A stretch of 64,000 nt of DNA, from contig CM000150.2 of assembly GCA_000004695.1 (NCBI GenBank), positions 1,952,001 through 2,016,000 on the forward strand, in the 5' to 3' direction. Origin of the DNA: Dictyostelium discoideum (Eukaryota). Numbering within the stretch: the first letter of the stretch is position 1; the number at the start of each line of letters is the position of its first letter. Below are positions 1 to 64,000 of this stretch, in pieces. The translations under genes and the position numbers were made by a program. The notes under the pieces were generated by a model that worked only from the letters and a program-made list of their open reading frames with translations, did not search any database and had not been told where the DNA came from.

Positions 1-2340
1 TTGATGTAAGTGTGGAACGTTAACTGAGATAGTGCATATGTTTTTGCCATTATGAGTCTGCCCATATAGGTTGATGAAGTTGAGTTCCATGTTACTAGTT
101 TAGCTCTGATGTTGTCTGAGATTGTATTGATTTTGGATTTGATACCCTTATTGTTGAAGTCAAAGCCGAGGTACCTTTCGTTTGATTTTATGACGGTGTA
201 TAGCGTTCTGGTGTTCCATTTGAAAGTGATACACGAGCATTTGGTTTGGTTTATTTTTGCGCTGGTTGCTTGGCAAAACTTCTTGATCCATTCATTCATG
301 AGGAAATGGTCCATAAAGTTGTATGCTATTGTTGCTGTATCATCGGCGAACTGTAGTATTTTAATGGTTTCTTTGGTTACACCATTGATGCAGCGGTCAT
401 TTATTATAGTAGTTGCCATGCATTCAACCACTAATGCGAAGATAGTGGGAGAGATAGGATCACCTTGTTTGGTTCCTCTTTTTGATGTAAAGCTTTTAGA
501 TAATGAGTTATTGATGTACACTGATGTTTCTGATTCATTGAGTAAGTTCATTATTGTGAGGACCATTTTGAGTGGTAGTTTTAGATGTGCAAGAGTACGT
601 AGAATGGCGTTATGTGAGATTGAATCGAATGCTTTTTCAAAATCATAAAATGTTATGATTGGTTCCATATCCTCTTTTGTGTTAATCTCTCGTTTTATTA
701 TTTCTATTGTTGAGTTTAAGGTGATGATGTTATCGTGCAGTAGTCTTCTTGGTACGAATCCAGTTTGGAATGGTGAGATTATTTTGTTTAAGAACTTCAG
801 GATCCTATTGTTGATTATTTTCGAATAGATTTTGTAATCGACATTTAGAAGTGTTATTGGTCTATAGTTATCCAGGTTGTTTGGGTCTCCTTTGTTTTTA
901 TATATAGTAATCAATATCCCTTGTTTGAAGTCCTTTGGGATTGTTGTATTCCAGAAGTGATTGTATAGTTTTGATATTATTGGTAGAATTTCATTAATGT
1001 GGTTTTTGTAAAATGTTGGAAGGAGTCCATCTTTACCAGGTGCTTTTCCTTCTTGTATTTTTTCAATGCCTAGTCTGATTTCGTATTCTTCTATTGGTTG
1101 ATTAATTTCGTCCAATATCTTTTGATCAATCCTTTTATTGAATGTTTTTAGGAGTTCGTGGTGAGTGTCTTCGTTGCATTCTCTCTTCTGGTACAGGTTC
1201 TCGTAATATCTTCTTGCTACTTCGAGGATATCCTCGTTTTTTGTTACCAAACAATTGTTGCTTGGATCTAGAATTTGAGGGATTTCATTTGTCTTTCTTT
1301 GGACTTTTAACCTTCTGGTTAAGTATTTTGATGGTGTTTCTTTGTTGTTGATGTGGGTGTTGGTTTGGTTTGCTTGTTTTATTCTTACTTGTTCCTTTAG
1401 AATATTGTTGATCTCTTCTTTAAGGAAGATTGCTCTTGAATCTTTGGCTGTTTCGAGTTTTTCTGCGAGTTCTTTTAGTTTGTTTTTGGTTTTATTGCTT
1501 TCTCTAATTTCTATATTAATTGACAGTTTCTTTATTTCATCTTTTAGTTTCAACCATTGTTCGCAAATGTTTAATTTGTACCATTTGCTGGTGTTCTCTT
1601 CGAATTTTTTATTGTAGTATTTAATTGTTTTATTAATTTTGAGGCTGGTTGAATTCATTTTGAGAGTTTCTAGGTTTTGTCTCCATAGTCTTTCTCCTTT
1701 CTTTTGTTGCTCGTATTCTGGTATTTTTAATTCAATGATTACCATGTTGTGATCAGATTTTAATTTGATTTCCTTAGTAGTAACTATTGGGTTTAGATGG
1801 AGTATCTTCTTTGAGACAAAGACCCTATCGATGGTTGATTTGTTTCTTGGAAATGTGATTCCATTCTTAATTTCTGTAAATTCGAATTCGTCGAAGATTG
1901 TTTTAATATATTTGTTAAGGTTATTATCCACTGAACAGTCTACATTGAAGTCTCCAGTTATAATATCGCTGTGTAGTATTTCTTCTGTGAGATTTTCCTT
2001 ATACCATTCATGTCTTTCGTTTGACTTTGCTGGGGCATAAATGGTTGTGCATTTGATCTGTGTTTTTGCAATCATCCATTCGGAAGATATAATTCTTTCG
2101 TTTATTGTTTTTGTTGTTGTTTTTATTTGGGTGTTGATGATGATTTGTGACACCCCTTGTCCTGTTTTATCAATTGGTGCGTGGTGTGTTATTTTGTTTT
2201 TATATTGTTGATTTATTGAGTAAATTTTATTTGTTTTTATATTTGTTTCAGTTAGAAGTGCTGCGTCCAGCTTGTTGTTGTCTAATACGGTGTTTATTAT
2301 GCTGGCAGATTGGATGGTGTTGGATCCTTGGACGTTCCAA
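1..2340 (-). CDS. TRE5-A-like ORF2 (AP-endonuclease + reverse transcriptase), 3' part outside the window.
   Basis: A hand translation of the reverse complement gives ...DYKIYSKIINNRILKFL..QTGFVPRRLLHDNII...KQGDPISPTIFALVVE...ILQFADDTATIA..., which carries RT motifs. There is no stop before the window edge. Confidence 0.65.
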
Positions 2341-2365
2341 ACACCTATTCTTATTGTGTTTTTCT

Positions 2366-3700
2366 TTATAGTTTTATTTGGGGTAGATTTTTATCTACCT
2401 TTTGAAGTTTCTGGTTTATTTTGTCTTCTAACTGATCTTTACTTTGTTCGTTGTGTTGTTGGTCTTGTGTGTTTGTGGGGTTTTTTGATTTACTGATTTG
2501 TTTTAGAATTTCCTTGTTGAAGTTGTCTATATCTTCATCCATTTTTGTTTTTATGCTTTTTTGTCCATATTCACCCAATTTTGGTTTGACTGGTGTTTTG
2601 TTGGTCCTGTTTGTTTTGTCTTGTTGTTTGTTTTTTGGTGTGTTTAACAATTTACTTGGTGAATCGATAATTTTCGATGGTGTACCATAGGTTGGGCTGA
2701 AACTCATGATATGTTTTATTGGAGAGGAGAAGAACCATTGATTTGAAGGGATTGAAAGTGGGAATTCTATTTTTCTTATTGCATCAGTGTTTGGGCTGGT
2801 GAAGTCGAAGATATCATTTACCTCTCTAAGTTTTTCTTCCGTTGTTAGTCTCTTTGTTTCGCCGTGTTGTTTTATTGGTGTATTGTATGGAGATGGTGGT
2901 TCAATAGGTTTTTCTGATTTTGTTTTAATTTCTTGATTGTTTATCGATTGGGTATTGATCTCATTCTCTATTCTTGTTAGTTCATCTACGTTTTCTAGTG
3001 ATGCATCTATTACCTTTTGAGCTGTATCATCTAGGGCCATAAATGTTTTATCATTAGATGAGGAGGTGATTGGTGGGATAATGATTGTTCTTTTTCCTTG
3101 TTTTGGTATTTGTTCTGATGTAGATTGTGGTTGTTGTTCATCTGATTGTTTTTTATTTTTGTTTTCTTCTTGATTTTCTGGTAATGAGGTTTGATCTCTC
3201 CATCCTTTGTTGGAGTGACCAATTAATGTTAGATTGTCTAGTTCAATGATAGTATCATATTCTTCTACGACTCTTTTCACTGTTTTGATAATTAGAGTTT
3301 CGCCTTTAATTTCAGATTTAATTAGTTTACATCCTTCATTTTCTATTACCCATTCTATTTCTGTGAGTGATTTATACCAATCGAAATCCGTATACATATT
3401 TTTTGGTCTTAGAGTGGTTATAAATTGTCCTTTTAATTCTGCATCGAACATATTTACAAAATAGATTACTGTACTAATACTGTCTGTGAGAATTTTGAAT
3501 GTATTATTACTTTTGATTAAAACATCTTTTTTGTCCAAACTTTTTTCTAAATCTTTTTTTATTTTATCGTCTGGTTCGTGATTGATGTTTATGACGTATT
3601 TGAATTGTTTTTTTTTTAATTGAGTTTTATCCACAATTTCGCTTATTTTTTGTAGGCATTTGTGTTGCTTAATATTTGTGGTGTTGTTTGTGATTTTCAT
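2366..3700 (-). CDS. TRE5-A-like ORF1 protein (444 aa).
   Basis: The ORF track lists a complete 444-aa ORF. Fragments of the same N-terminal sequence recur at 45090-45135 and 50000-50160. Confidence 0.75.
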   Translation of the reverse strand: MKITNNTTNIKQHKCLQKISEIVDKTQLKKKQFKYVININHEPDDKIKKDLEKSLDKKDVLIKSNNTFKILTDSISTVIYFVNMFDAELKGQFITTLRPKNMYTDFDWYKSLTEIEWVIENEGCKLIKSEIKGETLIIKTVKRVVEEYDTIIELDNLTLIGHSNKGWRDQTSLPENQEENKNKKQSDEQQPQSTSEQIPKQGKRTIIIPPITSSSNDKTFMALDDTAQKVIDASLENVDELTRIENEINTQSINNQEIKTKSEKPIEPPSPYNTPIKQHGETKRLTTEEKLREVNDIFDFTSPNTDAIRKIEFPLSIPSNQWFFSSPIKHIMSFSPTYGTPSKIIDSPSKLLNTPKNKQQDKTNRTNKTPVKPKLGEYGQKSIKTKMDEDIDNFNKEILKQISKSKNPTNTQDQQHNEQSKDQLEDKINQKLQKVDKNLPQIKL

Positions 3701-3775
3701 TTTATTTTCTTTCTATTTTTTATATTTTTCTTTAAAAAGTTAAAAATCTGGAAATTTTCTGATTAACTTGGTTCC

Positions 3776-3830
<55 letters not shown>

Positions 3831-3833
<3 letters not shown>

Positions 3834-4698
3834 TCTTTTTTATATGAAAAATGAAATAATCAAAAAAAGAGATTGTTGTTGTTGTTTGTTTTTTTTCGAT
3901 CTGATTATTTTTTGCTTTTTTTTGAAAATTTTGCTACGCAAAATTCTCAAAACGAAACAAATAATAAATTACAATAAAGTAAAAAGATGGCTTTTTAAGA
4001 TAGTTTATTTATTTATTTATTTGTTTTTTAAGTCTTTTTTATATGAAAAATGAAATAATCAAAAAAAGAGATTGTTGTTGTTGTTTGTTTTTTTTCGATC
4101 TGATTATTTTTTGCTTTTTTTTGAAAATTTTGCTACGCAAAATTCTCAAAACGAAACAAATAATAAATTACAATAAAGTAAAAAGATGGCTTTTTAAGAT
4201 AGTTTATTTATTTATTTATTTGTTTTTTAAGTCTTTTTTATATGAAAAATGAAATAATCAAAAAAAGAGATTGTTGTTGTTGTTTGTTTTTTTTCGATCT
4301 GATTATTTTTTGCTTTTTTTTGAAAATTTTGCTACGCAAAATTCTCAAAACGAAACAAATAATAAATTACAATAAAGTAAAAAGATGGCTTTTTAAGATA
4401 GTTTATTTATTTATTTATTTGTTTTTTAAGTCTTTTTTATATGAAAAATGAAATAATCAAAAAAAGAGATTGTTGTTGTTGTTTGTTTTTTTTCGATCTG
4501 ATTATTTTTTGCTTTTTTTTGAAAATTTTGCTACGCAAAATTCTCAAAACGAAACAAATAATAAATTACAATAAAGTAAAAAGATGGCTTTTTAAGATAG
4601 TTTATTTATTTATTTATTTGTTTTTTAAGTCTTTTTTATATGAAAAATGAAATAATCAAAAAAAGAGATTGTTGTTGTTGTTTGTTTTTTTTCGATCT
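3831..4698. repeat. Tandem array of 4.36 copies of a 199-bp unit. Copies start at 3831, 4030, 4229, 4428 and 4627. They are the 5' A-module-like repeats of the TRE5-A-like element.
   Basis: The exact 199-bp periodicity is visible directly. The ORF track shows four identical 69-aa artefact ORFs at 199-bp spacing. Confidence 0.9.
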
Positions 4699-4749
4699 TA
4701 AAAATTTTAAAAATGGATAGGAGCAAAAAAACGAAATTTCATCAAAAAT

Positions 4750-4822
4750 GCCTGGATGGCTCAGTAGGCAGAGCGAGCGGCTGTTAACCGCTAGGTCCAT
4801 GGTTCGATCCCATGTCTAGGCG
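4750..4822 (+). tRNA. tRNA-Asn (anticodon GTT).
   Basis: Cloverleaf: acceptor GCCTGGA/TCTAGGC, D-arm TGGCTCAGTAGG, anticodon stem AGCGG/CCGCT with loop CTGTTAA, T-arm CATGG TTCGATC CCATG. It is 73 nt and identical to the copy at 18455. Confidence 0.9.
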
Positions 4823-4849
4823 AATTTTTATACTTCCCTTCATATGTCA

Positions 4850-4864
4850 CAGGTTCGATTCTCT
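4850..4864 (+). promoter_or_regulatory. External B-box-like motif (GGTTCGATTCTC), ~31 bp downstream of tRNA-Asn.
   Basis: GGTTCGANTCC-like consensus. The same motif lies downstream of the second tRNA-Asn, beyond the TRE3 insertion, at ~23897. Confidence 0.5.
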
Positions 4865-5161
4865 TTAATTATGGTTTAAATCTCCAAAAAGATTGGAAAG
4901 GATGTCATTTGTTAAAATGGTACACAAAAAATTTCAAAACAATATAACTACTATCGCCCAATTTCGTTTAATAGCTAAACTTAATTTATTAATATAAAAA
5001 AAAAATTTGACTCAAATTTTATATTTAAAAAAAAAAAAAACAAATAATTTAAAATTTCTTTGGATGTATATTTTTTTATTGATTTACATAAATATAAACT
5101 ATAGAATAAACAGTGATTCAATATTAAAAAATATATATATACTATTATAATTTATTACTAT

Positions 5162-6072
5162 TTATGCTAATCTTTCAATAATATGAACACCTGAATCAGT
5201 ATCTACAATGCCACTAACTTCACCAACTTTTAAAGAAAATCTAAAGTTTTAAAATAATAATAAAGTATATTAATAATTAATTTATTATTATTAAAAATGA
5301 TTTTGATAATCAATGTTAATTTTATGATTATTGAAAAAACTTACGCGCAATCTTCAAAAGGTCTTTGCATTTGGCCTCTTTTGAATGGATCAAGATAGCC
5401 ACCTCTTTTAGCACTGCTACAATCTGAATTTTTATGAGCTAAATCTTCAAATGTGGCAGAACCAGATATAATTGTTGCTCTATATTCATTAAGTTTAGCG
5501 ATTGCTCTTTCTTTGGTTCTTGTAATTTTAGATTCCCTCCAAGATGATGGATTTCTTGAACCTTGATGTTTAACTAAAAGATGACGGCAAGTGACTGTTT
5601 TTGGTTCTGATGATGATGATGATGATGATGATGAAGAAGATGATGGATTTGTATTTACAGTGCCTTTTAATATAAAATGTTTTGATGATGAACCAAATTT
5701 AAAAGTGAAGTTTTCTTTAACAGTTGTTGGAGTTAATGGTTTAACTTGTTCATCATTAACTTGAGTGCCAGTTGCAGATTGTAAATCAATTAAATAGAAT
5801 CTATTATTTGCACCATGATATACCAATGCAGCATGTCTTCTTGATACTGATGGATGATCTAATAAAACTGACGCAACTTCACTACTTCTACCAAATACTG
5901 TGAATTTATCTTTACTAATATCAACTCTATCTATATTCACACCATTCTTTATAATCTCTAAATAAACATTTGATATTGGTTTTGATGCCCATTCTGGACA
6001 TTTAAATGGTGGTATTGGTTCATTTTCATCTTCTCTAATTTCATTATTATTATTATTATTATTATCGCCCAT
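5162..6072 (-). CDS. FHA-domain + Pin1-type parvulin PPIase, possibly the Dictyostelium PinA-type protein. Two exons: 5345..6072 and 5162..5240. The intron is 5241..5344 (GTAAGT...TAG).
   Basis: The FHA signature is FGRSSEVASVLLDHPSVSRRHAALVYH. The parvulin core is HLLVKHQGSRNPSSWRE...SDCSSAKRGGYLDPFKRGQMQRPFED. The second exon, FSLKVGEVSGIVDTDSGVHIIERLA*, completes the Pin1 C-terminus. Exon phases are consistent, giving 268 aa. Confidence 0.8.
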
Positions 6073-6412
6073 TCTTTCTTTTTTTTTTTTTTTTTAAATA
6101 CAAGTGTGTTGATGTAATTTTTATTTTTTTTTTTTTTTTTTTTTGAATTTGAAATTTTTTTTTTTAATCCAAAAAAAAAAAAAAAATAAAAACAAAAAAA
6201 AAATAAAATAAAAAAAAAAAAAAATAACCACTTTTAGTATTTTAATATAAAATGAATAATTTCAAGAATGAAAAAATAATATTTAGTAAATATTTATTAA
6301 AAAATTAAAATATCAAAATAAATTTTTTTTTTTGAAAATTGAGGAGCCCAAAAATAGGAAATGTTTTATGATTCTTTGAAAATAAAATTGGAAATATTTT
6401 TCAAAAATTTAG

Positions 6413-6444
<32 letters not shown>

Positions 6445-6534
6445 CAATTAACAATTTTTTTTTTTTATTTTTTTCTTCTTTTTTTTTTTTTTTAACCCTT
6501 TATTTTTTTTATTTTCCAACAAATACAATTTTAA

Positions 6535-7583
6535 ATGATTGAAAAAACAATGACAAATATTAGTGATGAATGGGTTAGTTTAAATGTTGGGGGTAAGATT
6601 TTTGATACAACTATATCAACATTAACCATTTGTAAAGATTCAGTATTATATAAAATGTTTAAGAGAGAAGACTCTGATAGTTTTACAATGGATTTGGGTA
6701 AACCACAAATTCAAGCCTCAAGAAAAGATAAGAATGGTGCCTATTTAATTGACAGAGATCCAATTTATTTTAGATGTATTTTAAATTATTTAAGAACTCA
6801 ACCAACCAATGCAAAAGATTTAATAATTGATGATAATGTATCATTAAAAGGAATAAGAGAAGAAGCAAATTTTTTTCAATTGGATCATTTGGTTGATTTA
6901 ATTAATACACTTTTAACAAGGGTATCGGATTTCACTAGAAAAGATATACTACTCAATAGACAATCAATTAAATTGACAAAGAGGAAACTATATGATTTGG
7001 ATCTACAAGGCATCGATTTCCAAAAGGAGAATTTCAGCTATAGTATCATTTCAAATTGTAATTTCAATGGCTCACAAGTTAGCAAATCCCATTTCTTGCA
7101 TGTGGTGGGCGACAATTGTACTTTCATTAAAGCATCTGTTGACAATACCAATTTCTCAAGTTCCGATTTATGTGGTTCAAATTTTACTGATTCCGATTTG
7201 GGTCATTCAAGTTTCAATAATTGTAATCTCATTGGGTCAATATTTGACCAATCCAATTGTGTTGGTGCTCTATTTCAACGTGCTATCATTAAGAATGCCT
7301 CATTTAAGAATTCAAATCTCGAGCATGCAAAATTCCAAAAGGCAATCCTAAAGAATAGTGATTTCACAAATGCTCAAATTCAAAATTGTCATTTCACCTC
7401 TGCCGATATTCGTGGTTGTAAATTCGATTGGAAAAATATCTCTTTTGGTCTCTTTAAGAAAGCAAAAGTCACTCAACAACAATATGATGATATACCTCTC
7501 TCAAATAAACATTTATTAGGTTTTAAAATTATTGATAGTCAAGAATATATTGAAAAAATGAATAGAAAAAATAAAAATAATAA

Positions 7584-7614
<31 letters not shown>

Positions 7615-7668
7615 AATGAACAAATTAATAATAATAATAACAATAATTCTGTAAATTTAAATAATAAA

Positions 7669-7712
<44 letters not shown>

Positions 7713-7726
7713 ACAAATAAACAATA

Positions 7727-7757
<31 letters not shown>

Positions 7758-7767
7758 TGAACAAATA

Positions 7768-7802
<35 letters not shown>

Positions 7803-7881
7803 TAGTAATAATAATAATAGTAATAGTAATAATAACAATAGTAATAATAATAATGAACAAATAAATAATAATGAACAAATA

Positions 7882-7944
<63 letters not shown>

Positions 7945-7956
7945 TCTATAAATTTA

Positions 7957-7989
<33 letters not shown>

Positions 7990-8037
7990 TCTGTAAATTT
8001 AAATAATAATAATAATAAAGATATTATAAATAATTAG
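6535..8037 (+). CDS. KCTD9-like protein: BTB/T1 domain + pentapeptide repeats + long poly-Asn tail (500 aa).
   Basis: The N-terminal LNVGGKIF...YLIDRDPIYFRCILNYLR is a BTB/K-tetramerisation fold. It is followed by ~20 consecutive pentapeptide-repeat units (NFSYS, NCNFN, ...). The tail is >200 residues of N-rich low complexity. Confidence 0.8.
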
Positions 8038-8617
8038 TTTATCAAATAAAGTTATAAGATAAACATAATTAAACTCTTTTTTATTTTATTTTAAATCATA
8101 TTTTGTTTGTTCAACAAGAAATGGTGAAATATTATATTTTCTAGTTATATGTGCTGATAAATGATTTCTTTAAATTATGTGCCACAGTGATAGATGGTTC
8201 TAGTAGGATACTTTTAATTTTGAATGTATTTCCATTCGTTACAGCCAACGTGTTGTGTATCAATTCTTCACCACCATATATTTTCCTATGTGAAATTGGT
8301 GAGCATTTATATTTTAATGAAGCTTTGACCAAAATTTTCTTTACATGTTCATATTCTTCCCAACCTTTTATATATATTTGGGTTGGTTCCTATTTGTTTT
8401 TGTTTTTTTTAGCAATAATTGAAATGCAGGGTCGTGGATTTGTTTTAAAATCTGATAATTCTTTTTGATATCTTTTTGTATGGCGAGATGTAATTTGGTT
8501 TTATTTTTCTTTTTATTTTTTTTTTTTTTTTTTTTTTTTTCCATATGTTTGTTTTATGTTTTTTTTTTTTTAATTTTTTTTTTTTTTTTTATATATATAA
8601 TTATTATTATATTACTA

Positions 8618-8667
<50 letters not shown>

Positions 8668-8994
8668 CTTTCTTTATTTGTTTAGTTTAACAAAAATATG
8701 CGAATATATAAAATACTGTAAAAATTATATTAAAAATAATTTATTTTTATTTTATTTTTTTTATTTTTATTTTATTTTTTTTTATTTTTTTTTTTTCAAT
8801 TTTTTAGGTGCCTACCCAAAGAATTGTGAGTTTTTTTTTTTTTTTTTTTTTTTTTGTTTTAATTAGTGCTGACCTAAAAAAATAAAAAAAATTATCTTTC
8901 AGTGTTTTATATATTTGCATATTTTCGTTAAAATAACTAAATAAAAAAAATATATAATATAATAATTATATAATAACATATAATAATAATTACA

Positions 8995-9030
<36 letters not shown>

Positions 9031-9101
9031 AAAAAAGAAAAAACATAAACACACAAAAAATAAAAATTATTTAAAGAAAATAATAAGAAAAATAAAATAA
9101 A

Positions 9102-9834
9102 ATGACATCTCGTTATGCAAAAAGACTTCAAAAAGAATTATTAGATTTAAAAACAAATCCGCCACCCTGCATTTCAATTACTGAAGGTGATAATTTAGAT
9201 AAATGGGTCATAGCTGTGGATGGAACAGAGGGTTCAATTTATCAAGGAGAACATTTCAAATTACAATTTAAATTCTCTTCTGGTTATCCATTAGATTCAC
9301 CAGGTAAGTTTAATTAATATCATTTATATATATATATATGATAACTTTATATGACCAATTATAATTATATTAATAATAATAATAATTTGGAATATTATAA
9401 TAGAGGTAATTTTCATTGGAACACCACCAATTCACCCACATATTTATAGCAATGGTCACATTTGTTTATCGATTTGTAAGTTTTAAATATTAATAGTGTA
9501 GCAGTAATAGTAGTAGTAGTAATAGTAGGTAATGGTATTAATATTTTATTTATCTTCATTCTCCCTTTATTTTTTAGTATATGATAATTGGAGTCCAGCT
9601 TTAACTGTTTCATCAGTTTGTTTAAGTATTTTGAGTATGTTAAGTGGTTGCACTGAAAAGGTATGTTTTTAATATTAATTAATATTATTAATGCAGGTCA
9701 CTCAACACAATCTAACAATACATTTTTACTTTTTTTTTTAGATTCGTCCAACTGATGATTCAAAATATGTTTCAAGAGTATTAAATAAAAGTCCAAAAGA
9801 AGTTAGATGGATGTTCCATGATGATACAGTATAA
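9102..9834 (+). CDS. Ubiquitin-conjugating enzyme E2 W (UBE2W)-like. Four exons: 9102..9303, 9404..9475, 9578..9660, 9742..9834.
   Basis: The spliced product ...[85 protein letters not shown] is collinear with human UBE2W ([12 protein letters not shown] active-site region). All donors are GTAAGT/GTATGT, phases are consistent, and the protein is 149 aa. Confidence 0.85.
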
Positions 9835-9894
9835 AAGAAAAAAAGAAAATAATAATAAAAAAAAAAAAAAAAAAAAATGCAAACTAAAGAAAAT

Positions 9895-9932
<38 letters not shown>

Positions 9933-11312
9933 GTCAACAATACCGAGTAGTAACAAAATAAGAATTTCTTAGTTTGCATTAAAAAAAAAAAAAAAAAAAA
10001 AAAAAGAAAAAAAAGAAAAGAATATTGTAACGGTATCTTCACTCTGATATATATTGTATTTTTATATATTATAATAAATATATTTTGTAAATCTTATACA
10101 AAAAAAAAAAAAAAATAAAAAAAAATAAAAAAAAAAAAATAAAAAAATAAAAAAAAAAAAGATTATTTAAATTCGTATCTCTTACTTTTTTCAGAATATT
10201 CTACTTTTTTTTTGGGAAAAAACAAAAAATTAAAGAAAAAAAAAAAAAAACAGAAGAAAATTTGGACTTGGTTTTAGTTTTCTTTTGGTATTTGATTTTT
10301 TTTTTTTTTGTGTTTTTTTTTTTGGGCAAAAAAAAAAAAGAAAATTAAAAAATAAAAAAAACTTAAGTTTTTGGTTTTTTTTTTTTTTTTTTTTATCCCA
10401 CAATTATAAATTTTTCAGTGTGTAATTTTATAAATTTTTTTAATCACTCAAACAATTCGTATTTTATAATGGACAAAATTTTTCGGTCAAACCCTGATTC
10501 TCTATTGATCCTAATTCATGGTTTAACATTTTTGTCCAAGAAAAGAGTAGGATTTTGCACGTTTGATTTTAAAACCACTTTTATAATCAGAATTGGCAAT
10601 TTGTTACTACATCTCACCAAACTTATAATTAATTTAAAGAAAAAAAAATAAAATAAAAACGAAATTATTTAAAAAATAATAAAAAAACGAAACTGTTTTA
10701 AAAATTAAATAAAATAATTTTAAATCATTCTAATTATAATAATTGTTATTTATTTTTTATTTCTATTTTATTTTTATTTTTATTTTTATTTTTATATATA
10801 TATTTATAAATAATAATAATAGATAAAAGTGATAAAATAAATTTAAAAAAAAATTGGTGAAAGGATAAAAAAAAAAAAAAATAGAATGAAATTAGAAAAA
10901 ATATTAAATTTTCTGTTGCTTTTTCTTTTAATTTTATTTAGTGATTGGTATATATTTTATTTTTTTTTATTTTTTATTTTTTATTTTTTTTTTCGAGTGT
11001 CAAACGAGATGTTGGATTGGACAAAAAAAAATTTATTTTTTTAAGATTTTTACCAGGCACCTTTCACAAAAAATTAAATTTAGATAATTATTAATTAAAA
11101 TAAAAAATAAAAAAAAAAATAAATAAAAAAAAAAAAATAAAAAAAAAAAAAAAAATAAAAAAAATAAAAAAGTTTTTTTTTTTTTTTTTTTTTTTTCATT
11201 TATTTTTTTTTTTTTTCTTTGATCTAATTATTGTAACTGATCTCCGTTATAATTTGTGATATTTTCATAAATAGTTTATTATATATAATAATAGAAAATA
11301 ATAATAATAATA

Positions 11313-11354
<42 letters not shown>

Positions 11355-11367
11355 TAATAAATAAATA

Positions 11368-12036
11368 ATGGAGGAAGAGGAGAATCAAGGTCTCCTTCAA
11401 AATGATAATAGTACCAATTTTAGTGATCAAGATAAACATTATAGTTCAAATATAAATGAAAAATATTATTATTATGATGAAAATACACCAATAAAACAAA
11501 ATGGCTTTTGGGGTAAACCAAAAGTTAAAGTTTTTGTTTATCATTTTTTATTCGTTTTCTTATCAATAGTTTATTTATCTGTATGGTATTAATATATATA
11601 TCATGAAAAAGAATAATAATAATAAAAAAAAAAAAAAAAAAAAAAACTTACTCTTTTTTTTTTATATTAGATATCAGTAGGTTTACCATACTTAAACAAA
11701 GCAATTTTAAGTTCAGAGTATCAATTTCCACTTACATCAAGTTTATTTCAAACAATGGGTGCAATAGTTATATTATTAATTTTTAATTTAGCTCAATATC
11801 GTTATCAAAGTGGTGATTTGGTTCAAAAGAGTTATTTCTTTGATAAGAATTTTATTAAAAAAAGGTAATAATCGATACACACATTTTTTTAGTTTTTTTT
11901 TTAGTTTTTTTTTTTATTCAGTTAAAATGTAATGATGAAGAATTATAGAAATGATGACAATTATCATACTCAAAAAAAAAAAAAAAAAAAAAAAAAAGAA
12001 AATCACGCGAATAGAGGGAAAAAAAGGATAAAAAAG

Positions 12037-12068
<32 letters not shown>

Positions 12069-12671
12069 AATTAATATAGTAAAAAGATAGTGGTGTTATT
12101 TTAGGAAATATTAAATATAACACTTGAAACTCAAACTCAATTTCTTGTTATAATTATCTATTCAGGTGCAAATAAGTCAAAGATTATGATTATATTTGTG
12201 TATATATAGAAAAACATTTTCAATTATTTCAATTAAATAAGAATTCTTATTATAACTCTTCCACACTTTTTTTTTTCTTTTTTTATTTTATTTTTTTATT
12301 TTTTCTTCCCAACACTTTTCTCTTTCTTTTTATTTGCATCCTTTTTTTATTTTTTTTTTATTTTTATTTTCTAAACATTTTATTATGTTTTCAATTTATT
12401 TTATTTATATATTTACTCTTTTAAAAAAAAAAAAAAGAAAAAAAAAAAAAAAACTACTAACCATATATTATTTCTAATTTAGTTATATTATGATACCAGT
12501 TTCAATTTGTTTTGCAGCTGTTATGATATTGACAAATGTTGGTATTCAAAAAATTCCAGTTGATTACCATGTTGTTTTTAAATCAACAAATGTTTGTATT
12601 CTTTTTTATTTTTTATTTAAACACTTTTTTTTTTTTTTTTTTTTTATGGGTTTATAGTTTAAATTAATTAA

Positions 12672-12702
<31 letters not shown>

Positions 12703-13334
12703 TAGATTATATGGGTGGTTTTATTTTCAATTTTAATCAATAAAGAAAAACCATCAATTTATGAATATGTTTCAATTGGACTTTTAATGGCAGGTACAAT
12801 ATTGGTATCTTTAGCATTTGCAGATCAATCTGTTGATTCTTGGGTTCCAATAGTTATTAATTTATTAGGATCATTTGCTGAAAGTTTATCAATTGTAGTT
12901 TTAAAATGGACATGTACTTATTTATATAGAATTGATGATACAATGTCTGTAATTGAAGTAGTGTATCATTAAATTTATTAAAATTTGAAATGGAAAAAAA
13001 AAAAAAAAAAAAAAAGTAATAATTAATTAATTAATTTTATTTATTTTTTTTTAATTTTATTATTTTATTATTATAAATTTAAATTTCATTATTTAAAGTA
13101 GTTCAAGGATCAATAGGAATTTTTATACCAATGTTAATTGTTGAAGGTGTTAAAGGATTTAAAGTTTTATCATCAGTTTCTCAACATCAAATTTGGTTAT
13201 TAGTTGCTGGTATTTTTGTTACTATGGTTTTCCAGACTTGTACCGTTTGGTTAAGTAAGAGTATGTACTCTACTACCGTTGGTGTAATTAGTCAACTTCA
13301 AATGTATGTATTTTATTTTTATTATTATTTTTTA

Positions 13335-13367
<33 letters not shown>

Positions 13368-13662
13368 TTTATTTTTTATATGTATATATATACTAATAAA
13401 ATTTTTTTTTTTTTTTTTTAAATTAATTTTTATTTTTATATTTTTTAAAAAAAAAAAAAAAAAAAAAATTAGTATTCCGCAAACCATTATAAATATAATA
13501 GCAGGTATTTTAATTGTTACATCTTTACGTATTGTTGGTGTTATATTAACTGTACTTGGTTGTACATTGTTTTCAATGTTTCATTTTTCAAAAATTTATC
13601 CAATTTCAAATTGTTTACCAAAAGGAAGAACTTGTTTATGGTTTAAAAATAATAATGTTTAA
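11368..13662 (+). CDS. Multi-pass membrane transporter, DMT superfamily / SLC35- or CRT-like. About six exons: approximately 11368..11580, 11670..11866, 12479..12594, 12706..12960, 13100..13305, 13473..13662.
   Basis: Successive hydrophobic-helix exons in one orientation are joined by GT...AG AT-rich introns. The family assignment rests on composition only, and exon ends are approximate. Confidence 0.5.
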
Positions 13663-14393
13663 AATAAAATTGATAATAATTTTTAAATGTGTTTAAAAAA
13701 AAAAAAAAAAAAAAAAATTTTTATTATTTTTATTATTATTATTATTTTTATATTAATGGTAATAGGTTTAAATATTTTATTTTAACTGTTGTAATTAGTG
13801 ATTTAAGAAAAGAGAAAAAAAAAAAAATTTAAAAATTAAAAAATCTAAAAAAAAAAAAGTGTGTGATTTTTAAAAAATTTTAAAATCATTTTTGTAATGT
13901 GCTTATTATAATTATTTTTTATTTTTTATTTTTTTTTTTTATTATTCCTATTTATCACACTCAAAAAGTTTTATTTTTATTTTTATTATTTTATTTTGTT
14001 TCTTTAATTTATTTATTTATTTATTTATTTATTTGTTTTTTTTATTTTTTTTTTTTTTTTTATATTTTTATTTTTTTTATTTCATTTTTTTTTTTTTTTT
14101 AATTTTTGATTTATTTTTTTTATTTTTTTATTTTTTTTTATTTTTATTTTTTTTTTTTCCTAAGAGTAAAAATAGATTTATTTTGACTTCTCCTCATAAA
14201 AAAAAAAAAAAAAAATTAAAAAAAAAAAAAAAAAAAATCAAATAAATTTAAATATATATTCATATATGTATATGTATGTATATGTATATGTATATATATA
14301 TGTATAATATTTAAATATATGTATAATAAAAAAGATAATTTCCAAAAAAAAAAAAAAAAAAAAAAAAACCCTTTAGCATAAAATCCAATTAAT

Positions 14394-14465
14394 ATGGATC
14401 AATATATTCTTAACAACTTTCCAACTGCAAATATTAATAACAACAATGGTATCAACGGTTTAGGT

Positions 14466-14562
<97 letters not shown>

Positions 14563-14573
14563 TTAATAATAAT

Positions 14574-14619
<46 letters not shown>

Positions 14620-14978
14620 TTAATAATAACGCACTCATAAATCCATCATTAGCAAATATCAACTCTATAAATAATACTGCAAATAATGCCATAAATGGAA
14701 ATAGTAATATTAATAATAATAATAATAATAACAATAATAACAATAAAAAATTAAAAATGACAGGATTGGCTGGAATTCCATCACATAATAATCAGCACAA
14801 TCATCATAACCATCATAACCATCATAACCATCATCATCCAGGAATTATTAATACGAATGGACTTATACTAGAGAATACACCTAATACTATAAATGGTATA
14901 GGTGCACTTAATAATATAAATGGATTAAATGGTACTACTCAAATAAATAATGGAATAAGTAATAATAATAATAATAAT

Positions 14979-15024
<46 letters not shown>

Positions 15025-15612
15025 GATACCAATATCCTTATTCATCAATCGGAAGTATTGATGCCTGTATAAATAGTGTTTTTGCAAATTATTCTTACGC
15101 ACCACAACCTCAACAAAATATCACCGCACCATCAACAGTTGTAAATCATAATAGTCAAAATAGTAATAATAATAATAATAATTGTACTACTAACAATAAT
15201 AGCACAGCTTCAAATACAAATAATATTAAAAATAACAGTAATATAACCCCTCACAACAACAACAACAACAATAATAACAATAATAACAATAACAATAATA
15301 ATAATAATAATCAAAACCAAAATCATATGAATAATAACCATAATAACCATAATAACCATAATAACCATAATAATATACATACACAACATTTTACACCAAC
15401 CAATATTCCATCATTTTATACACCACCACCACTCCCTGTATTAACAGCACCAACTACAACTACCACAACTCTTTCAATTACACCTATCATTAACTCTAAC
15501 AATACAATCAATACTCAATCAACACCTATTCAACAACATATATTACCAATTAACTCAAATTCACCACACTCAATAATGCCAACTACAATAATACCAACTT
15601 CAATTATACTGC

Positions 15613-15667
<55 letters not shown>

Positions 15668-15893
15668 TCACCAACAACAACAACAACACCATCAATTTCA
15701 TCATCAACCAATACCACACATTCTTCAACAACACAATCAGCATCAGTCCCAATTACAACAACCAATTCCATTACAACAACACCAACAACATTTACAACAT
15801 TTACAACAAAACCAATATCACCAACAAAACCAACAATACCACTACCAACCCCAACAACTACAACAACAACAGCAACAACATAATATAAAATAA
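14394..15893 (+). CDS. Asn/Gln/His-rich low-complexity protein (499 aa). It may be the 5' part of a single larger gene continuing to 17829.
   Basis: There is a complete ORF. It has long (AAT)n/(CAA)n codon runs and H-N repeats. Confidence 0.6.
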
Positions 15894-15915
15894 ACAACAA
15901 CCCCAACAACATTAA

Positions 15916-16018
15916 CCCCAACAAAATCAACACCAACAACAAAACCATCACCAACAACAAGAACATTCACCAACAAAAACCACAACAACAAAACCACCAA
16001 CAACAAAACAATTTCAGG

Positions 16019-16096
<78 letters not shown>

Positions 16097-17307
16097 ATTT
16101 CCAAAGCCAACAACTCCAAATTAAGCAAGAGCATATACCTCCTGATGAAAATGATAAACAAAAACAACAACAACCACAACAACCACAACCACATGTAAAA
16201 GTAGAAAAATCCAAATCAAGTAAATCAAATAAGAAAAATAAAACACCAACATCATCTCCAAAACCAAAGAAAACAAAAACAAAAGCAAAAGCAAATCCAA
16301 AATCATCAAAGAAAACCACCACAACAGAAAATCAAACACCAGTCAATACATCACCAACTTCAAATACGACAACTCCTTCATCAACTCCATCTTTATTAAC
16401 AACCCCAACAACTCCAAATATACCATTACCATTTCCACAAATATTACAACAACAACAACAAATACAACAAATACAACAATTACAACAAAAACCATTAATA
16501 CCTTTACCAAATAGTAATAATGCAAATTCTTCTTCTTCTTCTTCTTCATCTTCATCCCCTTCTTCTTCATCTTCTTCATCCTCTTCTTCAAAGAAATCAA
16601 AATCTAGAGATTCAATTATAAAATCAATTGTTCAAAGGGAATTAACTATTGATTTAATAAAATGTAAGCATATAAGGAAAGTGGATGAATCAATTATAAA
16701 TAGTTTTTCAAAAGATTATCTTAAAATATTATTAGATGGTGATAGAACTCCACAAAAAAGTAATCCAAAGGATCAATATAAGCACCATATTGAAGAAATC
16801 ATTCAACAATCTGGAGTTACTATTAATAATAATACTTTGGAATATCATTGTATATTTTGTAATATTAATAATAATAATATTAATAATAATAATATTAATA
16901 ACAACAATACTAATAATGAAAACGATAACTCTACTACTACCACTACTACTACCACTACTACTTCCAGTACCAATAATGATGATATTGAAGATAATGATAA
17001 TGATAATGATAATGATAATGAAAATGAAAATGATAATGATAATGATAATGATAATTATAATGATAACGATAATGATGATAACACCGCTGATGAATATGAA
17101 GATATTGAACATTCTGATATCAGTTCTAAACCTAAAAATATCGATTCAACTACCACTAAAACAACAACTACAACAACAACAACTACAACTACCAGTGCCA
17201 CCAATGACGCATCTCAAAACATTGTTGACAATAATAGTGGTAGTAATAGTAGTGGCAATAATAAAAATGAAGATCCAACTACAAAAGTAAATAAAAATGA
17301 AAATGAA

Positions 17308-17365
<58 letters not shown>

Positions 17366-17745
17366 TTAATAATAATAATAATAATAATGGTAATGGTAAT
17401 AGAATTTTCAAAAAGGATAAACATTTTAAGAATCATATTGTTGATCAACATTTGGAAAAAGTTAAAGAATTTATATTACCACCACCAAATTTAAGGAATG
17501 GAATGAAAAAGAAATGTGATCATGTTGGTTGTCATTCAATATTTAGAGTGGATGAATTTTCAAAACATGTAAAAAGAGTTCATCATCTTTATGATAAAGA
17601 TGCTGTTGACACTTGTGCGAGATGTATTTCAATTAAAAGTAATCTTTTCCAAAAAGTCTTGTTATCGATTAGTGAAAAAAATTCTAAAAAAACTAATAAT
17701 AATAAAGATAATAAAGATAATAATAATAGAGATAATAATAAAGAC

Positions 17746-17823
<78 letters not shown>

Positions 17824-17829
17824 GATTAA
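15916..17829 (+). CDS. Low-complexity (Q/N/T/S/D-N repeat) protein with C2H2-type zinc-finger elements. No ATG before 16681; frame +1 relative to the preceding ORF.
   Basis: The frame is open from 15916 through 17829. The motifs are HCIFCN...(poly-N insert)...FKNHIVDQH and CDHVGCHSIFRVDEFSKHVKRVHH. Confidence 0.5.
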
Positions 17830-18454
17830 AAAAAAAAAACTGAAAAAAACAAAATCAAAATCAATTTTGATTAAAACAAAAAAAAAAAAAAAAAAAAAAA
17901 AAGATAAGAAAGGATTAAAAATTTACTTTTAATTATTTAATAGTAAAACTATGGACTTTTTTTTTTTTATTATGTATTATTATAAATAAAAAAAAATAAT
18001 AGATAAACCCTTCTTTATTTATTATATATATATATATATAAAATATATATAAATATATATTTCATATAATTCAAATACAACTTGAAATTTTCAATCATTT
18101 ATTTATTTATTTGTCACTCTTTTTCTTTTAATTCTTGTATTTTTTTTTTTTCTTTTGCTTTGTGATTAAATAATTTTAAATATTGATTTATTAATATTAT
18201 TATTATTCCAATTCAAAAAAAAAAAATTAATATTATTATTATTTCTTGATTATTTTTCCAAAAAAAAATTATATATAATTTTGCTCAAAACAATTGGATT
18301 TATCTTTTTTTTAAAAAGAACAATAAAAATCCAAGTATAATTTTTAGCTATTTTCAATTTTTAAAATAAATAATTCCTGGAAAGAGATTTTGGTAATTTG
18401 AAAAACAATGAAAAAAAGGGAGAGGAGCAAAAAAAATGAAAATTCATCAAAAAT

Positions 18455-18527
18455 GCCTGGATGGCTCAGTAGGCAGAGCGAGCGGCTGTTAACCGCTAGG
18501 TCCATGGTTCGATCCCATGTCTAGGCG
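18455..18527 (+). tRNA. tRNA-Asn (anticodon GTT), second copy.
   Basis: It is identical to the 73-nt sequence at 4750-4822. About 30 bp of upstream flank is similar in both loci. Confidence 0.9.
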
Positions 18528-18716
18528 ATATTTTTTTTAAGGTTTTTCCATTTAAAAAACAAAAAAAAAAAACCGAAAAAACAAAGAAATAAACGAGAAT
18601 TTATACATATAATAAATAAATCACTGTTATATCTTCACCGCCACATTCATTCCTCTTAATTTTACCCTTTTTTTGCTCAGTAAAGCAAGGGCTATCGTCC
18701 TATATACTTTTCAACA

Positions 18717-19925
18717 ATGGCTGATGATCACTCAACTGAATTACAGTTAAATCATACAGATAACAACACAACCAATACAAATAATACCTCCACAACCTCA
18801 ACAACAAAAAACAAAAGTGCAAAAATCGACACACCTAAAAAACAAACCCCAACAAACCAACTCTCACTAAACAAAGGACTTGATAATCAATTAGATATCA
18901 TTGCACCTCCATCAATCACAAGACCACTCTCTTTCTTAGAAAAAAACAATAACACCATCAACATTAAGTGTTACTTTAATCAACCACACATCCGTGAAGA
19001 ATTAACCTCAAAAGATGACACAAGAATTCAACAAATTCACAAAAACATTCACAAACTCTTCGAAGATATACTGTCGCCATCAGCATTCAAAATAATTGGT
19101 GCAACTGCCTTCGTAAATTGCAACGTTGATAAATTAACTTCAATAATCAACCTTCAAAACCAACTTGCACTAAATATCGACAAACTCAACTATAGATTCG
19201 ATATATCATCAAATGATTATGCAATCATTAAAACATTCATTAAAACGTACTCACCCAAACATGCAAACGATGCAATTACAAACAACCTCACTAAATTCAC
19301 CAGTTGTACATCAATTGAATCATTTACTGTCACATACTCATATGCTGTTGCGTTGAAAAGCTACATTATAACATATCATCTAATTGATCACACACACAAC
19401 ATTGTTGATCAAAAGATCGAACAACCATCTGGTATCACAAGATATATCAAAGCTGCAACACGTAGTGTCACTAAACACAAAATTCAACATGCAAAAAATG
19501 CAGATATGGCAACAACTATAAAAAATGCCATCACAAACCCAAACATGAACAAAAACAATCAACCACCAAAAAACAACATTAACACCCCACCAATCAACGA
19601 AATTGCAAATTCCAACCGCAATAATAACTCACTTCAAAATAGTGGTTCAAAAGCTATACTAAATGAATCACTTGATATTAACAATCAATCCCAAAACAAT
19701 AATGAAATTTCACACAAAAGTGATTCTTCAAATAATAATAACGGGAAAAACTCATTATCAATAAGCAATCCAACCGATCCAACAATTGTACCACAAAAAC
19801 CTCTACAATCTCAACCAAACAAACCAAGTGCACCAACTCCAAATCCAATAAATACAAGAAGAAGCAGCAATGCCCTGACTACACAACCAGTCAATACTGG
19901 TGCTGCCAAACCTAGTAAGGTATGA
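18717..19925 (+). CDS. TRE3 ORF1 (402 aa). Its stop overlaps the ORF2 start in ATGA.
   Basis: The ORF is complete. ...AKPSKV* ends at 19925 and the ORF2 ATG is at 19922. Confidence 0.8.
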   Translation: MADDHSTELQLNHTDNNTTNTNNTSTTSTTKNKSAKIDTPKKQTPTNQLSLNKGLDNQLDIIAPPSITRPLSFLEKNNNTINIKCYFNQPHIREELTSKDDTRIQQIHKNIHKLFEDILSPSAFKIIGATAFVNCNVDKLTSIINLQNQLALNIDKLNYRFDISSNDYAIIKTFIKTYSPKHANDAITNNLTKFTSCTSIESFTVTYSYAVALKSYIITYHLIDHTHNIVDQKIEQPSGITRYIKAATRSVTKHKIQHAKNADMATTIKNAITNPNMNKNNQPPKNNINTPPINEIANSNRNNNSLQNSGSKAILNESLDINNQSQNNNEISHKSDSSNNNNGKNSLSISNPTDPTIVPQKPLQSQPNKPSAPTPNPINTRRSSNALTTQPVNTGAAKPSKV

Positions 19926-22900
19926 GCTCAAAAATCAACTTTATAACATGGAATTGTAGAGGATTCACTGAAAACCCAAACAATCAACACAATTCCTACC
20001 AAAAAGCTGTTGACACACTACAACTACTTATATCAAAACTTCCACCTCGTCCAACAATCTCAATACTCACTGAACTCAATTCATCACCATTACAACTTAA
20101 ACATGATTTTCCCGATCACATCATCTCTGTCACCAAACGAGGAAATGGTGTAATCATCATTAACCATAACCCAAACACACTCAAACTCAAACACATATCA
20201 ACAATTGATGGTAGAGCTATTTTAGCAGACGTTATATTTCCAAATCAATTACCAATTGGTATTCTTGGAATTTACGCACCAGCATCAAATAATACCATCA
20301 AAAAGAATTCATATGCAACTTCACTACAAACACTTCTCCACAACCACTCAACAAACCCAATACCAAACCAATCCCAACATGTATCTATTATCGCAGGAGA
20401 TTTCAACTGTATCCACGACGACAATTCACTATTAGACGATATTATCCAATCCTACACATACCAACACCATCTAATTGATCAAGGTGAATTTAAAAACACT
20501 CCAACTCATACACATGGCAACAGATTAGATAGAATATATACTCAATACAATAGAATAGACCCTGAAAATATATATACACAAGTCCACCAAATTCCATCTT
20601 CATTATCAGATCATAATCCAATATCAACAACAATTTCTTCACCTTTTCAAATAAATAAACATAAGAAAAGATGGATATTATACCTGGTACTGCAAATGAC
20701 CATGAAGCAATCAATATTATCAATCATTTAATAACTAATCACAATAACACATCAATCAATCAATTTACAAACTGGTCAAAAGTAAAATCAAAAATTATTA
20801 AAACTCTAAAAAACTATCAATATAACAAAGACAAACAAACTCAACGTGCAAAACAAATACTATTAGAAAAAGCAGCAAAATTCAAACATCTTGAAGAACA
20901 ATGCATCGCTGAATACAATATTATATGTAACAAAAACAAATTACATCAAAACCACACAAACATATTAAAAAAACATATAAATGGAGAAATACCTAGCAAG
21001 TATCTATCAGCAATACTAAACAAAAGATCAAAAGATGCAAAAATTGAATCAATCCAATATGGTAACATAATTACATCCGACCCCGACCAAATTGAAAATG
21101 CGTTTGTTGAATTCTACACAAATCTATATAGCTTACAAATATGTTGTCCAATTACTCACCAGCTCATGCTAAACACATGGCCCATCATAAAAAATGAATA
21201 TTGGAATGGTTTAGACTCACCATTTATACAAGATGAAGTTGAAGCTGCAATTAAAACCTGTAACCCCAACAAATCACCCGGTCCAGATGGCGTTACAAAT
21301 GCATTCTACATTAATCATTTAAACCAAGTTAAACCAATTCTCACTACATTATTCAACGATATACTAGAAAATCCTCACCACATCACAACAGAATTCACAG
21401 AAGGTCTTATACACACAATATACAAGAAAGGCAACCCCTTACTCATATCAAATCGTCGTCCCATTACACTTCTAAACACTGATTACAAGATCCTCTCAAA
21501 AGTAATCAATGCACGTCTTCTGAGAATACTTCCTTTCATCATCAACAACAACCAAACTGGTTTCGTACCCCACAGATTCATCATAGACAACATCATCAAC
21601 ATCAATGAATTAATCAACTACCTCAAATCTAAAAACCTCCCTGGTATCATCACACTATTTGACTTCTTTAAAGCATTTGATTCTATCTCTCACGATAGCA
21701 TTAAAAGAACATTAATTCATATTGGTATACCAATAAAATTAATAAATTTAATCCACAAGCTATTATCTGACTCACAAGCAAAAATTTCAATTAATGGTAA
21801 AACGACCAGAAAATTCGATATTAAAAGAGGTGTAAAACAAGGTGACCCAATCTCAGCCACTTTATTTGTAATTGTAATTGAAATATTAGCAAGAACAATA
21901 AATGCAGACAATTCAATAATTGGATTACCAATTTCACCCAATCCACAAATTAAAATCAAATTTACCCAATTTGCAGACGACTCTACAACATACAACATCA
22001 ACTACGAACAACAACAACAATCAATCAAACATTTCGATAATTTCTGCGCTTCAACATCATCATCTTTAAATTTTGACAAAAGTGCAATAATAGAAATCAA
22101 CCCCCACAAAATCACTGATAAACACATAATAAACAACATTCCACAATCAAAAAGAATTCCAATAACCAAAAAAGATCAATCAGAAAGAGTTCTTGGCTAT
22201 TTCTTTAATCATAATGGTTTACATAGGAAATTTCCAGAAACAATGAAAACACTGATTAAATCATTAGTGCTATGGAAAACTAGTGGCACAACATTAAAAA
22301 CAAAAACAACCATCATAAACACCTACTCACTATCACCAATAACATATTTATCATACCTTGAAGAATTTACAAAAGATGAAGAAATTCAAATTAATAAATT
22401 AATCTCATGGTTTATGAATTCTCCCGCAAATTCTGAATCACCAACTCTCGATACCAATTCCATTGAAAACAACACATCAACCATCCATTCACGTGCAAAA
22501 ATACCTTTGATGTGTTATGATAGATCATTAAAACCATTAAAAGAAGGAGGTTGGGGTATGTGGAATATCCAATTACGACAAGTTGCTCAAAAGATTTGGA
22601 TATACAACAGATTTTTACAAATGCATAAATCTGCAAACAATTCAATATACATGATAAGTTGGATGGATCAAATCATCAACAAATCAATCTCTTCTCCATA
22701 CCTTATAAAAATAAAAAAAGAATGGGAAAACTATGCAACTCAAATTGGACATCTAAAAGATAAAGTTCAAATCCTACAACCAATATTAACAAAAAACCAA
22801 CCCTCTCAAACATTAAACACAAATAATATTTCACTACCACCAACACTCAAAGAAATCTACTCGACAATACTAAACAATCACCAATGCAAATCAAAAGACT

Positions 22901-23748
22901 ATATTGGCAAGAAATATTCAGATCTACTTCTTACTTCGCACCAACAATCAATACAACTATTATGGAAATACACATACGACCAACTTTTTGTCAAAATTCA
23001 AAAATTAAAAGATCCAAAAGGCCGAGATACAATGCAAAGATTCCATGCTAGATGTCTTCCGATTAATCATCTACACAACAAAGTTTGCCCCATTTGCAAC
23101 AATGAAATGAATAATGATCCCTATGGTCATTTGTTTTTCAATTGTCAGCACACAATCAACTTCATTAACCACGACAAATTAAAATATTTTATATATAAAA
23201 ATTGCAATGGAAACAAAAACTGGTCACTAACAAAAAACCAAACAACAAAATTATACACACTCATTTATAAACCACAAACAAACAACAAAGCATTTAAACC
23301 AGATCCAACTATCAATATTAATTTTCATTTTGCAGAAAACGCACAATATAAAAAATACAGGTTCAACTGGAATTATATAAACACAAATCTTGATCTAGTC
23401 AGAACACATGCATATTGGAACATAATCTCATTAGTTATTCACCAAATATGGATATGGTTATGCAAATCATTATTTGACATCAATATAACTCAATCAATTG
23501 ACAATTGGAACAACCAAATAAACAACACAACACTAGATTATGATATATTAAAATCAAAATGGCACAAGCTAATAAGATTGGAATATTCAAGAAGGTTATC
23601 AAACTTTAACCAATTCTCAATTAAAAACAACCTCACAAAAACTCAAAAAGAAACCCAATGGTCCGAAACCATCAAAAAATTTAAAAAAGAATGGAGCATA
23701 AACACTAATGAACCAATTCCAACAATTACACCACCAATTAATTATTAA
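19922..23748 (+). CDS. TRE3 ORF2: AP endonuclease + reverse transcriptase + C-terminal Cys/His domain. It is interrupted by a single 1-nt frameshift near 20681.
   Basis: Two ORFs (19922..20731 and 20671..23748) overlap in different frames. The sister copy reads attatCacctgg where this copy reads attatacctgg, giving continuous KHKKRWILSPGTANDHEA. Confidence 0.75.
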
Positions 23749-23892
23749 TTACCTAATCTAAAATAACATACTATTTTAAATTCACAAAAACTAAAAAACC
23801 TAAAATAAATAAATAAAAATAACATACTAGTTGTATACTACAATAGTTTATTTATATCAAAAAAAAAAAAAAAAAAGTTTTTCCATTTGTCG

Positions 23893-23907
23893 CATGTTCG
23901 ATTCTCT
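23893..23907 (+). promoter_or_regulatory. Ex-B-box-like motif (ATGTTCGATTCTC) displaced from tRNA-Asn by the TRE3 insertion.
   Basis: It lies immediately after the right TSD. It is an analogous motif at analogous spacing to the other tRNA-Asn locus. Confidence 0.45.
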
Positions 23908-24748
23908 ATCAAATGGGAGATTTATAAAAGAATTAACCTATTTTTGCAATTGTGATTTCCTTTTATGAATTAACACTAATTAATCAATATTAAAAAAAAA
24001 AAGGTTTTGCGATAATAAATTAATATTAAAATAATAAAAAAACATTCCCTTTTTATAAATAATAATTTAGGATGCAAGTAATTTTAGAAATGTGAATAAA
24101 TAAAATTACGAAAATATTAATGAATAATAAAAAAAAAATTGTTTAGAAAAAAAAAAAAAAAAAAAAAAATGGAATATTTTTTGATAAAAAAAAATAAAAT
24201 AAATAAAATAAAATCTGAGTTAATTTTTTTTTATTACAAATTATCTGATGAACGATCTGGTTTGCGTAAAAAAAAAAAAAAAAAAAAAAAAAATCGATTG
24301 CCCATTTAAATTAATTAACCACCTTTAAATTTTGTGTAAAAACAATTTTGATTATTTTTTAAATTTTATTTTTTATTTGCAGTTATTCTTTTTCTCAAAT
24401 TATTAATTAATCACGCAAAAAAAAAAAAAAATTACGATCTGTGGATTCTTTTTTTTTTTTTTTTTTGCAAACCAAAGACAATAACTGCTTTGAAAAAAAA
24501 AAAAAAAAAAAAAAAAAAAAGATTTTTTTTAATTTTTTATTTTTGGTTCTTTTTTTTTTCTTATAAAAAATATCTAAAAAATAAAAATTTTTTTTTTTTT
24601 TTTTTTTTTTTTGATTTTATTTTTATTTTTATTTTATTCATATTGGAAATTAAATTTATCTATTTAAATTTTATCATAATTAATTTTGTATGTATTATCT
24701 TTTCTAAAACAATTGTTTTCAAACCAATCTATTTTTGCACCCAACGAA

Positions 24749-24783
<35 letters not shown>

Positions 24784-24862
24784 CCAAACCACAACAATAT
24801 TCGCATAATACAGATAATTAACAAATTTAAATTATAATCACACTATTAGATATTTGAATTTT

Positions 24863-24903
<41 letters not shown>

Positions 24904-25357
24904 AATAAATCAAATCAAAAAAACTATTTTTTTTTTTTTTTCTATTTTTTAATTTTTTTTTTTTCCACATAATTCAAATCTTTTTTTTTTTTTTTTTTCT
25001 TTTTAAAAAAAAAATACAAAATTTTATTTCAATCCAAAAAACCCACACATATCAAACACATAAATAGTAAAATCAATATTTTTTTTTTTTTTTTATACAA
25101 ATCACACACACACACTAGCACAAACATAATTTTTCTCTTTTCTTTTTTCTATTTTATATTTTTTTTTTTTTCAAAAAATTATTATAACCCACCCTAACAA
25201 TTTTTAATTTTATTGTATAGCTTTTTTTTCTTTTTTTTTTTTTTTTTTTTTTTTTCAAAATTTATTCTTGTAAATAATAATAATTGTATAATAAATATAA
25301 ATAAATAAATAATAATAAATAGTAATAATAAATAATAATAAATTAATAAATAAATAA

Positions 25358-25387
<30 letters not shown>

Positions 25388-25388
<1 letters not shown>

Positions 25389-26925
25389 TGTCAACAGCAC
25401 CAATTAAACATGAAGGTTTCCTCACTAAAGAAGGTGGTGGTTTCAAAAGTTGGAAAAAGAGATGGTTCATTCTCAAAGGTGGTGATTTAAGTTATTATAA
25501 AACAAAAGGTGTAAGTATAATTAATTAATTTATAAATTTTTTTTTTTTTAAAATAATAGAAAAAAAAAATCTAAAATATATTTTTTTATTTTATTTTTTA
25601 TTTTTATTTTATTTTAGGAACTTGTACCATTAGGAGTTATTCATTTAAATACATCAGGTCATATTAAAAATTCTGATCGTAAGAAAAGAGTTAATGGATT
25701 TGAAGTACAAACACCATCACGTACATATTTCTTATGTTCAGAGACAGAGGAAGAACGTGCAAAATGGATAGAGATATTAATTAATGAAAGAGAATTATTA
25801 TTGAATGGTGGTAAACAACCAAAGAAATCGGAAAAGGTAGGAGTTGCAGATTTTGAATTATTGAATTTAGTTGGTAAAGGTAGTTTTGGTAAAGTTATTC
25901 AAGTTAGAAAGAAAGATACTGGTGAAGTGTATGCAATGAAAGTTTTATCAAAGAAACATATCGTAGAGCATAACGAAGTCGAACATACATTGAGTGAGCG
26001 TAATATTCTTCAAAAGATCAATCACCCATTTTTGGTTAATCTCAACTACAGTTTTCAAACAGAGGATAAGCTTTACTTTATCTTGGATTATGTTAATGGT
26101 GGTGAGTTATTCTATCATCTTCAAAAGGACAAAAAGTTTACAGAGGATCGTGTCCGTTATTATGGCGCAGAGATCGTATTGGCATTGGAACATTTACATT
26201 TGTCGGGTGTCATCTATAGAGATTTGAAACCAGAGAATTTACTACTCACCAACGAGGGTCACATTTGCATGACCGATTTCGGTCTTTGCAAAGAGGGTCT
26301 ATTGACACCAACCGACAAAACTGGTACTTTCTGTGGTACTCCTGAATATTTAGCACCCGAAGTACTTCAAGGCAATGGTTATGGTAAACAAGTGGATTGG
26401 TGGAGTTTTGGTTCTCTCCTCTATGAAATGCTCACTGGTTTACCACCATTCTACAATCAAGACGTCCAAGAGATGTATCGTAAGATCATGATGGAGAAAT
26501 TATCTTTCCCACATTTCATTTCTCCAGATGCTCGTTCCCTCTTGGAACAACTCTTGGAAAGAGATCCTGAAAAAAGACTTGCCGATCCAAATCTTATTAA
26601 AAGACATCCTTTCTTCCGTTCCATCGATTGGGAACAATTATTCCAAAAGAATATTCCACCACCATTCATTCCAAATGTTAAAGGTTCTGCTGATACCTCT
26701 CAAATTGATCCAGTTTTCACTGATGAAGCTCCTTCTTTAACTATGGCTGGTGAATGTGCTTTAAATCCGCAACAACAAAAAGATTTTGAAGGTAATTATT
26801 AATTTAAAAAAAAAAAAAAAAAAAAAATCAAATCAAATTATCTTATAATATTAATATATTCTTTTTTTATTTATTTTTTCAATTTAGGATTTACATATGT
26901 CGCTGAATCTGAACATTTAAGATAA
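25388..26925 (+). CDS. pkbA: AKT/PKB-type AGC kinase with N-terminal PH domain (444 aa). Three exons: 25388..25510, 25618..26791, 26888..26925.
   Basis: The PH domain is MSTAPIKHEGFLTKEGGGFKSWKKRWFILKGG. The kinase carries GKGSFGKV...HRDLKPEN...DFGLCKE...GTPEYLAPE. The last exon gives the hydrophobic motif FEGFTYVAESEHLR*. Introns are GTAAGT...AG with consistent phases. Confidence 0.85.
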
Positions 26926-27021
26926 ATTTAATAAATGATTTTAAAATAATAAAAAAAAAAAAAAAAAAAAAAAAAAATTATTTAAATAACTGTGTTATTT
27001 TTATAAATTTAAATAATAAAA

Positions 27022-27028
<7 letters not shown>

Positions 27029-27117
<89 letters not shown>

Positions 27118-27118
27118 T
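27029..27118. repeat. (ATA/TAA)n microsatellite of ~90 bp in the pkbA 3' flank.
   Basis: Perfect trinucleotide run. Confidence 0.9.
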
Positions 27119-27346
27119 AATAAAAGTGTATAATGGTTTTTTAAAATAATTTTAGTGTTAGAATAAGTTTCCGTCTTTGGTAAAAAAAAAAGTTTCAAGA
27201 ATATTTTTATTTTTATTTTTTTTTTTTAAAACAATTAAAATATTTTTTAATTCTTTATTTTTTTTTATTCTTCATTTTTTTATTCTTTATTAATTTTATA
27301 AATATTTTTCTTTTTTTTTTTAAAATTTTATTTTAAATATTTTAAA

Positions 27347-28121
27347 ATGAAATTTAATAGCATTTCACCAAATAAACAACATCATACAGGATTTACAACA
27401 TCAAACAATGAAAATTTAAATCAACAATTAAACCAAGTATTAATATTATTACAAAGTTTGTATATTTTTTATTTTTTTATTTTTTATTTTTTTTTTATTA
27501 TTTTAATTTTAATATACTAAAACATTTATTTTAATATTATAATTTTCAATAGCACTTCAATCCCAAGCAAAAAAGATAGCTTCTTTTCAAAATCAAACAT
27601 ATGAATGGAATTTAAAACATCATCAAAATTTAAAAAATGTTTTAAAATCATTTAATAGACTTAATTCAATTATTGATAGTAAAGGATCAAATAATGAATT
27701 AAATGAAAAGGACAACAATGAATTTGAAAATGGAGTAACATTTCATCAGAAAATTATTAATACATATGATCCATTAGACCCATTTTCAGAAGAATTAGAA
27801 AATTTAATTATGCAAATTGATAGGGGTTTATTTCATCAACTTAGAGATGATTCTCTTGAAATCATTTATCCTTTCATATTAAAATGGTTAAAAGAAAATA
27901 ACTCATTAGTTTTATCTTTGGTATTAATTTGGGAATCATCAACAAAGTTTCATTATTTATTAAATAAAAAAAAATTTAAAGAAATTAATAAAAAGATTTT
28001 AGATTGTATAGTTGATTATGAAAATAAAGGAATTATTTCAACTCTAATCAACCAAAATGAATTTCCATTTTCAGATGACGAATATAATAATTTAAAAAAG
28101 TTTTTAAATGATTATTCATAA
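27347..28121 (+). CDS. Hypothetical protein, two exons (27347..27455, 27553..28121), of unknown function.
   Basis: There is an ATG exon with a GT donor. An AG acceptor joins it in phase to the 103-aa ORF of the track. Confidence 0.5.
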
Positions 28122-28365
28122 AAAAAAAAAAAAAAAAAAAAATTTTTTAAAGACCACAATTTCATTTCATGTATATTAAATCAGTTATAATAAAATAATA
28201 TATTAGTTAATTATGCCTCTAACTGAAAAAAAAAAAAAAAAAAAAAATAAAAAATAAAAAAAAAAAAAAAATTATATAAAACAATGACGTTTTTTTTTTT
28301 TTAAATCTTAATTTTAATTGGATTAGATCCCATTTCCAAACTGATTATTATTTTTTTTTTTTAAA

Positions 28366-28400
<35 letters not shown>

Positions 28401-28425
28401 CTCAAAATTAATATCTATATAAATA

Positions 28426-30481
28426 ATGTCAACAAATAATTCCAATTTTAATTTTGAATGGAAATCTTCATCAACTCCAACAAAAAAAGGTAATTTTTAA
28501 ATTTTTTTTTTTTTTTTAATCTTTTTAATTTATTTTAAAATAAATTATTTTTTTTATTTTTTATTTTTTATTTTTAGAAACAGATGATCAAGAATATAAT
28601 ATTTTATTATTGGGTGTAACTGGAAGTGGTAAATCAACTTTTATTAATTCTGCTTATAATTATTTAAAATATTCATCATTAGAAGAGGCAATTGCAAAAG
28701 GTGATATTAATAAAATGTTTATTATACCAACAAAAATTAATATGACTGATTCAAAATCTATTAATTATTCATTTTCAATAAATGGTTCATCAATGATTCA
28801 AACAAATAATGAAATTGGTAATAAAAGTAATGAAAATGGTAAATCAATGGTTGATAATAATGAAATGAATCCAGATCAAATTAAAATTGGTGAATCAGTT
28901 ACTAGGGTTCCAAAAAAGTATCCATTAATTTATAATGGTAGATTATATAACTTAATTGATACATGTGGAATTGGTGACACTCGTGGTATTCAACAAGATT
29001 CTATAAATTTTGAATTAATATTATCACAAATTTCACAATTAAAATATTTACATGGTATATGTATTTTTATGAAACCAAATGATAGTAGATCAACAATCCT
29101 ATATAAATGGTGTTTAAGTGAATTGTTAACTAAATTACACCATTCAGCTAAAGATAATATTATGTTTTGTTTTCCAAATTCTCGTGGTACATTCTTTCGT
29201 TCAGGTGATTCTCAACTAACTTTAAAAAATTATTTACAACAATTAAAGTTAGACTTAAATATTGATATTGAAAATAGTAATAATTGTAATTTTACAAATA
29301 GATCATTAGAGAGTAGAGAATTTTATTTTGATAATGATGCACTTCATTTCTTGGCTGTAAAATCACAAGGCGGTCATTTCGATCAAACTGAACAAGCTCA
29401 ATATCATTATAGTTGGACAAAATCTTCAGTTTCTTTGAAAAGATTACTTACTAAAATTCAAAGTATGCCACCACATGATGTAAGAAATACAATTTCAATT
29501 AATTATGCAAGGGAAATGATTTCACAATTGGCAAAACCAATGTCGGTTTGTTTAAAAAATATTAATGATAATTTAAATGAAATTAATAAACACAAGAAAA
29601 AATTAAGAAAATCTTTACATCAAGTTTCATTAAATCAACAACAACAAAATCAAAATCAAAATAACATAACAATTGGTTCGACAGATTTGAGTGTAGTTAA
29701 TGATTTAATTTCAAAAGAATTACAAGAAAGTTTATTTATTCCAATTATTCAAGTTACATCAATGCCATTATCTCGTCCAAAAGCAGTTTGTATAAATTCA
29801 TTTTGTATTGAAAAAGAAAAATATAAATTATCAAGACAAATTGAATTCCCATCATCATCGTCCTCCTCTGATTCAAATGATGATAATGATGATTCAAATT
29901 CAACAAATAAAATTAGATTTTGTTGTGAAAATTGTTTTGGGGGCTTATTAGGAAATCTTTATTTATGTTTTAGCTATGATGTAAATGGTAAATGTAAAAG
30001 TTGTTATAAATCAAATGGTTCTTTATGTCATCATTCTGATCATATAATTATTAAATCAATTGAATCAAACAATCCAATTAAAAATCAACCTCTACAACAA
30101 CATCAATCAAATGATAGTTTTGAAAATATTAAAGAAAATACTAATCAATTAATTAAACAATTAAAAGAAAGAAAAAAACTATATGAAAAAGAATTTCAAG
30201 AGATTTCAAATGCATCTGTTCATTTCTCATTATTTCTCTCCAAGAATTCATTAATTCAAGTTAATAATGAATATGAAAATTTTATTAATTTACAAATTTC
30301 AAATGAAAAATCTCAAGACTCAATTAAAATATTGGTTAAACATTTACAAGATTATAAGATTCAAGTTGATTCACAAAGAAAAGCAATAGAATCTGAACTC
30401 AATTATTTTTTTATTTTTAGTAAAGAAAAAAAAAAAAAAAAAAAAAAAAAAAGGGTTATTTTTGTTTTTTTTTTTTTTTAA
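28426..30481 (+). CDS. P-loop GTPase (AIG1/GIMAP-like G domain) with a Cys-rich C-terminal region. Two exons: 28426..28489 and 28578..30481.
   Basis: G1 is LLLGVTGSGKSTFINS; the G3-like motif is IDTCGIGDTRG. The C-terminus reads CCENCFGGLLGNLYLCF...CKSCYK...CHHSDH. The final ~25 residues (KEKKKKKKKKRVIFVFFFF) look non-coding, so the true 3' end is uncertain. Confidence 0.55.
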
Positions 30482-30795
30482 AGGAAATCTAAAACTATTA
30501 TTTCTCCTTAAACGAAATTGAATTCAATCTAGATTTTTTTGTTTCTAATTGTGATTTTTTTTTTTTTTTTTTTTTTAAATCCTTAAATATTGGTTTGTGG
30601 AAAACTGATTAAAAAAAAAAATCTTTATTTAAACTGTTTTTATATTAAAAAAAAAAAAAAAGAAATAATTTTTAATATCCTGTTAATTTTTTTCAAAATA
30701 TATATATAAATATTGGTTTAAATTTTAATATAATTACCTTAAATATATTTAGTTGAAATAAAACTTTTCTTTTCTTTTTTTCAAACTTTTTGTTT

Positions 30796-32139
<1,344 letters not shown>

Positions 32140-32435
32140 TGCTTTTTTTTTTTTTCAGTTTAAGCAAAATTTAATTTATACAAAAAAAAAATAAAAATAA
32201 AAATAAAAATTAAATTAAATTAAAAAAAAAAAAATTAAATTAAAAAAAAAAATTAGATGACACAATTATGACATTTTTTTTTTACGCTGATGAAAGTATG
32301 AAAACATCTGATGGAGAAACCTTTTTAAAAATTCTAAAAAAAATAAAAAAAAAACTATTTTTTATTAAATTACTATTAATTAATTAATTAAAAAAAACTA
32401 TTTTTAAATAACTATTAATTAATTAATTAGATAAT

Positions 32436-32471
<36 letters not shown>

Positions 32472-32972
32472 AAAAAAAAAAAATTTAAAAAATTAATAAT
32501 ATTACAAATTGTAAAAAATAAATAAAATCAAATTCAAACACATCACCCCACAAATAAAAAATAAAAATATAGCTGAATGCTGTGGGAAATTGTAATATTA
32601 TTTATTTTTTATTTAAAATAAAAAATAGCTGAATGCTGTGGGAAATTGTTATATTTTAATTATTTTTTTTTTTTAAAATTATTTTTTTTTTTTAATATTA
32701 AATATGTCGTAATTAAAAAAAATATAAAAAAAAAATCAATGAATAAAAAAAGTAAAAAGTATTTTTTTATTTTTTATATTTTTTATTTTTTTTTTTAAGT
32801 ATCCAAAACTCTTACTATTAATCTTTATTAAAAAAATAAAAAAAAAAAAAAAAAAAAAAACAAAAATAATGTATATAAATTTATATAAACACAAAACAAA
32901 GGTACTATGTTTTCTTTTACTATTAACTTTCTTTTTGATAAATGGATTTTATGTTTTTAAAGGTAAAATTAT

Positions 32973-33003
<31 letters not shown>

Positions 33004-33059
33004 TCTATTAATAAAATATTAAATGATTACTAATTTAAATAATAATAATAATAATTAAA

Positions 33060-34590
33060 AGTAAATAATGAAAATGGATTTTATGTTGGAAATAAAAATG
33101 AAACCTTAAAAAGTGAAGGTGGACAATTTAATAAACCTGAAAGTAAAAAAAAAATTATTAGTCAAAACTTAACAATAAAAAATGAAACTTTTGAAATTAA
33201 TTATAACCACACAACCACCACCACTAAAAATCAAACTCTAAAAAAAAATGAAAAAATTAATAATCAAATTTCAAATGTAAACCAAACTGAACTTTTATTA
33301 AAAAATAATAATAATATCAATAGTATTAATAATAATAATAATAATAATAACAATAATAATATAAATAATAATAAAGATAAAGATAAACCAATTTTAAATA
33401 ATGAAAGTAAAAGTAAATCATTAATATTAAATAGATCATCACCAAATAAAGACAATGAAATTTATTTAAAAAAGAGTGAAATTCAGTCAAGTAAAAGTAA
33501 AAGTGAATTAAAAATAATAAAAACCAATTCAAAAAATGTTGTTGATGATGATGATGATGTTGATGATGATGAAGATGATTATTTTCCAATTAATGGTAAA
33601 ATTCAAAGTTTTGATAATAATGTATTTTTATTAAATGAATCAGTTAATACATTTAAACCAAAATGTAAATATATTGATATTGTTTATACATGGGTTGATG
33701 GAACAGATCCAGTTCAAATGAATAAATTAAAAAAATATAAAAAAATTGAAAATAAAAAAATAACATCAATTAAAGAAAATGTTGCAGAAGTATGGAACAT
33801 TAAAATATTCATTAAGAAGTGTTCGTAAAAATGCACCATGGGTTAGAAAAATTTTCATTATTACTGCAAATCAAATTCCATCTTGGTTTAATATTTCAAA
33901 TAATGATAATGTTGAATTTATATTTCATGATGAATTATATTTTAATAAGTAAGTACTATTTTTTTTTTTTTTTTATTTTTTTTTTTAAATTAATTACTAA
34001 TTTTTAATAATAATAATAATAGATCCCATTTACCAACATTTAGTTCAAATTCAATTGAATCAAATTTTTTTAATTTACCAAATCAAGTTTCAAATTGTTT
34101 TTTATATTTAAATGATGATGTTTTTTTTAGAAATCCAGTTTTAGCAAGTGACTTTTTTGATGAAAAATTTAATGCTCATGTTTATCAACATAGTAAAATC
34201 ATATCAAGTGAAACTATAATACCAAATGGTAAATTAATTAGAAATAGTGTTCAATTTACAAATTTAGTATTTAGTAATAGATATTTAGATAGAATTTGGT
34301 TTAAAACAAATAGGTATCGTTCAGATCATGGTGTTGGTGTTTTTAATAAACAAATATTGAAAATGGCATATAAAGAATTAAAAGAACAATTTGAATCAAC
34401 ATCATCAAATAGATTTAGATATCCAGAAGATTTAACAATACCATTTTTACATCTCCAATTTTTAAAAAGATATACAACATTTAAAGTGAAACCATCTATA
34501 AATGAATATTTTGCACTTAAAGAAGATAATGTAGCTGAATCTTTCAAAAAAATGCAATTAATTTTACTAAAAAATCAGTTTGTTTAAATG
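33060..34590 (+). CDS. Stealth-family (GlcNAc-1-phosphotransferase/GNPTAB-like) gene with an apparent ±1 frame break between conserved regions CR1 and CR2 (~33796). There is an intron at ~33958..34021, and the 5' exon/start is unresolved.
   Basis: CR1 is CKYIDIVYTWVDGTDP in one frame. CR2 is LKYSLRSVRKNAPWVRKIFIITANQIPSW in the adjacent frame. No intron-like sequence lies between them. Confidence 0.55.
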
Positions 34591-34770
34591 ATATTTTTAA
34601 TAAAATTAATGATACAACTTTATTAATTATAAATAACTTTTTTAATAAATATTATCCAATTAAATCACCATATGCCCAATAAAATAAAAAAGAAATGAAA
34701 TAAAATAAATAGATTAATTTTAGACAATTATTGTATATGTTATAGTTTATTTTATTTAATTTAATTTATT

Positions 34771-35084
34771 TTAATTATCTTCATCATCATCATCATCATC
34801 ACTATTTAATAAAAAGTCTTTAATTTCATTTTTAAGTTGTGATGTTGTTAATAATTGTTTTGAATTCTCTTTAATATATGGTGCTATATTTGGAGTTGAT
34901 TTGAAATCTCTATAAAGGATTTTACAACTATAACATAATGTTTCCTTATTTACTGTAATTGATGATGTTGATGTTGATGATGATGATGAACAACAACCAG
35001 TATTATTATTATTATTATTACTACTATTATCTTCAGTTTTATTACAACATGATGAATCTTCTGTTTTTGTTGTTGAACAACATC

Positions 35085-35124
<40 letters not shown>

Positions 35125-36565
35125 TTTATTTTCTTTATTGATATTATTATTATTATCCAATATAACCTTTTCTAAACTTTTAATTTCTGCACTTGTCAAT
35201 GGACTATATATATATATATATATATTTATATTATTTTAAAATTTTAAATTTTATATTTTATATTAAATTAGTAAATAAAGGTTAATTATTATTATTATTA
35301 TTATTTTTAGAATAAATAAATAAATAAATTACCTTGAACAAATTGAACAATTATAATTTGAATCAATTGAAGGAGAAATTAATTTATCAACAGATCTTAA
35401 TAAAGTATGAACGGTTTGATTTGAAATATCTTGAAGACAATGTAAAAAGTCTTCACAAAGAGTATTAATTGAATGTTTTGGTTTCAAATTTAATATTGAA
35501 AACATTACTGGTACTGGTAAAATATTTAAATGTCTATAATAAATGAAAATTTCTTTTAATAAGAAATCTCTCATTGGTTGATAAAATTTAATATCATCTG
35601 TATAAAAAAAAAAAAAAAAAATGTTAACATAAATAATAATAATTAAAAAATATTAATTAATTAATAATATTAATAATAAAAAACAACTTACTTGATGGTT
35701 GTTCAATTATAACAGAAGTCTCATTTGGTACAGAGAAACCTCTACCTTTTGAAGTTGATGCAACTAATTGTACAGCTAATCTATTTGAACTTGTACCTAA
35801 TATAACTTTTTTACAATTTAATTTATGAGCTACTTGAATTAATAATTGATTACGATAGTAGAGTAATAAATCCTCTTTTGAAGTTTCAGAAGATAATTGA
35901 GCAAATTGTAGTTTCAATTGGTTGGTTCTTTCACCCAATGGTGTTACAGTACCGAGGATATCTTCCAATGGGATGATTTCTAAATTTGGGAAACCAAGTT
36001 TAACATTATTAAATTCTTTTAAGAATTCAATTGTATCATTATGATTTTGGTATGGTGTAATTGAAGACTCATCAATGTGGACACACTTTATATCCAAAAA
36101 CATCTTTGCCTTACCACTACCCTCAGTACACTGTTTCAATAATTCCAACAACATTGATGAACATGTGCCACCTGATAAAGCAACTAATAATTTCTCTGCA
36201 TCTCTTTTACTCTCTCTAACTTTAACAATATTCAATTTAAACTTTTTCAAAATTAATTCTCTATAACATTCCCAACATAATTGTTCTGATCTAAAATTAA
36301 TAATTGGTTTACCAATTGGTTTTTGTTGTTGAGTAATTGGTTCTTCATTATTATTATTATTATTTTCTTCTTCTTTTAATTTTTGTTCTTTTTTTTCTTT
36401 TTTTGAAAGTTTTTTATCTTTTACATTATTTGCAACATTATATAAACATTTTACACATTGAGTATTACCATTTGGTATGATTTGAACTTTTCTTGTATTA
36501 ATTGGTATAGTATTATTAATATCATTATCATTAATACCACATGATGGTAATTCTTCTGATGACAT
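34771..36565 (-). CDS. ctu2: Cytoplasmic tRNA 2-thiolation protein 2 (CTU2/Ncs2) homolog. Three exons: 35692..36565, 35333..35597, 34771..35203 (523 aa).
   Basis: The N-terminal zinc finger is CVKC...CWEC. The PP-loop-like motif is LVALSGGTCSS. GTAAGT/GTAATT donors and phase-consistent joins link three track ORFs. The C-terminus is Cys-rich. Confidence 0.75.
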
Positions 36566-36651
36566 TATTTTTTTTAATATATATATTTATATTTATTTTA
36601 AAAAAAAAAAATCAAAGCAAAACTTAAAGTGAGTCGTTTATTTTGAGAAAA

Positions 36652-36697
<46 letters not shown>

Positions 36698-36768
36698 AAA
36701 ATAAAAAAAAAAAATGGAAAAACGAATGAATTTATTTTTTTTAATTTTTTTTTTTTTTTTATTTTTAA

Positions 36769-37748
36769 TTAAATATCAACTAATTTTGAATCAGCAAATT
36801 CAACCCAAGTATCAACAGCATTAAATTCATAAAAGTTTTTAGGTGGTTGTAATTGTTGATTTTGTTGTTGTTGTTGCTGTTGTATTTGAGATTGTTGAGT
36901 TTGTTGTAAAACTTGACCTAATGTTGGTTTTGAAATTGGTTGTTGTTGTTGAGAAGAAGAAGTAGTAGGAGTTATACCAATTACTGGTGGATCTAATAAT
37001 TTTATAGCCAAACCAATAATTTGTTGCATACCAGGTTTTAATGGAAACATTTCAATTTCAACTTGAATTATTGAATTTGGTTGAATTGGATCTAATTTTG
37101 GTAAATGAGAATTAATTTTAATACCATCCATTTTATTTCTAACCAACATAAATTGTGGATATAAAATACGATTAGATTTATTTGATAATTTTGCAATGAC
37201 AGAGAATGGTTTCTCCAATTTAATTTTATCAGGTATATTAATTAATGAACATTCGATATCCTCTTGATTTAATTTCCTTTGAATCGCAGCAGTTTTTAGT
37301 CTACCAATTTCACCGAAATAACTTCTCCATGTTATATCTAATCTACCTAATGGTAATGAATTCTTACTTTCAACATTTTCAATATCTTTTGGTGTAATTT
37401 GAAATAAATATTGTCTACTACAACCTTGTTTTAAAAATACAATATTATCTGATGTTGTTAGTTTAATATTCTCTAATAATTCATCTGTATTTTCAATTAA
37501 TCCTTTTTCATTTAATTTAAATTCTAAATTATTTAAATTATTATCATTTTCTAAATTATTATTATTATTATCTAAATTATTATTATCATCTAAACTATTT
37601 TCAAAACTTATATCTTTTGAATTAAAATGTTCAATTGGTTCAAATAAAATTGATTCTATAAATAATGATCCTTGTGTAGCATTTTCTAAACATGCTTCTA
37701 AAAATACAACATTCTATATATTTATTTATTTATTATTAATATAATTGT

Positions 37749-37801
<53 letters not shown>

Positions 37802-38487
37802 CATATAAATAATACATACTGGTAAATTATGAATTCTAGTTTTTAAAACTAATGGATTTAAAACTTGAAATTTAAAATATTTTCTAAATTTTTTTTGTTC
37901 TCCTTCTGGTGTTGTATAATTTACAGCACATACTAAACTATTTATATTTAAAAATTTAAAAAAAAAAAAAACAATTTAATATTGGTGTTATGTGTGGTTT
38001 TATTAATATAATAAATAAAAAAAAATAAAAATATTTTAAAAACTTACATATTAACACCAGATTCTTTAACTTCACGTTGAACAACAAAATCAGAACTAAA
38101 ACCAGGATTAAAAGTTGGTACTGATTGTTGTTCAGAATCTAATAATGGTATTCTTGAACTTGTTGTTTGTAATTCAACCTTTAAGAAAACATTTCTAACT
38201 TGATATGGTGAATGATTATTTAAACTAATGTAACAACAAAACATTTCACCTAAATATATTACACCAGATTGTAATTGTAACATTGAAGTAACACCTAAAC
38301 CTTCCATATTGATTGGATTACCATTATTACCAATTAATTGATTATTATCATTACTACCACTACTATTAACTGATCCCATTGATAATGATGTACTATCAAT
38401 TGATGTTGACATTGTTTCATATGGTAAATCTTGTTTTTCACATAATATTGGATTTATTGTTGGTATATTTGGTTTACTTAACCTCAT
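36769..38487 (-). CDS. trappc13: TRAPPC13 (trafficking protein particle complex subunit 13) homolog. Three exons: 38048..38487, 37820..37937, 36769..37713 (500 aa).
   Basis: The Dictyostelium sequence MRLSKPNIPT...YLGEMFCCYISLNNHS...VFLKVELQTTSSRIPL matches human VMRLTKPTLF...GETFSSYISVHNDS...KADLQTSSQRL. The middle exon LVCAVNYTTPEGEQKKFRKYFKFQVLNPLVLKTRI matches human [29 protein letters not shown]. Confidence 0.8.
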
Positions 38488-38722
38488 TACCTTTAAATTT
38501 AATAAATGATTTTCTTAAGTGTTTTCCATTTTTATGTTTTTTTATTTTAATTTATATTTTTTATAAAAAATATATATATAAAAAAAAAAAAAAGATATAT
38601 AAAATGAAAAATTAATTTAGATATTTATCATATGTGTGTATGTGTGTAAATTTTTTTTTTTAATTTGTTGTGTGTTTTTTGAAGAAATTGTAAAAAAAAA
38701 AACTTTCATTTTTTTTTTATTT

Positions 38723-38767
<45 letters not shown>

Positions 38768-38917
38768 CATATCAACTACCATTTTTTTTGAATGATTAAT
38801 TAAGAAAAAAAAAAAAATAAAAATTCGAAAGCAAAAATATCCCACCTGTACATTAAACACAAACAAACGCAATAAATTTAACGATAAACTTAAACATATA
38901 TATATATAAATAAAATA

Positions 38918-39418
38918 ATGTCTGAAGTTGAAAATTCAAATACAGTGGATTTACAATCACAATTATTACCATTAGAATTAATTGAAAAATGTATTGGTTC
39001 AAGAATTTGGATTGCAATGAAAAATGATAAAGAATTTGTTGGTACATTATTAGGTTTTGATGCTTACGTTAATATATTTTTAAAAGATGTTACTGAATAG
39101 TAAGTTTTTTTTTTAAAAAAAAAAAAAAAAATAATAAAAATAGATTCATTCACTCACTCACACACACAAATAATTAACTATTAACCTTTTTTTTTATACC
39201 ATAATTAATCATAGCGAATATACTCCAGAAGGTTTAAAAACAGTTAAATTAGATAATATTCTTTTAAATGGAAATCATGTTTGTTTGGTAAATATAATAA
39301 TAATAATTATTCTAATTAAAATAAATATCATAATTGAATAATAATATTAATTTTACTAATAATTTTATTATAAATTTAGCTTGTTCCAGGTGGTGAAGGT
39401 CCAAAAGTTAAAGCATAA
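38918..39418 (+). CDS. lsm5: U6 snRNA-associated Sm-like protein LSm5. Three exons: 38918..39099, 39215..39287, 39380..39418 (97 aa).
   Basis: The Dictyostelium sequence [45 protein letters not shown]|[25 protein letters not shown]|[12 protein letters not shown] aligns with human LSM5 [80 protein letters not shown]. The first donor is GTAAGT. Confidence 0.85.
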
Positions 39419-39526
39419 AATTAAAAAAAAAAAAAAGAAAAAAGGAAAAAAAAAAAAAATTAAAAATAAAAAAAAAAAAAATTAAAAAAATATACTCTAT
39501 ATTATTATATTTTATTTTATTTTATT

Positions 39527-41860
39527 TTAATTAATAATTTTTGAAATATAAATACAATATCTTTTAACTCTTTGACCATTATTCCAAAGTTTATTAAAAT
39601 AAGAATAACCATAATCTTCAGATAATTGAATTAAGTAAGTTTCTTTAACTGGTTTATAAATTTTTAGTAATTTTTTTGATTTTGTAAGGATATCTATAAT
39701 TTGATCACTATAATCTTTATCATCAGTTACAATTGTGAGTGTACCATCTTTTTTTAAACATCTATTAATTTCAATGAGGAATAACTCATTGATAAGACGT
39801 TCAGCACCAGACCAAACTGGTGGATTTGGATAATTGATATAAACTTCATTCAAGATATTATCTGGTATGATCTCTTTTAGCGAACCATGAGCATCACCAC
39901 CCACTATATAAAGGTTATCAATTGCTTCAAGTATCATTTTACTCCAAATTTGAAAGATACGATCGTAACGAATTTCCAAAGAGATCCAATCTGCATCTAA
40001 ATCTTGACCGGCTCTTTCAGTCACCCAATGACCGTGACCTGAACAAATCTCCATTTTAAGTGATCTATTACTATTGAAATTGCTACCACCCTTTTTATAA
40101 GAATTGAATAAACCATTGAATGACGATAATGTAGAGTCTGGTGAGGTTGCAACTGTGACAGGTTTACATTGTTGATCGATACTACGATTGACATTATTCT
40201 TAAAAGTATTCTTTGAGAAATAAATACGATTAAAACTTTCCATATTATGATACTTAATTTTTGAACGTGATTCTGTCATTTTTGAAAGATAATTTCTAAC
40301 ACGATCAGATTCTTCATTGATCTCCTGTTTGTTAATTCTTTCAAACAATGAAGAGGAGATCTTATTCTTTTCTGAAAGTTTACCTTTATTTTTATGAGTG
40401 GTTTGAGTTGATCTTGGTGCTTTCGATAGAATGTCATCAGTGATACCCAATGCTTTAACCGAGGATTTAATATCACCAGCTAATAACGATGCCAATGATA
40501 GACGTGAGAAACAAATGGGTGATATTTGACCTTGCATTCTTTCATAAACTTTACCTAGTAAATCCCAAATCTCTTGTACCATTAAATGATGAGAATAGAT
40601 TTTTATCAAATATTCAATGGTGGTTGAATCGGGATAGATCTCATTGGCTTTCATTAATTGTATTAATGATTTAGTGATTTCAATATCACCAGATCTAATA
40701 CAACCACGAAATATGGAATTAAAAGTACGAATATTTGGTTTGGTTTCAATCATACCCTTAATTGTAGCAAATGATTCATCCATATCAATTTCACAAAGTG
40801 CTTTCACATAGATTGTATAAACCACTTCATTGGCATTACCATCTTTAACTGCATCTTGAAAAACTTCTTTCACTTTTTTATACTCTTGACATCTTACACA
40901 TGCATTCAACATAACACCATAGGTAATATGATCTGGTTTTGCTCCAATCTTTTTTAAATAATTATATGCTTTAACCAATTGAACATAATCTTTTGCTTCT
41001 GCACATGATGACATTTGTGATGTAATTTTATTAATAACTGCTCTATTATTTCTAACAATTGATTCTTTTTTTGGTTCTTCTTCTTTTTTTACTTCTTTTT
41101 CTTTTTCTTTTTCTTCTTTTTTATCATTTAATTTTTTATTTTTCTTTTGATTTACTTTTTTTTCTTCATTAATTTCAGTTGTTTTTTCTGTTTCTGTTGT
41201 TTCTGTTGTTGTTGTTGTTGCTGTAGCTGTAGCTATTGTTGGTTCATTTGGCGTTGTTGTGGTTGGTGGTGGTGTTGTTTTTGGTTTCTTTTCTTTTGGT
41301 TTCTTTTCTTTTGGTTTTTCATTTGTTAATTTAATTTTTTTATTTGATTCTTCTTGTGTTTTAGTTGGTGGTGTTGGTGTTGGTATTGGTGTTGGTGTTG
41401 GAATTACTTTTTTAAAATCATAAAAATCAACAATAACTTTTTTATCACCAATGGTTTTACCATTAACTAAATTTTTAATCTATATAAATAAATAAAAATA
41501 AAATAAAATTTGACATTAAATTAGAAATCTTTTTTTTTATTTATATTTTTTTTTACATATGTGCCAACTTACTATTGATAATTGTGATAAATTTTGAGAT
41601 GATAAAAATGAAATAGTTGTATCAGCATCAACTTTACCAATTAAATCTGGTGGTAAAGTAATTGGAATTGTAATATTTATAGAAGGATTTTGAATAATTT
41701 TCTTTAAATTTTCAATAATTTCATTTTTGCTAATTGATTTTGGAATATTTTTAACAATTAATTTTGTAATTGAAACTCCTCCACCGCCTCCTCCTAAAAT
41801 ACCAATTGATGTTGGTGCTGTTGATCCTAATGAATTACCAAATTTTCTTTTTAAATCCAT
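39527..41860 (-). CDS. Multidomain protein: N-terminal RRM-like exon (41573..41860), K/E/T/P-rich linker, PPR-type helical repeats, C-terminal TrmB-like (tRNA m7G) methyltransferase domain. Main exon 39527..~41480. The exon1/exon2 join is 1 nt out of phase as read.
   Basis: The first-exon ORF ends at a GTAAGT donor (..LSQLSI|gtaagt). The minus frame runs continuously from ~41480 through MSSCAEAKDY...PPR (ITYGVMLNACVRC) to VYINYPNPPVW (TrmB FPDPW-like). Confidence 0.55.
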
Positions 41861-42225
41861 ATTTTGAAAATAAAAATAAAAAACGATGGTTATTGTTTTT
41901 GATTAATCGTTTTTAAATGAATTTAAAAATAAAAAAAAAAAAAAAAATGAAAAAACGAAAAATTGGATTTTTATTTTTTTTTTATTTTTTTTATTTTTAA
42001 TTTTTTTATTTTAATTTTACATTTTTCATAATCATTTGTAAGTAATAGTTATTATACTTTTTGATTTTTTACCCCCTTAATGATGACTAATTAATTTTAT
42101 TTAATTTTATTTTTATTTTAAATTTGTATTTACATTTTTTTTTTTTTTTTAATTTAATTTTTAATTTTTTAATTTTTTTTTTTTTTTTAATTTTTTTTTT
42201 AATTTTTGGATTCTTTTTTTCCGCA

Positions 42226-42284
<59 letters not shown>

Positions 42285-42315
42285 CTTTATTCGATTACAT
42301 AGAAATTGATTAACA

Positions 42316-42923
42316 ATGCCACCAAAACCTACATACGTTAGTGGGGGTAGTGTTACTCAAACAGGTAGAAGTAAATGGAGATTATCATATATTCCTGAAT
42401 TTATTTGGGGTATTTTAAATCAAATAACTTTTTTGTAAGTATTTATATATTTATATATATTTTCATTGTTATTATTCTTTTATTAACATATACATATATT
42501 TTTAGCTTCTCAACTTTAATAGGTGTAGGTTAAATTTATTTAGGTTTTTTTTTTTTTTTTTTTTTTTTCTTTCAAAATTAAGAGATTATATATATTAATT
42601 ATAATTAAATTAAATATATTTAGGGTACAGTTGAACCTAGAAGACGTCCAAATAACCAAGGTGGAGGTAGAAGATTAGCAGGATTTGATGGTAATGGTAA
42701 TGTAACAGGTGGAAGTGGTGTAGGTGGTAGTGGTCCAAGTAAAGGTCCAGATAATGGTTCAAATAATAGAAGAGGTGACATGAAAAATATTTGTATGTAT
42801 TTCCTTTTTTTTTTTTTTTTTTTTTTCTATTATTTTTTTTTTATTGGGTATTAATTGATCATTGTTTTAAATTTAATTTTAGTGGCATGTAATTCAGCTT
42901 CAGGATCTTGAGGTCCGAAATAG
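42316..42923 (+). CDS. selK: Selenoprotein K (SelK) homolog, 115 aa with an in-frame TGA (Sec) at 42909-42911 (...GS-U-GPK*). Four exons: 42316..42434, 42506..42524, 42624..42792, 42883..42923.
   Basis: The sequence SKWRLSYIPEFIWGILNQITFLF matches human SELK SPWRLSLITDFFWGIAEFVVLFF. It has a Gly/Pro-rich middle. The C-terminal MACNSASGS-TGA-GPK matches human PMAGG-U-GR. Confidence 0.7.
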
Positions 42924-43147
42924 GTTAAACTAAATTATTTTTATAGTTTTTTTTTTTTTTTTTTTTTTTAATTTTTTATTTTCCTTTTTTCTTTTTTAGA
43001 ATAATATTAAACATTTTATTTTACTTTCAAGTATTTTGGAAAAAAAAGAAAAAAAAGAAAAAAAAGAAAAGGAGAAAAAAAGAAAAAAAAAAGAAAAAAA
43101 ACATATTTATAATTTGGTTATTTAACCATTTAGAGGAATATTGTGAA

Positions 43148-43196
43148 GAATCAATGATTAGTTTTTAAAACTGTAATGATTTGTTAAATTAAAACC
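43148..43196 (+). promoter_or_regulatory. Candidate SECIS element for selK (ATGA ... AAAA ... TGAT), ~230 nt after the stop.
   Basis: The core tcaATGAttagtttttAAAActgtaaTGATttg contains the SECIS quartet plus the apical AA motif at the right spacing. No folding was computed. Confidence 0.35.
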
Positions 43197-43559
43197 ATTT
43201 TATTGGCAATTTAACATTGAATAGATCATTTTCATCAGTAACCAATATTCTTTAAAAAAAAAAAAAAAAACAAGATCAAAATAAAAACAAAATTGTATAT
43301 AGTAATATCATAATAATAATAATAAATTTTTAAATTCCTACTTTGCATCATAATTTTCTTTATTTTTATTTTAAATATTAACTTAAATATTGGATTTTTT
43401 TTAGTTATAATCGTTTTAAAAATGGGTAATTATTCAATATCCTTCCAATTTAATAAATTGCCCAATTCAATAGAATCGATAAAGACAATTATTGATTTCT
43501 ATTTTAAATTTTTTTCATAATTTTAGTTTTTTTCAATTTAAAAATTCATTTTCAAAAAT

Positions 43560-43631
43560 GGCTCCTTAGCATAGTGGTATTGCGCTTCCCTAGTAAGGAA
43601 GAGGTCATGAGTTCGATCCTCATAGGAGCCT
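43560..43631 (+). tRNA. tRNA-Thr (anticodon AGT), including a U discriminator.
   Basis: The acceptor is GGCTCCT/AGGAGCC. The anticodon stem CTTCC/GGAAG carries the loop CTAGTAA. The T-arm is ATGAG TTCGATC CTCAT. It is identical to the copy at 45247. Confidence 0.85.
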
Positions 43632-43672
43632 TTTTTTGAATAATCTTACAAAACCTAGGGATTTATTTTATT

Positions 43673-43727
43673 AATTACCTAATCTAAACATACCATCAAT
43701 ACATGGATAATCAATCTTGTTAATCCA

Positions 43728-43793
<66 letters not shown>
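43673..43793 (+). mobile_element. TRE3 3' terminal (C-module-like) fragment with poly(A), 42 bp downstream of tRNA-Thr.
   Basis: It starts TTACCTAATCTAAA..., as does the 3' UTR of the TRE3 copies at 23749 and 49387. It ends in A57. Confidence 0.5.
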
Positions 43794-43797
<4 letters not shown>

Positions 43798-44460
43798 AAA
43801 TTGAGGAAATCAATAACATGACCAGATGGTTCTTATTCTCCTCAGTTAAGAATACATATACAGAAGAGAGAAAATACAAAACTATGATGAAAATAGACAG
43901 AGCATATGCAGATTGGAAAGAAGGAGGCATAAAATTATGGGATATAGAACTAAGACATATAGCATTCAAAATCTGGTACATGAACAGGCTACTCCATAAC
44001 AACTACAACAACAACAACAATACCTTACAAGAATGGTACATGGAGCAATTAAGTAGAAAAAAAGCCCACACTTCAACCCTCAACGATATGTGCAGACACT
44101 GGGGTGTATTCAGAGTCAAATTTTACCAAAACCATCCAAAGATAAATGAACTTCCAGACTGTATAAGAAACGACAATGACGAACCACTAAAACTGAAAGA
44201 AATTTACGAACTCATGATCAAAGACAGACACCCAACACCAAGAAGAACACTGATGAAAGCAAATCAGAGCCAAAGTTCGAACAAAAGGTCATAGAAACAG
44301 AATTACTAAATCTCATCGAAACTGAAAAATTCATCACACTAAAGAAAATCAAACACGACGAAGCAATACTAAAAAACACCAATCAAGATCTTCACAAATA
44401 CAAATTCAACAAAGCCTGGCAAACCCCAGCAGCTCCGAACCCCCTTCCAATTTAAGTAGT

Positions 44461-44536
<76 letters not shown>
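43794..44536 (+). mobile_element. 5'-truncated TRE3-like element of a different subfamily: the ORF2 C-terminal 158 aa + 3' UTR + long poly(A).
   Basis: ORF 43818..44294 reads KEGGIKLWDIELRHIAFKIWYMNRLL. The full TRE3 ORF2 reads KEGGWGMWNIQLRQVAQKIWIYNRFL. Confidence 0.65.
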
Positions 44537-44546
<10 letters not shown>

Positions 44547-45059
44547 GTTTAAAAAATTTAATACAAATTGAATAATAAAAATAAAACCGTTTAACAAACA
44601 CCGCCGAAAAGACACAAGGACATTCCTTGAAGGTCTGATCACAGGTAAAAAAAAAAAAAAAAAAAACCTAATCTAAAATAACAAATCAAAATCAGTACTA
44701 CCAAATATTATTTCATTCGATCAATTCATCTAATCAATAATATATTATACCTTTGATTTATATATTGAATATATAAATCTCAAATAAATATCTACTCTTC
44801 ATTTCAAAAAAAAATCAATTAAAAATTCATAAATAAACCTATTATTTCTGTTTATTTCCTATAACCAAAAAACAGTGATTGATCATTATAAAAAAAAAAA
44901 AAATAAAAAAAAAATTTATATGTTCAATAATTAATAAAAAATTAATTATTTCCAAAAATAGTATATTATTTTAAATATTCTCCATTTCATATAGAAAAAA
45001 ATAATTATTAAATTAAATTAAATTATTAAATTATTGAAGATTTATAAATTTAATATAGT

Positions 45060-45196
45060 TATTCAATAAATATGACATATTTGAAATGTTTTTTTTTATT
45101 TGAGTTTTGTCTACAATTTCTCATGGAGCCAACAAGAAATGAAAAATGAAATAATCAAAAAAAGAGATTGTTGTTTGTTGTTTTTTTTGATTTGAA
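45060..45196 (-). mobile_element. TRE5-A 5'-end remnant (ORF1-start fragment fused to an A-module fragment), ending 51 bp upstream of tRNA-Thr.
   Basis: 45096-45120 matches TTTGAGTTTT(A/G)TC(C/T)ACAATTTC at the ORF1 start (3617-3640). 45140-45190 matches the A-module GAAAAATGAAATAATCAAAAAAAGAGATTGTTG. Confidence 0.55.
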
Positions 45197-45246
45197 AAAA
45201 ATATATTTAGTTTTTTTTCTATTATTGATTTTTTTTTTTCAAAAAT

Positions 45247-45318
45247 GGCTCCTTAGCATAGTGGTATTGCGCTTCCCTAGTAAGGAAGAGGTCATGAGTT
45301 CGATCCTCATAGGAGCCT
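45247..45318 (+). tRNA. tRNA-Thr (anticodon AGT), second copy.
   Basis: It is identical to 43560-43631. The upstream TTCAAAAATGGCTCC context is shared. Confidence 0.85.
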
Positions 45319-45364
45319 TTTTTTGGTTTTGGAGAACCATACAAAACCAAATTCAAAAATGAAA

Positions 45365-48300
45365 CAAAAAAAACCTTAACAAAACAAAGAAATAAACGAG
45401 AATTTATACATATAATAAATAAATCACTGTTATATCTTCACCGCCACATTCATTCCTCTTAATTTTACCCTATTTTTGCTCAATAAAGCAAGGGCTATCG
45501 TCCTATATACTTTTCAACAATGGCTGATGATCACTCAACTGAATTACAGTTAAATCATACAGATAACAACACAACCAATACAAATAATACCTCCACAACC
45601 TCAACAACAAAAAACAAAAGTGCAAAAATCGACACACCTAAAAAACAAACCCCAACAAACCAATTCTCACTTAACAAAGGACTTGATAAAGTGTTACTTT
45701 AATCAACCATACATCCGTGAAGAATTAACCTCTAAAGATGACACAAGAATTCAACAAATTCACAAAAACATTCACAAACTCTTCGAAGATATACTGTCGC
45801 CATCAGCATTAAAAATAATTGGTGCAACTGCCTTCGTAAATTGCAACGTTGATAAATTAACTTCAATAATCAACCTTCAAAACCAACTTGAACTAAATAT
45901 CGACAAACTCAACTATAGATTCGAAATATCATCAAATGATTATGCAATCATTAAAACATTCATTCAAACGTACTCACCCAAACATGAAAACGATGCAATT
46001 ATAAACAACCTCACCAAATTCACCAGTTGTACATCAATTGAATCATTTACTGTCACATACTCATATGCTGTTGCGTTTAAAAGCTACATTATAACATCAT
46101 CTAATTGATCACACACAACATTGTTGATCAAAAGATCCAACAACCATCTGGTATCACAAGATATATCAAAGCTGCAACACGTAGTGTCACTTAACACAAA
46201 ATTCAACATGCAAAAAATGCAGATATGGCAACAACTATAAAAAATGCTCTCACAACCCAAATATTAACAAAAACAATCAACCACCAAAAAACAACATTAA
46301 CACCCCACCAATCAACGAAATTGCAAATTCCAATCGCAATAATAACCCACTTCAAAATAGTGGTTCAAAAGCTACACTAAATGAACCACTTGAAACCAAC
46401 AATCAATCCCAAAACAATAATGAAATTTCACACAAAAGTGATTCTTCAAATAATAATAACGGGAAAAACTCATTATCAATGAGCAATCCAACCGATCCAA
46501 CAATTGTACCACAAAAACCTCTACAATCCCAACCAAACAAACCAAGTGCACCAACTCCAAATACAATAAATACAAGAAGAAGCAGCAATGCCTTGACTAC
46601 ACAACCAGTCAATACTGGTGCAGCCAAACCTAAACACACTCAACAATTGATGGTAGAGCTATTTTAGCAGACATTATATTTCCAAATCAATTACCAATTG
46701 GTATTCTTGGAATTTACGCACCAGCATCAAATAATACCATCAAAAAGAATTCATATGCAACTTCACTACAAACACTTCTCCACAACCACTCAACAAACCC
46801 AATACCAAACCAATCCCAACATGTATCTATTATCGCAGGAGATTTCAACTGTATCCACAACGACAATTCACTATTAGATGATATTATCCAATCCTACACA
46901 TACCAACACCATCTAATTGATCAAGGTGAATTTAAAAACCTCATACACATGGCAACAGATTAGATAGAATATATACTCAATACAATAGAATAGACCCTGT
47001 ATTCAGCGATGCATTGTTCTTCAAGATGTTTGAATTTTGCTGCTTTTTCTAATAGTATTTGTTTTGCAAGTTGAGTTTGTTTGTCTTTGTTATATTGATA
47101 GTTTTTTAGAGTTTTAATAATTTTTGATTTTACTTTTGACCAATTTGTAAATTGATTGATTGATGTGTTATTGTGATTATTTATTAAATGATTGATAATA
47201 TTGATCGCTTCATGGTCATTTGCAGTACCAGGTGATAATATCCATCTTTTCTTATGTTTATTTATTTGAAAAGGTGAAGAAATTGTTGTTGATATTGGAT
47301 TATGATCTGATAATGAAGATGGAATTTGATGGACTTGTGTATATATGTAACAAAAACAAATTACATCAAAACCACACAAACATATTAAAAAAACATATAA
47401 ATGGAGAAATACCTAGCAAGTATCTATCAGCAATACTAAACAAAAGATCAAAAGATGCAAAAATTGAATCAGTCCAATATGATAACATCATTACATCCGA
47501 TCCCGACCAAATTGAAAATGCGTTTGTTGAATTCTACACAAATCTATATAGCTTACAAATATGTTGTCCAATTACTCACCAGCTCATGCTAAACACATGG
47601 CCCATCATAAAAAAGAATATTGGATGGTTTAGACTCACCATTTATACAAGATGAAGTTGAAGCTGCAATTAAAGACCAAGTTAAACCCATTCTCACTACA
47701 TTATTCAACGATATACTAGAAAATCCTCACCACATCACAACAGAATTCACCGAAGGTCTTATACACACAATATACTAGAAAGGCAACCCCTTACTCATAT
47801 CAAATCGTCGTCCCATTACACTTCTAAACACTGATTACAAAATCCTCTCAAAAGTAATCAATGCACGTCTTCTGAGAATACTTCCTTTCATCATCAACAA
47901 CAACCAAACTGGTTTCGTACCCCACTGACTCATCATAGACAACATCATCAACATCAATGAATTAATCAACTACCTCTAATCTAAAAACCTCCCTGGTATC
48001 ATCACACTATTTGACTTCTTTAAAGCATTTGATTCTATCTCTCACGATAGTATTAAAAGAACATTAATTCATATTGGTATACCAATAAAATTAATAAATT
48101 TAATCCACAAGCTATTATCTGACTCATTAGCAAAAATTTCAATTAATGGTAAAACGACCAGAAAATTCGATATTATAAGAGGTGTAAAACAAGGTGACCC
48201 AATCTCAGCCACTTTATTTGTAATTGTAATTGAAATATTAGCAAGAACAATAAATGCAGACAATACAATAATTGGATTACCAATTTCACCCAATCCACAA

Positions 48301-49535
48301 ATTAAAATCAAATTTACCCAATTTGCAGACGACTCTACAACATACAACATCAACTACGAACAACAACAATCAATCAAACATTTCGATAATTTCTTCAACA
48401 TCATCATTAAATTTTGACAAAAGTGCAATAATAGAAATCGACCCCCACAAAATCACTGATAAACACATAATAAACAACATTCCATAATCAAAAAGAATAC
48501 CAATAACCAAAAAAGATCAATCAGAAAGAGTCCTTGGCTATTTCTTTAATCATAATGGTTTACATAGGAAATTACCAGAAACAATGAAAACACTGATCAA
48601 ATCATTAGTACTATGGTAAAACTAGTGGCACAACATTAAAAACAAAAACAACCATCATAAACACCTACTCACTATCACCAATAACATATTTATCATACCT
48701 TGAAGAATTTACAAAAGATGAAGAAATTCAAATTAATAAATTAATCTCATGGTTTATGAATTCTCCCGCAAATTCTGAATCACCAACTCTCAATACCAAT
48801 TCCATTGAAAACAACACATCAACCACGACAAATTAAAATATTTTATATATAAAAATTGCAATGGAAACAAAAACTGGTCACTAACAAAAAACCAAACAAC
48901 AAAATTAAACACACTCATTTATAAACCACAAACAAACAACAAAGCATTTAAACCAGATCCAACAATCAATATTAATTTTAATTTGCAGAAAACGCACAAT
49001 ATAAAATATACAGGTTCAACTGGAATTATATAAAAACAAATCTTGATCTAGTCAGAACACATGCATATTGGAACATAATCTCATTAGTTATTCACCAAAT
49101 ATGGATATGGTTATGCAAATCATTATTTGACATCAATATAACTCAATCAATTGACAATTGGAACAACCAAATAAACAACACAACACTAGATTATGATATA
49201 TTAAAATCAAAATGGCACAAGCTAATAAGATTGGAATATTCAAGAACATTATCAAACTTTAACCAATACTCAATTAAAAACAACCTCACAAAAACTCAAA
49301 AAGAAACCCAATGGTCCGAAACCATCAAAAAATTTAAAAAAGAATAGAGCATAAACACAAATGAACCAATTCCAACAATTACACCACCAATTAATTATTA
49401 ATTACCTAATCTAAAATAACATACCATATTAAATTCACAAAAACTAAAAAACCTAAAATAAATAAATAAAAATAACATACTAATTGTATACTACAATAGT
49501 TTATTTATATCAAAAAAAAAAAAAAAAAAAAAAAA
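45365..49535 (+). mobile_element. Degenerate TRE3 copy of the same subfamily as 18554-23876. It has multiple frameshifts/stops, a ~275-bp deletion, a 344-bp internal inversion (47000-47343) and a ~0.5-kb 3' deletion. It lies ~50 bp downstream of tRNA-Thr.
   Basis: It is collinear and highly similar to copy 1 from AACAAAGAAATAAACGAGAATTTATACATA to the poly(A). The ORF track shows ORF1/ORF2 broken into pieces, including a minus-strand piece (46960..47379). Confidence 0.8.
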
Positions 49536-49544
49536 TTCAAAAAA

Positions 49545-49600
49545 GTAAAAAAAAACCGAAACAAAGAAATAGTTTATTTTATATCAAAAAAAAAAAAAAA
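49545..49600 (+). mobile_element. Solo TRE3 remnant: the 5' terminus (AACCGAAACAAAGAAATAG) joined to the 3' terminus/poly(A).
   Basis: The same terminal sequences bound the full copies. Confidence 0.35.
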
Positions 49601-49625
49601 AAAAAACAATCAAAACCCAAGGGTT

Positions 49626-49790
49626 CGACTCCCAATAATTAATTTATTTTTTAAAATATTATAATTTTTAAAATATTTTAAAAATAAATTAATTATTGGG
49701 AGTCGAACCCTTGGGTTTTAAGTTTTTCCCTTCAAAATTCACAAAACTTTATTTTTTGAAGGGAAAAACTCAATTTTTAGTTGCCCCTTC
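49626..49790. repeat. Double hairpin: a perfect 41-bp inverted repeat with ~27-nt spacer (49626-49735), then a 15-bp inverted repeat (49737-49790). The large arms contain B-box-like GGTTCGACTCC.
   Basis: The arm AAAACCCAAGGGTTCGACTCCCAATAATTAATTTATTTTTT and its exact reverse complement are both present. TTTTTCCCTTCAAAA/TTTTGAAGGGAAAAA form the second hairpin. Confidence 0.75.
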
Positions 49791-49949
49791 TTGAGATGAA
49801 TCTGATTTAATTAAATAGGTTACAGGTGCCTTTTAAGGTGGTATGGTTTTTTTTGAATTGGATAACGCAATTATTAGTTGCTTCTCCTTGAGATGCTAGA
49901 TCTCATTTTATTGTAATATTTTTTACCAGTTCTCCAAAAGAGGGGTTAG

Positions 49950-49954
<5 letters not shown>

Positions 49955-50001
<47 letters not shown>

Positions 50002-50160
50002 TTTGGAATTTTGAATTGTATTATTACTTTTGATTAAAACATCTTTTTTGTCCAAACTTTTTTCTAAATCTTTTTTTAATTTATCGTCGGCTTCGTGATT
50101 GATGTTGATGACACATTTGAATTGTTTTTTTTTATTTGTGTTTTACCAGGGTCATTTTCG
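49955..50160 (-). mobile_element. TRE5-A-like ORF1 N-terminal fragment with adjacent poly(A) (plus poly-T 49955-49999). It is fused at ~50160 to an unrelated ORF (50076..50294).
   Basis: 50005-50155 is ~90% identical to 3493-3650. Its translation QFKCVININHEADDKLKKDLEKSLDKKDVLIKS matches ORF1. Confidence 0.6.
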
Positions 50161-50299
50161 AAGATAATTTCATCAGAAATACCGATTGATGGACTACTTT
50201 CGTCCATTTTATAGTCGTCTATTTTCTTTTGGGTATTACAGTTTTGTTCTATTTCAACCAAATGTTTTTTATTTGTTCCAGAAGCTTGAGACAATGAAT

Positions 50300-50830
50300 T
50301 GGCTATCTCACAATGAAGACCAAGTGCGGATAGAATAGTTGAAAAGATATTTTAATGATTCTTATATTTTTTATTAAAATTATTTATTTGTTTTATTTAA
50401 AATAGTTGGTGGTTCAATTTGTTTTTTTCTTGTCCAATTTCATCATTTTCTTTTATCACATCACATAATCTAACAATTTTTCCATTTATATACTGAAGAT
50501 TTGTTAATAATTCGGTTCTTCCATTAAAAAATTTTTTTTGATAAAGTTGGTATATTCACTGAGGCTCATACCCTCCATTCCTTGACCAGAAACCATTTTG
50601 CAATCTTTAAAGTAACCTCTTGAGAATTTATAATGATTAAAAAGGATAATGTCAATTATTTTTACCATTTTTTCTTTACAATCGGCTGTGCACACATTAG
50701 GTTAAAACATTGGAAATTCATTTGGATCGGTTAATAACCATAGGTATTTATTCTTATCTTCCTCAGCTTCTTCAACGGAAAGATGTGGGCACTTATTATT
50801 AGCTCTATCTTTCATTATTTAAGTTGTGAC
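50300..50830 (-). pseudogene. Member of the small Cys-containing protein family (paralog of 57231..57689), with an in-frame stop. It is possibly a pseudogene or has an unrecognised intron.
   Basis: The sequence ...DPNEFPMF*PNVCTADCKEKMVKIIDII...FSRGYFKDC resembles ...DQDEFPKIQPGYCTEECKEKMKEIYRITFERY. Confidence 0.4.
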
Positions 50831-51313
50831 TATAAATATGTTTGTGTGATAATGTTTTATTTAATGCTAGTAAAAAATGTTAAAAAAAAATAATAATGAT
50901 AATTTAATTATTATTTAAAATTAAAAAAAAAAAAAAATAGAAAAAAACTTTTTTTTATGATGTTTTTTTTTGAAAATCAAAAATAAAAAAAACCAACACA
51001 AAAAACAACACCAACAGTTTTTTTCTATTTTTTTTTTACAAAAATAGAGACACAGGGAGTTTTTTTTCTTTTCTGCCATTACTTATTTTTTTAGTTTTTT
51101 TTTTAGAAATGCTAGGGTTACCTTCAAACAATAAAAATATTTATTTAATGTATATTTTTATTTATTTTTTTATTTATTTTTATTTTTTTTTTTGAATATA
51201 TAAATACATTTCTTTTTTTTTCATCAAAATAACAAAAAAAAAAAAAATGAAAAAACTATATAGATTATTATTATTCTAATAATTTTTTTATTATAAACAA
51301 AGGGGAGGCATAA

Positions 51314-52460
51314 ATGAGAAGATTGACATCTGCTTTCTATGATCCTCCAGCTTACCCCCATCCTCATACTGGATATCCCATGGGTTTGTTTGCCGGCAAG
51401 AGATAAAGATCAAATTTGTCAAGCACCCGGTATTTATATTTATTTCTCAAATACTCCACGACCTTATCCACCACGATTGGTTTCTCACCCAGTTACACAA
51501 CCTGTTTATTCGATTGGAAAATCAATTAATGATATTAGAAGTAGGGTTAAGGTCCATAGTGAAGATGATTTCCCCCATTTGATTAACACCCTAATGGTTT
51601 GCTAATGAGGTTCCCATGTAATAATGAACGTTCTGATAGTAGACCAAGTTTTTCTGAAGTAGCGTTATTAACAATGTTTGCAACCATTAAAAACTACATT
51701 TTAGGTGTCAAAGATAGTGATATTATAGTTTTTGATGACAATGGAGAACCATTTGATATTTTAAGAACGTTTTATGGAGTTAATAATAATAATCCATTTC
51801 GTACTTCTATTCCTCTCATCCAAGCTAATGGAACTGCTAAATTTGGATTCGATCATATGGTTGATTCCACACTTTAACCATTAGCTCCTCCTTCCATAGA
51901 TGTTATCAATGACACTAAATCAATTTTCCCAATAGGTATTCTATATGAATGTGGAAAACTACTTGATGGAGATTATAGTAATTTTGGTCAAGAAGAATCT
52001 GCCAATGGGGTATGTAACCCATGCAATAGAAAAAAAGAAAGTGAAGAGAAAAAATCAAATCCAATCAAATTCAAAAATCCACCATTATCTTACCGTTTAG
52101 AAATTAGCAATAAGTTTAGTAATTTGGAATATCAAAATGCCAAAGAAAATGGTCTTCTAGGAAAAAGTCTAGTTGAAACAGAAAAGCCATCAAAGCCATC
52201 AAAAGTTGGTCTTTTCACTAGGTTTGGCCGTTGGTAAAGGTCTTTTTGTTCCAGAGAAAAAAAGTAATTCGCTTCCTGGCAAATTCAAAGATAGTAATAT
52301 TGAAATGGTAGAGGTAAATCCTGGAGAGGAACAAATAAGTGAAGCGGCGGGCGTTGAGCATAGTCAAATTAGATATAGAGGCACAAATTACTTTTTTGAA
52401 CTTGGAGAAGCTGCTGAAGAGGCTGCTATGATTATCATATCATATCTTTTTTAATTTCTT
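51314..52460 (+). pseudogene. Paralog of the secreted-protein gene at 63222, broken by frameshifts into three ORFs (51339.., 51599.., 52173..).
   Basis: The sequence TGYP(M/W)..C.AR.KDQICQAPGIYIYFSNTP matches TGYPWVCTRYLDDTKEVVQKECKHPGIYLIFVNSP at 63222. Three different frames are needed. Confidence 0.4.
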
Positions 52461-53125
52461 GCACCTCTTTTACGTGCAAAGTTACCAGGTTTGGGTATAT
52501 ATCATTGAGTTTCTTGTGCAGTTGCATAAGTTCTAATTGGCTCTTGTCTTTCTCTGTTTCTTTGCAATCGTCTTCTTTCACTTTCTTCTTGCATCAACCT
52601 TCTTCTTTCTTCTTGTCCGGCCAATCTTTGTTGTGTTTTTTTAATTTTTTTTAATTTTACCTTTTCAAGATCTGCTTCAATTTCTTTTTTTTGACGGGCA
52701 CCCATCGTTTTTTTTTAAAAAATAAACCTAATGATTTATACTTGGTTATATTTAATAGTTGAGAATTTTTATTTTATGACATTGGTTTTGAATTATTTTT
52801 AAAAAAATCATTTTAAATTTTCTTTGATTCATTACATTTTTATTTCTATCTAATGATTTTATATTAATGATCAATAGAAAATCCAATAGCCACATAGGAA
52901 TTCTATAGAAAATCACTGGGAAATTTTGGTTTGATTACCTTTATAATGGTTATTTTCTAAAGATTTTCTATAGAAAACCATTGGGTAAACAGTTGTTTCT
53001 ATAGGAAATCTTTAGAAAACAATCATTGGAAATCGTTGAATTTTTCCTTTTCTCAATTTTTTAATAGTTTTCTAATGGGTCACATCTATACCGTTATCTA
53101 TTGAAAACCATTCCAACAAAAAAAT
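52445..53125. repeat. Left arm of a ~650-bp inverted repeat. The partner is 56440-57057, ~95% identical. The left arm has an extra ~75-bp internal tandem duplication (TTCTATAGAAAA-CCATTGGG units).
   Basis: A reverse-complement comparison was done by eye. Both arms contain the small basic-protein gene. Confidence 0.8.
52502..52705 (-). CDS. Small basic coiled-coil protein (67 aa) encoded in the left IR arm.
   Basis: It reads MGARQKKEIEADLEKVKLKKIKKTQQRLAGQEERRRLMQEESERRRLQRNRERQEPIRTYATAQETQ. A near-identical paralog sits inverted at 56794. Confidence 0.5.
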   Translation of the reverse strand: MGARQKKEIEADLEKVKLKKIKKTQQRLAGQEERRRLMQEESERRRLQRNRERQEPIRTYATAQETQ

Positions 53126-54939
53126 CTAATGGATTTCGATAAAGCAATATTAAATTATAAAAAATAAAAAAAAAAAAACAATTCAAATAGATGGTTTCAT
53201 TAAAAGAATATTTTAAAAAAGATTAAGGTTTTTATTTTAAAGAATTTTTATATTGATTTCGTAAAGGAAATCATTAAATGTTTTTAAAAAATGGTTTTGA
53301 ATTAAATGATAGCTAAATATTTCTTTACCAAGCTTCTTCAGCTCAATCTTTAATGAGTTCATAACCTTCTTCTGCAGTGATTCTAATTCCATCACCTACT
53401 TCACGTGTAGTATTGCCGATACCATCACCTACATCATGTGCAGTATCACCCCATGCTCATATCTAGATGCATTATCGGAACTTGGAAAAAAAAAGGATTA
53501 TGAACATGGTTTTGATTTCTCTGTTGAATTAAATGAAGATGGTAGCCTTCCAGATTTTCCAAATACTTTAGATCATTAAAACTGATAAAAAAAAAAAAAA
53601 AAATTAAAAAAAAAAAATAAAGATCATTACATAAACAAAACCAATTAAGGTTTTATTTTTTTTATTTTTATTGTTATCATTTTTTTTTTTAATTTATTGG
53701 AATCAATTTGGTATTCGATTTCAGCAGCAGCAATATATTCTTTTTTGGTATTCATTATTTCATTTTAAAAAAAAAAAATTAATAAAACATTATTAATATT
53801 TTTTTTTTAAAAATAGTTTTTTTTTTTTTTTTGAAATAGAATTAAAAAAAAAATTTAAGGAACTGGGATATTATTAACCATTATTCTTTTAGTACATATT
53901 TTTTTAATGGTGATTTTTTTTCCTCTCAAAAAGGTGCTAGTTAAAAAAAAAAAAAAAATAAAAAAAAAAAAAAGAAAAGCATTGATTAAAAATTTCATTG
54001 CCATAAAAATTAAATTGTCTTAGTTGGCACCTGAGATATTTTTTTTTTTTAAAAAAAAAAATTTTTTGATTGATTGGAAGATATTTTTTTTTTTTCCTTT
54101 TTTTTTTTTGGTAATTATTAGACAACCACAAACTCAAAGAGAGATTTACACAATAATTTATGATATTGCTTGTCCACATATACCAGGTACGGAGAATCCA
54201 AAATCATCTTTTAAATTTATGGACAGGTCCCATCTTCTTTAGGTTTTAATGATGCATAAAGCATTGCAGTACTCTTGTATTTGTCAAAAGATTCTACCAA
54301 ATCGGAGATATATTCGGCCGTGCTGCCATCAGGAATCTCTAAATCAAAAAGTGGTTCATATGTTCTCCAATCATTTAAATCATCTGAGAAATTCATATTC
54401 CGTTGCTTTTTTATGTGAGTTTTACTTGTTTTTTTTTTTCAAATTTTCATTTTATTTTTTTTTTTTATTTTTTTTTTTTCCAAATAAAAAAAATGTTTTT
54501 CGAATTTTTATTTTATTTTATTTTTATTTTTTTTATTTTTTTATTCTTTTATTTTTGTAATGTTGATGAATGATTGAATTAAAAATATAATTTACAAAAT
54601 TTTAATAAACTTATTTTTTTCAAGTTTTATTTTTATTCTTATTTTTATTTTTTATTTTTTAATTTTTTTTTATTTTATTTTTTTTATTTTTATTTTTATT
54701 TTTTTTTTTATTTTTTTATTTATTTTTTTTATTTTATTTTTTTATTTTTTGTAATATTAATGAATAATTGAATTAAAAATAATATACAAAATATAAACTT
54801 ATTTTTTCAAGTTTTTATTTTTATTTTTTTCTTTTTTTCTTTTATTTTTTTTATTTTTTTTTTTTTATTTTTATTATCTTTTTTTATTATTTTATTTTTT
54901 ATTTTTTTTTCCATTTTTATGTATTTTCCTATTTTCTAT

Positions 54940-56261
54940 TTTAAATTTGATATTATGAAATTTTTCCACATTTCTAAATTAATATTATTTTTTTTGTTTA
55001 TTTTTATAAATTTTTGTAAATGTCAACGTTTTGTTGGTACTCTTCCTCCTCAAAGAATAAGTGAAATTGTTAATTTTCAATGGAATAATGATATTATGTT
55101 TATAAACAGAGGTAGAAACAGATGGCCGGATATAGAACCCTTTGATGGAAACGGAGTTTATTTCGTATTTAGGCGAATGTTCAAATCATAATGTTTCTTA
55201 GAAATTTTGAACCTCCTAAGGCTGTTCATATGGAAACTTGGTTTCTTTCTGTTTTTGGATGTCCTTATAATAGCATAATTGAAGGAGGTTTAGGTGTAGC
55301 AGCATCAGGATATGGTGCAGGTGGATGGGTTAACTTCTTTAACACTGCTGATAGACAAGATGTTGTTGACTATATTCTCACCGAGACCCTTACAAGACCT
55401 GCTGACTTTTTAGATCACCCAAATTATCCTCGTGCTCCATCAATCATCAGAAAAATAGATGAATGCGAGCAAAACCTCACAAACTTACAAAACCAAATGG
55501 TGAGCCAGCAAACTAATATTGCGGATCTTCAAACACAAAATACAAACCTACAAACTCAAGTGACTAATCTCCAGAATCAAGTAACAGATCTTCAAAATCA
55601 ACTCCAAACTCATCAAAGTGGAAATAACTTTATGGCTGAGACACTCATTTTGGCACTTCTCAAATACAATGGACCGAGTCTAATTGTTTCAAATCCACTT
55701 CTTCGTGGTTGGTATGAAGCAAGAAAAAATGGTGGTGGTGGTGGTGGCAAGTGTGGTATCGGTGGTGTTGGTGATGGTAAGAATGGTGACGGCAAAAACG
55801 GTGACGGTAAAAACGGTGCGGATGGTGCAGATGGTGCAGATGGTTAGTTAAAATCTGGCTGTACTTGTCCAGAAACCCCTCCCTGTCCAGTAGTAATTCC
55901 ATGCCCAGAGCCAGTGGTTTGTAATATAGCAAAAATTCAAATTCAATTGAATTCAACCATAAAAAGTTTGGATGAATGCAAAAAACAAAAGGACCAAACC
56001 AATGATGACCTCAACGTCTGCAAGTCCCATAAAGATGAGATACAAGATTGGCTCACCGACTGTCAAAAAGAATATGTTAAACAAACAAGTCATTCATCCA
56101 AAGATGATACTCTAATTTCTCTCAGAAACTGCCAAGCCGAATACAGAAAAGAAACATTCAAAAAAGATAAGCTCTGCCGTGGTTTGTCCAAACATATCAT
56201 TGGTTATTTAGATTTCTGTGAAGATAAGGTAGAAAAGCTGAGACTCGCTAATTGTGAATAG
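54940..56261 (+). CDS. Secreted protein gene between the IR arms: signal peptide, N/Q/T heptad coiled coil, (GDGKN)n/(GAD)n Gly-rich segment, Cys-rich C-terminus. It has a probable intron at ~55165..55220 and an in-frame TAG at 55845.
   Basis: Three collinear + ORFs cover the region: 54919.., 55191.., 55914... The signal peptide is MKFFHISKLILFFLFIFINFCKC. The coiled coil reads LTNLQNQMVSQQTNIADLQTQNTNLQTQVTNLQNQVTDLQNQLQT. Confidence 0.5.
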
Positions 56262-56439
56262 TTTTCTCATTTTTTTAAAAAAAAAAAAACAAAAAAAAAA
56301 AAAATCATACAATGATTTCCCTTTATGAAATCAATAAAAAATTCTTTAAATAAAATTTTTAATCTTATTTTAAAAAAATTCTTTTAATGAAATCCATTAT
56401 TTTCATTTTTTATAATTTTATTGAACTTTATTGAAAATA

Positions 56440-57057
56440 ATTAGATATTGTTATTTCCAATGGTTTTAGATTGATAACGGTATAGATGTGACCATTACAT
56501 AGAAAACTATTAAAAATTGAGCCAAAGAAAAATCAACGATTTTTAATGGTTGTTCAAAGATTTCCTATAGAAACCATTATTTACCCTATGATTCTCTATA
56601 GAATTCCTAGCTAATGGATTTTCCAATGACCATTAATATAAAATCATTAGAAAGAAACAAAAATGTAACGAATCAAAGAAAATTTAAAATGATTTTTTTA
56701 AAAATAATTCAAAACCAATGTCATAAAATAAAAATTCTCAATTATTAAATATAAACATGTATAAATCATTAGGTTTATTTTTAAAAAAAAACGATGGGTC
56801 CCCGACAAAAAAAAGAAATTGAAGCAGATCCTGAAACGGTCAAATTAATTAAAATTAAAAAAGCACAACAAAGAATGGCTGAACAAGAAGAAAGAAGAAG
56901 GTTGATGCAAGAAGAAAGTGAAAGAAGACGATTGCAAAGAAACAGAGAAAGACAAGAGCCAATTAGAACTTATGCAACTGCACAAGAAGCTCAAAGATAT
57001 ATACCCAAACCTGGTAACTTTGCACGTAAAAGAGGTGCAAGAAATTAAAAAAAGAAA
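56440..57057. repeat. Right arm of the inverted repeat (partner 52445-53125).
   Basis: Landmark matches include ATAACGGTATAGATGTGACC vs GGGTCACATCTATACCGTTAT. The coding segments correspond. Confidence 0.8.
56794..57048 (+). CDS. Small basic coiled-coil protein (84 aa) encoded in the right IR arm.
   Basis: It reads MGPRQKKEIEADPETVKLIKIKKAQQRMAEQEERRRLMQEESERRRLQRNRERQEPIRTYATAQEAQRYIPKPGNFARKRGARN. Confidence 0.5.
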   Translation: MGPRQKKEIEADPETVKLIKIKKAQQRMAEQEERRRLMQEESERRRLQRNRERQEPIRTYATAQEAQRYIPKPGNFARKRGARN

Positions 57058-57230
57058 AAAATAAAAATAATTAAAAGAAATAAAAAAAAAAAAAAAAATT
57101 AAAAATTAAAAATTTAAAAAAAAAAAAATAAACTAGATCTCTTATATAAGAGTTATAAAAAAAAAAATAAAAGTAAAATAAAATAAAAAAATTTAAAACA
57201 GTTCTTTTTATTTAATTAACACTTTTTTTT

Positions 57231-57689
57231 CTATTCATCTTCTTCAGAATCAGGTAGGTTTTTTGCATCAAAATCACATTGTACACCAGGTGGCAATTCA
57301 CATAATCTAACAGGCTTTCCATCTTTAATACCAACTTTCATTGCTTTTATGACCATTCTAGCATATTCATCTTGGGGAGAGATAGGGGGTGGAGTACTGA
57401 AAAATTCTCGATACATCCAAATATCACATCCTCGAGGATTTTTTCCCAAGTTATATTCAAAAATTCTGCTGTCACTGTAATATTTGTTTATAGTCTCAAT
57501 ATAACGTTCGAATGTTATTCTATAAATCTCCTTCATTTTTTCTTTACATTCCTCTGTGCAGTAACCAGGCTGAATCTTTGGAAACTCATCTTGATCTAGT
57601 AATTCATCAAGGTAAAGAGTGAAATCTTCACTTTTTTTAAGCTTTCTTAAAGAAAATTCATCATGTTGGCAACAATATTTACTTGTCAT
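57231..57689 (-). CDS. Small Cys-containing protein (152 aa), the intact member of a local paralog family.
   Basis: The ORF is complete. The conserved skeleton C..HD.FS..KLKK...EFP.I...C..ECK.KMKEIYRITFE.Y is shared with 50300-50830 and with the Tdd-4-split gene. It has an acidic tail. Confidence 0.55.
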   Translation of the reverse strand: MTSKYCCQHDEFSLRKLKKSEDFTLYLDELLDQDEFPKIQPGYCTEECKEKMKEIYRITFERYIETINKYYSDSRIFEYNLGKNPRGCDIWMYREFFSTPPPISPQDEYARMVIKAMKVGIKDGKPVRLCELPPGVQCDFDAKNLPDSEEDE

Positions 57690-57982
57690 TTTTATTTAAA
57701 ATTATACGTTATTAAATAAATAAAAAATAAATTAAAAAAAAAAATGGGTTAAAAATTGAAGTAAAAAAAAAAAAAATGAAAAAAAAATGAAAATAAAAAT
57801 TATTGACTTTTTTCCCACAGAAATGAGAAAAATAAATGAAATAAATAAAGACAAAAATAGAAAAAAAAAAACAAATTTTTTTAAAATGGGTGTAATTTTT
57901 ATATAATTTTTTATTTTTATTAATGGCTAATGGTGCGACAAGGGTAAGGGCTACAGTATGCAGTAATGGTGGCTATTCATCA

Positions 57983-58195
57983 TCACTCTTCTTCTTTTGA
58001 TTCACTTTCTCCTTCTGAATCGGTTAGACCAGTTGTTTCAATTTCTACATCTACACCCCTTGGCACGTCACATAATCTAACTAGTTTACCATTAAGTATT
58101 CCCGCTTTCATAGTTTTTAAAATACTATCACGGTACTCCGGATCAATCTTCTCCTCTTCTAAACAATCATTGTATGTCTGACAGCCAACTGTCAT
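57983..58195 (-). pseudogene. C-terminal half of a family member disrupted by the Tdd-4-like insertion (…MTVGCQTYNDC…KLVRLCDVPRGVDVEIE…EEE*).
   Basis: It lies immediately adjacent to the left TIR/TSD. It aligns with the C-terminal half of 57231..57689. Confidence 0.6.
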
Positions 58196-58341
58196 TGTTG
58201 TAGGGAATTTTCCATAAAATTTCACTACAGTAGCGTAGTGAATTTTATTATTTAATTTCACTACAGTAGCGTAGTGAAAAAAAAAAATCACTGACCTTAA
58301 ATTTTTTTTTTTTTCAAAAAACAAATAAAGTTTATTAAATT
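58196..58341. repeat. Left TIR of the Tdd-4-like element.
   Basis: It is the reverse complement of 62654-62799, with 4 small differences over 146 bp. Confidence 0.85.
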
Positions 58342-58398
58342 GAAATTTTATTTTTTGTTTTAATTATTATTTTATTTATTTTTATTATAATTATTGTT

Positions 58399-58438
<40 letters not shown>

Positions 58439-58879
58439 CAATTTTTTTTTTTTAAATTTTTTTCAATTTTTATTTGTTTATTAAATTGTAATTTTATTTT
58501 TTGTTTTAATTATTATTTTATTTATTATTATTGTTAATTTTTTTTTTTTTTCAATTTTTTTTTTTTTAATTTATTTTTATTAATTTATTTTTATTAACTC
58601 CCTGAGTTGTTCAATTGCTTGATTTACCATATCACTGTAAACACTGCACACAATTGAATTTTTTCTAGCTTTGTTACCTCTGGTGCATTTGATGTTTTTG
58701 CATTTTCACAGCGAAGAAAAAACCACCTTTAAATTCGCTTTAAATTAAATTTAAATTTGCTTTAAAGTCCTGAATTAAAGCAATTTTAAAGGTAATTTTA
58801 AAGGTAATTTATAAGGTTACTTTAAAATCACCTTAAAAATTACCTTTAAAATTACCTTTAAAATTACCTTTTTAATGGC

Positions 58880-59035
58880 TTTAAAAGCGAGGTCCTGAGT
58901 TCGAAGCCGTTATTTAACGGATAAATTTTTTAAAATTTTTTTTTTAATTTTTCAAAAATTACCAAAAGGGATTCGATCCCCCGACCCTCTATCAAAGGGT
59001 AGTCTCATCAACCATTACACCATTTGATTGCTTTG
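58880..59035. other. tRNA-like remnants (T-arm/B-box-like GAGTTCGAAGCC and GGATTCGATCCC; a Gln/Ile-like D/anticodon segment on the minus strand) inside the Tdd-4-like element, flanked by 12-bp tandem repeats (ACCTTTAAAATT)n.
   Basis: Partial cloverleaf elements but no complete acceptor stem. The flanks 58740-58870 and 59120-59420 are degenerate direct repeats. Confidence 0.3.
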
Positions 59036-59974
59036 ATGAAAAATTTAAAAATGATAGAATATTTTATCCCCATTTTTTTTTTCTAAAATTAGATCTTTTT
59101 TATTAAAAACCTTAAATTTATGTTTAAAGGAAATTTAAATTCACTTTAAATCTACTTTAAATATACTTTAAATCCTATTTAAAATTAATTTAAAATAAAT
59201 TTTAAAGGTATTTTTAAATATCTTAAAAATTATCTTAAAAATTACCTTAAAAATTACCTTTAAAATCACCTTTAAAATCACCTTTAAAATTGCTTAAAAA
59301 TTTATTTTAAAGCAAATTTTAAAGGCATTTTTAAATATCTTAAAAATTACCTTAAAAATTACCTTAAAAATGAATTTTTTAAACGCGGCTTTAAATTCAA
59401 TTTAAATCCAATTTAAATCAACTTTTCTTTAAATTTGCTTTAAAGGTGCATTTTTCTTTGCTGTGTTCCTTTGTATACAAAAAAGTCCAAATATAATTCG
59501 TTTTCTATTACAGTTTTTACACAATGTTGGTGAAATTGTTTTGATTTTAATTCTAATGCTTCTAACATCATATTTGGATTTTTAACGATTAAAGCATCAC
59601 CACTATTTACATATAGTACTTTGGCTGCTTTTTCGAGGAATTTAGTCAAATTTTCCTCTGAATCTAACTATTCTTCATTGCCATATTCAATGGCTAAATT
59701 TCTTAAGAGTTTTATCGAATCTATTAATTCTTCGATCATTCTTTTTTTTTGAAATTTTTTTTTATTTTGTTTTTTCAATTTTTTTTTTTTATTTTGTTTT
59801 TTCAATTTTTTTTAAGTTTTATTTTTTTTTATTTTTTTTTATTTTTTTTAACAAATGTAATTTTTTTTTATTTTTTTCAATTTTTTTTTTTTTTAATTTT
59901 TAATTTTTTTTTTTTTTTTTAATTTTTTGTGTTGATTTGTGTTTTTTTTGTTTTTTTGATTTGGCCACTTGTTT

Positions 59975-60961
59975 TTATTTTCTAATTTCCCCATACCCCC
60001 TTCTATTAATTGCAACCAAATCAAGTTCTAATTTTTGTGTCCTTGTTAACTTTGTTTTTGCAACTTTTTTTGAAGGTATCACATTAACGATTTTTCCTAT
60101 TGATGGTGATTTGGAAGGTGATTTAAATGGTGATTTAAAAGGTGAATTGGAAGGTGATTTAAATGGTGAATTGGAAGGTGAAATGGATGGTGATTTGGAA
60201 GGTGATTTAAATGGTGATTTGGAAGGTGATTTAAATGGTGATTTAAATGGTGAATTGGAAGGTGAAATGGATGGTGATTTGAGAGGTGATTTGGATGGTT
60301 TAGAATGTGATTTTAAAGGAGGTTTATTAACAATTGGTATCTTATGAGGACGGCCTCTGAGACGTTTAACAGTTGTTACTATACCACTACCAGATTGTGG
60401 TATAGTATACGATGGTATTATTTGCACTTGAGGTATTGGTGGTACTATTTCTTTTAAATTCATATCCTTTCTCAAACAATTCATTAAATTTGGCGCTGTT
60501 GGATTATTATTTAAAAATGGGAGTATTTCTTCTTGTTCCATTTCATTATTGAGTTTGTGTTGAAATGGATTATCGTTAATGATAGGTGGAATATTTGATG
60601 GATTGTTAAGAGCATCTTCCAAAACCCTAAATGGATCATTTTGTGTTACCAATTGATGCAAGTTGAAATTGGATAAATCCTTACCAAGATTTTTAATAAA
60701 CTGAACCAGAAATTCAATAACTTTCCCATCATTATTTAAATAAAGACCAGAAGTAAAAGAATCAATATCTTTTTGTATGTTTGGCGATGTTCTAAAAATA
60801 TCAACTGTTGATTGTTTATAAAGAACCAACTTGTTACCTCCTACAAAACCAGAGTATAAACCTTTTTTTTGAAGGCTATTGATTCCATCTTCCAAAAATT
60901 CAAGTTTATAAAGTTGTTTAGTGTCTTCCTGTATTACCTTATGAATTTTACACAAAATCAA
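59975..60961 (-). CDS. Transposon-internal ORF (328 aa) with an AT-hook (RLRGRPHK) and 14 tandem SPxK/SPFK repeats, likely DNA-binding.
   Basis: The ORF is complete. The tail reads KSPLKSPSISPSNSPFKSPFKSPSKSP..., which is histone-H1-like SPKK. Confidence 0.5.
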   Translation of the reverse strand: MILCKIHKVIQEDTKQLYKLEFLEDGINSLQKKGLYSGFVGGNKLVLYKQSTVDIFRTSPNIQKDIDSFTSGLYLNNDGKVIEFLVQFIKNLGKDLSNFNLHQLVTQNDPFRVLEDALNNPSNIPPIINDNPFQHKLNNEMEQEEILPFLNNNPTAPNLMNCLRKDMNLKEIVPPIPQVQIIPSYTIPQSGSGIVTTVKRLRGRPHKIPIVNKPPLKSHSKPSKSPLKSPSISPSNSPFKSPFKSPSKSPFKSPSKSPSISPSNSPFKSPSNSPFKSPFKSPSKSPSIGKIVNVIPSKKVAKTKLTRTQKLELDLVAINRRGYGEIRK

Positions 60962-61031
60962 TATTTTCTATTAGAATTAAATATAAAATTTGTTAATTAT
61001 TACTGTTTCATATATTATTAATCTTTATGTT

Positions 61032-62268
61032 TTAATTACTTACATTATTTTTTTTAATTTCTAGAAAGAGTACAGTATCACCAACTTTCAATCCCTTTGG
61101 TGGTTTTGAATTCCATTGATTTTGGTAACTTGTGAGATTTTCAAGAATAATAGCTGTTCTTTCTTCTTTTGAAACATCTGAAACACCAATTGATTGAGAG
61201 TCTTGTTCTGATTGAACATTAATAAACAAAGGAACAATACCAACAGCTTGAGATGGTGTCATTTTAATTGTTCTTGTTTTTGTATTATTGTAATCATACA
61301 AAGCTTGTTTTAATAGTTCAGAAAGAGACCTAGAAGTACCATCAAGAAAACTAAAATTTATTTATAAATGATTAATTAATAAACATATCGATAATTTATA
61401 TTGTTCACAATATCATACTCTTGTTGTTTTAATTTTGAGATCCTCTCCTTGATAGTTCGATTCAATCTTTCTACCATACCTTGAGTTGTTGGTGTACGAG
61501 GAGCTCCATGTGCTGACTTGGAGCCTGGAAAAAGTTTTAGGAATTCTTTTTGGACTTTGTTTTTAAATTCACGTCCATTATCGCAGTGCCATACTTTCAC
61601 AGGTTTGCCAAAGTACGTGAGAGCCAAAAAATTGTATATGGGAACTGTTCTCTTTGTTGTCAAACATCTAAAAAATAAATGATAATTAAAATAAAAAAAG
61701 AAAACTAATAAATTAATAAATAAAAAATAAATACCTTCCAGTAGCAAATTTTGTAAAAGAATCTATGCATAGAATAATGTAAACAACATCGGTGTCGTAC
61801 GGTTGTACAGAGTCATATTGGATAAGATCATCTAGTTTAGTTAGTATCTTTTCATTATCATCATCGTATGTAACTTTTTCTTTATGTTCACCTTTAATTG
61901 ATGTTAAATCATAAACCAATCTTGAGTATTCCTCGGTATCTACAATTGGAGCAAAATCCTTTGTTATACCTATTAATTTATTTAAATTATTAAAAGAGTT
62001 TTAATATAAAAGTTACAAAACATCATATAAAAATGATTGATACCAAACCTTTTATTCTATTTCGTTGGCAAATGTCACACGTATCTACTGCATCAGATAC
62101 AAAAGAATACAATCCCATATTATAATATTTAGTCTTGTAGTTCCCATAGGTTGCATCTCTTCCTATATGACCTTTATGCATTTCTTCCCAGAGTGATACC
62201 ATTCTATAATCATTAATTACTTCTAAACACACTTCTTTTGATATATTTCTATCTCCGCCACAATTCAT
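61032..62268 (-). CDS. Retroviral-type (c-)integrase gene of the transposon. Exons in order: HHCC zinc finger (62023..62268), DDE core part 1 (61713..61919), DDE core part 2 (61376..61747), C-terminal GDTVLF domain (61032..61301). Intron boundaries are not resolved.
   Basis: The zinc finger is H-x2-H ... C-x2-C (HKGHIGRDATYG...CDICQRNR). The catalytic D's are DTDVVYIILCID and HCDNGREF. The catalytic E is PRTPTTQGMVERLNRTIKE. Confidence 0.7.
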
Positions 62269-62487
62269 GACTTTTTTTTCAATTCTAAATAATTTTTCTT
62301 TTCTGTTTCTGTTTTTTATTGGTCAGAATTTAAAAAATGATTGTGTTATTGTAAGGAAAAATATTTACTCATCATGTAAAAATTTATAATTTTTATGTTT
62401 AGTATTTTCAAAATTATTATCTTCAATAAATTTTAAATAATTTATAATTTCATTTATTTTATCTTGTTTCATTTTGGGAAAATGAAA

Positions 62488-62522
<35 letters not shown>

Positions 62523-62653
62523 TGTTGGGGAAAAAAAAAAAAAGTTTTGGCGCAAAAAAAAAAAAAAAAATAAAATAAAAAAAAAAAAAAATAAAATAAA
62601 AAAAAAAAAAAATAAAAAAACTTATATAGAACTAATAATCAAATAAAAGATAA

Positions 62654-62799
62654 TAATTTAATAAACTTTATTTGTTTTTTGAAAAAAAAAAAATTTAGGG
62701 TCAGTGATTTTTTTTTTTCACTACGCTACTGTAGTGAAATTAAATAATAAAATTCACTACGCTACTGTAGTGAAATTTTATTGAAAATTCCCTACAACA
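62654..62799. repeat. Right TIR of the Tdd-4-like element.
   Basis: As above. Confidence 0.85.
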
Positions 62800-63056
62800 G
62801 TCATTATTGGTGGGTCTGGGAAACTTTTGAATATTTTACAATCATCATAGTAATTATTAACTGCCTTGAGATATCCTTCGAAAGTTATCCTATAAATTTC
62901 TTTCATTTTTTTTTTACATTCTTTTGTACAGAGTCTATTTATCTCAGGGAATCTATCCTGGTCAAATAATTTATCATCGTATAAAAAGGGGCCAAGTTTT
63001 TTAAGGTTTTCTATTGAAAAGCGGTCATGTCCGCATCCACCTACTTTTCTCAACAT
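62800..63056 (-). pseudogene. N-terminal half of the same disrupted family member (MLRKVGGCGHDRFSIENLKK…KIFKSFPDPPIMT).
   Basis: It abuts the right TIR/TSD. Joining it to 57983..58195 across the TSD restores a full-length homolog. Confidence 0.6.
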
Positions 63057-63221
63057 AATTTGTTGTGTGAAAATAAAAAAAAAAATTAAAAAAATAAATT
63101 AAAAAATAAATTAAAAAAAAATTAAAAAAAATAAATTAAAAAAATAAAAAATAAAATTTAAGTTTTTATTCATCTATAAAAACACAAAAAATTTTGATAA
63201 TATTAATAATTATAATTAAAA

Positions 63222-63446
63222 ATGTTTAACAGACTGTTATATCTATATTTTTTATTAGCTTTATATTTTAACCATATCCATTGCCTGGAAAAATATGCGT
63301 CGAAATTTTACAGACCACCAACAGCAGTACACAGACAAACTGGTTACCCATGGGTTTGTACAAGATATTTGGATGATACTAAAGAAGTGGTACAAAAAGA
63401 ATGCAAACACCCGGGTATATATTTAATTTTTGTAAATTCACCATAG
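63222..63446 (+). CDS. Secreted small protein (signal peptide MFNRLLYLYFLLALYFNHIHC) whose 3' region is interrupted at ~63473 by a second TIR element.
   Basis: The ORF is complete. It is a paralog of the frameshifted 51314-52460 gene. Confidence 0.45.
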   Translation: MFNRLLYLYFLLALYFNHIHCLEKYASKFYRPPTAVHRQTGYPWVCTRYLDDTKEVVQKECKHPGIYLIFVNSP

Positions 63447-63472
63447 TCTACCTCTTTGGTTAATTTGTTCCA

Positions 63473-63696
63473 TACACCTATGTTGTAGGGAATTTTTTTT
63501 GAAATTTCGCTTTCTAAACGGCAGTGAATTTTTACACTAAAATACACTGTTTATGCATGGTGTAAAAATTCACTAAATTTTTTTTTTTTTATAATTAAAT
63601 TAAAAAACAATTTATTTAATCAGAAAAATAAAAAACCAATTTTATTCAGTTATTTGCTTGTTATTTATTTTTTTATAACAAAAAAATTTAGTTTGC

Positions 63697-63754
<58 letters not shown>

Positions 63755-63837
63755 CAATTATTTTTTTCAATTTTTTTTTTTATCGATTGTTTCATTTTTG
63801 GGGAATAAAATAAAATTGTTCGATAAAAAAAAAATTG

Positions 63838-63900
<63 letters not shown>

Positions 63901-64000
63901 GGTTTATATTTTAATTATGGTATTCATTATTGTTTATATAATTATTTTTAGTATTTATATTATTTATAATTATAAACTCGAGTTAATAGAATTATTATTA
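63473..64000. mobile_element. Terminus of a second DNA-transposon-like element. It shares the 16-bp Tdd-4 terminus TGTTGTAGGGAATTTT, then diverges: a 14-bp-stem hairpin GTGAATTTTTACAC...GTGTAAAAATTCAC, then long poly-T/poly-A. It runs off the window.
   Basis: The shared terminal 16-mer and the subterminal palindrome are seen directly. The other end is outside the window. Confidence 0.45.

Follow-up and report, generated by a model that had tools for sequence, protein, structure and literature searches.

The window analyzed here, a stretch of 64,000 nucleotides from chromosome 1 of an AX4-like Dictyostelium discoideum genome, contains a tRNA-Asn locus with pkbA directly downstream of it. The tRNA-Asn gene itself (anticodon GTT/GUU) lies on the + strand at positions 18455-18527, with an Rfam tRNA match of 64.3 bits and an ARAGORN call at 18454-18528, and its internal B box, GGTTCGATCC, occupies 18506-18515 (+; B-box pattern match at 18507). 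A run of eight T residues (T8) read from the sequence at 18531-18538 (+) is presumably the Pol III terminator of this gene, and it is kept upstream of a large insertion whose insertion point is 26 bp from the tRNA-Asn 3' end. The inserted sequence is a TRE3 non-LTR retrotransposon of 5,323 bp at 18554-23876 (+), delimited by self-BLAST, comparison of copies, and Pfam, with its 5' end towards the tRNA. Two exact 12 bp copies of GTTTTTCCATTT were read on either side of it, the left at 18542-18553 and the right at 23877-23888 (both +), and the right copy directly abuts GTCgcatGTTCGATTC at 23889-23904 (+). By pattern match and conservation, GTCgcatGTTCGATTC is the putative external B box of tRNA-Asn, displaced from its gene, with the core GTTCGATTC at 23896-23904. 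A sister tRNA-Asn locus in the same window (4750-4822, +; Rfam, ARAGORN, and B-box pattern) has an undisturbed external B box, GTCacagGTTCGATTC, at 4846-4861. TRE5-type elements are also found upstream of tRNA-Asn1 within the window, none of them at the 18455 locus.

From its 5' end, the element consists of an A-rich 5' UTR (18554-18716, +), defined by comparing 5' ends among copies, followed by an ORF1 ('Gag') of 402 aa (18717-19925, +), defined from the ORF list and protein matches, for which a Pfam search gave no domain. At 19922-19925 the stop codon of ORF1 and the start codon of ORF2 share the bases ATGA, and ORF2 is in the -1 frame, as is stated for TRE3-A (PMC5911963). The first part of ORF2 (19922-20731, +) encodes an apurinic/apyrimidinic-type endonuclease (Pfam Exo_endo_phos, E = 2.8e-14) and is ended early by a frameshift, while the second part (20671-23748, +) encodes a reverse transcriptase (Pfam RVT_1, E = 1.3e-30) and a zinc knuckle, the CX2CX10HX4C motif CPICNNEMNNDPYGHLFFNC, which starts at residue 806 of this part, near the C-terminus. 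Alignment to the intact copy L005, in which ORF2 is continuous, traces the split to a 1-nt deletion (a missing C) at 20681-20682 (+); the site reads TATTATACC in the window and in L015, an independent AX4-like assembly, and TATTATCACC in copies L002 and L005-L008. Because of this deletion, the window copy would be unable to make a full ORF2 protein of its own. Sequence reading places the 3' UTR at 23749-23858 and an A18 tail at 23859-23876 (both +).

TRE3-B is a tRNA-gene-targeted retroelement of the 3' type in D. discoideum, reportedly described by Szafranski et al. in 1999 and Glöckner et al. in 2001. As judged from its sequence, the window element belongs to the TRE3 type of non-LTR retrotransposons that target tRNA genes in D. 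discoideum: it follows a tRNA gene and shares its orientation, has two ORFs with the order endonuclease, reverse transcriptase, and zinc finger, lacks LTRs, ends in a 3' poly(A) tail, and is bounded by a target-site duplication (TSD). With TRE3-B in particular it shares a size of ~5.3 kb, the two ORFs with apurinic/apyrimidinic endonuclease (APE), reverse transcriptase, and zinc finger in ORF2, the poly(A) tail, the variable TSD (another full copy of the element has its own TSD of 11 bp), the position and orientation behind the tRNA, and the presence of several near-identical full-length copies in AX4; it differs in that ORF2 is frameshifted in the window copy. Without its tail the element measures 5,305 bp, compared with a consensus of 5,279 bp for Dd_TRE3-B and 5,229 bp for TRE3-A (PMC5006619), and on length alone the subfamily is probably TRE3-B. 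TRE3-A (Tdd-3) is similar in architecture, orientation, kind of target, and the -1 frame of ORF2; judged by length and entry labels, it is unlike the window element in consensus length and in that the window ORF1 matches a 1999 'Gag' entry and nothing labelled Tdd-3. That ORF1 is identical to AX4 DDB_G0268942 (P0011) and 99% identical, with 3 differences, to the D. discoideum 'Gag' Q9Y1H6/AAD43056, and copies of it in AX4 are P0006, P0008, P0009, and P0011. Different TREs have unrelated ORF1 proteins (PMC5006619). Searches of the papers and of the Spaller 2016 supplement by name, accession, and reverse transcriptase motif found no subfamily label for this element. A further relative from this genome, TRE5-A, is L1-like, arranges its ORF2 domains in the same order, and also targets tRNA genes; unlike the window element, it integrates ~48 bp upstream of tRNA genes and in the opposite orientation.

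The earlier note had claimed a 12-bp TSD at both ends of the TRE3 element, and this is borne out by the junctions. The GTTTTTCCATTT copies flank the element exactly, one ending before its first base and the other starting after the last A of the A18 tail. The two copies might instead be coincidental repeats in AT-rich DNA, with the true boundaries and insertion point elsewhere. The window is indeed ~76% A+T, one-mismatch versions of GTTTTTCCATTT number 9 where ~5 are expected, and among the 3 exact copies seen in the window, 2 of them at the element junctions, the third lies at 36712. However, the chance probability of GTTTTTCCATTT from base composition is 2.8e-7 per position, giving 0.036 expected exact copies over the whole window and both strands, and the 5' start of the element, at which the left copy ends, is common to other copies of the family. 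The chance reading is refuted by alignment to alleles that lack the element, which have the 12-mer region only once and whose alignment to the window breaks exactly there, and its probability is vanishingly small.

These empty alleles comprise six orthologous loci (L009-L014), four from other D. discoideum assemblies and two from D. citrinum, in all of which the B box lies 27-35 nt behind tRNA-Asn; in L011 and L012 it follows immediately after the single 12-mer region. The comparison combined direct sequence reading with filtered BLAST, in which the flanks are colinear (L011 positions 8444/8532 correspond to window positions 18534/23938); unrestricted BLAST of the flanks returned mostly simple-repeat matches. 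The filled structure is identical in L015, down to the ORF2 deletion. An ectopic recombination between two TRE3 copies could in principle have joined the tRNA-Asn flank to a foreign flank bearing an external B box, as TRE copies are numerous and rearranged ones occur nearby (the Thr2 copy and the tail-to-tail pair in L001). Such an origin is at odds with the perfectly matching TSDs on both sides and is refuted by the synteny of both flanks with one locus, flanked by the upstream gene and by pkbA, in the six element-free assemblies; we give it hardly any credence. The window copy is 99.6% identical to an intact copy, with other copies at 96-99.6%, and our reading of these sequences is that the TRE3 insertion at this site is recent and confined to the AX4-like lineage.

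The motif beyond the insertion bears the hallmarks of a Dictyostelium external B box. At 23894-23906, ATGTTCGATTCTC contains the B-box core GTTCGATTC, and GTCgcatGTTCGATTC as a whole fits the extended GTCnnnnGTTCRAnYC form described in PMC3159450. According to the same work, external B boxes lie ~41 bp downstream of 66% of Dictyostelium tRNA genes, and the GTC signature, which both Asn external B boxes bear, is typical of internal B boxes (PMC3159450). Removing the element and one 12-mer to reconstruct the empty site puts the start of the core 34 nt behind the tRNA, so that the motif resembles other external B boxes in being a B-box consensus ~30-40 bp behind a tRNA gene and beyond its terminator; it is unlike them in having been moved 5.4 kb away by the insertion. 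As the earlier note had stated, the motif is now 5.4 kb from the tRNA (the core is 5,369 bp from the tRNA-Asn end), and the sister locus retains its external B box 31 bp downstream (the core GTTCGATTC begins at 4853, 31 nt downstream of the tRNA).

It may still be asked whether the motif at 23896 is a mere chance resemblance, in which case nothing functional would have been parted from the tRNA. GTTCRANNC is expected ~8 times by chance in the window, and one such motif occurs per ~7.5 kb genome-wide (PMC5391098). Against this, the motif would have stood at the canonical position in the empty site, it has the extended GTCnnnnGTTCGAnYC form, and it is kept in the four D. discoideum and two D. 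citrinum assemblies and at the paralogous Asn locus while the surrounding spacer diverges, with a variant (GTTCAATTC) only in L014. We therefore consider a chance B box very unlikely. Because the empty alleles are colinear and the motif is conserved at all orthologous loci, the comparison supports the motif having been tRNA-Asn's own putative external B box.

Taken together, the anatomy and the empty sites agree with the proposal of the earlier note that TRE3 inserted between tRNA-Asn and its external B box, and we are all but certain that a TRE3 element, most likely TRE3-B, integrated there by target-primed reverse transcription. The integration site would have been the 33-nt spacer separating the tRNA gene from the external B box. 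As suggested by the anatomy, the element's endonuclease would have made a bottom-strand nick where GTTTTTCCATTT begins on the left, and TRE3 RNA would have been copied starting at its poly(A) end. A top-strand cut 12 nt beyond the nick, 7 nt short of the B-box core, and repair would have yielded the 12-bp duplication. Such an event would leave the tRNA-Asn transcription unit whole, with its A box, B box, and T8 terminator, and would move the external B box to just behind the poly(A) tail of the element. Targeting to the tRNA gene presumably relied on Pol III transcription complexes with TFIIIC bound to B boxes, by analogy with TRE5-A, which is targeted through the Pol III machinery and needs a B box; among TREs, only the targeting of TRE5-A has been studied experimentally (PMC5006619).

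The insertion behind this tRNA-Asn gene is an ordinary example of well-described behavior and nothing new in kind. The locus provides a clean, documented pair of filled and empty TRE3 sites, its significance lies mainly in annotation, and it indicates that a TRE3 insertion can part a tRNA gene from a conserved external B box with the transcription unit untouched. Comparing filled AX4-like genomes with empty wild isolates could serve as a natural test of the role of the external B box in tRNA expression or TFIIIC recruitment, and the locus could shed light on site selection by TRE3 elements.

Published distances between TRE3 elements and their tRNA genes are 14-228 bp for TRE3-A, 34-188 bp for TRE3-B, and 14-305 bp for TRE3-C (Spaller et al. 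2016, PMC5006619, Table 1), and a review gives a window of 40-150 bp (PMC5911963). The 26 bp found here lie below the review window and 8 bp under the listed TRE3-B minimum, and within the TRE3-A and TRE3-C ranges, a mismatch that points either to another subfamily or to another way of measuring distance. The earlier note had held 26 bp to be nearer than the usual ~100 bp, which stands as a description, but the distance is less exceptional than that suggests, given published TRE3 extremes of 14-305 bp.

Short distances were also seen at the four other tRNA-linked TRE3-type insertions that we inspected, which lie 21-41 bp from the tRNA: the Thr2 copy at ~41 bp (TSD of 9-11 bp), a tRNA-Phe copy at ~21 bp, a tRNA-Met copy at ~39 bp, and a 5'-truncated TRE3-like fragment ~25 bp behind Thr1. 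On the question of whether other TRE3 insertions separate tRNAs from external B boxes, the Thr2 copy may be such a case, as a motif resembling an external B box lies beyond its insertion, but the tRNA-Met copy inserted after, not before, a degenerate B-box-like stretch. One could suppose that the TRE3 subfamily of the window copy lacks the ~100 bp ruler and prefers positions 20-45 bp behind the tRNA, often in the spacer between terminator and external B box, which would make the window copy typical of its subfamily and not an extreme of the distance distribution. All four inspected tRNA-linked copies, the window copy (Asn2) and those at Thr2, Phe, and Met, are indeed close, as is the Thr1 fragment. 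However, this sample of copies is tiny and non-random, genome-wide ranges extend up to 188-305 bp with ~100 bp as typical, the tRNA-Met insertion lies on the far side of its B-box-like stretch, and copies L002 and L003 adjoin no tRNA at all. We hold such a preference to be unlikely. If true, it would mean a target ruler unlike the textbook rule, in which elements land ~100 bp past a B box, and a TRE3 subfamily that regularly deprives tRNA genes of their external B boxes and leaves orphan boxes behind its tails.

Beyond these insertions, we considered the L003 copy as part of a TRE tandem behind tRNA-Lys and rejected this, as the intervening 6 kb resembles ordinary host genes. Rearranged TRE copies are also present: the Thr2 copy contains an inverted segment and deletions, and L001 holds two TRE copies arranged tail to tail.

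The AT-rich Dictyostelium discoideum DNA of the window contains four + strand tRNA genes, identified with Rfam and ARAGORN: tRNA-Asn(GTT) at 4750-4822, a second tRNA-Asn(GTT) at 18455-18527, and two tRNA-Thr(AGT) genes, Thr1 at 43560-43631 and Thr2 at 45247-45318. The second tRNA-Asn is followed by gcg A TA TTTTTTTT AAG, with a T8 run at 18531-18538, and by the left copy of a 12-mer, GTTTTTCCATTT, at 18542-18553. Here a 5,323-bp retrotransposon (18554-23876) begins with the A-rich sequence AAAAAACAAAAAAAAAAAACCGAAAAAACAAAGAAATAAACGAG and ends 5.3 kb on with ...TTTATATC and A18 (23859-23876). The right 12-mer copy (23877-23888) and the external-B-box motif GTCgcatGTTCGATTC (23889-23904) come next, with pkbA (exons 25388-25510, 25618-26791 and 26888-26925) further downstream. 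Insertion took place beyond the T8 run, the presumed terminator, and 7 nt ahead of the external B-box core, leaving the tRNA transcription unit intact and displacing the external box alone. All coordinates and distances in the earlier note, which had read the locus as a TRE3 element separating tRNA-Asn from its external B box, are correct: the insertion is 26 bp beyond the tRNA 3' end, 5,369 bp now separate the tRNA from the B-box core (5.4 kb in that note), and at the sister tRNA-Asn the core is 31 nt downstream. The observation is confirmed and its interpretation supported; the element family and its behaviour are known, and the locus lies within the annotated AX4 genome.

Base composition predicts 0.036 exact copies of the 12-mer across both strands of the window; three were observed, of which one directly precedes the element's first base and another directly follows its last A. 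Comparison with empty alleles makes a stronger case for a true duplication than these statistics. The orthologous locus was retrieved from seven other assemblies through PkbA cluster members, and six of the seven lack the element (L011-L014, labelled D. discoideum, and L009 and L010, labelled D. citrinum), with the B box directly behind tRNA-Asn, 27-35 nt downstream. L011-L014 are 81-92% identical to the window across a largely non-coding stretch, and by BLAST L011 is colinear on both the left flank (5501-8444 with window 15603-18534) and the right (8532-9356 with window 23938-24783). When the window minus the element was aligned with L011 and L012, the alignment was uninterrupted through AAG-(G/A)TTT(T/C)T(C/T)C-ATTT-GTCGC-(A/G)(T/G)-GTTCGA; the 12-mer region is therefore single-copy in these empty alleles, which backs the 12-bp duplication claimed earlier. 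The seventh locus, L015 (GCA_054883475.1), is 99.6% identical to window 15366-36948 and shares the filled structure with both 12-mers, so the arrangement is not an assembly artefact. Together, the empty alleles, two syntenic flanks and a second, independent assembly rule out a chance repeat, recombination between TRE3 copies and, likewise, misassembly. A by-product is a well-documented filled/empty allele pair, usable for testing external-B-box function and TRE3 site choice.

In D. discoideum, 66% of tRNA genes have an external B box ~41 bp downstream, with the extended consensus GTCnnnnGTTCRAnYC (PMC3159450). The window's two Asn loci conform to it, with GTCacagGTTCGATTC at 4846-4861 and GTCgcatGTTCGATTC at the displaced site. 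An alignment of eight sequences shows conservation of the core and of the TC(G/A)C before it, whereas the spacer and the downstream sequence diverge, the sole variant being the empty allele L014, with GTTCAATTC. Because the core is conserved while its surroundings diverge, the alignment supports the earlier proposal that the motif at 23896 is this tRNA-Asn gene's own external B box. It is possible that the motif has no function, but its conservation speaks against this.

The element has a 163-nt 5' UTR, ORF1 at 18717-19925 (402 aa), ORF2 starting at 19922 in the -1 frame with an ATGA overlap, and a 110-nt 3' UTR before the A18 tail. Pfam searches retrieved Exo_endo_phos (endonuclease, E = 2.8e-14) and RVT_1 (E = 1.3e-30), and a CX2CX10HX4C motif lies close to the ORF2 C-terminus. 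Architecture, orientation, tail, duplication and place behind a tRNA gene match descriptions of TRE3 (PMC5006619, PMC5911963, PMC3159450), supporting membership of that family. No subfamily name was found in any database record examined; the length fits the Dd_TRE3-B consensus (5,279 bp) better than TRE3-A (5,229 bp) or TRE3-C (4,734 bp; PMC5006619 Table 1), and judging by length alone the element is likely TRE3-B. ORF1 is identical to AX4 DDB_G0268942 (4.92-Mb chromosome) and differs at three residues from UniProt Q9Y1H6 ('Gag', D. discoideum). Over 4.2 kb aligned with L005, an intact, read-assembled copy, the window copy has 17 substitutions and lacks one C near 20681; ORF2 is unbroken in L005, and in the window the 1-nt deletion, which L015 shares and five other copies do not, divides it into two ORFs. 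The element is therefore a young copy that has lost its autonomy.

The 3'-junction tail, 12-bp duplication and full-length 5' end are those of an element inserted by target-primed reverse transcription. The 12-mer's left edge would mark the bottom-strand nick, with the top strand nicked 12 nt downstream, and the site was presumably selected via the tRNA gene's Pol III complex; experimental targeting work concerns TRE5-A only (PMC5006619). Reviews place TRE3 '~100 bp' or '40-150 bp' downstream of tRNA genes and ascribe the wide window to targeting downstream of an internal or external B box (including PMC5911963). The earlier note found 26 bp close beside ~100 bp; it is short, yet within the family's recorded distances, which are 14-228 bp for TRE3-A (60 copies), 34-188 bp for TRE3-B (39), 14-305 bp for TRE3-C (29) and 49-285 bp for TRE3-D (11) (Spaller et al. 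2016 Table 1, PMC5006619). It falls slightly under the TRE3-B minimum, a shortfall that may stem from where the boundary of the A-rich 5' end is drawn. Other TRE3 sequences lie ~41 bp behind tRNA-Thr2 (window 45360-49537), ~21 bp behind tRNA-Phe (5'-truncated, in the fetched locus L001), ~39 bp behind tRNA-Met (L001 left end) and ~25 bp behind tRNA-Thr1 (a TRE3-like 3' fragment); few and not randomly chosen, these copies hint that this subfamily may often insert at short distances.

The Thr2 copy belongs to the same TRE3 family (96-98% identity by segment) and has internal deletions, an inverted segment (46998-47346) and a candidate duplication, AAATTCAAAAA; its locus is also present in GCA_054883475.1 (L004). 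Directly behind it in tandem is a 'mini' TRE3 of ~58 bp (49547-49605), in which ~27 nt from the 5' end are joined to the final ~14 nt plus A21. Past the copy and its duplication, a B-box-like GGTTCGACTCC occurs at 49623, and this motif is found in each arm of a near-perfect 110-bp palindrome (49612-49721; DNA fold -48.7 kcal/mol, z = -14) occupying the expected place of the tRNA-Thr2 external B box. From ~25 bp behind tRNA-Thr1, window 43632-44900 is a nest of retroelement fragments, 5'-truncated and with poly(A), that includes two A-runs of ~70 nt each; a short piece of it (...ccgccgaaaagacaca...gtctgatcacaggta-An) also breaks a TRE3 copy at L001 8578-8620. Adjoining tRNA-Phe, L001 8556-10720 (the same region as L003) holds TRE3 5' portions as a tail-to-tail inverted pair joined near element positions 1129 and 1161, the outer copy having a complete 5' end and no tRNA upstream. 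Another fetched locus, L002, carries a full-length copy of the family (7852-14243) within a polyketide synthase gene region, with an 11-bp duplication, ATCATCATTTC, an additional internal insertion of ~1.1 kb (9989-11128), and no tRNA gene or B-box motif close by. L002 is one of two inspected copies that adjoin neither a tRNA nor a B box.

Upstream of the first tRNA-Asn, window 1-4700 holds minus-strand non-LTR elements with their 5' ends toward the tRNA, the TRE5-type orientation. In the longer, ORF1 occupies 3700-2366 and ORF2, which starts with an endonuclease, extends past the window's left end; the shorter lies between a T52 run (3779-3830) and ~4700. A 40-50 bp sequence, atgaaaaatgaaataatcaaaaaaagagattgttg, is repeated at ~3847, ~4640 and ~45138, the last upstream of tRNA-Thr2. 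In the wild D. discoideum assembly L013, a fragment at 7680-8010 corresponds to window 3492-3830 (TRE5-type element and T-run) and lies upstream of the orthologous tRNA-Asn; that locus was therefore independently struck on its 5' side. Gene content 3' of pkbA also differs: AX4-like L015 (15403-21169) has methyltransferase and Stealth-domain genes, whereas L009-L014, from other D. discoideum and D. citrinum (~15300-21000), have a single minus-strand gene of ~1,720-1,900 aa.

Follow-up and report, generated by a model that had tools for sequence, protein, structure and literature searches.

The selK gene of Dictyostelium discoideum: a four-exon SelK gene with an in-frame UGA and a predicted type II SECIS element in its 3' UTR

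The selK gene lies within a 64,000-nt stretch of Dictyostelium discoideum DNA (assembly GCA_000004695.1, contig CM000150.2, positions 1,952,001 to 2,016,000), which was analysed as a whole and is referred to here as the window; all positions are those of the window and all selK features are located on the + strand. Splicing and translation of the window sequence yield a coding part of four exons with GT/AG at every border, joined into a reading frame of 348 nt. Exon 1 (42316-42434) runs from the ATG at 42316 to codon 40, where it ends in phase 2, encodes MPPKPTYVSGGSVTQTGRSKWRLSYIPEFIWGILNQITF(F) and is followed by a GTAAGT donor. Exon 2 (42506-42524) is a micro-exon of 19 nt, C TTC TCA ACT TTA ATA GGT, encoding (F)FSTLIG and with it the conserved FF.TL motif of SelK; it is needed in the gene model, since its omission breaks the reading frame. 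Exon 3 (42624-42792) encodes the Gly/Asn/Arg-rich region GTVEPRRRP...RRGDMKNI(L), and the coding part of exon 4 (42883-42923) comprises ...ACNSASGS, a TGA at 42909-42911, the codons GGT CCG AAA and a TAG stop at 42921-42923. The joined exons translate as MPPKPTYVSGGSVTQTGRSKWRLSYIPEFIWGILNQITFFFSTLIGGTVEPRRRPNNQGGGRRLAGFDGNGNVTGGSGVGGSGPSKGPDNGSNNRRGDMKNILACNSASGS*GPK*, where the first asterisk stands for the internal TGA (42909-42911) and the second for the terminal TAG. If the UGA is read as Sec, the product has 115 aa and a C-terminus GS-U-GPK with Sec at residue 112, fourth from the end; the assignment of this UGA as a Sec codon is based on the reading frame, on conservation in eight genomes and on the match to published SelK. 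The coding part described in the initial annotation (the ATG at 42316, the exons, the in-frame TGA and the GS-TGA-GPK-stop ending) proved accurate to the base.

Seven orthologous loci were available for comparison, so that together with the window eight genomes from five taxa were covered: two further loci are from D. discoideum, two from D. cf. discoideum and one each from D. citrinum, D. dimigraforme and D. firmibasis. In the genomic alignment, the selK exons are 80-100% identical to the window across all seven loci; for the introns, the three more distant species show an identity of only 32-56%. For exon 1, the identity amounts to 90-99% in the seven loci, versus 32-92% for intron 1. The micro-exon stands out as an island of 89-100% identity whose flanking AG and GT are kept in all eight genomes, and its three substitutions (TTC to TTT, ACT to ACG and GGT to GGC) all fall on synonymous third positions of the predicted frame. 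This conservation pattern provides good comparative support for the predicted 19-nt micro-exon, and the four-exon SelK structure that had been proposed, micro-exon included, is upheld by the GT/AG borders, the 348-nt frame and the conserved island.

The protein itself is readily assigned to the SelK family. With Cys substituted for Sec, the product matches the Pfam family SelK_SelG (PF10961) with 65.9 bits (cut-off 23.3, E 5e-18) over profile positions 1-85 of 86, and the Dictyostelium orthologs carry PF10961 as a precomputed assignment. A published study reported five selenoproteins in D. discoideum, namely SPS2, SelK, Sep15, MSP and a deiodinase homologue (Lobanov et al., 2007, Genome Biol 8:R198; PMC2375036). 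Allowing for OCR noise, the deduced protein is the same as the D. discoideum SelK row XP_646897.1 of this study, including its end ILACNSASGS-U-GPK* (PMC2375036, supplement 2). The gene in the window is the already published D. discoideum SelK, known together with its SECIS since 2007 and present in RefSeq, and no difference of substance separates the two descriptions (Lobanov et al., 2007). The identification of a SelK selenoprotein gene with a conserved N-terminus is thereby confirmed, both through the Pfam score and through identity with the published protein.

The product consists of a short N-terminal part, one hydrophobic segment (approximately residues 24-47) and a tail rich in Gly, Asn, Arg and Ser, with 17 Gly in 68 residues. 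In Kyte-Doolittle windows of 19 residues, the highest mean is 1.34 (residues 29-47, FIWGILNQITFFFSTLIGG), a hydrophobic value that stays below the usual threshold of 1.6. Dictyostelium SelK shares with mammalian SELENOK the N-terminal block WRLS...F.WGI...FF.TL, a hydrophobic segment, a Gly/Pro/Arg-rich tail of low complexity, and a single Sec beside Gly at the extreme C-terminus. The two proteins differ in length (115 aa in Dictyostelium versus 94 aa in mammals), in the composition of the tail, which is Gly/Asn/Ser-rich in Dictyostelium and Pro-rich in SELENOK, and in the Sec context, which is GS-U-GPK with Sec fourth from the end in the former and GG-U-G(R) in the latter. Mammalian SELENOK is an ER-membrane protein with roles in ERAD and in DHHC6-dependent palmitoylation. 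By analogy, Dictyostelium SelK may act at the ER membrane in one of these two processes.

In newer NCBI assemblies, the protein is cut short. Three Dictyostelium proteins with 81-97% identity to the SelK product came up in a protein database search, each of which ends exactly at ...ASGS, i.e. at the UGA. The 111-residue product up to the UGA is an exact match to the D. discoideum NCBI entry KAM9941611.1, a 'hypothetical protein'; truncation by an automatic ORF caller had been foreseen, and this entry of 111 aa, which stops at the UGA, bears the forecast out. In total, eight recent NCBI Dictyostelium assemblies, from D. discoideum, cf. discoideum, citrinum, dimigraforme and firmibasis, present SelK as a protein of 110-112 aa that is cut at the UGA and named 'hypothetical protein'. 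Taken at face value, this would fit a reading in which the UGA is an ordinary stop codon, the gene encodes a Sec-less SelK homologue of 111 residues and the conserved part of the 3' UTR is some other regulatory RNA, for example for localisation or stability. The truncation is uninformative in this regard, since automatic callers cannot read UGA as Sec. Two published observations bear on the same reading: SelK is the one D. discoideum selenoprotein that was not detected by 75Se labelling, so that its band is missing, but the organism has a Sec tRNA and further Sec machinery, and its four other selenoproteins were labelled (PMC2375036). Moreover, the published alignment places the UGA at 42909-42911 in register with the Sec of SelK proteins from animals and algae, in the contexts GGUG(R) and GSUG (PMC2375036). 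A search with the D. discoideum SPS2 sequence from the 2007 supplement, meant to supply an independent Dictyostelium SECIS, found no Dictyostelium protein among the 120 matches listed of 123 selenide-water-dikinase fragments.

The codons behind the UGA were compared in the same eight genomes. The arrangement TGA-GGN-CCN-AAA-TAG is kept in all of them, and the sole changes, GGT/GGC and CCG/CCA, are both synonymous, which speaks against an ordinary stop and is compatible with translation through the UGA. The 20 nt 3' of the TAG are likewise well conserved across the aligned genomes, and for this reason the conservation of the GPK codons is weak evidence when taken on its own. Considering these points together with the conserved 3' UTR, which bears a full SECIS signature including its genus-specific features (see below), it is very unlikely that the UGA acts as a plain stop in a Sec-less homologue.

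The 3' UTR of selK contains a conserved island at approximately 43100-43250 that retains an identity of 82-98% in the three distant species as well, while the rest of the 3' UTR is mostly divergent. RNAalifold on the eight genomes, the pair counts and the extent of this island together predict a stem of approximately 121 nt (43133-43253) that would carry the SECIS. At its base, the consensus fold has a helix of 43133-43142 with 43244-43253, above which helix I is formed by two segments, 43143-43147 with 43231-43235 and 43153-43159 with 43224-43230. Together, these three segments make up an extended helix I of approximately 22 bp that spans 43133-43159 and 43224-43253. The internal loop above it has an unusually long 5' side of 16 nt, which can fold a small hairpin of its own (43160-43172). 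The 5' half of the core, UGUA followed by AUGA (43172-43179, with AUGA at 43176-43179), and its 3' half, GA at 43219-43220, are invariant in the eight genomes; in the consensus fold, AUGA lies between helix I and helix II, unpaired opposite the GA. In this k-turn quartet, G43178 and A43179 would partner the GA at 43219-43220 as tandem sheared G·A pairs. Two U·U mismatches (U43180·U43218 and U43181·U43217) follow above the core, and then a helix II of 9 bp (43182-43190 with 43208-43216), which includes the compensatory pair 43187/43211. Its apex consists of an unpaired AAAA at 43191-43194 (UAAA in one strain, with AAA kept) and a mini-stem CCA/UGG of 3 bp (43195-43197 with 43204-43206) that has a loop of 6 nt and a bulged C43207, as in a type II element. 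Directly upstream of the stem, a small conserved hairpin, UGGUU-AUUU-AACCA (43115-43128), may or may not belong to the element; its stem never varies and it therefore yields no covariation information.

Based on this modelled architecture, the 3' UTR element is classified as a type II SECIS with its core at 43172-43179. On the same + strand, the core follows the UGA at a distance of 264 nt and the TAG at a distance of 252 nt. Features shared with the canonical type II SECIS (RF00031) are the AUGA...AA...GA core, the distance of 11 nt from AUGA to the unpaired A's, the location in the 3' UTR, a helix II and mini-stem that place the A's in a bulge, and a helix I below the internal loop. The selK element departs from the canonical form in being extremely AU-rich, in its UGUA prefix and tandem U·U mismatches, and in its 16-nt 5' internal loop and three-segment helix I of approximately 22 bp. 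Some of these deviations are characteristic of the genus: for Dictyostelium SECIS elements, a UGUA that precedes AUGA, a U·U mismatch that follows it, an unpaired AAA and a type II apex have been reported (PMC2375036). Judged against the text description in that paper, the selK SECIS shows all of these Dictyostelium-specific traits.

The sequence TGTAATGA occurs once in the selK 3' UTR, at 43172-43179, and each of the eight genomes has it at the equivalent site, 231-260 nt downstream of the UGA. In the eight-genome alignment, 97.9% of the cells of the SECIS fold are standard pairs, and shifting the partners by 1-3 columns lowers this share to 34-53%. Compensatory changes occur in two pairs: in helix II, 43187/43211 has A-U in three genomes and U-A in another three, and in helix I, 43144/43234 has U-A in seven genomes and C-G in one. 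Several further changes are one-sided but compatible with pairing (e.g. U-A to U·G), and one control on the pair counts gave 4/500, which is suggestive only. Support from covariation is modest and limited to these two pairs, since the orthologs are close (81-99% protein identity). With this proviso, the eight-genome alignment perhaps represents the first covariation support for the selK SECIS, and it fixes the position of the core.

The probability of finding such an element by chance was estimated using a home-made descriptor that asks for ATGA, 10-13 nt, AA, at least seven consecutive helix II pairs, GA and a helix I of at least 6 bp. Applied to the window in both orientations (128 kb), this descriptor has a single match, in the selK 3' UTR. 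Dinucleotide-shuffled windows gave 1.4 matches per 128 kb, so the fold alone is insignificant at the scale of the window. The SECIS is found less than 300 nt beyond the UGA and on the correct strand, and for such a position the chance expectation drops to approximately 0.005 descriptor matches, as calculated for a given interval of 500 nt on one strand behind a SelK-type UGA. Similarly, TGTAATGA alone is not enriched in the window, with five matches versus 5.2 expected. What makes the SECIS convincing is its position, its conservation and covariation, and its genus-specific signature.

The generic Rfam model does not recover the element: cmscan of 41500-44500 and of 43125-43255 (131 nt) at E<=10 returned no match to SECIS_1 (RF00031). 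The initial annotation had regarded the lack of a SECIS fold as the observation that would count against it; RNAalifold does find a conserved SECIS-shaped fold, and only the Rfam SECIS model fails to match. A missing Rfam match could be taken in favour of an ordinary stop at the UGA as well, yet it is not decisive, since the general model is weakly sensitive to Dictyostelium SECIS elements according to the SECISearch3 paper, whose test set included four D. purpureum SECIS elements and whose Table 2 lists only one D. purpureum selenoprotein with a SECIS detected by Infernal at a score of at least 15. Recognition by such a model is also a property of the tool and does not define the structure of a SECIS. 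Apart from a tRNA-Thr, the Rfam scans returned only sub-threshold snoRNA and miRNA noise. One of these hits, a weak match to SNORD78 (17.3 bits, E 0.49) whose alignment includes UGUAAUGAU ... CUGA-like ends, raises the question of whether 43171-43224 could be a box C/D snoRNA-like gene and no SECIS at all. The score is far under the gathering score of 38, and the SNORD78 model contains no base pairs, so that the match is driven by the k-turn consensus common to both RNA classes (UGAUGA/CUGA in one, AUGA/GA in the other). The segment is also part of the 3' UTR of a selenoprotein gene with an in-frame UGA, and its long, covarying helices II and I would be unexpected in a C/D snoRNA. A snoRNA-like gene at this position is assigned a practically negligible probability.

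A different arrangement of the SECIS within the same 3' UTR also has to be considered. The initial annotation placed an element with the motifs ATGA/AAAA/TGAT downstream of the UGA; its presence in the 3' UTR stands, and its location does not, as the real hairpin is centred approximately 22 nt further downstream. Within 42316-43200, this triple of motifs can only be 43154-43157, 43167-43170 and 43177-43180, i.e. a core ATGA, an apical AAAA and a 3' (U)GA(U). The three motifs are indeed present in that order, and the minimum free energy (MFE) fold of the single sequence contains a small hairpin (43148-43182) that covers all of them. This hairpin engages the AAAA in base pairs and the second AUGA in Watson-Crick pairs; if the motifs are held unpaired in a constrained fold, no pairs are left (0.0 kcal/mol). 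The hairpin reaches -4.7 kcal/mol, compared to -10.2 to -12.4 kcal/mol for the SECIS form described above, and has no compensatory changes in the alignment, with the pair 43151/43179 broken in three of eight genomes and 43152/43178 in one. A helix II of at least 9 bp is impossible here, because only 6 nt separate AAAA from UGAU; the arrangement also lacks the UGUA prefix that was reported for all Dictyostelium SECIS elements (PMC2375036) and fails the SECIS descriptor. In the consensus fold, the first ATGA (43154-43157) is part of the helix I strand AAUGAUU (43153-43159), which pairs with GAUCAUU (43224-43230), the proposed AAAA (43167-43170) sits in the 5' internal loop, and the proposed TGAT overlaps the true core. 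An element centred on the first ATGA is therefore extremely unlikely; the core is instead formed by the second ATGA (43176-43179), AAAA at 43191-43194 and GA at 43219-43220. The SECIS also reaches approximately 43253, some 50 nt beyond the end at 43200 given in the initial annotation.

On the combined evidence, it is very likely that selK is a four-exon gene with a product of 115 residues, whose UGA is decoded as Sec through a type II SECIS of the 3' UTR. Following the established eukaryotic pathway, the AUGA/GA quartet would form a k-turn-like motif bound by SBP2. With SBP2 at the SECIS, eEFSec and Sec-tRNA(Sec) would be delivered to the ribosome positioned over the UGA, 264 nt upstream of the core. 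Reading through the UGA would add U-G-P-K, and failure would leave the form of 111 residues. The conserved island exceeds a minimal SECIS in size, and one may also speculate that the additional conserved parts, i.e. the extension of helix I, the hairpin in the internal loop and the hairpin at 43115-43128, constitute an accessory module, specific to Dictyostelium, for the tuning of Sec insertion, a notion suggested by their conservation and regarded as rather improbable. If true, such a module could compensate for the very weak AU-rich helices, or it could restrict the expression of SelK and explain the absent 75Se signal.

The main use of these results is the correction of annotations in recent Dictyostelium assemblies, and they carry little weight for discovery. 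They also serve as a reminder that generic SECIS models miss the AU-rich elements of Dictyostelium. Since the Rfam model is blind to such elements and gene callers cut at the UGA, selenoproteins of AT-rich amoebozoans stay mis-annotated unless SECIS models tuned to the genus are used.

The sequence surroundings of selK may be noted as well. The window has a G+C content of approximately 20-25% and long poly-A/T tracts, and its tRNA genes comprise two for tRNA-Thr(AGU) and two for tRNA-Asn(GUU). Directly downstream of one tRNA-Asn is a non-LTR retrotransposon (18717-23748) that encodes an APE endonuclease and a reverse transcriptase, and a rearranged copy of it, 96-98% identical (45351-49529), lies directly downstream of a tRNA-Thr. 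A tandem array of a 199-bp unit ends 51 bp upstream of the other tRNA-Asn. These arrangements would fit the tRNA-targeted TRE elements of Dictyostelium.

The recent Dictyostelium assemblies consulted for the seven orthologous loci (NCBI GCA_0548590xx-0548593xx and GCA_036169595.1) annotate selK with a product of 110-112 aa that stops at the Sec UGA and is named 'hypothetical protein' by NCBI. UniRef labels the D. firmibasis protein Selenoprotein K. The termination of selK at its Sec codon across these assemblies is a systematic selenoprotein mis-annotation. Directly 5' of the SECIS stem, a small hairpin (UGGUU-AUUU-AACCA, 43115-43128) lies in the 30-nt stretch that shows the highest conservation of the entire selK 3' UTR (95-98% in the three more distant species). 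Its stem is unchanged in all eight genomes (the window and the seven fetched loci), and a single loop substitution is found, in the D. cf. discoideum locus L005.

The divergent neighbour of selK is a minus-strand gene for a protein with PPR repeats and a Methyltransf_4 domain (39527-41860), whose start is separated from the selK ATG by approximately 455 bp, and this gene pair is syntenic in every fetched Dictyostelium locus. Elsewhere, an ORF at 25801-26802 encodes a complete protein kinase domain together with Pkinase_C (AGC-type kinase, 253 bits); it has no relation to the selK finding.

On the same strand as the selK SECIS (+), a tRNA-Thr(AGU) gene (43560-43631, 65.5 bits) follows approximately 300 nt 3' of the end of the SECIS stem, and a second tRNA-Thr with the same anticodon is located at 45247-45318. 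The latter precedes, by approximately 33 nt, one of two copies of a non-LTR retrotransposon. The first copy (18454-23900 including its tRNA gene, + strand) comprises one ORF without a match in Pfam (18717-19925) and two with Pfam domains, an Exo_endo_phos endonuclease (19922-20731) and an RVT_1 reverse transcriptase (20671-23748). It is preceded by tRNA-Asn(GUU) at 18454-18528, and homology between the copies starts approximately 22 nt past this gene. The retrotransposon looks like a tRNA-gene-targeted element, presumably of the TRE3 type. The second copy (45247-49529 including tRNA-Thr) is 96-98% identical to the first, relative to which it shows deletions and one inverted segment (46998-47346); since no long ORFs remain in it, this copy is probably degenerate.

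The tRNA-Asn gene and its flanks are themselves duplicated in the window (4709-4829 versus 18413-18535, 95% match). A tandem array of 4.5 units of 199 bp with 99% identity (3805-4698) stops 51 bp upstream of the other tRNA-Asn(GUU) (4749-4823) and is adjoined by a minus-strand ORF of 444 aa (2366-3700) without a match in Pfam. TRE5-A elements carry repeated A-modules at their 5' end and insert approximately 50 bp upstream of tRNA genes; the array resembles these A-modules.

Follow-up and report, generated by a model that had tools for sequence, protein, structure and literature searches.

A head-to-head gene pair of dictyostelids encoding a signal-peptide protein with a predicted GIY-YIG nuclease fold and a small cysteine-containing partner

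In the barnase-barstar pair, in the colicin DNases with their Im proteins, and in the RNase A family with its ribonuclease inhibitor, a nuclease that acts outside is matched by an acidic, cysteine-containing protector in the cytosol. A different paired system is found in Dictyostelium itself, whose Tgr proteins have an immunoglobulin fold. The allorecognition pair tgrB1/tgrC1 consists of two large surface membrane proteins, encoded by divergently transcribed, co-evolving genes in a rearrangement-prone, transposon-rich, strain-variable locus (PMC12745789). Among bacterial polymorphic toxins, secreted nucleases of the GIY-YIG (URI) fold are encoded next to small immunity genes (Zhang et al. 2012, PMC3482391). 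These Tox-URI1/URI2 and Imm systems comprise multiple diverged cognate pairs, vary between strains, and include orphan "immunity-like" copies; the toxin gene precedes the immunity gene in an operon, and delivery is by T2SS, T5SS, T6SS, or RHS modules.

We analyzed a window of 64,000 nucleotides of Dictyostelium discoideum (contig CM000150.2, positions 1,952,001 to 2,016,000; apparently chromosome 1 of strain AX4), in which a minus-strand gene for a small protein and a plus-strand gene for a signal-peptide protein (Sec) recur head to head. As we propose its function, this module would resemble the Tox-URI systems in placing an exported GIY-YIG-fold nuclease beside a small cytosolic protein, and it likewise occurs as diverged cognate pairs with strain variation and orphan copies of the small gene. 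It differs in being eukaryotic and head-to-head, in that Sec carries an ordinary ER signal peptide, and in having no sequence match to any Imm family. The tgrB1/tgrC1 locus, in the same genus, shares the divergent transcription, the co-evolution, and the unstable setting, but here the partners are predicted to be a secreted protein of nuclease fold and a small cytosolic protein. The barnase, colicin, and ribonuclease-inhibitor systems offer an analogy to the logic that we propose for our pair and have no homology to it. To our knowledge, no secreted eukaryotic GIY-YIG nuclease has been described before, and neither has a conserved gene paired with one. Both families are unnamed, have no Pfam domain, and have not been the subject of a paper; their members are all annotated "hypothetical protein," and a full-text literature search with four AX4 gene ids found nothing. 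The features of the window are as follows.

50400-50815, minus strand: S3, pseudogene of the small-protein family, 136-aa subtype (tblastn to intact 136-aa L006/L007 orthologs)
50816-51247, no strand: head-to-head intergenic region of pair A, AT-rich (read from sequence)
51248-52454, plus strand: SecA, pseudogene of the signal-peptide GIY-YIG-like family, P0017/P0018 subtype (tblastn to P0018)
52445-53285, minus strand: left arm of an inverted duplication (self-BLAST)
53445-53573, plus strand: fourth small-gene relic, S5 subtype, C-terminal 43 codons (tblastn, family HMM)
56301-57052, plus strand: right arm of the inverted duplication (self-BLAST)
57231-57689, minus strand: S1, intact 152-aa small-family gene (ORF; protein identical to DDB_G0268734)
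57983-58195, minus strand: 3' half of S2 (ORF; in-silico joining to 62805-63056)
58196-62799, no strand: Tdd-4-type (Ginger2/Tdd) DNA transposon within S2 (inverted ends, duplication, integrase gene)
62805-63056, minus strand: 5' half of S2 (ORF; in-silico joining to 57983-58195)
63057-63221, no strand: head-to-head intergenic region of pair B, 165 bp (read from sequence)
63222-63446, plus strand: SecB, first 74 codons only, signal peptide to GIY motif (alignment to L002 ortholog P0009)
63447-63482, minus strand: deoxynucleoside kinase (dNK) gene fragment, 36 bp, fused to truncated SecB (match to L002 dNK)
63483-64000, no strand: second element, non-autonomous, with Tdd-4-like termini, running off the window (AX2 comparison)

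The recurring divergent unit reported in a preliminary description of this DNA proved to be real, although parts of that description need correction. By BLASTP, the minus-strand small genes at about 50400-50815, 57231-57689, and 62805-63056 are paralogs (S1 vs. S2, 45% identity, E = 1e-33; S1 vs. S3, E = 4e-11), as are SecA and SecB (E = 3e-12), both of which lie on the plus strand head-to-head with a small gene. In tblastn searches, SecA and SecB matched intact relatives with E = 2e-138 and E = 4e-31, respectively. The pair A spacer is presumed to be a bidirectional promoter, and the same layout was found in the other loci, with spacers of 165-460 bp if a truncated gene model in L006 is set aside.

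Every pair within the window is broken, and pairs A and B are disabled in different ways. Pair A is dead through point lesions. Residues 1-97 of S3 are encoded at 50531-50815 and residues 99-136 at 50418-50528 in a different frame; the gene has a Gln-to-TAA stop and one frameshift. SecA aligns with P0018 in four pieces of shifting frame at 75-90% identity and carries at least five disabling lesions, with stops in the leader and at 51875 and frameshifts near 51379, 51603, and 52240; where it meets the repeat arm, its last four codons have been replaced. Pair B is also dead, with Tdd-4 inserted into the small gene and Sec joined by a deletion to the neighboring dNK gene. Excising the transposon in silico and keeping one GTCAT joined the S2 halves into an uninterrupted 154-aa ORF, 91% identical to its intact L002 ortholog (dN/dS 0.19). 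The small gene at 62800 had been taken for a separate copy; it is a Tdd-4-hit paralog, as described, but constitutes one half of S2, the other being 57983-58195. For SecB, the nucleotide match to the intact ortholog P0009 ends at ~nt 230, i.e., about 63446, and the following 63447-63482 agrees with L002 dNK positions 465-500 at 34 of 35 nt. Judged from these alignments, the 3' end of SecB is a deletion junction to the dNK fragment. In AX2, the upstream part of dNK resumes beyond the second inverted-repeat element, and a Pfam dNK call was obtained in both L002 and L004. The second element was considered as the interrupter of SecB and rejected, as it starts at 63483, inside dNK sequence. Of the damage listed in the preliminary description, the in-frame stop, the frameshifts, and the Tdd-4 insertion stand, whereas the second element has to be replaced by the dNK junction.

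The only undamaged copy, as had been noted, is the intact ORF at 57231-57689. The S1 protein has an exact match in the AX2 assembly, and its locus is that of P0039 (DDB_G0268734). No Sec-family match lies adjacent to it. The fourth relic, at 53445-53573, is 74% identical to L002 S5 residues 86-128 (tblastn, E = 2e-16) and weakly matches the family HMM (E = 0.007). A further, frameshifted small-gene copy is present in AX2 at L001 887-1262, within the roughly 4.5 kb by which the AX2 locus L001 runs past the window end. Taken together, the cluster is decaying in the AX4/AX2 lab-strain lineage.

The Sec proteins consist of an N-terminal signal peptide and a divergent, predicted GIY-YIG nuclease domain of ~180 residues with conserved cysteines; a hydrophobic segment rich in Gly and Ala and a variable tail are also present in several subtypes. 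A profile of the family, searched against 1.84 billion proteins, retrieved P0069, a Pfam GIY-YIG protein scoring 32.1 bits on that model, with E = 3e-4. Alignment to a canonical GIY-YIG protein with hhalign (84% probability, E = 7.6e-6) matched the GIY, YIG, Arg, His, Glu, and Asn positions. The AlphaFold model has a pLDDT of 75.8 and a pTM of 0.74, and Sec fits the GIY-YIG alpha/beta fold, which is defined by a three-stranded sheet with flanking helices. Conservation at the catalytic columns is 15-19 of 19 sequences, and we counted the set of catalytic residues as present (Arg 16/17, Glu 17/19, Asn 19/19, His 10/17). The His position is instead Asn, Asp, or Lys in roughly one member in three, the SecB subtype among them. 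The motifs G[IVL]Y and Tyr/Trp followed by [IV]G are conserved 20-24 residues apart; the usual GIY-to-YIG spacing is 10-11 residues, which points to an inserted loop.

Compared with the wider GIY-YIG (URI) superfamily (T4 EndoII, R.Eco29kI, the UvrC N-domain, I-TevI), the GIY/YIG strands and the Arg, His/Asn, Glu, and Asn positions align, but Sec has no match to Pfam PF01541 even at E <= 1, a 20-24-residue insert between GIY and YIG, and an extra N-terminal module, FYxPPxxPHPQTGYPWVC, before the domain. It also differs in its signal peptide, its conserved cysteines, its acidity, and its taxonomic range. Most Sec nuclease domains have a pI of about 5-6, which is unusual for DNA-binding enzymes unless they are active at low pH. 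Relatives were restricted to Dictyostelia, with 32 representatives at E <= 1e-3 among the 1.84 billion proteins, and the depth of the family extends to Cavenderia.

The small partner is an acidic protein of 120-155 aa (pI 4.9-5.6) that lacks the hydrophobic leader found on Sec. It contains an invariant Cys-x-His ... Cys-x3-Cys tetrad (C7, H9, C44, C48), which may bind zinc.

Our comparisons indicate that the partners are under purifying selection, with dN/dS of 0.15-0.6 for the pair genes. The identity matrix of the small proteins parallels that of Sec (Mantel r = 0.95, permutation p about 6e-4). However, such co-divergence is expected from joint duplication of neighbors alone and is no proof of physical interaction. 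The preliminary description had offered a fast-evolving family. This holds in part: between two wild D. discoideum strains, pair dS was 0.06-0.17 compared with 0.018 for the adjacent PheRS gene. The module appears to duplicate as a unit and to comprise at least four old subtypes; it varies between strains in presence, copy number, and integrity. Three S1-type loci from the AX2 assembly (this window, L005, and L008) lack a Sec partner, and none of the Sec matches was named as an AX4 protein, which together fit a pattern in which the antidote outlives the toxin.

Beyond this window, head-to-head pairs were found in five other loci and three other species: at two loci in D. purpureum, in D. dimigraforme, in "cf. 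discoideum," and in wild D. discoideum. Intact pairs are present in D. purpureum, D. dimigraforme, and wild D. discoideum, some of them among housekeeping genes. The L006 and L007 pairs are flanked by a GNL3-type GTPase gene on one side and by PheRS and V-ATPase genes on the other, and in L003, the pair adjoins PTEN-like, WD40, and kinase genes. These conserved pairs and unique-gene contexts, together with the dN/dS range and the co-divergence, favor the first of two options in the preliminary description, a host gene family in a transposon-rich region, and we conclude from sequence comparison that the pair is a dictyostelid host two-gene module rather than a transposon. The other option, that the pair belongs to a larger uncharacterized repeat, found no support as far as the pair is concerned. 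By inspection, the boundaries of pair A and of the block formed by S1 and a downstream 84-aa basic-protein gene showed neither TIRs nor obvious direct repeats; they fall within coding sequence or at arbitrary points. One caveat to this result is that the 1.5-kb S1 block recurs at L005.

On balance, and without great confidence, we lean toward a host head-to-head module in which Sec acts as a nuclease outside the cytosol and the co-expressed small protein serves as its cytosolic guard. Sec would enter the secretory or endolysosomal route and act there, for example, on bacterial or other foreign DNA, and the partner would bind and neutralize any Sec that reaches the cytosol or nucleus, as barstar does for barnase, immunity proteins for colicins, and mammalian ribonuclease inhibitor for its targets. 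We infer secretion, nuclease activity, and the guard role alike. The head-to-head arrangement is seen in at least nine pairs, which, as predicted from leaders, combine an exported effector with an adjacent, co-inherited, non-exported partner. Counting against the guard mechanism, a protein co-translationally translocated into the ER would normally not encounter a cytosolic inhibitor. The missing Pfam match, the wide GIY-to-YIG spacing, the replaced His, and the acidity of most Sec nuclease domains also weigh against it. Mobile alternatives fare poorly. The second option above, taken as a larger uncharacterized transposon or an insertion of viral origin (a polinton-like element, for instance) that includes the pair or carries it as cargo, is extremely unlikely. 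The locus is rich in mobile DNA (a non-LTR retrotransposon to 49533, Tdd-4, and the Tdd-like element), parts of the cluster recur elsewhere, and virophages and polintons encode GIY-YIG nucleases along with zinc-ribbon proteins, fused or separate, homologs having been reported from dictyostelid polintons (PMC3671162). Yet no capsid, polymerase, or integrase genes accompany the pair, neither protein has relatives in IMG/VR viral contigs, and this reading is largely refuted by the coding-sequence breakpoints without TIRs or obvious direct repeats at the pair A and S1-block boundaries and by the housekeeping or ordinary gene neighborhoods in two wild D. discoideum strains and D. purpureum. Only slightly less improbable is a free-standing homing-endonuclease-like gene, whose product would cut chromosomal DNA and let the unit spread and rearrange by break repair. 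This would account for dispersed and degenerate copies and dNK fusions, given the fold shared with homing endonucleases such as I-TevI, the recurrent dNK breakpoints (at the junction in this window and in the chimeric models P0008 and P0068), and the S1 block copied to another locus at 94% identity. However, every full-length member carries conserved cysteines and what looks like a cleavable signal peptide, features that would keep Sec from nuclear DNA; the pairs hold stable positions among housekeeping genes across strains and are under purifying selection; the block that moved carries no nuclease gene; and the P0008 and P0068 chimeras may be gene-prediction artifacts.

Another alternative, a selfish toxin-antidote or kin-conflict module, we consider unlikely. 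Here, Sec would be a nuclease toxin delivered against other amoebae or bacteria and the small protein its specific antidote, pair polymorphism would stem from arms-race or drive dynamics, and lab strains would retain antidote-only copies. Bacterial URI-fold toxins with adjacent immunity genes are an established precedent (PMC3482391). Cognate subtypes co-diverge, silent sites of the pair are 3-10 times more diverged than PheRS between the two wild strains, pairs differ in presence and integrity across strains, S1 copies without a partner are intact in AX2 and also, judged from identical protein, in AX4, and the Gly/Ala-rich hydrophobic segments of several subtypes might be membrane-insertion modules. 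Still, overall dN/dS is below 1, the sole comparison above 1 resting on about 10 substitutions; the high between-strain divergence may be a comparison of paralogs; no delivery mechanism is evident; and searches with PADLOC and NCBIfam gave no match. In its fullest and equally tentative form, the idea is of a dictyostelid counterpart of bacterial polymorphic nuclease-toxin/immunity systems, in which secreted, sometimes membrane-inserting GIY-YIG nucleases and head-to-head zinc-binding cytosolic antidotes would mediate conflict of amoebae with bacteria or with one another and be gained and lost from strain to strain, AX4/AX2 having lost the toxins at the examined loci and kept several antidote-only genes. 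Less probable again is that the two genes are functionally unrelated neighbors on a bidirectional promoter and the GIY-YIG domain a catalytically dead scaffold, for example, in an adhesion or matrix protein. The variable His position, the acidic domains, the missing Pfam match, and the long, repetitive, variable C-terminal tails would suit such a role, but Tyr, Tyr, Arg, Glu, and Asn are kept in nearly all members as deep as Cavenderia, and head-to-head pairing was retained through at least four ancient subtype duplications in three species.

With a nuclease fold predicted on a signal-peptide protein, a family that is confined to one lineage and varies between strains of a major model organism acquires a function that can be put to the test. 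If a nuclease with a guard or a toxin with an antidote is the true arrangement, it would bear on the way in which an amoeba that eats bacteria and aggregates socially deals with foreign DNA or with competitors, and would account for the presence of only wrecked pairs and orphan small genes in the reference lab strain. The annotation of the AX4 locus is corrected in three respects: Tdd-4 divides one gene in two, a deletion joins Sec to dNK sequence, and a gene for a small basic protein is present as an inverted duplication.

The element at 58196-62799 has TGT-type termini (TGTTGTAGGG), inverted ends of about 300 bp (58196-58500 and 62799-62479, 82% by self-BLAST), and a 5-bp GTCAT duplication at 58191-58195 and 62800-62804, and an integrase H2C2/rve gene was called in its AX2 copy. 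A nested 737-bp insert (58708-59444) is absent from AX2, where the element measures ~3.83 kb; Tdd-4 is published at 3,839 bp with a 5-bp duplication (PMC2836005). Termini, long inverted ends, duplication, Gypsy-integrase-like transposase gene, and length thus agree with Tdd-4/Tdd-5, which are indistinguishable by these features, and the likeness concerns the insertion only, not the gene pair. The second element, with Tdd-4-like termini (TGTTGTAGGGAATT), spans 1.6 kb in AX2 (L001 3369-4982), where the termini are inverted and a TAGGT(G) duplication is present, inside the dNK gene fragment. A non-LTR retrotransposon also lies near the cluster, up to 49533.

In the inverted duplication, 52447-52932 matches 57052-56571 at 93% and continues at 77.5% to 53285/56301 (self-BLAST). 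The 84-aa basic-protein gene is present in both arms, interrupted by a premature TGA in the left (52454-52705) and intact in the right (56794-57048), which lies tail-to-tail with S1. The block that the intact copy forms with S1 (56257-57788) is 93.7% identical to L005 7899-9419 in the same genome and has no obvious transposon ends. The 84-aa ORF is conserved in other loci, and its copies have dN/dS of 0.13-0.19.

The window holds three genes of a small acidic-protein family (S1, S2, and S3) and two copies (SecA and SecB) of a head-to-head partner family, Sec, whose members have a signal peptide and a GIY-YIG-like domain. S3 and SecA form pair A, and S2 and SecB form pair B. The features discussed below are as follows.

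Gene copies, relics, and mobile elements of the window
18576-23876 and 45378-49533: copies of a non-LTR retrotransposon found by self-comparison, ~5.3 kb where complete
50400-50815: S3, a pseudogene with a Gln-to-TAA change and one frameshift relative to intact 136-aa orthologs
51248-52454: SecA
52454-52705, minus: left-arm copy of basic84 (84-aa basic-protein gene), carrying a TGA
53445-53573: small-gene relic, recognized by similarity to the small family
54919-56261, plus: gene between the inverted arms, with a signal peptide, an Asn/Gln-rich coiled coil, a Gly-rich repeat, and a Cys-rich C-terminal part
56794-57048, plus: right-arm copy of basic84, an intact 84-aa ORF
57231-57689, minus: S1, an intact 152-codon ORF
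57983-58195 and the copy at 62800: S2, two halves of a single gene with an element at 58196-62799 between them
63222-63446: SecB
63447-63482, minus: 36-bp piece of the deoxynucleoside kinase gene (dNK), directly after SecB

The window (~22% G+C) is 99.5-99.7% identical to assembly GCA_054883475.1, in which the S1 protein has an exact match (contig JBTAPE010000039.1, ~2.97 Mb); DDB_G0268734 of D. discoideum AX4 is likewise identical to S1. Because exact AX4 proteins are encoded there, we infer that this assembly is AX2 and treat it as such below. The identity range agrees with the AX4-to-AX2 value quoted in PMC12745789, whose assembly set includes lab strain AX2-214 and apparently GCA_054883475.1 itself. 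The window therefore most likely comes from AX4 chromosome 1.

Paralogy of the small genes, as claimed in the preliminary description, is supported by alignment: S1, S2, and S3 match one another at BLASTP E = 1e-33 to 1e-9 and are thus not alike by chance. The same description counted every small copy besides that at 57231 as damaged. This stands for S3, with its stop and frameshift, and for S2, which carries the Tdd-4 insertion, but the copy at 62800 and the stretch at 57983-58195 proved to be one gene. The intervening element has ~300-bp inverted ends beginning TGTTGTAGGG and GTCAT on both flanks, and its Tdd-4 features agree with PMC2836005. Deleting 58196-62799 in silico while keeping one GTCAT restored an uninterrupted 154-aa ORF for S2, with 91% identity to the intact ortholog of another strain. 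A further small-gene relic is present in AX2, in the ~4.5 kb by which the window's locus runs on past the window end. Inside the Tdd-4 copy, a 737-bp segment (58708-59444) is missing from the AX2 assembly, which is otherwise 99.5% identical. It is made of TTTAAA-type repeats with a period of 11-12 bp, and its 51-nt ends (58707-58757 / 59415-59465) form an imperfect inverted repeat. Either lab strains differ in carrying a MITE-like insertion here, or one of the assemblies has collapsed a palindromic stretch. A tRNA-like string near 58960-59035 is no tRNA gene, as ARAGORN found no tRNA in 49000-64000.

Both partner genes in the window are broken. SecA aligns to the intact 380-aa protein P0018 in four segments (75-90% identity) whose frame changes from one to the next, and has leader stops, three frameshifts, one internal stop, and its last four codons replaced at a rearrangement junction. 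SecB had been described as cut by a second TIR element. That element, which starts at 63483 and in AX2 spans 1.6 kb and has a TAGGT(G) duplication, sits within the dNK gene. Since the alignment of SecB to its intact ortholog stops after only ~230 nt, with dNK abutting and the TIR element inside dNK, the truncation is instead due to a deletion that fused SecB to dNK. This kinase gene, a neighbor of the cluster, appears repeatedly at junctions: it is joined to truncated SecB in the window, and in gene models of other strains it is fused at the same “VIPPID” position to an S1-type gene (P0008), or has a Sec gene joined to its C-terminus (P0068). Either breakage recurs at this gene or the junctions are artifacts of gene prediction.

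Pairs elsewhere show what the intact arrangement looks like. In a “cf. discoideum” strain, a tandem series of three head-to-head pairs is intact and accompanied by an additional small gene, and D. dimigraforme has two pairs plus extras. Two wild D. discoideum strains (L006 and L007) carry intact SecA-type pairs between a GNL3-type GTPase gene on one side and PheRS and V-ATPase A genes on the other, with a tandem second copy in L007 whose Sec gene is degenerate. Pairs were also found at two D. purpureum loci, one of them flanked by genes for a PTEN-like phosphatase and a WD40 protein. The spacer is 165-460 bp except in L006, where the Sec gene model is truncated. Across eight pairs, the identity matrices of the small proteins and the Sec domains mirror each other (Mantel r = 0.95, permutation p ~6e-4), indicating that the two genes are duplicated and diverge together; the subtypes are old and number at least four. 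For small and Sec genes alike, pairwise dN/dS was 0.15-0.6, so both are functional and under constraint. Between L006 and L007, dS in the SecA/S3 pair was 0.17 and 0.06-0.10 and dN was 0.03-0.06, compared with 0.018 and 0.002 in the adjacent PheRS gene, a 3-10 times higher silent-site divergence for the pair. Around the Sec homolog of Cavenderia fasciculata, no small-family gene was present within 5 kb, so the pairing is established only for group-4 Dictyostelium.

The preliminary description offered two alternatives: a host gene family, or a pair belonging to a larger repeat. On inspection, neither pair A nor the block containing S1 showed inverted ends or obvious direct repeats at its boundaries, which cut through coding sequence. 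Given this result, the intact pairs among ordinary genes in related loci, and the signs of constraint, the pair is a host gene module and not a mobile element, in line with the first alternative. The second is not supported for the pair and survives only in part, for the S1/basic84 block, which recurs at another AX2 locus. What the window itself contains is only the wreckage of this system; it is of use in directing attention to wild strains, where pairs are intact.

The recurring block is 1.5 kb long (56257-57788) and comprises S1 and the convergent basic84. It is 93.7% identical to L005 7899-9419, on another contig with DDB_G0277457, AT-rich non-coding parts included. One of its ends falls on the stop codon of the neighboring 54919-56261 gene, and it shows no visible transposon ends. 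DDB_G0279121, a third S1-type gene standing alone, adjoins a retrotransposon (L008). The basic84 ORF is unannotated and Lys/Arg/Glu-rich (MGPRQKKEIEAD...ARKRGARN), and had no match in Pfam. It is conserved in “cf. discoideum” (two copies), D. dimigraforme, and L005, always alongside cluster members and with a dN/dS of 0.13-0.19, and is probably a real small gene. Its two window copies make up the inverted repeat 52447-53285 / 56301-57052, which we considered as a TIR element and rejected: it is a gene-bearing segment duplicated in inverted orientation that is single in other loci. The gene between the arms, whose frame is interrupted by introns or lesions at 55189 and 55847, was likewise rejected as a third Sec copy (19% identity), as the Sec HMM did not match it. 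Beside the cluster in three genomes is a small conserved ORF (…LVEIEQNCNTQKKIDDY…), located at window 50076-50294 (minus), L002 18698-19030 (“cf. discoideum”), and L004 2167-2493 (D. dimigraforme); gene model P0020 joins it to a Sec gene.

Neither the Sec nor the small family matched Pfam, NCBIfam, or PADLOC, and database members of both are all named “hypothetical protein”. An exhaustive search of 1.84 billion representatives with the Sec profile returned 32 proteins at E <= 1e-3, and those whose source was looked up came from Dictyostelium species and Cavenderia fasciculata. The profile's weakest match (E = 3e-4) was P0069, which is itself a canonical member of the GIY-YIG family (Pfam PF01541 at 32.1 bits; cut-off 22.6). 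Aligning 19 Sec sequences to P0069 with hhalign gave 84% probability (E = 7.6e-6), pairing GIY with GVY and YIG with YIG and matching the Arg, His, Glu, and Asn positions. The intact ortholog of SecB, P0009, was modeled with AlphaFold on the same 19-sequence alignment; the model reached pLDDT 75.8 and pTM 0.74, with values >80 over most of residues 20-200; an earlier run on 10 sequences was too poor for use (pLDDT 52). Almost all members retain Arg, Glu, Asn, and both Tyr (Trp occasionally replaces one of them); the catalytic His is retained in ~60%, being Asn, Asp, or Lys elsewhere. The N-terminus of full-length members consists of an n-region rich in Lys and a hydrophobic core of 12-18 residues (KD19 1.2-2.0). 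In several subtypes a second hydrophobic stretch, rich in Gly and Ala (KD19 1.7-2.2), may serve for membrane anchoring or insertion. Most of the domains are acidic (pI 4.6-6.3), and the architecture is unusual in its signal peptide, N-terminal extension, and long GIY-to-YIG loop. A PDB sequence search with the Sec profile gave no significant match, and a full-text literature search on GIY-YIG in Dictyostelium turned up nothing on this family, just as one on the four AX4 gene ids of the module turned up no papers. The pair is undescribed, and Sec forms a new, lineage-restricted branch of the GIY-YIG superfamily with a fixed partner gene.

The small partner proteins are all acidic (pI 4.9-5.6), and no hydrophobic segment was found in them. 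C7, H9, D34, F36, P37, C44, C48, K49, and K51 are invariant, and the CxH…CxxxC tetrad looks like a putative metal site. Their profile retrieved only noise from PDB sequences, at E values of at least 0.08. We are highly confident of the structural picture of a signal-peptide Sec protein with a GIY-YIG fold and a leaderless small acidic partner.

The module is thus conserved, co-diverging, and head-to-head, encoding a signal-peptide GIY-YIG-fold protein with a largely intact active site and a leaderless small acidic protein. A nuclease-plus-guard mechanism is a possible, if somewhat doubtful, reading by analogy. Sec would enter the secretory or endolysosomal route, where low pH would neutralize its acidic surface and it would cut nucleic acid, and the small partner would act as a cytosolic guard neutralizing stray enzyme. 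Barstar, colicin immunity proteins, and the mammalian ribonuclease inhibitor offer parallels. Bacterial Tox-URI toxins, which have the GIY-YIG fold, adjoin Imm proteins, a parallel for the proposed guard role (PMC3482391). The three S1-type loci fetched from AX2 have products matching AX4 proteins and no Sec partner, and none of the Sec matches is named as an AX4 protein; together with the raised wild-strain divergence, this fits the nuclease-plus-guard idea. However, the variable His and the acidic nuclease domains are weak points, as is the fact that joint duplication alone explains the co-divergence. A cytosolic inhibitor and an ER-translocated enzyme are also not normally in contact, which counts against a guard.

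Most of this evidence is shared by a possible, less probable reading as a toxin-antidote or kin-conflict module, which differs in its target. A homing endonuclease is suggested by the GIY-YIG fold, by copies that are scattered and degenerate, and by repeated dNK fusions (the window junction and the chimeric models). Against it stand the signal peptide and conserved cysteines of Sec, the purifying selection, and the stable place of the pairs among housekeeping genes. Viral or polinton cargo is an unlikely reading, for which the one supporting point is that zinc-ribbon proteins accompany virophage and polinton GIY-YIG nucleases (PMC3671162). Yet IMG/VR viral contigs held no relatives of either protein, and capsid, polymerase, and integrase genes are not associated with the pair.

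Mobile DNA is abundant around the cluster, and the elements are of known kinds: a non-LTR retrotransposon, a Tdd-4-type element, and a shorter one that shares its termini. The retrotransposon encodes a reverse transcriptase and an endonuclease/exonuclease/phosphatase domain, and its two copies share 96-98% identity with each other and with L008 8740-13998, the copy adjoining DDB_G0279121. Elsewhere in the window, 3805-4698 is a tandem array of 199-bp units (~4.5 copies, 98-99% identical) that is related to short stretches at 45139-45218.

What the first reader, a model, noticed from the sequence alone, without database searches (positions are those of the whole stretch)
52445..57057. A 4.6-kb unit bounded by ~650-bp gene-bearing inverted repeats flanks a secreted coiled-coil/Gly-rich gene.
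The two arms are ~95% identical in inverse orientation. Each encodes the same small Lys/Arg/Glu-rich coiled-coil protein on opposite strands. The arms differ by an internal 75-bp tandem duplication. The enclosed gene has a signal peptide, N/Q heptads, GDGKN collagen-like repeats and a Cys-rich tail. The architecture resembles a foldback/composite element or a recent inverted segmental duplication. Its 4613-bp size is coincidentally near the neighbouring Tdd-4-like element. It matches no element class I recognise.
Basis: seen in the sequence. Interest (0 to 1): 0.65.

Follow-up and report, generated by a model that had tools for sequence, protein, structure and literature searches.

The report
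Inverted gene copies, not a transposon
The 4.6-kb "unit" is two oppositely oriented copies of a small slime-mould-specific gene, one of them an extra, damaged copy, around a decaying member of a repeated gene cluster; it is ordinary gene-family turnover, not a mobile element.

Summary
The window is Dictyostelium discoideum AX4 chromosome 1. The inverted repeat is real (52446-53285 vs 57054-56305) but differs from the description. It has a 487-bp core at 93% identity and a distal ~330 bp at about 80%. Each arm is one gene unit (promoter plus 84-codon CDS) of a species-group-specific family: DDB_G0268732 on the right (intact) and DDB_G0268726 on the left (premature stop).

Six related loci in three Dictyostelium species show a conserved block, SM(-) CARGO(+) ARM(+) G152(-), each with a single ARM downstream of the cargo. 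So the right arm is in the ancestral position. The left arm is an extra inverted copy inside 3.3 kb of DNA that paralogous blocks lack.

There is no target-site duplication, no transposase and no second copy of the unit. A genuine Tdd-4-like transposon next door shows sharp ends, a 5-bp duplication and an empty site. The "75-bp tandem duplication" is a ~67-bp deletion in the right arm. The enclosed secreted-protein gene is a pseudogene. Only the core of the arms shares recent ancestry (Fisher p = 1.6e-5), which points to gene conversion between old inverted paralogs.

Verdict: ordinary, low interest.

The parts
52446..53285 (-). Left arm: an extra, inverted copy of the ARM gene unit (about 580 bp of upstream region plus CDS). 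Homology ends 5-7 bp beyond the stop codon.
   Evidence: None of the other six blocks has an ARM unit at this position.
52451..52705 (-). ARM-left coding region (DDB_G0268726). The open frame is 52502-52705 (67 aa) because codon 68 is TGA (AGA in the right copy). The remaining 16 codons are still recognisable.
56305..57054 (+). Right arm: the ARM gene unit in its ancestral position, colinear with cargo -> ARM -> G152 in L003, L004 and L006. It has lost segments of ~27 bp and ~67 bp that all other family members keep.
56794..57048 (+). ARM-right CDS, 84 aa, 100% identical to DDB_G0268732. Intact and under purifying selection (dN/dS 0.16-0.24 against L003/L004).
52447..52932 (-). High-identity core of the repeat (partner 57052-56571): CDS plus ~225 bp of proximal promoter. 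This is the only part where the two arms are each other's closest relatives, and it is the inferred gene-conversion tract.
54955..56261 (+). CARGO pseudogene (secreted, coiled-coil, Gly-rich, Cys-rich family). About 50 codons are missing with a frameshift near 55188, and TGG has become TAG at 55845-55847.
54220..54396 (-). SM59: a truncated member (59 of ~115-118 aa) of the small gene transcribed divergently from CARGO in every block.
54108..54203 (+). N-terminal fragment (aa 3-34 of 152) of the 'Q152' gene that precedes SM in L003, L004 and L006. It abuts the truncated end of SM59; in L003 the missing parts of both genes adjoin, so I infer that a single deletion removed them.
53394..53692 (+). 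Weak SM-like remnant on the + strand (53394-53580) followed by an inverted copy of the SM 3' flank (53586-53692, 83-93% to L002-L006). This may be a relic of a larger inverted block copy.
   Evidence: The protein-level match is weak (E ~0.002-0.004 in 1.4 kb).
50350..53686 (.). 3.3 kb present in the window but absent from paralogous blocks L003 and L006, where the flanking sequences are contiguous. It contains a G152-like gene (-) at 50543-50761, a P460-like gene (+) at 51339-52454, the left arm and the SM-like remnant.
51339..52454 (+). Degenerate P460-like gene abutting the left arm. Its current stop codon lies inside the arm's homology and overlaps the ARM-left stop.
57231..57689 (-). G152: an intact 152-aa gene convergent with ARM-right. 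It is the conserved right-hand neighbour in all blocks that extend that far.

Best explanation
The two arms are inverted paralogous copies of one small gene unit, ARM: promoter plus an 84-codon CDS encoding a highly basic, single-helix protein found only in the D. discoideum species group.

The right copy (DDB_G0268732) is the resident member of a conserved, multi-copy gene block: Q152(+) SM(-) CARGO(+) ARM(+) G152(-) P460(+). The left copy (DDB_G0268726) is an extra copy in the opposite orientation. It lies within 3.3 kb of scrambled family-derived DNA upstream of the block and is decaying, with a premature stop and relaxed constraint.

The block it faces is itself a degenerating paralog: CARGO is a pseudogene, and SM and Q152 are truncated.

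The ~93-94% identity of the arms is confined to a ~490-bp core (CDS plus proximal promoter). The best explanation for that is non-allelic gene conversion between old inverted paralogs, on top of the generally high conservation of the ARM CDS. Nothing moves as a unit. The 'cargo' is simply what lies between two family members.

Shown: the anatomy, the synteny, the absence of transposon hallmarks, the mosaic identity and the gene lesions. Inferred: the direction and mechanism of the copying event (DNA-level duplication or template switching with breakpoints in A/T tracts at gene-unit edges) and the gene conversion.
For: Identity: the arm protein is 100% DDB_G0268732 on a 4.92-Mb contig. The left copy is DDB_G0268726, and three more AX4 paralogs exist.

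Synteny: tblastn, blastn and tblastx show the order SM(-) CARGO(+) ARM(+) G152(-) in L002, L003, L004, L005 (twice) and L006, with exactly one ARM per block, downstream of CARGO. A gene model fusing CARGO and ARM (P0017) confirms the adjacency. Nucleotide homology to L003 and L004 runs uninterrupted across the inner edge of the right arm (window 55709-56601 and 56643-57802).

Extra DNA: L003 and L006 are contiguous where the window carries 3.3 kb including the left arm.

No mobility hallmarks: no TSD, no transposase-type domains and no subrepeats. The same tests are positive for the adjacent Tdd-4-like element: sharp termini, an exact 5-bp TSD (GTCAT) and an empty site in L005. TDD-4 features are taken from PMC2836005.

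Mosaic: arm-to-arm mismatch is 19.3% distally vs 5.9% proximally (Fisher p = 1.6e-5). Eight other pairs give ratios of 1.1-1.8, p >= 0.12. Bootstrap support for (left, right) is 0.93-0.99 in the proximal promoter, 0.69-0.86 in the CDS and 0.13-0.17 in the distal part. The right CDS is closer to L003, L004 and L006 (96.1-96.7%) than to the left arm (94.9%).

Constraint: dN/dS is 0.16-0.24 for the right copy vs L003/L004 and 0.59 between the arms, and the left copy also has a nonsense codon.

Decay of the block.
Against: I could not search the AX4 genome itself, so copy number rests on proteins (5 ARM paralogs) and on six loci from other assemblies. The neighbourhoods of DDB_G0277459 and DDB_G0295815 were not seen.

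None of the compared loci is a demonstrated ortholog of the window's locus; no synteny was found outside the block. The only orthologous locus retrieved (L001/L007) is 99.7% identical and carries the same structure. So presence/absence polymorphism and the age of the left arm are not established.

The substitution counts behind dN/dS are small (3.5-9.5 per class). The distal alignment is AT-rich and gapped, which could inflate the apparent divergence.

Gene conversion is inferred from mosaicism and was not observed. An equally old duplication with a strongly constrained proximal promoter is not strictly excluded, although other paralog pairs show no such constraint.
Confidence: 0.82

Rival explanations
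1. Relic of a larger head-to-head inverted duplication of the block: [ARM(-) CARGO(-) SM(+)] facing [SM(-) CARGO(+) ARM(+)]. The left CARGO and other parts were later deleted. The arms are then the outermost surviving genes of an old palindrome-like duplication. This variant is compatible with the main explanation and differs only in the original extent.
For: Immediately inside the left arm lie an SM-like remnant on the + strand (53394-53580; E ~0.002-0.004) and an inverted copy of the SM 3' flank (53586-53692; 83-93% to five loci). These have the orientation and order expected for an inverted block. Inverted pairs of whole blocks do occur in this family: L005 has two blocks tail-to-tail. The old age of the distal arm region fits an old event.
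Against: No trace of CARGO sequence lies between 53285 and 53394. The genes to the left of the arm, G152-like(-) and P460-like(+), are in the direct orientation, not the inverted one expected. At least four separate deletions are needed. The SM-like protein match is weak.
Confidence: 0.3
2. A simple, recent, one-step inverted duplication of ~840 bp copied from the right arm, with no later exchange.
For: The arms group together in the proximal promoter and, less strongly, in the CDS. Both share N50/R53/Y60 against the other AX4 paralogs. The breakpoints coincide with the edges of one gene unit.
Against: The distal 290 aligned bp differ by 19.3%, as much as between paralogs of different species and 3.25 times the proximal value (p = 1.6e-5). 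There is no such contrast in other pairs. In the distal segment the right arm groups with the D. dimigraforme copies (0.79 bootstrap) and not with the left arm (0.13-0.17). The core itself is 6-7% diverged, so the event is not recent.
Confidence: 0.1
3. A mobile element: a foldback-type or composite transposon whose gene-bearing inverted arms mobilise the enclosed genes.
For: Long inverted repeats bound a 4.6-kb segment, a size similar to the neighbouring Tdd-4-like element (4604 bp). The ARM family is multi-copy and lineage-restricted.
Against: There is no TSD, and there are no transposase, RT or recombinase domains. The arm ends are gene-unit edges and not defined termini. The right arm and the 'cargo' are colinear with six non-IR blocks. 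The arms are unequal and mosaic. The unit was not seen elsewhere. The size match is coincidental, since there is no sequence similarity between the two units.
Confidence: 0.02
4. A regulatory inverted repeat. Transcription through the left arm from the convergent P460-like gene, or one long transcript spanning both arms, yields antisense or hairpin RNA. That RNA would feed the Dictyostelium RNAi machinery and dampen the ARM family.
For: The geometry permits it. The P460-like ORF (+) runs directly into ARM-left (-) with overlapping stop codons. The core is 93% complementary over 487 nt. Pseudogene-derived antisense and siRNA are known in other eukaryotes (general knowledge, not tested here).
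Against: There are no expression or small-RNA data. The P460-like gene is itself degenerate. The structure needs no function to explain it. No known RNA family matches the region.
Confidence: 0.05

Closest known systems
Local inverted gene duplication, i.e. inverted paralog pairs with non-allelic gene conversion in clustered multigene families
   Same: One copy sits in the ancestral syntenic position and the other is inverted nearby. There is no TSD. One copy is decaying. Identity is mosaic, with a homogenised core. The surrounding cluster shows deletions, pseudogenes and transposon insertions.
   Different: Nothing essential differs. The unusual detail is how exactly the copied segment matches one gene unit, from about 45 bp after the upstream gene's stop to about 6 bp after its own stop.
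TDD-4 / TDD-5 (Ginger2/Tdd) cut-and-paste transposons of D. discoideum
   Same: Similar overall size (4.6 kb against 3.8 kb for the reference, and 4604 bp for the copy at 58196-62799) and inverted repeats of a few hundred bp.
   Different: TDD-4 has defined termini, a 5-bp TSD and an integrase-like transposase (PMC2836005). The neighbouring copy shows all three. The unit under study shows none.
Foldback (FB) elements
   Same: Long inverted terminal repeats enclose unrelated DNA.
   Different: FB arms are built of short tandem subrepeats, are non-coding, are multi-copy and are flanked by TSDs (general knowledge). Here each arm is a single-copy gene unit without subrepeats, and there is no TSD.
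DIRS-1 retroelement of D. discoideum
   Same: About 4.8 kb with inverted terminal repeats of about 330 bp (general knowledge).
   Different: DIRS-1 encodes Gag, RT/RNase H and a tyrosine recombinase. No such domains are present here.

Membership tests
Inverted paralog pair (local inverted gene duplication) | Both arms are homologous to a complete gene unit that exists on its own elsewhere in the family | tested here: met
   ARM units with the same promoter-plus-CDS extent are present in L002-L006.
Inverted paralog pair (local inverted gene duplication) | One copy is in the conserved syntenic position, and the extra copy is absent from related blocks | tested here: met
   Right arm colinear with CARGO->ARM->G152 in L003, L004 and L006; same gene order, with a partly degraded ARM, in L002 and both L005 blocks. 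No ARM upstream of SM in any of them. L003 and L006 are contiguous across the 3.3-kb insert site. These loci are paralogous, not proven orthologs.
Inverted paralog pair (local inverted gene duplication) | Absence of transposition footprints at the outer ends | tested here: met
   The longest flank match is 3 bp with +-8 bp slop, and 91% of random controls do at least as well.
Non-allelic gene conversion between the arms | A discrete tract in which the two copies are each other's closest relatives, flanked by sequence with a different phylogeny | tested here: met
   Proximal promoter bootstrap 0.93-0.99 vs distal 0.13-0.17. Mismatch 5.9% vs 19.3%, p = 1.6e-5, specific to this pair. The conversion event itself is inferred.
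TIR DNA transposon (TDD-4/Ginger2 type) | Target-site duplication (5 bp for TDD-4/5) | tested here: not met
   The positive control at 58196-62799 gives an exact GTCAT duplication.
TIR DNA transposon (TDD-4/Ginger2 type) | Encodes a DDE/integrase-type transposase | tested here: not met
   No Pfam family for ARM, CARGO_N, SM59, G152 or the abutting 93-aa ORF 52173-52454; only sub-threshold coiled-coil noise for the CARGO middle+C-terminal part.
TIR DNA transposon (TDD-4/Ginger2 type) | Multiple copies of the whole element; empty sites in related sequences | tested here: not met
   The unit is absent from six related blocks. The related blocks contain the 'cargo' and right arm without the left arm, which is the opposite of an empty site. 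A whole-genome AX4 search was not possible.
Foldback element | Arms composed of tandem subrepeats | tested here: not met
   TRF finds only a 10-bp x2.3 T-rich repeat within the arms.
Composite transposon | Each arm is itself an autonomous insertion sequence or transposon | tested here: not met
   Each arm encodes an 84-aa basic helical protein with no transposase homology.
DIRS-1-like retroelement | Internal RT/RNase H and tyrosine recombinase ORFs | tested here: not met
   No such Pfam hits in the enclosed ORFs.
Hairpin/antisense RNA locus | Transcripts spanning an arm in antisense, or both arms; small RNAs mapping to the arms | not testable with these tools
   No expression data were available. 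The Rfam scan was negative.

The most novel reading that the evidence does not exclude
The interesting object may be the conserved, multi-copy block rather than the inverted repeat. The block is Q152-SM-CARGO-ARM-G152-P460. It encodes a secreted protein whose N-terminal half is hypervariable between copies (about 37-52% aa identity). Its Gly-rich/Cys-rich C-terminus and the downstream ARM and G152 genes stay at 82-97% aa identity (84-94% at DNA level, intergenic DNA included) across chromosomes and species.

That pattern, with a sharp boundary near 55709, a mosaic of nearest relatives and inverted block pairs, would fit a concertedly evolving cassette under diversifying selection. Examples would be a self/non-self, antagonism or toxin-antidote-like system. 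The inverted ARM copy could then be a by-product, or an antisense regulator, of frequent inter-copy recombination. My evidence neither supports nor excludes a function of this kind.
Probability: 0.07. Interest if true: 0.55.

Novelty: new member of a known kind. Interest (0 to 1): 0.14.

Why it matters
It matters little beyond correct annotation. The analysis shows that an eye-catching IR-bounded "unit" in the AX4 reference is gene-family turnover and not a new mobile-element class. It shows that DDB_G0268726 is a truncated, probably non-functional duplicate of DDB_G0268732. It also shows that the enclosed secreted-protein gene is a pseudogene, which newer automated annotations rescue with a spurious intron (P0006).

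It illustrates how to separate inverted paralogs from transposons, using a genuine neighbouring element as an internal control. As a by-product it flags a lineage-specific, mosaic-evolving multigene block that could repay study by people interested in rapidly evolving secreted proteins of social amoebae.

Tried and rejected
1. Fetching the AX4 paralog loci (DDB_G0275483, DDB_G0277459, DDB_G0295815, DDB_G0275481) by exact-protein lookup: none on record. The AX4 paralog neighbourhoods could therefore only be inferred from adjacent gene IDs (0275481/0275483).

2. Literature search for the five gene IDs and for Dictyostelium inverted duplications in gene families: nothing relevant.

3. L001/L007 as an independent strain: it is 99.7% identical with the same lesions, so it says nothing about age.

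4. L002 as a possible ortholog in strain ACTFIR: rejected, because it is only ~84% identical and has no flank synteny.

5. L006 as an ortholog, because its G152 is 97% identical: rejected for the ARM unit, since its proximal promoter is only 86.9% identical to the right arm.

6. The 'tandem duplication' reading of the arm length difference: rejected.

7. Retroposition of an mRNA as the source of the left arm: rejected, because the copy includes ~580 bp upstream of the ATG and ends 5-7 bp after the stop, with no poly(A) tail of its own.

8. Remote homology for the ARM protein: Pfam is empty, and the exhaustive HMMER search finds only D. discoideum-group proteins.

9. Rfam scan of 50-59 kb: no hits.

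10. The bacterial-type promoter/terminator scan is not meaningful for this eukaryote.

11. That one is an RT-bearing, tRNA-adjacent retroelement. The Tdd-4-like element is at 58196-62799.


Full report
ORGANISM AND LOCUS. The window is extremely AT-rich (about 15-35% GC, with poly-A/T intergenic tracts). The right-arm protein is 100% identical to DDB_G0268732 of Dictyostelium discoideum AX4, on a 4.92-Mb contig. The left-arm product is DDB_G0268726. A locus from another D. discoideum assembly (L001/L007) is 99.7% identical over 13.5 kb and has the same structure.

THE OBSERVATION. The inverted repeat is real. BLAST of the left region against the reverse complement of the right gives two alignments: 52447-52932 vs 57052-56571 (487 bp, 93.0%) and 52966-53285 vs 56603-56300 (330 bp, 78.5%). 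The outermost homologous bases are C52446 and G57054, so the unit is 4609 bp with a 3019-bp spacer.

On the outside, homology stops 5-7 bp beyond the stop codon of the arm gene. On the inside it stops about 580 bp upstream of its ATG. In the right arm that inner end lies about 45 bp after the stop codon of the preceding gene. Each arm is therefore exactly one gene unit.

The arm protein is 84 aa, 54% K/R/E/Q, with net charge +11. AlphaFold2 predicts a single helix at residues 13-53 (pLDDT about 90-98) with disordered tails. The left copy has AGA->TGA at codon 68 and eight replacements.

The enclosed gene's described features are present, but the gene is broken. Compared with intact relatives it lacks about 50 codons and shifts frame after 'GNGVYFVF' (about 55188). 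The invariant Trp of 'DGWLKSGC' is TAG at 55845-55847.

WHAT THE ARMS AND THE 'CARGO' ARE. The arm protein has five AX4 paralogs. Only two are intact. An exhaustive HMMER search of 1.8 billion representatives finds it nowhere outside the D. discoideum group.

The closest AX4 relative of the cargo is DDB_G0275481, whose gene ID is adjacent to that of the ARM paralog DDB_G0275483. I fetched cargo-family loci from D. discoideum strain ACTFIR (L002, L003), D. cf. discoideum (L004, L006) and D. dimigraforme (L005). Mapping the window's proteins onto them shows one recurring order: SM(-), CARGO(+), ARM(+), G152(-). This is usually preceded by Q152(+) and followed by P460(+). L005 holds two such blocks tail-to-tail.

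Every block has a single ARM, downstream of CARGO. One automated gene model even fuses CARGO and ARM (P0017). Nucleotide homology of the window to L003, L004 and L006 runs continuously from the cargo's Gly-rich region through the right arm into G152. It crosses the arm's inner boundary without a break.

So the right arm and the 'cargo' are ordinary neighbours in a conserved block, and the left arm is the odd one out. Where L003 and L006 read straight through (...GAAAAGATA / TTGGAATCAATTTG...), the window has 3.33 kb of extra DNA (50350-53686). That DNA holds a highly diverged G152-like gene, a P460-like gene whose stop codon now lies inside the arm, the left arm, and a weak SM-like remnant with an inverted SM 3' flank.

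The block itself is decaying. CARGO is a pseudogene. SM is cut to 59 of about 118 residues and Q152 to residues 3-34, and the two truncated ends abut, so I infer one deletion.

MOBILE ELEMENT OR NOT. I searched for a target-site duplication while allowing +-8 bp uncertainty at each end. The best match is 3 bp, and 91% of random position pairs in the window do as well or better. No transposase, reverse transcriptase or recombinase domain is found in the tested ORFs. The arms contain no subrepeats. No Rfam family matches.

The window supplies a positive control. The element at 58196-62799 (4604 bp) has 250-bp inverted termini (TGTTGTAGGG...CCCTACAACA), an exact 5-bp duplication (GTCAT) and an integrase-like gene. 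It also has an uninterrupted empty site in L005, and it splits a G152-family gene. These are the published hallmarks of TDD-4/TDD-5: TIRs of about 260-300 bp, a Gypsy-like integrase and a 5-bp TSD (PMC2836005). The unit under study shows none of them. Its similar size is a coincidence, since the two share no sequence.

HOW OLD, AND WHY 93%. I aligned the arm units of the window with those of L002-L006. First, the 'extra' ~67 bp of the left arm is present in all six other units, so the right arm has a deletion. It is flanked by the repeated motif TCTATAGAA. The right arm has a second deletion of about 27 bp.

Second, identity is mosaic, as the table shows.

| Segment | Left vs right arm | Either arm vs other units | Bootstrap for (left, right) |
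|---|---|---|---|
| Distal ~290 aligned bp | 80.7% | 80-86% | 0.13-0.17 |
| Proximal ~200 aligned bp | 94.1% | 86-90% | 0.93-0.99 |
| CDS | 94.9% | right arm vs L003/L004/L006: 96.1-96.7% | 0.69-0.86 |

In the distal segment the right arm tends to group with the D. dimigraforme copies (bootstrap 0.79). The distal-to-proximal mismatch ratio for the arm pair is 3.25 (56/290 vs 12/202; Fisher p = 1.6e-5). Eight other pairs give 1.1-1.8 with p >= 0.12.

So much of the arms' similarity reflects the conservation of this gene family. Only a ~490-bp core shares recent ancestry. I interpret that as gene conversion between old inverted paralogs. Nei-Gojobori estimates fit a constrained right copy (dN/dS 0.16-0.24 vs L003/L004) and a relaxed left copy (0.59 between the arms, plus the stop codon). 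The counts are small.

MECHANISM. Shown: the anatomy, the synteny, the lack of transposition footprints, the mosaic identity and the pseudogenisation.

Inferred: a DNA-level copying event placed an inverted ARM unit upstream of the block. It was either a single-gene event or part of a larger head-to-head block duplication that later lost its CARGO. Retroposition is excluded because about 580 bp of promoter were copied. The breakpoints lie in A/T tracts at the edges of the gene unit. Oppositely oriented A- and T-runs there could offer microhomology for template switching, but that is speculation. Later gene conversion homogenised the core. The left copy then acquired a stop codon.

I could not resolve the single-gene scenario from the larger-block scenario. 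The inverted SM 3' flank next to the left arm favours the larger event. The absence of any CARGO trace, and the direct orientation of the genes to the left of the arm, argue against it.

LIMITS. The AX4 genome could not be searched as DNA. The compared blocks are paralogous, with no synteny outside the block. No expression data were available. The conclusion that this is not a mobile element is robust. The exact history is not.

VERDICT. This is a real inverted repeat and the coordinates are accurate. It is an inverted pair of gene-family members around a degenerate copy of a conserved multigene block, not a new element class. Interest is low. The only mildly intriguing aspect is the block itself, which is lineage-specific and multi-copy. 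Its secreted protein has a hypervariable N-terminal half and a strongly conserved C-terminus, and its segments have different nearest relatives in different copies.

Noticed in passing
window 58196-62799: A genuine Tdd-4-like (Ginger2/Tdd) DNA transposon, 4604 bp. It has 250-bp inverted termini (89% identical), an exact 5-bp TSD (GTCAT) and integrase-like ORFs (e.g. 61376-61747, minus strand). It is inserted into a G152-family gene, whose halves lie at 63035-62826 and 58138-58019. The empty site is visible in L005 13381-13748. It is about 0.77 kb longer than the published 3.84-kb TDD-4.
   Followed up: yes
window 18550-23876 and 45351-49529 (tRNA genes at 18454-18528 and 45247-45318): Two ~97% identical copies of a degenerate, RT-bearing retroelement. 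Each starts just downstream of a tRNA gene (Asn-GTT, Thr-AGT), which is TRE3-like by position. The two copies differ by an internal 349-bp inversion (46998-47346 vs 20917-20570). The short tRNA-containing segments are themselves duplicated (43549-43638 = 45236-45325; 4709-4829 ~ 18413-18535).
   Followed up: partly
window 3805-4698: A tandem array with a ~199-bp period (98-99% identity between units), immediately upstream of tRNA-Asn at 4749-4823.
   Followed up: no
window 54955-57689 compared with L003, L004, L005 and L006: Within the conserved block, similarity between paralogs changes abruptly near window 55709. The cargo's N-terminal half has no DNA-level match and only ~37-52% aa identity. 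From the Gly-rich repeats through the Cys-rich tail, the intergenic DNA, ARM and G152, identity is 84-94% at DNA level even between species. Different segments also have different nearest relatives (G152 is 97% aa to L006; the ARM distal promoter is closest to L005).
   Followed up: partly
L005 6784-21364 (D. dimigraforme): Two complete blocks lie tail-to-tail in inverted orientation: SM- CARGO+ ARM+ G152- ... G152+ ARM- CARGO- SM+. About 4.8 kb between them carries a DDE_Tnp_1/DDE_Tnp_4 transposase gene (13945-15318). DDE_Tnp_4 genes also lie within 10 kb of the blocks in L004 and L006. YqaJ-exonuclease genes recur near the blocks in L003, L005 and L006.
   Followed up: no
L001 10001-11071 (P0006); L006 10001-12051 (P0017); P0022: Automated gene models in the new Dictyostelium assemblies hide lesions. 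P0006 splices out the in-frame TAG of the cargo pseudogene. P0017 fuses CARGO to ARM. P0022 (ACTFIR_011878) fuses an ARM domain with a triplicated 'EPIRTYA' motif to an unrelated N-terminus.
   Followed up: partly
window 58773-59417 and 59975-60961: Inside the Tdd-4-like element there are 12-bp periodic repeats (TTTAAAGGTAAT-like, in both orientations). There is also a 328-aa minus-strand ORF with an SPSKSPFKSP-type repeat, which may account for the element's extra length relative to TDD-4.
   Followed up: no
window 53340-53445 (minus strand): A short ORF fragment, 'GDTAHDVGDGIGNTTREVGDGIRITAEEGYELIKD*', just inside the left arm has no match in any fetched locus. The L001 annotation joins it to SM59 as an exon of a 114-aa model. 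Its origin is unexplained.
   Followed up: partly

Follow-up and report, generated by a model that had tools for sequence, protein, structure and literature searches.

Within the 64-kb stretch of Dictyostelium discoideum DNA analysed here (the window) lies an integrase-encoding element with terminal inverted repeats (TIRs) and a target-site duplication (TSD), which interrupts a small host gene and itself harbors a shorter, non-coding element in its putative last exon (Table 1).

Table 1. Positions in the window of the two transposable elements, their parts and the interrupted host gene.
Feature	Position	Strand	Details
Tdd-4 DNA transposon	58196..62799	gene on minus	4,604 bp, TIR-bounded
Tdd-4 TIR, gene 3' side	58196..58340	+	145 bp, begins TGTTGTAGGG; end-to-end alignment
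Tdd-4 TIR, gene 5' side	62656..62799	-	144 bp; end-to-end alignment
Tdd-4 TSD, copy 1	58191..58195	none	GTCAT
Tdd-4 TSD, copy 2	62800..62804	none	GTCAT
Palindromic sub-repeat within TIR	58220..58278	+	23 nt, TTTCACTACAGTAGCGTAGTGAA; two direct copies, 58220-58242 and 58256-58278
Host gene, N-terminal half	62805..63056	-	codons 1-84; with GTCAT (62800-62804), to codon 86
Host gene, C-terminal half	57983..58195	-	stop codon included
Neighbouring intact paralog	57231..57689	-	152 aa
Integrase/transposase gene, exons 1-6	59975..62472	-	splice enumeration and translation
Exons 1-3	62472-62369, 62284 (or 62308)-62049, 61969-61735	-	
Exons 4-6	61667-61419, 61350-61044, 60967-59975	-	
HHCC zinc-binding motif	62068..62178	-	HKGH ... 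CDIC; Pfam Integrase_H2C2
DDE catalytic core	61460..61823	-	D166 (IQYD), D221 (HCDNG), E258 (MVERLN)
AT-hook-like RLRGRPHK	60364-60341	-	within exon 6; RGRP
16 tandem SPXX repeats	60295-60101	-	exon 6
3' ORF, putative exon 7	58580..59667	-	59667-59468 and 58706-58580
Nested non-coding TIR element, MITE-like	58707..59465	+	759 bp, 21.7% G+C
Nested element TIR	58707..58733	+	CACAGCGAAGAAAAAACCACCTTTAAA; partner 59439-59465, 24/27 matching
Nested element 2-bp TSD	58705..58706		TT on plus strand; second copy 59466-59467
Near-perfect long hairpin in nested element	58784..58863	none	fold
Nested element core	58897..59029	none	boxes and tRNA-like fold
B-box-like motifs in nested element	58897-58908; 58969-58979	+; -	
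A-box-like motif in nested element	59012-59022	-	TGGTGTAATGG
Sub-threshold tRNA-like fold in nested element	58959-59029	-	

The termini of the larger element read TGTTG...CAACA, and between its two TIRs there are two mismatches, plus a T-run that is 1 nt longer in one of them; a 47-nt TIR probe found only two sites in the 64 kb, both at the ends of the element, where shuffled sequences give an expectation of 0. An imperfect extension of the inverted repeats reaches 254 nt at 80% identity. Both mismatches, at positions 18 and 102, are present again in an independent copy of the element (locus L001), and they represent an asymmetry at the level of the family rather than decay; apart from one substitution and a T-run shorter by 1 nt, the TIR on the 3' side of the gene is identical to its L001 counterpart. 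The L001 copy shares these TIRs and is flanked by a 5-bp TSD of its own, TCATC. The 23-nt sub-repeats are mirrored in the other TIR (62717-62739 and 62753-62775) and are candidate transposase-binding sites. An earlier note, made from the sequence alone, had described near-perfect 146-bp TIRs and a GTCAT duplication, naming both as points on which the interpretation could be refuted. Computed alignment upholds the two, although the lengths of the TIRs are 145 and 144 bp; GTCAT is found on both flanks, a 5-mer identity with a chance probability of ~0.003 at the local composition, and is single-copy in the empty sites described below.

When the element and one copy of GTCAT are removed, the minus-strand join of 63056..62805 and 58195..57983 yields a 465-nt, 154-aa ORF that is collinear with the intact paralog next to it, the alignment running through the join (45% identity, E=6e-35). 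At the syntenic locus of a D. cf. discoideum strain (L003), the site is empty, with CCACCAATAAAGACAGTTGG present once, and the host-gene protein is intact (159 aa, 95% identical); a second empty site, L005, reads CCACCAATAATGACAGTTGGCTGTCAG, the same as the reconstructed junction. The insertion has split a Dictyostelium-specific (amoeba-specific) gene at codon 85/86, as the earlier note had proposed for a gene of a host family, and the site without the insertion, for which that note had suggested a search in other strains, is provided by these related-genome sequences. The insertion is common to at least two D. discoideum genomes and is missing from the syntenic D. cf. discoideum site. The intact paralog is encoded identically in another D. 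discoideum strain (L002) and is missing from the syntenic locus in L003.

The predicted integrase gene comprises six exons split by five inferred GT-AG introns of 60-84 nt each; the acceptor of intron 1 may be either 62285 or 62309, so the predicted product is 707 or 715 aa (the residue numbers in Table 1 follow the 707-aa model). With the alternative intron-1 acceptor, the predicted protein matches the integrase portion of the AX4 gene model DDB_G0268958 at 100% identity. The exon junctions are also kept in Tdd-5 models with 43% protein identity, and the columns of the DDE core, in which D221 and E258 are 36 residues apart, are conserved in the same family alignment. The zinc-binding domain alone passes the Pfam gathering score (Integrase_H2C2, E=1.1e-7, 32.2 bits vs a cut-off of 25.5), with rve at 26.7 bits, under its cut-off of 32.6, and rve_3 at 22.7 bits. 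The top PDB matches are the integrases of RSV and PFV, with alignments spanning D221 and E258; in the HMMER alignment to the PFV integrase, the first catalytic aspartate lies two residues off D166. The multi-exon, retroviral-type integrase that had been recognized in the earlier note is thus borne out, and so are the AT-hook and SPXX repeats, the latter with a 12-nt DNA periodicity (repeat family D3); these, however, belong to exon 6 of the integrase gene and not to a separate AT-hook/SPKK ORF. Tdd-4, as described by Wells in 1999, reportedly has 15 SPXX repeats, compared to the 16 counted here, and six introns, one of them AT-AA, with alternative 5' splicing; the putative intron 6 in this copy has a 3' boundary that reads AG.

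Exons 1-6 and both TIRs are intact and agree with the consensus. Putative exon 7 at present stops after ~67 codons, ending with VYKGTQQRKMHL and a stop codon; reconstruction by taking out the nested element yields 108 aa, with 89.5% identity to residues 550-654 of AX4 DDB_G0287117. The nested insertion thus appears to have removed the last ~40 codons of the last exon.

The nested element has termini CACAGC...GCTGTG, and its TIR has 0 matches expected by chance; weaker similarity between the ends runs for ~190 bp via 11-12-bp TTTAAA-type repeats. Its longest ORF is 52 codons, and no protein homologues were found. Uninterrupted copies of the larger element read AAAGGAAAATGC, and the window reads ...AAAGGAA(element)AAAATGC...; for two insertions, the 2-bp duplication was checked against uninterrupted copies. 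Locus L001 contains four further 759-bp copies with 98.6-99.6% identity, three elsewhere in Tdd-4 and one outside, in a sample biased by the retrieval of the loci via Tdd-4 proteins. The flanking dinucleotides match in all five copies (TA, AA, AA, GA and TT), for which the chance probability is ~1e-5. The orthologous Tdd-4 copy in L002 lacks the nested element, the flanks being 99.5% identical, and this absence together with the high identity of the L001 copies shows that it moved recently. With its TIRs, TSD, lack of coding capacity, five copies and presence/absence polymorphism, the 759-bp sequence is a non-autonomous, MITE-like class II element.

The element folds strongly (MFE of -180 kcal/mol for the whole element, z = -13.5), and its miRNA-precursor matches in Rfam are weak and sub-threshold. 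A tRNA gene or a tRNA-derived SINE was rejected given the lack of a cloverleaf at normal thresholds: ARAGORN detected no tRNA either by default or with -ps, and Rfam none at E<=1; a 'tRNA-Ser' call appears at -ps80 (80% of threshold). Accordingly, of the tRNA-like/satellite block that had been noted at 58600-59470, the tRNA-like character is weakly supported, whereas the satellite turns out to be a discrete TIR transposon, and the block narrows to exactly 58707-59465 plus the 2-bp duplication.

As for the family to which the nested element belongs, a 2-bp target duplication is characteristic of Tc1/mariner and Mirage, and termini starting with CAC are characteristic of the CMC group (CACTA/Mirage/Chapaev); the element shares the former feature with Tc1/mariner and Mirage and the latter with CMC. 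Tc1/mariner was rejected: the length of the duplication fits but, unlike in that group, it is not limited to TA, which flanks only one of the five copies. No transposase has been linked to the element. Among the short class II elements of D. discoideum that are non-autonomous, DDT-S, thug-T and thug-S were reportedly described by Glöckner et al. in 2001; like these, the nested element is short, non-coding, TIR-bounded, multicopy, strongly self-folding and nested in a transposon, and it may be DDT-S. At <=4 mismatches, the window has no match to the thug-S-derived miRNA_can_D3 sequences (PMC4894637, Table 2), which do occur at ~1985-2065 of L001, outside the 759-bp copies, so thug-S was rejected, and so was H3R, which is a DGLT-A solo LTR (PMC5006619).

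Taken together, these observations indicate, with a probability of roughly 0.93, that the larger element is a copy of the already catalogued Tdd-4, of the Ginger2/TDD group, that has split a gene and later received a nested non-autonomous TIR insertion. The name is based on length, TIRs, TSD, membership in the protein family and the exclusion of Tdd-5, and the earlier designation of a Tdd-4-like integrase transposon can be sharpened to Tdd-4 proper. The TDD-4 reference, placed in Ginger2/TDD by Bao, Kapitonov & Jurka 2010, is 3,839 bp long, with a 5-bp TSD and TGTNR termini (PMC2836005). The 4,604 bp found here do exceed that length by the ~0.8 kb that had been noted, and subtraction of the nested element and its duplication (4,604 - 759 - 2) leaves 3,843 bp, compared to 3,831 bp for the ortholog in L002. 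The 260-bp TIRs given by Bao et al. (PMC2836005) include the imperfect extension, the counterpart of which here is the 254 nt at 80%. Shared with Tdd-4 are, furthermore, the TGTNR...CA ends, the near-perfect TIRs of ~145 bp, multiple copies in D. discoideum, and a multi-intron gene encoding HHCC and DDE motifs with a tandem SPXX tail; the 759-bp insertion that cuts the last exon short sets the present copy apart.

It is exceedingly improbable that the element is instead a longer Tdd-4 variant or a new Tdd subfamily in which the 0.76-kb block is integral. The block does sit inside Tdd-4, a Tdd-4 copy in L001 holds the same sequence, and its 12-bp repeats resemble the 12-bp repeats that encode SPXX (~80% over 50 nt). 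However, it has 27-nt TIRs and a duplication of its own, recurs at three other Tdd-4 positions and once outside, and its removal gives back the 108-aa ORF along with the canonical length; this interpretation is refuted by the L002 ortholog and an L001 paralog that are uninterrupted at the exact site. Hardly any probability attaches, likewise, to Tdd-5 or another integrase element, such as a fragment of the LTR retrotransposons Skipper or DGLT-A. The integrase fold is common to LTR retroelements, and Tdd-5 (GenBank AF298206), which has the same architecture and also belongs to Ginger2, is of similar size and has a 5-bp TSD (PMC2836005). Yet the terminal repeats are inverted, not direct, inspection of the ORFs within the element revealed no reverse transcriptase, RNase H or protease, and neither GPY/F nor YPYY, motifs that Ginger2 transposases are described as lacking (PMC2836005), was found when the 707-aa product was searched by regular expression. 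The integrase is 95-97% identical to multicopy D. discoideum proteins, reaching 100% for the integrase part of DDB_G0268958, but only 43% identical to the cluster that includes DDB_G0290955, labeled Tdd-5 in dictyBase, and therefore belongs to Tdd-4 proper; Tdd-5 is reported to be single- or low-copy (PMC3386910 supplement).

The public AX4 model DDB_G0268958 itself implies a third possibility, namely, a functional host-transposase fusion gene in which the host promoter and the first 37 codons are spliced to the integrase. The two genes are on the same strand, and the residues of this model that joins them map to the window at 100%. Nevertheless, the model begins at an internal methionine of the host gene, its translation of the A/T-rich leader of Tdd-4 is a low-complexity stretch that is implausible (FYISFFIFFFFYF...), and in other copies this integrase has an ATG of its own (P0026, on four contigs), so we consider such a fusion very unlikely.

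By what is known of the family, Tdd-4 would move by a cut-and-paste mechanism, its transposase being a spliced retroviral-type integrase with the HHCC motif, the DDE core and an AT-hook/SPXX DNA-binding tail. This enzyme would bind the 145-bp TIRs with their TG...CA ends and make cuts staggered by 5 bp at insertion, giving rise to the GTCAT duplication. Tdd-4 landed first, in codon 85/86 of the host gene, and the 759-bp element entered the putative last Tdd-4 exon later, duplicating 2 bp; presumably, it was mobilised in trans by a transposase that makes 2-bp staggered cuts. The Tdd-4 copy itself is already known, and the new detail is the polymorphic, MITE-like element nested within it.

Two class II elements have inserted at this locus, one inside the other, and for each there are terminal inverted repeats (TIRs), a target site duplication (TSD) and an empty site. 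The left end of the outer element, Tdd-4, aligns with the reverse complement of its right end (145/144 nt); the two differ by two mismatches and by a 1-base indel in a T-run. Past this stretch, the remaining similarity is no more than that of A/T-rich low-complexity sequence, and a repeat finder reported 254 nt at 80%. A 47-nt probe from the Tdd-4 terminus had only two matches in the 64-kb window, one at each end, with none expected from shuffled sequences, and the pentamer GTCAT adjoins both termini. An independent Tdd-4 copy in L001, a locus from another D. discoideum genome, has its own 5-bp duplication, TCATC, and its left and right TIRs differ in the same two ways, at positions 18 and 102; the mismatches are thus a family trait, and the ends of the window copy match the consensus.

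Coordinates of features in the window
Feature	Position	Strand	Remark
Tdd-4	58196-62799	minus (gene)	
Tdd-4 TIRs	58196-58340; 62656-62799		
GTCAT duplication	58191-58195; 62800-62804		
Duplicated 23-nt palindromic sub-repeats	58220-58278 and mirror copies		candidate transposase-binding sites, from family knowledge
759-bp element	58707-59465		nested in Tdd-4
Termini of 759-bp element	58707-58733; 59439-59465		
Near-perfect hairpin	about 58784-58863		inside 759-bp element
12-bp units of 759-bp element	58822-58870; 59227-59290		
tRNA-like call	58959-59029		
In-frame TAG	59668-59670		directly upstream of 3' ORF
Short ORF, MIEELIDSIKLLRNLAIEYGNEE	59739-59671		inside putative intron 6
SPXX-coding repeats	60105-60263		exon 6
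Intron-1 acceptor	62285; 62309		model here; public models
DDB_G0268958 / XP_646911.1	62041-62906		first 37 residues on 62906-62796
Host gene halves	63056..62805; 58195..57983	minus	
Neighbouring paralog	57231-57689	minus	
Third paralog match	50543-50761		weak
Segment beside paralog	~56571-57052		inverted copy at 52447-52932
tRNA genes	4749-4823; 18454-18528; 43560-43631; 45247-45318		two same-anticodon pairs, Asn-GTT x2 and Thr-AGT x2
Non-LTR retrotransposon, ORF1	18717-19925		
Non-LTR retrotransposon, APE-type endonuclease	19922-20731		
Non-LTR retrotransposon, reverse transcriptase	20671-23748		

Removal of 58196-62804 joins the two halves of the host gene into a 465-nt ORF of 154 aa, which BLASTP aligns with the neighbouring 152-aa ORF at 45% identity (E=6e-35); the alignment crosses the junction unbroken, in agreement with the split gene described in an earlier note on this DNA. 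Protein searches recovered intact relatives of the host protein from Dictyostelium only (95% identity, 159 aa, in D. cf. discoideum; 77% in D. firmibasis), and Pfam detected no domain in either the reconstructed protein or the neighbouring paralog. L003, the locus of the 95% relative, shows synteny on either side (with 63445-63153 upstream and with 57158-56828 downstream), and its junction reads ...CCACCAATAAAGACAGTTGGCTG..., with the target pentamer present once. At a second locus, L005, the sequence is ...CCACCAATAATGACAGTTGGCTGTCAG..., the same as in the computed reconstruction. These two empty sites answer in silico what the earlier note had proposed to examine by PCR, and their sequences confirm that Tdd-4 genuinely inserted here and duplicated 5 bp. 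The interrupted host gene is a pseudogene. Within D. discoideum proper, no polymorphism of the Tdd-4 insertion was seen, the window and L002, a locus from a second assembly (GCA_054883475.1; flanks 99.5% identical), both being filled at the same site; L006, considered as an intraspecific empty site, was rejected as a non-syntenic paralog.

Several other features of the window were observed in passing. The intact paralog is missing at the syntenic D. cf. discoideum locus (L003 6535-6674, 139 bp instead of 763 bp), and a segment of ~480 bp beside the paralog, which matches L003 too, has an inverted copy 4 kb off with 93% identity. Elsewhere in the window, tRNA-Asn(GTT) 18454-18528 is followed, some 190 bp downstream, by the start of a non-LTR retrotransposon, the layout expected for a TRE3-type tRNA-targeted element.

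At 4,604 bp, the Tdd-4 element is longer here than the 3,839 bp of TDD-4 (PMC2836005). It encloses a second pair of inverted termini, namely, CACAGCGAAGAAAAAACCACCTTTAAA and its complement at 24 of 27 positions, with none expected by chance, and the 759 bp that they delimit act as a unit: the 11-kb L001 locus contains four more full-length copies with 98.6-99.6% identity, three at differing positions inside another Tdd-4 and one just outside. The insertion point is uninterrupted in L001 and in the orthologous L002 (...CAAAGGAAAATGC...) and reads ...CAAAGGAA[759 bp]AAAATGC... in the window; for the L001 copy at 3108-3867, which has a TA duplication, the window serves as the empty site in turn. 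The 759-bp element has inserted cleanly, duplicating 2 bp. The flanking dinucleotides match in all five copies (TA, AA, AA, GA, TT; chance about 1e-5), two of these matches being weak, one in an A-run and one with an accompanying 30-bp deletion. Without the 759 bp and one of the duplicated dinucleotides, Tdd-4 measures 3,843 bp and regains a 108-aa ORF, putative exon 7, with 89.5% identity to its counterpart in the AX4 gene model DDB_G0287117; as present, this exon has its last ~40 codons cut off. Since L002 has Tdd-4 inserted at this site but lacks the 759-bp element, the nested insertion postdates the split of these D. discoideum lineages. The earlier note was right about the excess of ~0.8 kb and its place within 58600-59470, but what it took for a tRNA-like/satellite block is a separate TIR element with a 2-bp duplication. 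This 0.76 kb is a recently inserted, strain-polymorphic MITE-like element, and its exact dissection is an addition to the known picture of Tdd-4.

An inferred product of 707 aa results when six minus-strand ORF segments are spliced across five short GT-AG introns (60-84 nt); in it, Integrase_H2C2 passes its Pfam threshold, and rve and rve_3 fall slightly short of theirs. Among solved structures, the integrases of RSV and PFV match best, at an E-value of about 5e-6, with HCDNG aligned with HSDQG of PFV and MVERLN with KVERKN. The family alignment speaks for a putative catalytic triad of D166 (IQYD), D221 and E258; VYDLTS was considered for the first aspartate and rejected in favour of IQYD on the basis of spacing and of conservation in P0012, a distant homologue. 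The 707-aa product contains no GPY/F or YPYY motif, in agreement with Ginger2 elements, which have been described as lacking both (Bao et al., PMC2836005). Exon 6 also encodes, further along its reading frame, an RGRP AT-hook-like motif and a run of 16 SPXX repeats in tandem, so the motifs that had been assigned to a separate AT-hook/SPKK ORF are present, but as part of the integrase gene. The junctions of introns 2-5 are identical in public gene models, and the frame across them is kept in 43%-identical relatives; for the intron-1 acceptor, there are two alternatives. No homologue of exon 7 was found in Tdd-5 protein models, and public models are inconsistent for the region of the short ORF in putative intron 6. 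The donor of this intron would lie near 60010 and its acceptor near 59668, with possible alternative 5' sites.

Two D. discoideum protein clusters with many AX4 genes are 95-97% identical to the product. By contrast, the cluster containing DDB_G0290955, labelled Tdd-5 by dictyBase (PMC3386910 supplement), is only 43% identical; apart from Tdd-4, Tdd-5 is the sole DNA transposon of integrase type reported from D. discoideum (PMC2836005). Protein identity, the 5-bp TSD, the TGTNR termini, the TIRs of ~145 bp and the corrected length together identify the element as Tdd-4. The TIRs, the TSD, the restored ORF, the integrase and the family identity all uphold the initial interpretation of a Tdd-4-type insertion. 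Tdd-4 has reportedly been described since 1999 and is already known as the founding member of the Ginger2/TDD group, and the insertion described here is already in the AX4 reference. With the alternative intron-1 acceptor, the product matches the integrase part of the AX4 gene model DDB_G0268958 along 715 aa with 100% identity, and the first 37 residues of the model map, likewise at 100%, onto the N-terminal half of the host gene; hence the same locus is already in the reference annotation, and the window corresponds to AX4 chromosome 1 or to a sequence that equals it at the protein level. This model is a chimera in which 37 host codons precede an A/T-rich Tdd-4 leader, read as protein, and the integrase; it is probably an annotation artefact.

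The 759-bp element has 21.7% G+C and ORFs of at most 52 codons, which, when concatenated, had no match among 5.8 billion proteins, and consists mostly of 11-12-bp TTTAAA-type repeats that are oppositely oriented in its two halves. Its predicted fold (-180 kcal/mol, z=-13.5 against shuffled controls) pairs the termini with each other, and the only Rfam matches are sub-threshold ones to miRNA precursors that reflect the internal hairpin. A tRNA-like core, as suggested in the earlier note, is weakly indicated: B-box-like and A-box-like motifs are present and ARAGORN makes a call at 80% of its threshold, but neither ARAGORN at default settings nor Rfam detects a tRNA in the core. The 12-bp unit (TTTAAAATCACC) is ~80% identical, in reverse complement, to the SPXX-coding repeats of exon 6; this likeness is probably a coincidence, the alternative being common origin.

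As for a name, H3R was rejected, being a DGLT-A solo LTR (PMC5006619), and thug-S was set aside on a sole test, the published thug-S-derived miRNA sequences (Meier et al., PMC4894637) being absent from the window; the supplements of PMC6161686 do not mention thug, and S4 Table of PMC4894637 gives coordinates only. In L001, a thug-S-derived miRNA pair (miRNA_can_D3) is matched with one to four mismatches at ~1985-2065, beyond the Tdd-4 end and outside the 759-bp copies; a thug-S-type element thus lies next to this Tdd-4 copy. We tentatively take DDT-S, a short DDT-class element, to be the likeliest name for the 759-bp element. It is quite improbable that the element represents an undescribed, still-mobile non-autonomous family with CACAGC termini, a relaxed 2-bp TSD, long Dicer-substrate-like hairpins and a tRNA-like core with B-box-like motifs. 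On this reading, the element may also insert preferentially into Tdd-4, which makes up roughly 0.5% of the genome and holds four of the five copies, albeit judging from a biased sample. Within L001, the Tdd-4 copy (2722-8790) harbors three 759-bp copies, one with a 30-bp deletion of Tdd-4 sequence, and a fourth lies at 8978-9736, 190 bp past the Tdd-4 end; this grouping may stem from a TE cluster, from a preference in insertion or from a problem with the assembly.

By analogy with the family, the Tdd-4 transposase would work as retroviral integrases do: it would bind the TIRs and attach the TG...CA ends to the target via cuts 5 bp apart; the 759-bp element would have been moved in trans by an enzyme cutting with a 2-bp stagger. 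The exposure of DDB_G0268958 as a transposon-host chimera, probably an annotation error, is a second addition beyond what was known of Tdd-4. According to a 2017 review, the expression and control of DNA transposons in D. discoideum have not been studied in detail (PMC5633606). A short TIR element that differs in presence between D. discoideum strains is an in silico sign of recent DNA transposition, and its pair of empty and filled sites is a possible marker for the activity of the element.

Follow-up and report, generated by a model that had tools for sequence, protein, structure and literature searches.

A 1614-bp non-autonomous transposon, very probably a member of the Tdd-5 family, has its left end at position 63481 of the DNA analysed here and is inserted in a kinase-like pseudogene of the minus strand. 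The window, i.e. the whole stretch of 64,000 nucleotides that was analysed, has an A+T content of 76% and carries Dictyostelium discoideum genes and transposons. The features that bear on this reading are collected in Table 1.

Table 1. Features at and around the insertion site (coordinates of the window)
Feature	Position	Strand	Description
Tdd-4 copy	58196..62799	-	~145-nt near-perfect inverted ends; target duplication GTCAT (exactly 5 bp)
Secreted-protein fragment	63222..63446	+	74-codon N-terminal piece; family homologs 113-595 aa
Kinase-like gene remnant	63447..63480	-	codons ...CMEQINQRGR, downstream of insertion
Left target-site duplication CACCTA	63475..63480	.	recurs after right terminus, L001rc 17092-17097
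16-nt terminus TGTTGTAGGGAATTTT	63481..63496	+	identical to both Tdd-4 termini; first bases fit TGTNR, as in Ginger2/Tdd
Left terminal inverted repeat, Tdd-5-type element	63481..63633	+	153 nt, 87% complementary, gap-free, to L001 3369-3521
Subterminal palindrome	63523..63574	+	15-bp perfect stem, 22-nt loop, inverted AGTGAA / TTCACT motifs
Start of AT-rich core	63634..64000	+	~190-nt palindrome, T-run and A-run near 63800

Results

Occurrences of the 16-nt terminus

When up to two mismatches were allowed, TGTTGTAGGGAATTTT was found three times in the window, at 58196 (plus strand), 62784 (minus strand) and 63481 (plus strand). The matches at 58196 and 62784 form the tips of a Tdd-4 copy, which is apparently intact, lies 680 bp from the element and contains ORFs that match the TDD4 (XP_629668) transposase core. 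The original prediction had noticed the recurrence correctly but placed it at 63473, a slip of 8 nt. Since the window by itself contains one end only, the 16-mer could in principle recur by chance or represent a lone broken end produced by a rearrangement. Dinucleotide-preserving shuffles gave a chance expectation of 0.31 matches in the window, and three matches were reached in 0 of 100 shuffles, which argues against coincidence. In addition, scanning of seven of the eight related loci (L001 to L007) with the same tolerance located the motif exclusively at termini of Tdd-type inverted repeats. A second end, a flanking duplication and an empty paralogous site are all present as well (see below); the right end in L001, the protein alignment across the reconstructed site and the empty site in L008 refute the chance or broken-end explanation, which we give practically no credence.

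Both ends of the element and its target site

The locus was retrieved from D. discoideum assembly GCA_054883475.1 by an exact protein match to window gene 57231..57689. L001, as the retrieved sequence is called here, shows 99.5-99.7% identity to the window and extends 3.7 kb past its end. Of the element, the window contains the first 520 nt, and ca. 1100 bp more lie beyond; in L001, an inverted terminus is found 1.6 kb downstream, giving an element length of 1614 bp (L001 3369-4982). The element has TGTTG ... CAACA tips at both ends, in agreement with the TGTNR ... YNACA pattern, and 110 of 112 tip nucleotides of its inverted ends are identical. Compared with the Tdd-5 repeat of ~280-297 nt, the right end is shortened to ~155 nt. 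The CACCTA duplication is 6 nt long and can be read as a 5-bp duplication next to one base that matches by chance or as a 6-bp one. In the paralogous locus L008 the target site is uninterrupted: CACCTA is present once (ATAGATAAGTGTATGG), and the sequence reads ...CCACCCATAGATAAGTGTATGG... without a break at the insertion site.

The right end is also present in the AX4 reference, since the coding sequence of gene model DDB_G0268962 (P0052) enters the right terminus with ...PPIDRCV. The splice donor of this model is the GTAGGG of the inverted repeat, and its last exon, of 9 codons, is located within the element. The model (L001 2941-3718) thereby joins a kinase-like ORF to a transposon exon, which may be either exonisation or an annotation artefact. 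Thus, the original prediction that a second inverted-repeat element, distinct from the Tdd-4 copy, starts here is borne out by the pair of inverted ends, the duplication that flanks them and the empty site in the paralogous locus: the search beyond position 64000 that it had proposed recovered the right inverted terminus in both L001 and AX4 and the CACCTA duplication in L001. No match to the 30-nt tip was found in the metagenome contigs scanned, and a search for tRNA genes and Rfam families in or beside the element retrieved none.

A hairpin had been predicted from the subterminal sequence, and it is indeed present; its stem is 15 bp long, however, and not 14 bp as first proposed, with AGTGAATTTTTACAC (63523-63537) pairing perfectly with GTGTAAAAATTCACT (63560-63574). 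The DNA fold of 63481-63600 has an energy of -15.4 kcal/mol (z = -2.7 relative to shuffles). The AGTGAA / TTCACT motifs of the palindrome are likely transposase-binding sites, the assignment of the bases bound being putative.

The interrupted gene

According to the original prediction, the element interrupts the neighbouring secreted-protein gene. This turned out to be wrong: the insertion splits a kinase-like gene of the minus strand, and the 74-aa secreted-protein ORF was cut by a separate deletion of ~817 bp. In L001, a minus-strand ORF of 149 codons (MPPKIKITTGPIGSGKTT..., 2941-3390) extends into the right inverted repeat. With the element and one CACCTA taken out, this ORF continues as ...VIPPIDRCMEQINQRGR, and four full-length paralogs (P0024, P0025, P0028 and P0031; Pfam dNK) span the reconstructed empty site as one alignment, with 77-89% identity over 158-166 aa. 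Two of them, P0024 and P0025, are 83-89% identical and carry Pfam domain PF01712. The reconstructed ORF matches PF01712 below the curated cut-off (E = 0.0015) and contains both GPIGSGKTT, a P-loop of the GxxxxGK(T/S) form, and QINQRGR, which corresponds to the RxxxRxR lid motif. The paralog alignment across the junction, taken together with the uninterrupted DNA of L008, identifies the interrupted gene as deoxynucleoside-kinase-like. Since 12 codons and the 3′ end are missing, it is a pseudogene. A plus-strand ORF continuing across the insertion ('TPIYGW' resembling 'PVYWIGKS') was also considered and was rejected, both because of the minus-strand kinase-like homology just described and because plus-strand homology ends at ~63452.

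In L008, the kinase-like and secreted-protein genes are convergent, tail to tail, and the 817 bp between them are kept. The piece missing from the window corresponds to L008 3493-4309; its junction is at ~63447/63448, 34 nt from the transposon, and as a result of the deletion the shortened 3′ ends of the two genes are joined. The paralog at 51314 was correctly predicted to be damaged, being a frameshifted copy from the same secreted-protein family.

Several other rearrangements were observed nearby. Small paralogous ORFs (MGARQKKEIEAD... / MGPRQKKEIEAD...) lie in an inverted duplication (52447-52932 / 56571-57052, 93% identity), and the region as a whole is pieced together from fragments of duplicated genes. 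A minus-strand gene is divided into two parts (63056-62800 and 58195-57983) by the Tdd-4 copy; its intact paralog, of 152 aa, is at 57231-57689. Nested in the Tdd-4 copy is an insert of ~740-760 bp (58707-59465) with inverted ends CACAGCGAAGAAAAA.CCACCTTTAAA... / ...TTTAAAGGTGCATTTTTCTTTGCTGTG; it is rich in direct and inverted repeats of the TTTAAAGGTAATT type, is 69% similar to L003 988-1316, and yielded no tRNA when its sequence was searched. The insert may be another small mobile element. L001 has this Tdd-4 copy but not the insert, which is thus polymorphic between strains.

The ends match those beside Tdd-5-type transposase genes

Tdd-4 and Tdd-5 are the two Dictyostelium families described as having integrase-like transposases and 5-bp target duplications; both have been placed in the Ginger2/Tdd group, whose tips read TGTNR, and the published length of Tdd-5 is 3783 bp (PMC2836005). 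The transposase cores of TDD4 (XP_629668) and TDD5 (AF298206) were taken from the supplement of that work (Bao et al. 2010; PMC2836005). A search with the Tdd-4 transposase protein retrieved several Tdd-like lineages from Dictyostelium assemblies, among them P0004, P0001 and P0008, which are, respectively, 90%, 82% and 84% identical to the TDD5 transposase core. The comparator loci L004, L006 and L007 are from the sister species D. cf. discoideum and stand in for the nucleotide sequence of AF298206. The end of the element matches the ends found beside Tdd-5-type transposase genes in these three loci, to which it is 78-86% identical over 157-288 nt. In L004, the matching end is located 335 bp upstream of the P0004 gene; in L006, matching ends lie on both sides of a 2780-bp element that contains P0008; in L007, the matching end is upstream of P0001. 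The first 41 nt of the element (TGTTGTAGGGAATTTTTTTTGAAATTTCGCTTTCTAAACGG...) are identical in L004 and L006, as are the first 31 nt in L007. We therefore assign the element to the Tdd-5 family. The idea of a separate family borrowing the Tdd-4 terminus had to be abandoned, since the ends are those seen beside Tdd-5-type transposase genes and Tdd-5 has already been described. No Tdd-5-type transposase was found among the predicted proteins of D. discoideum assemblies.

Loci of other Tdd-like lineages, L002, L003 and L005, were rejected as partners of the element: L002 is without the terminus, L003 ends in TGTTGTAGCGAATTTTTTCACCC and L005 in TGTTGCAGGGAATTTTTATGAAATTTCC. The tips at L003 8193 (minus strand) and L005 7586 (minus strand), TGTTGTAGCGAATTTTTT... 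and TGTTGCAGGGAATTTTTATGAAATTTCC..., are related yet distinct, which indicates that the D. discoideum species group has more Tdd families than the two that bear names. The sequences on either side of the Tdd-5-like element at L006 4993-7772 are inverted relative to each other over ~55 nt, with no direct target duplication; a foldback, aberrant transposition or an assembly artefact could account for this odd arrangement.

The Tdd-4 and Tdd-5-type ends are themselves collinear, with ~66% identity over ~290 nt (a 294-nt BLAST alignment). Both contain AAATTTC(A/G)C, AGTGAATTTT, CACT...GTAGTG...TCACT and a T-run, and subterminal AGTGAA/TTCACT palindromes are found at the corresponding place in Tdd-4 and Tdd-5-like copies. 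The hairpin of the element had been thought to be unrelated to that of Tdd-4; the collinear alignment and the common motifs show that the two are homologous. The scheme implied by the original prediction is that of a non-autonomous element from a different family, which the Tdd-4 transposase would mobilise by way of the common 16-nt terminus. The identity of these 16 nt, the apparently intact Tdd-4 copy close by and the homology of the ends, which might permit cross-recognition, speak for such a scheme. Past nucleotide 16, however, the element follows the Tdd-5-type ends far more closely (78-86%, with 41 nt identical) than Tdd-4 (~66%), and the two TTTCACTACAGTAGCGTAGTGAA units of Tdd-4 are both absent from its end; a Tdd-5-type transposase is the parsimonious partner. 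Cross-mobilisation by Tdd-4 is possible but unsupported, and we consider a different family of this kind improbable.

Tdd-5, thug and DDT were reportedly described by Glockner et al. 2001. A length of 1.6 kb and the lack of a transposase would also suit a short non-coding element such as thug-S, thug-T or DDT-S. However, the ends of the element adjoin Tdd-5-type transposase genes in three independent loci, and thug and DDT are listed apart from Tdd, the three being separate families (PMC5633606), which makes it very unlikely that the element is a thug or DDT-S copy.

Core sequence and missing transposase

The 1614-bp element gave no tblastn match to 12 Tdd transposase sequences and contains no H2C2/DDE (rve) transposase. 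Since similarity to Tdd transposases is absent, the element is non-autonomous, as the original prediction had suspected. Its core (element positions 285-1456, ~1.17 kb) matched neither Tdd-4 nor the Tdd-5-like copies, whether compared as DNA or in translation. The portion of the core that lies in the window is collinear with L001 and 92-99.5% identical to it apart from homopolymer lengths; its palindrome, a self-match of 63703-63895 at 84%, arises from long A and T runs. In the window, the T-run (63701-63755) is ~55 nt and the A-run (~63838-63895) ~58 nt long, compared with ~20 and ~30 nt in L001. This is either homopolymer length variation or an assembly difference.

Two GAGGGTACCCCCC motifs are present in the core, as is a G+C-richer piece that encodes a 46-aa ORF (P0023) and is preceded by the 3′ splice-like sequence ttattcccag. 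The 46-aa product is 100% identical to the AX4 hypothetical protein DDB_G0269070, and four AX4 records, on three contigs, correspond to it. The core is thus multicopy, with probably at least four copies. Among 5.8 billion proteins, no homologs of the 46-aa peptide were found beyond its AX4 copies. No second full 1.6-kb copy was recovered: exact-protein look-ups of the 46-aa ORF, the 74-aa ORF and P0052 gave no recorded gene.

The origin of the core may be sought within the Tdd-5 family itself. The element would then be a plain internal-deletion copy of canonical Tdd-5, and the core would be Tdd-5 sequence missing from the D. cf. discoideum copies; this is a sub-case of the Tdd-5-family assignment, the alternative being a non-autonomous lineage of its own whose core is foreign. 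At 3783 bp, Tdd-5 exceeds the L006 copy (2780 bp) by ~1 kb, so such unseen sequence could exist. Over its left 284 nt the element corresponds to a full-length Tdd-5-like end, transposase-start traces (tttcatttt...ataaaataaa) resemble those of Tdd-4, and the 46-aa ORF is on the strand expected for a transposase, after its 3′ splice-like sequence. Against a simple deletion, the core resembles neither the Tdd transposase genes compared nor their flanks, at the DNA or the translated level, and the 46-aa peptide is an orphan outside AX4. Furthermore, once two 297-bp ends and a transposase gene of ~2.5 kb are subtracted from 3783 bp, little room would be left for 1.17 kb. We therefore regard a plain deletion copy as a tentative option at best.

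We consider it somewhat less likely still that the element founds a new non-autonomous lineage in which Tdd-5 ends enclose a foreign 1.17-kb core with a conserved spliced mini-gene, represented by the 46-aa ORF. As its 16-nt tips are identical to those of Tdd-4, an element of this sort might be mobilised by either Tdd transposase.

Discussion

The preferred reading, a non-autonomous member of the Tdd-5 family, suggests how the element may move. A Tdd-5-type DDE transposase would act in trans to cut and paste it, with the catalytic core acting on the TGT...ACA tips, and staggered cuts in the target would produce the 5-bp (apparent 6-bp) duplication. The 16 nt in common with Tdd-4 would reflect common descent together with a shared active-site requirement, while the diverged subterminal AGTGAA/TTCACT palindromes may provide family specificity.

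The element belongs to the known Tdd-5 family rather than to a new one, and elements of this kind are nothing unusual in this genome. Around it, transposons and gene duplicates in decay are clustered in the typical manner, and the locus exemplifies the known clustering of Tdd elements. Knowledge of the Ginger2/Tdd group is unchanged. The main value of the analysis lies in annotation. The AX4 model DDB_G0268962 is chimeric, part kinase-like pseudogene and part transposon sequence, and 46-aa hypothetical proteins (DDB_G0269070, DDB_G0294605 and others) probably sit within this transposon type. In addition, two sister families with identical 16-nt tips and diverged subterminal motifs provide a starting point for defining the bases recognised by integrase-like Tdd transposases.

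Comparison with known elements places the 1614-bp transposon as follows. With Tdd-4 it has in common the 16-nt terminus and a collinear end architecture of AAATTTC(A/G)C, AGTGAATTTT, a subterminal palindrome and a T-run. Beyond the terminus the two diverge: Tdd-4 has two hairpins with 8-bp stems (TTCACTAC/GTAGTGAA), whereas the element has one palindrome with a 15-bp stem. Tdd-4 is autonomous, in contrast to the element, and its transposase lineage is the sister of Tdd-5, at ~50% identity. With Tdd-5 the element shares the inverted-end sequence (as judged from the D. cf. discoideum comparators), the TGTNR tip and the host species, and it is likewise clustered with another Tdd element; its duplication of 5 or 6 bp compares with 5 bp in Tdd-5. 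It differs from Tdd-5 in being less than half as long, in having no H2C2/DDE transposase and in its 1.17-kb core, which contains the 46-aa orphan ORF and is unmatched in the Tdd copies compared. Outside Dictyostelium, Ginger2-1N1_NV of Nematostella is a non-autonomous Ginger2 derivative of 252 bp with more than 50 copies (PMC2836005, Table 2). Both elements are short and have kept the ends of an autonomous Ginger2 family while the transposase is missing; Ginger2-1N1_NV, however, is MITE-like, whereas the element described here is 1.6 kb long, with a core for which at least four copies are inferred.
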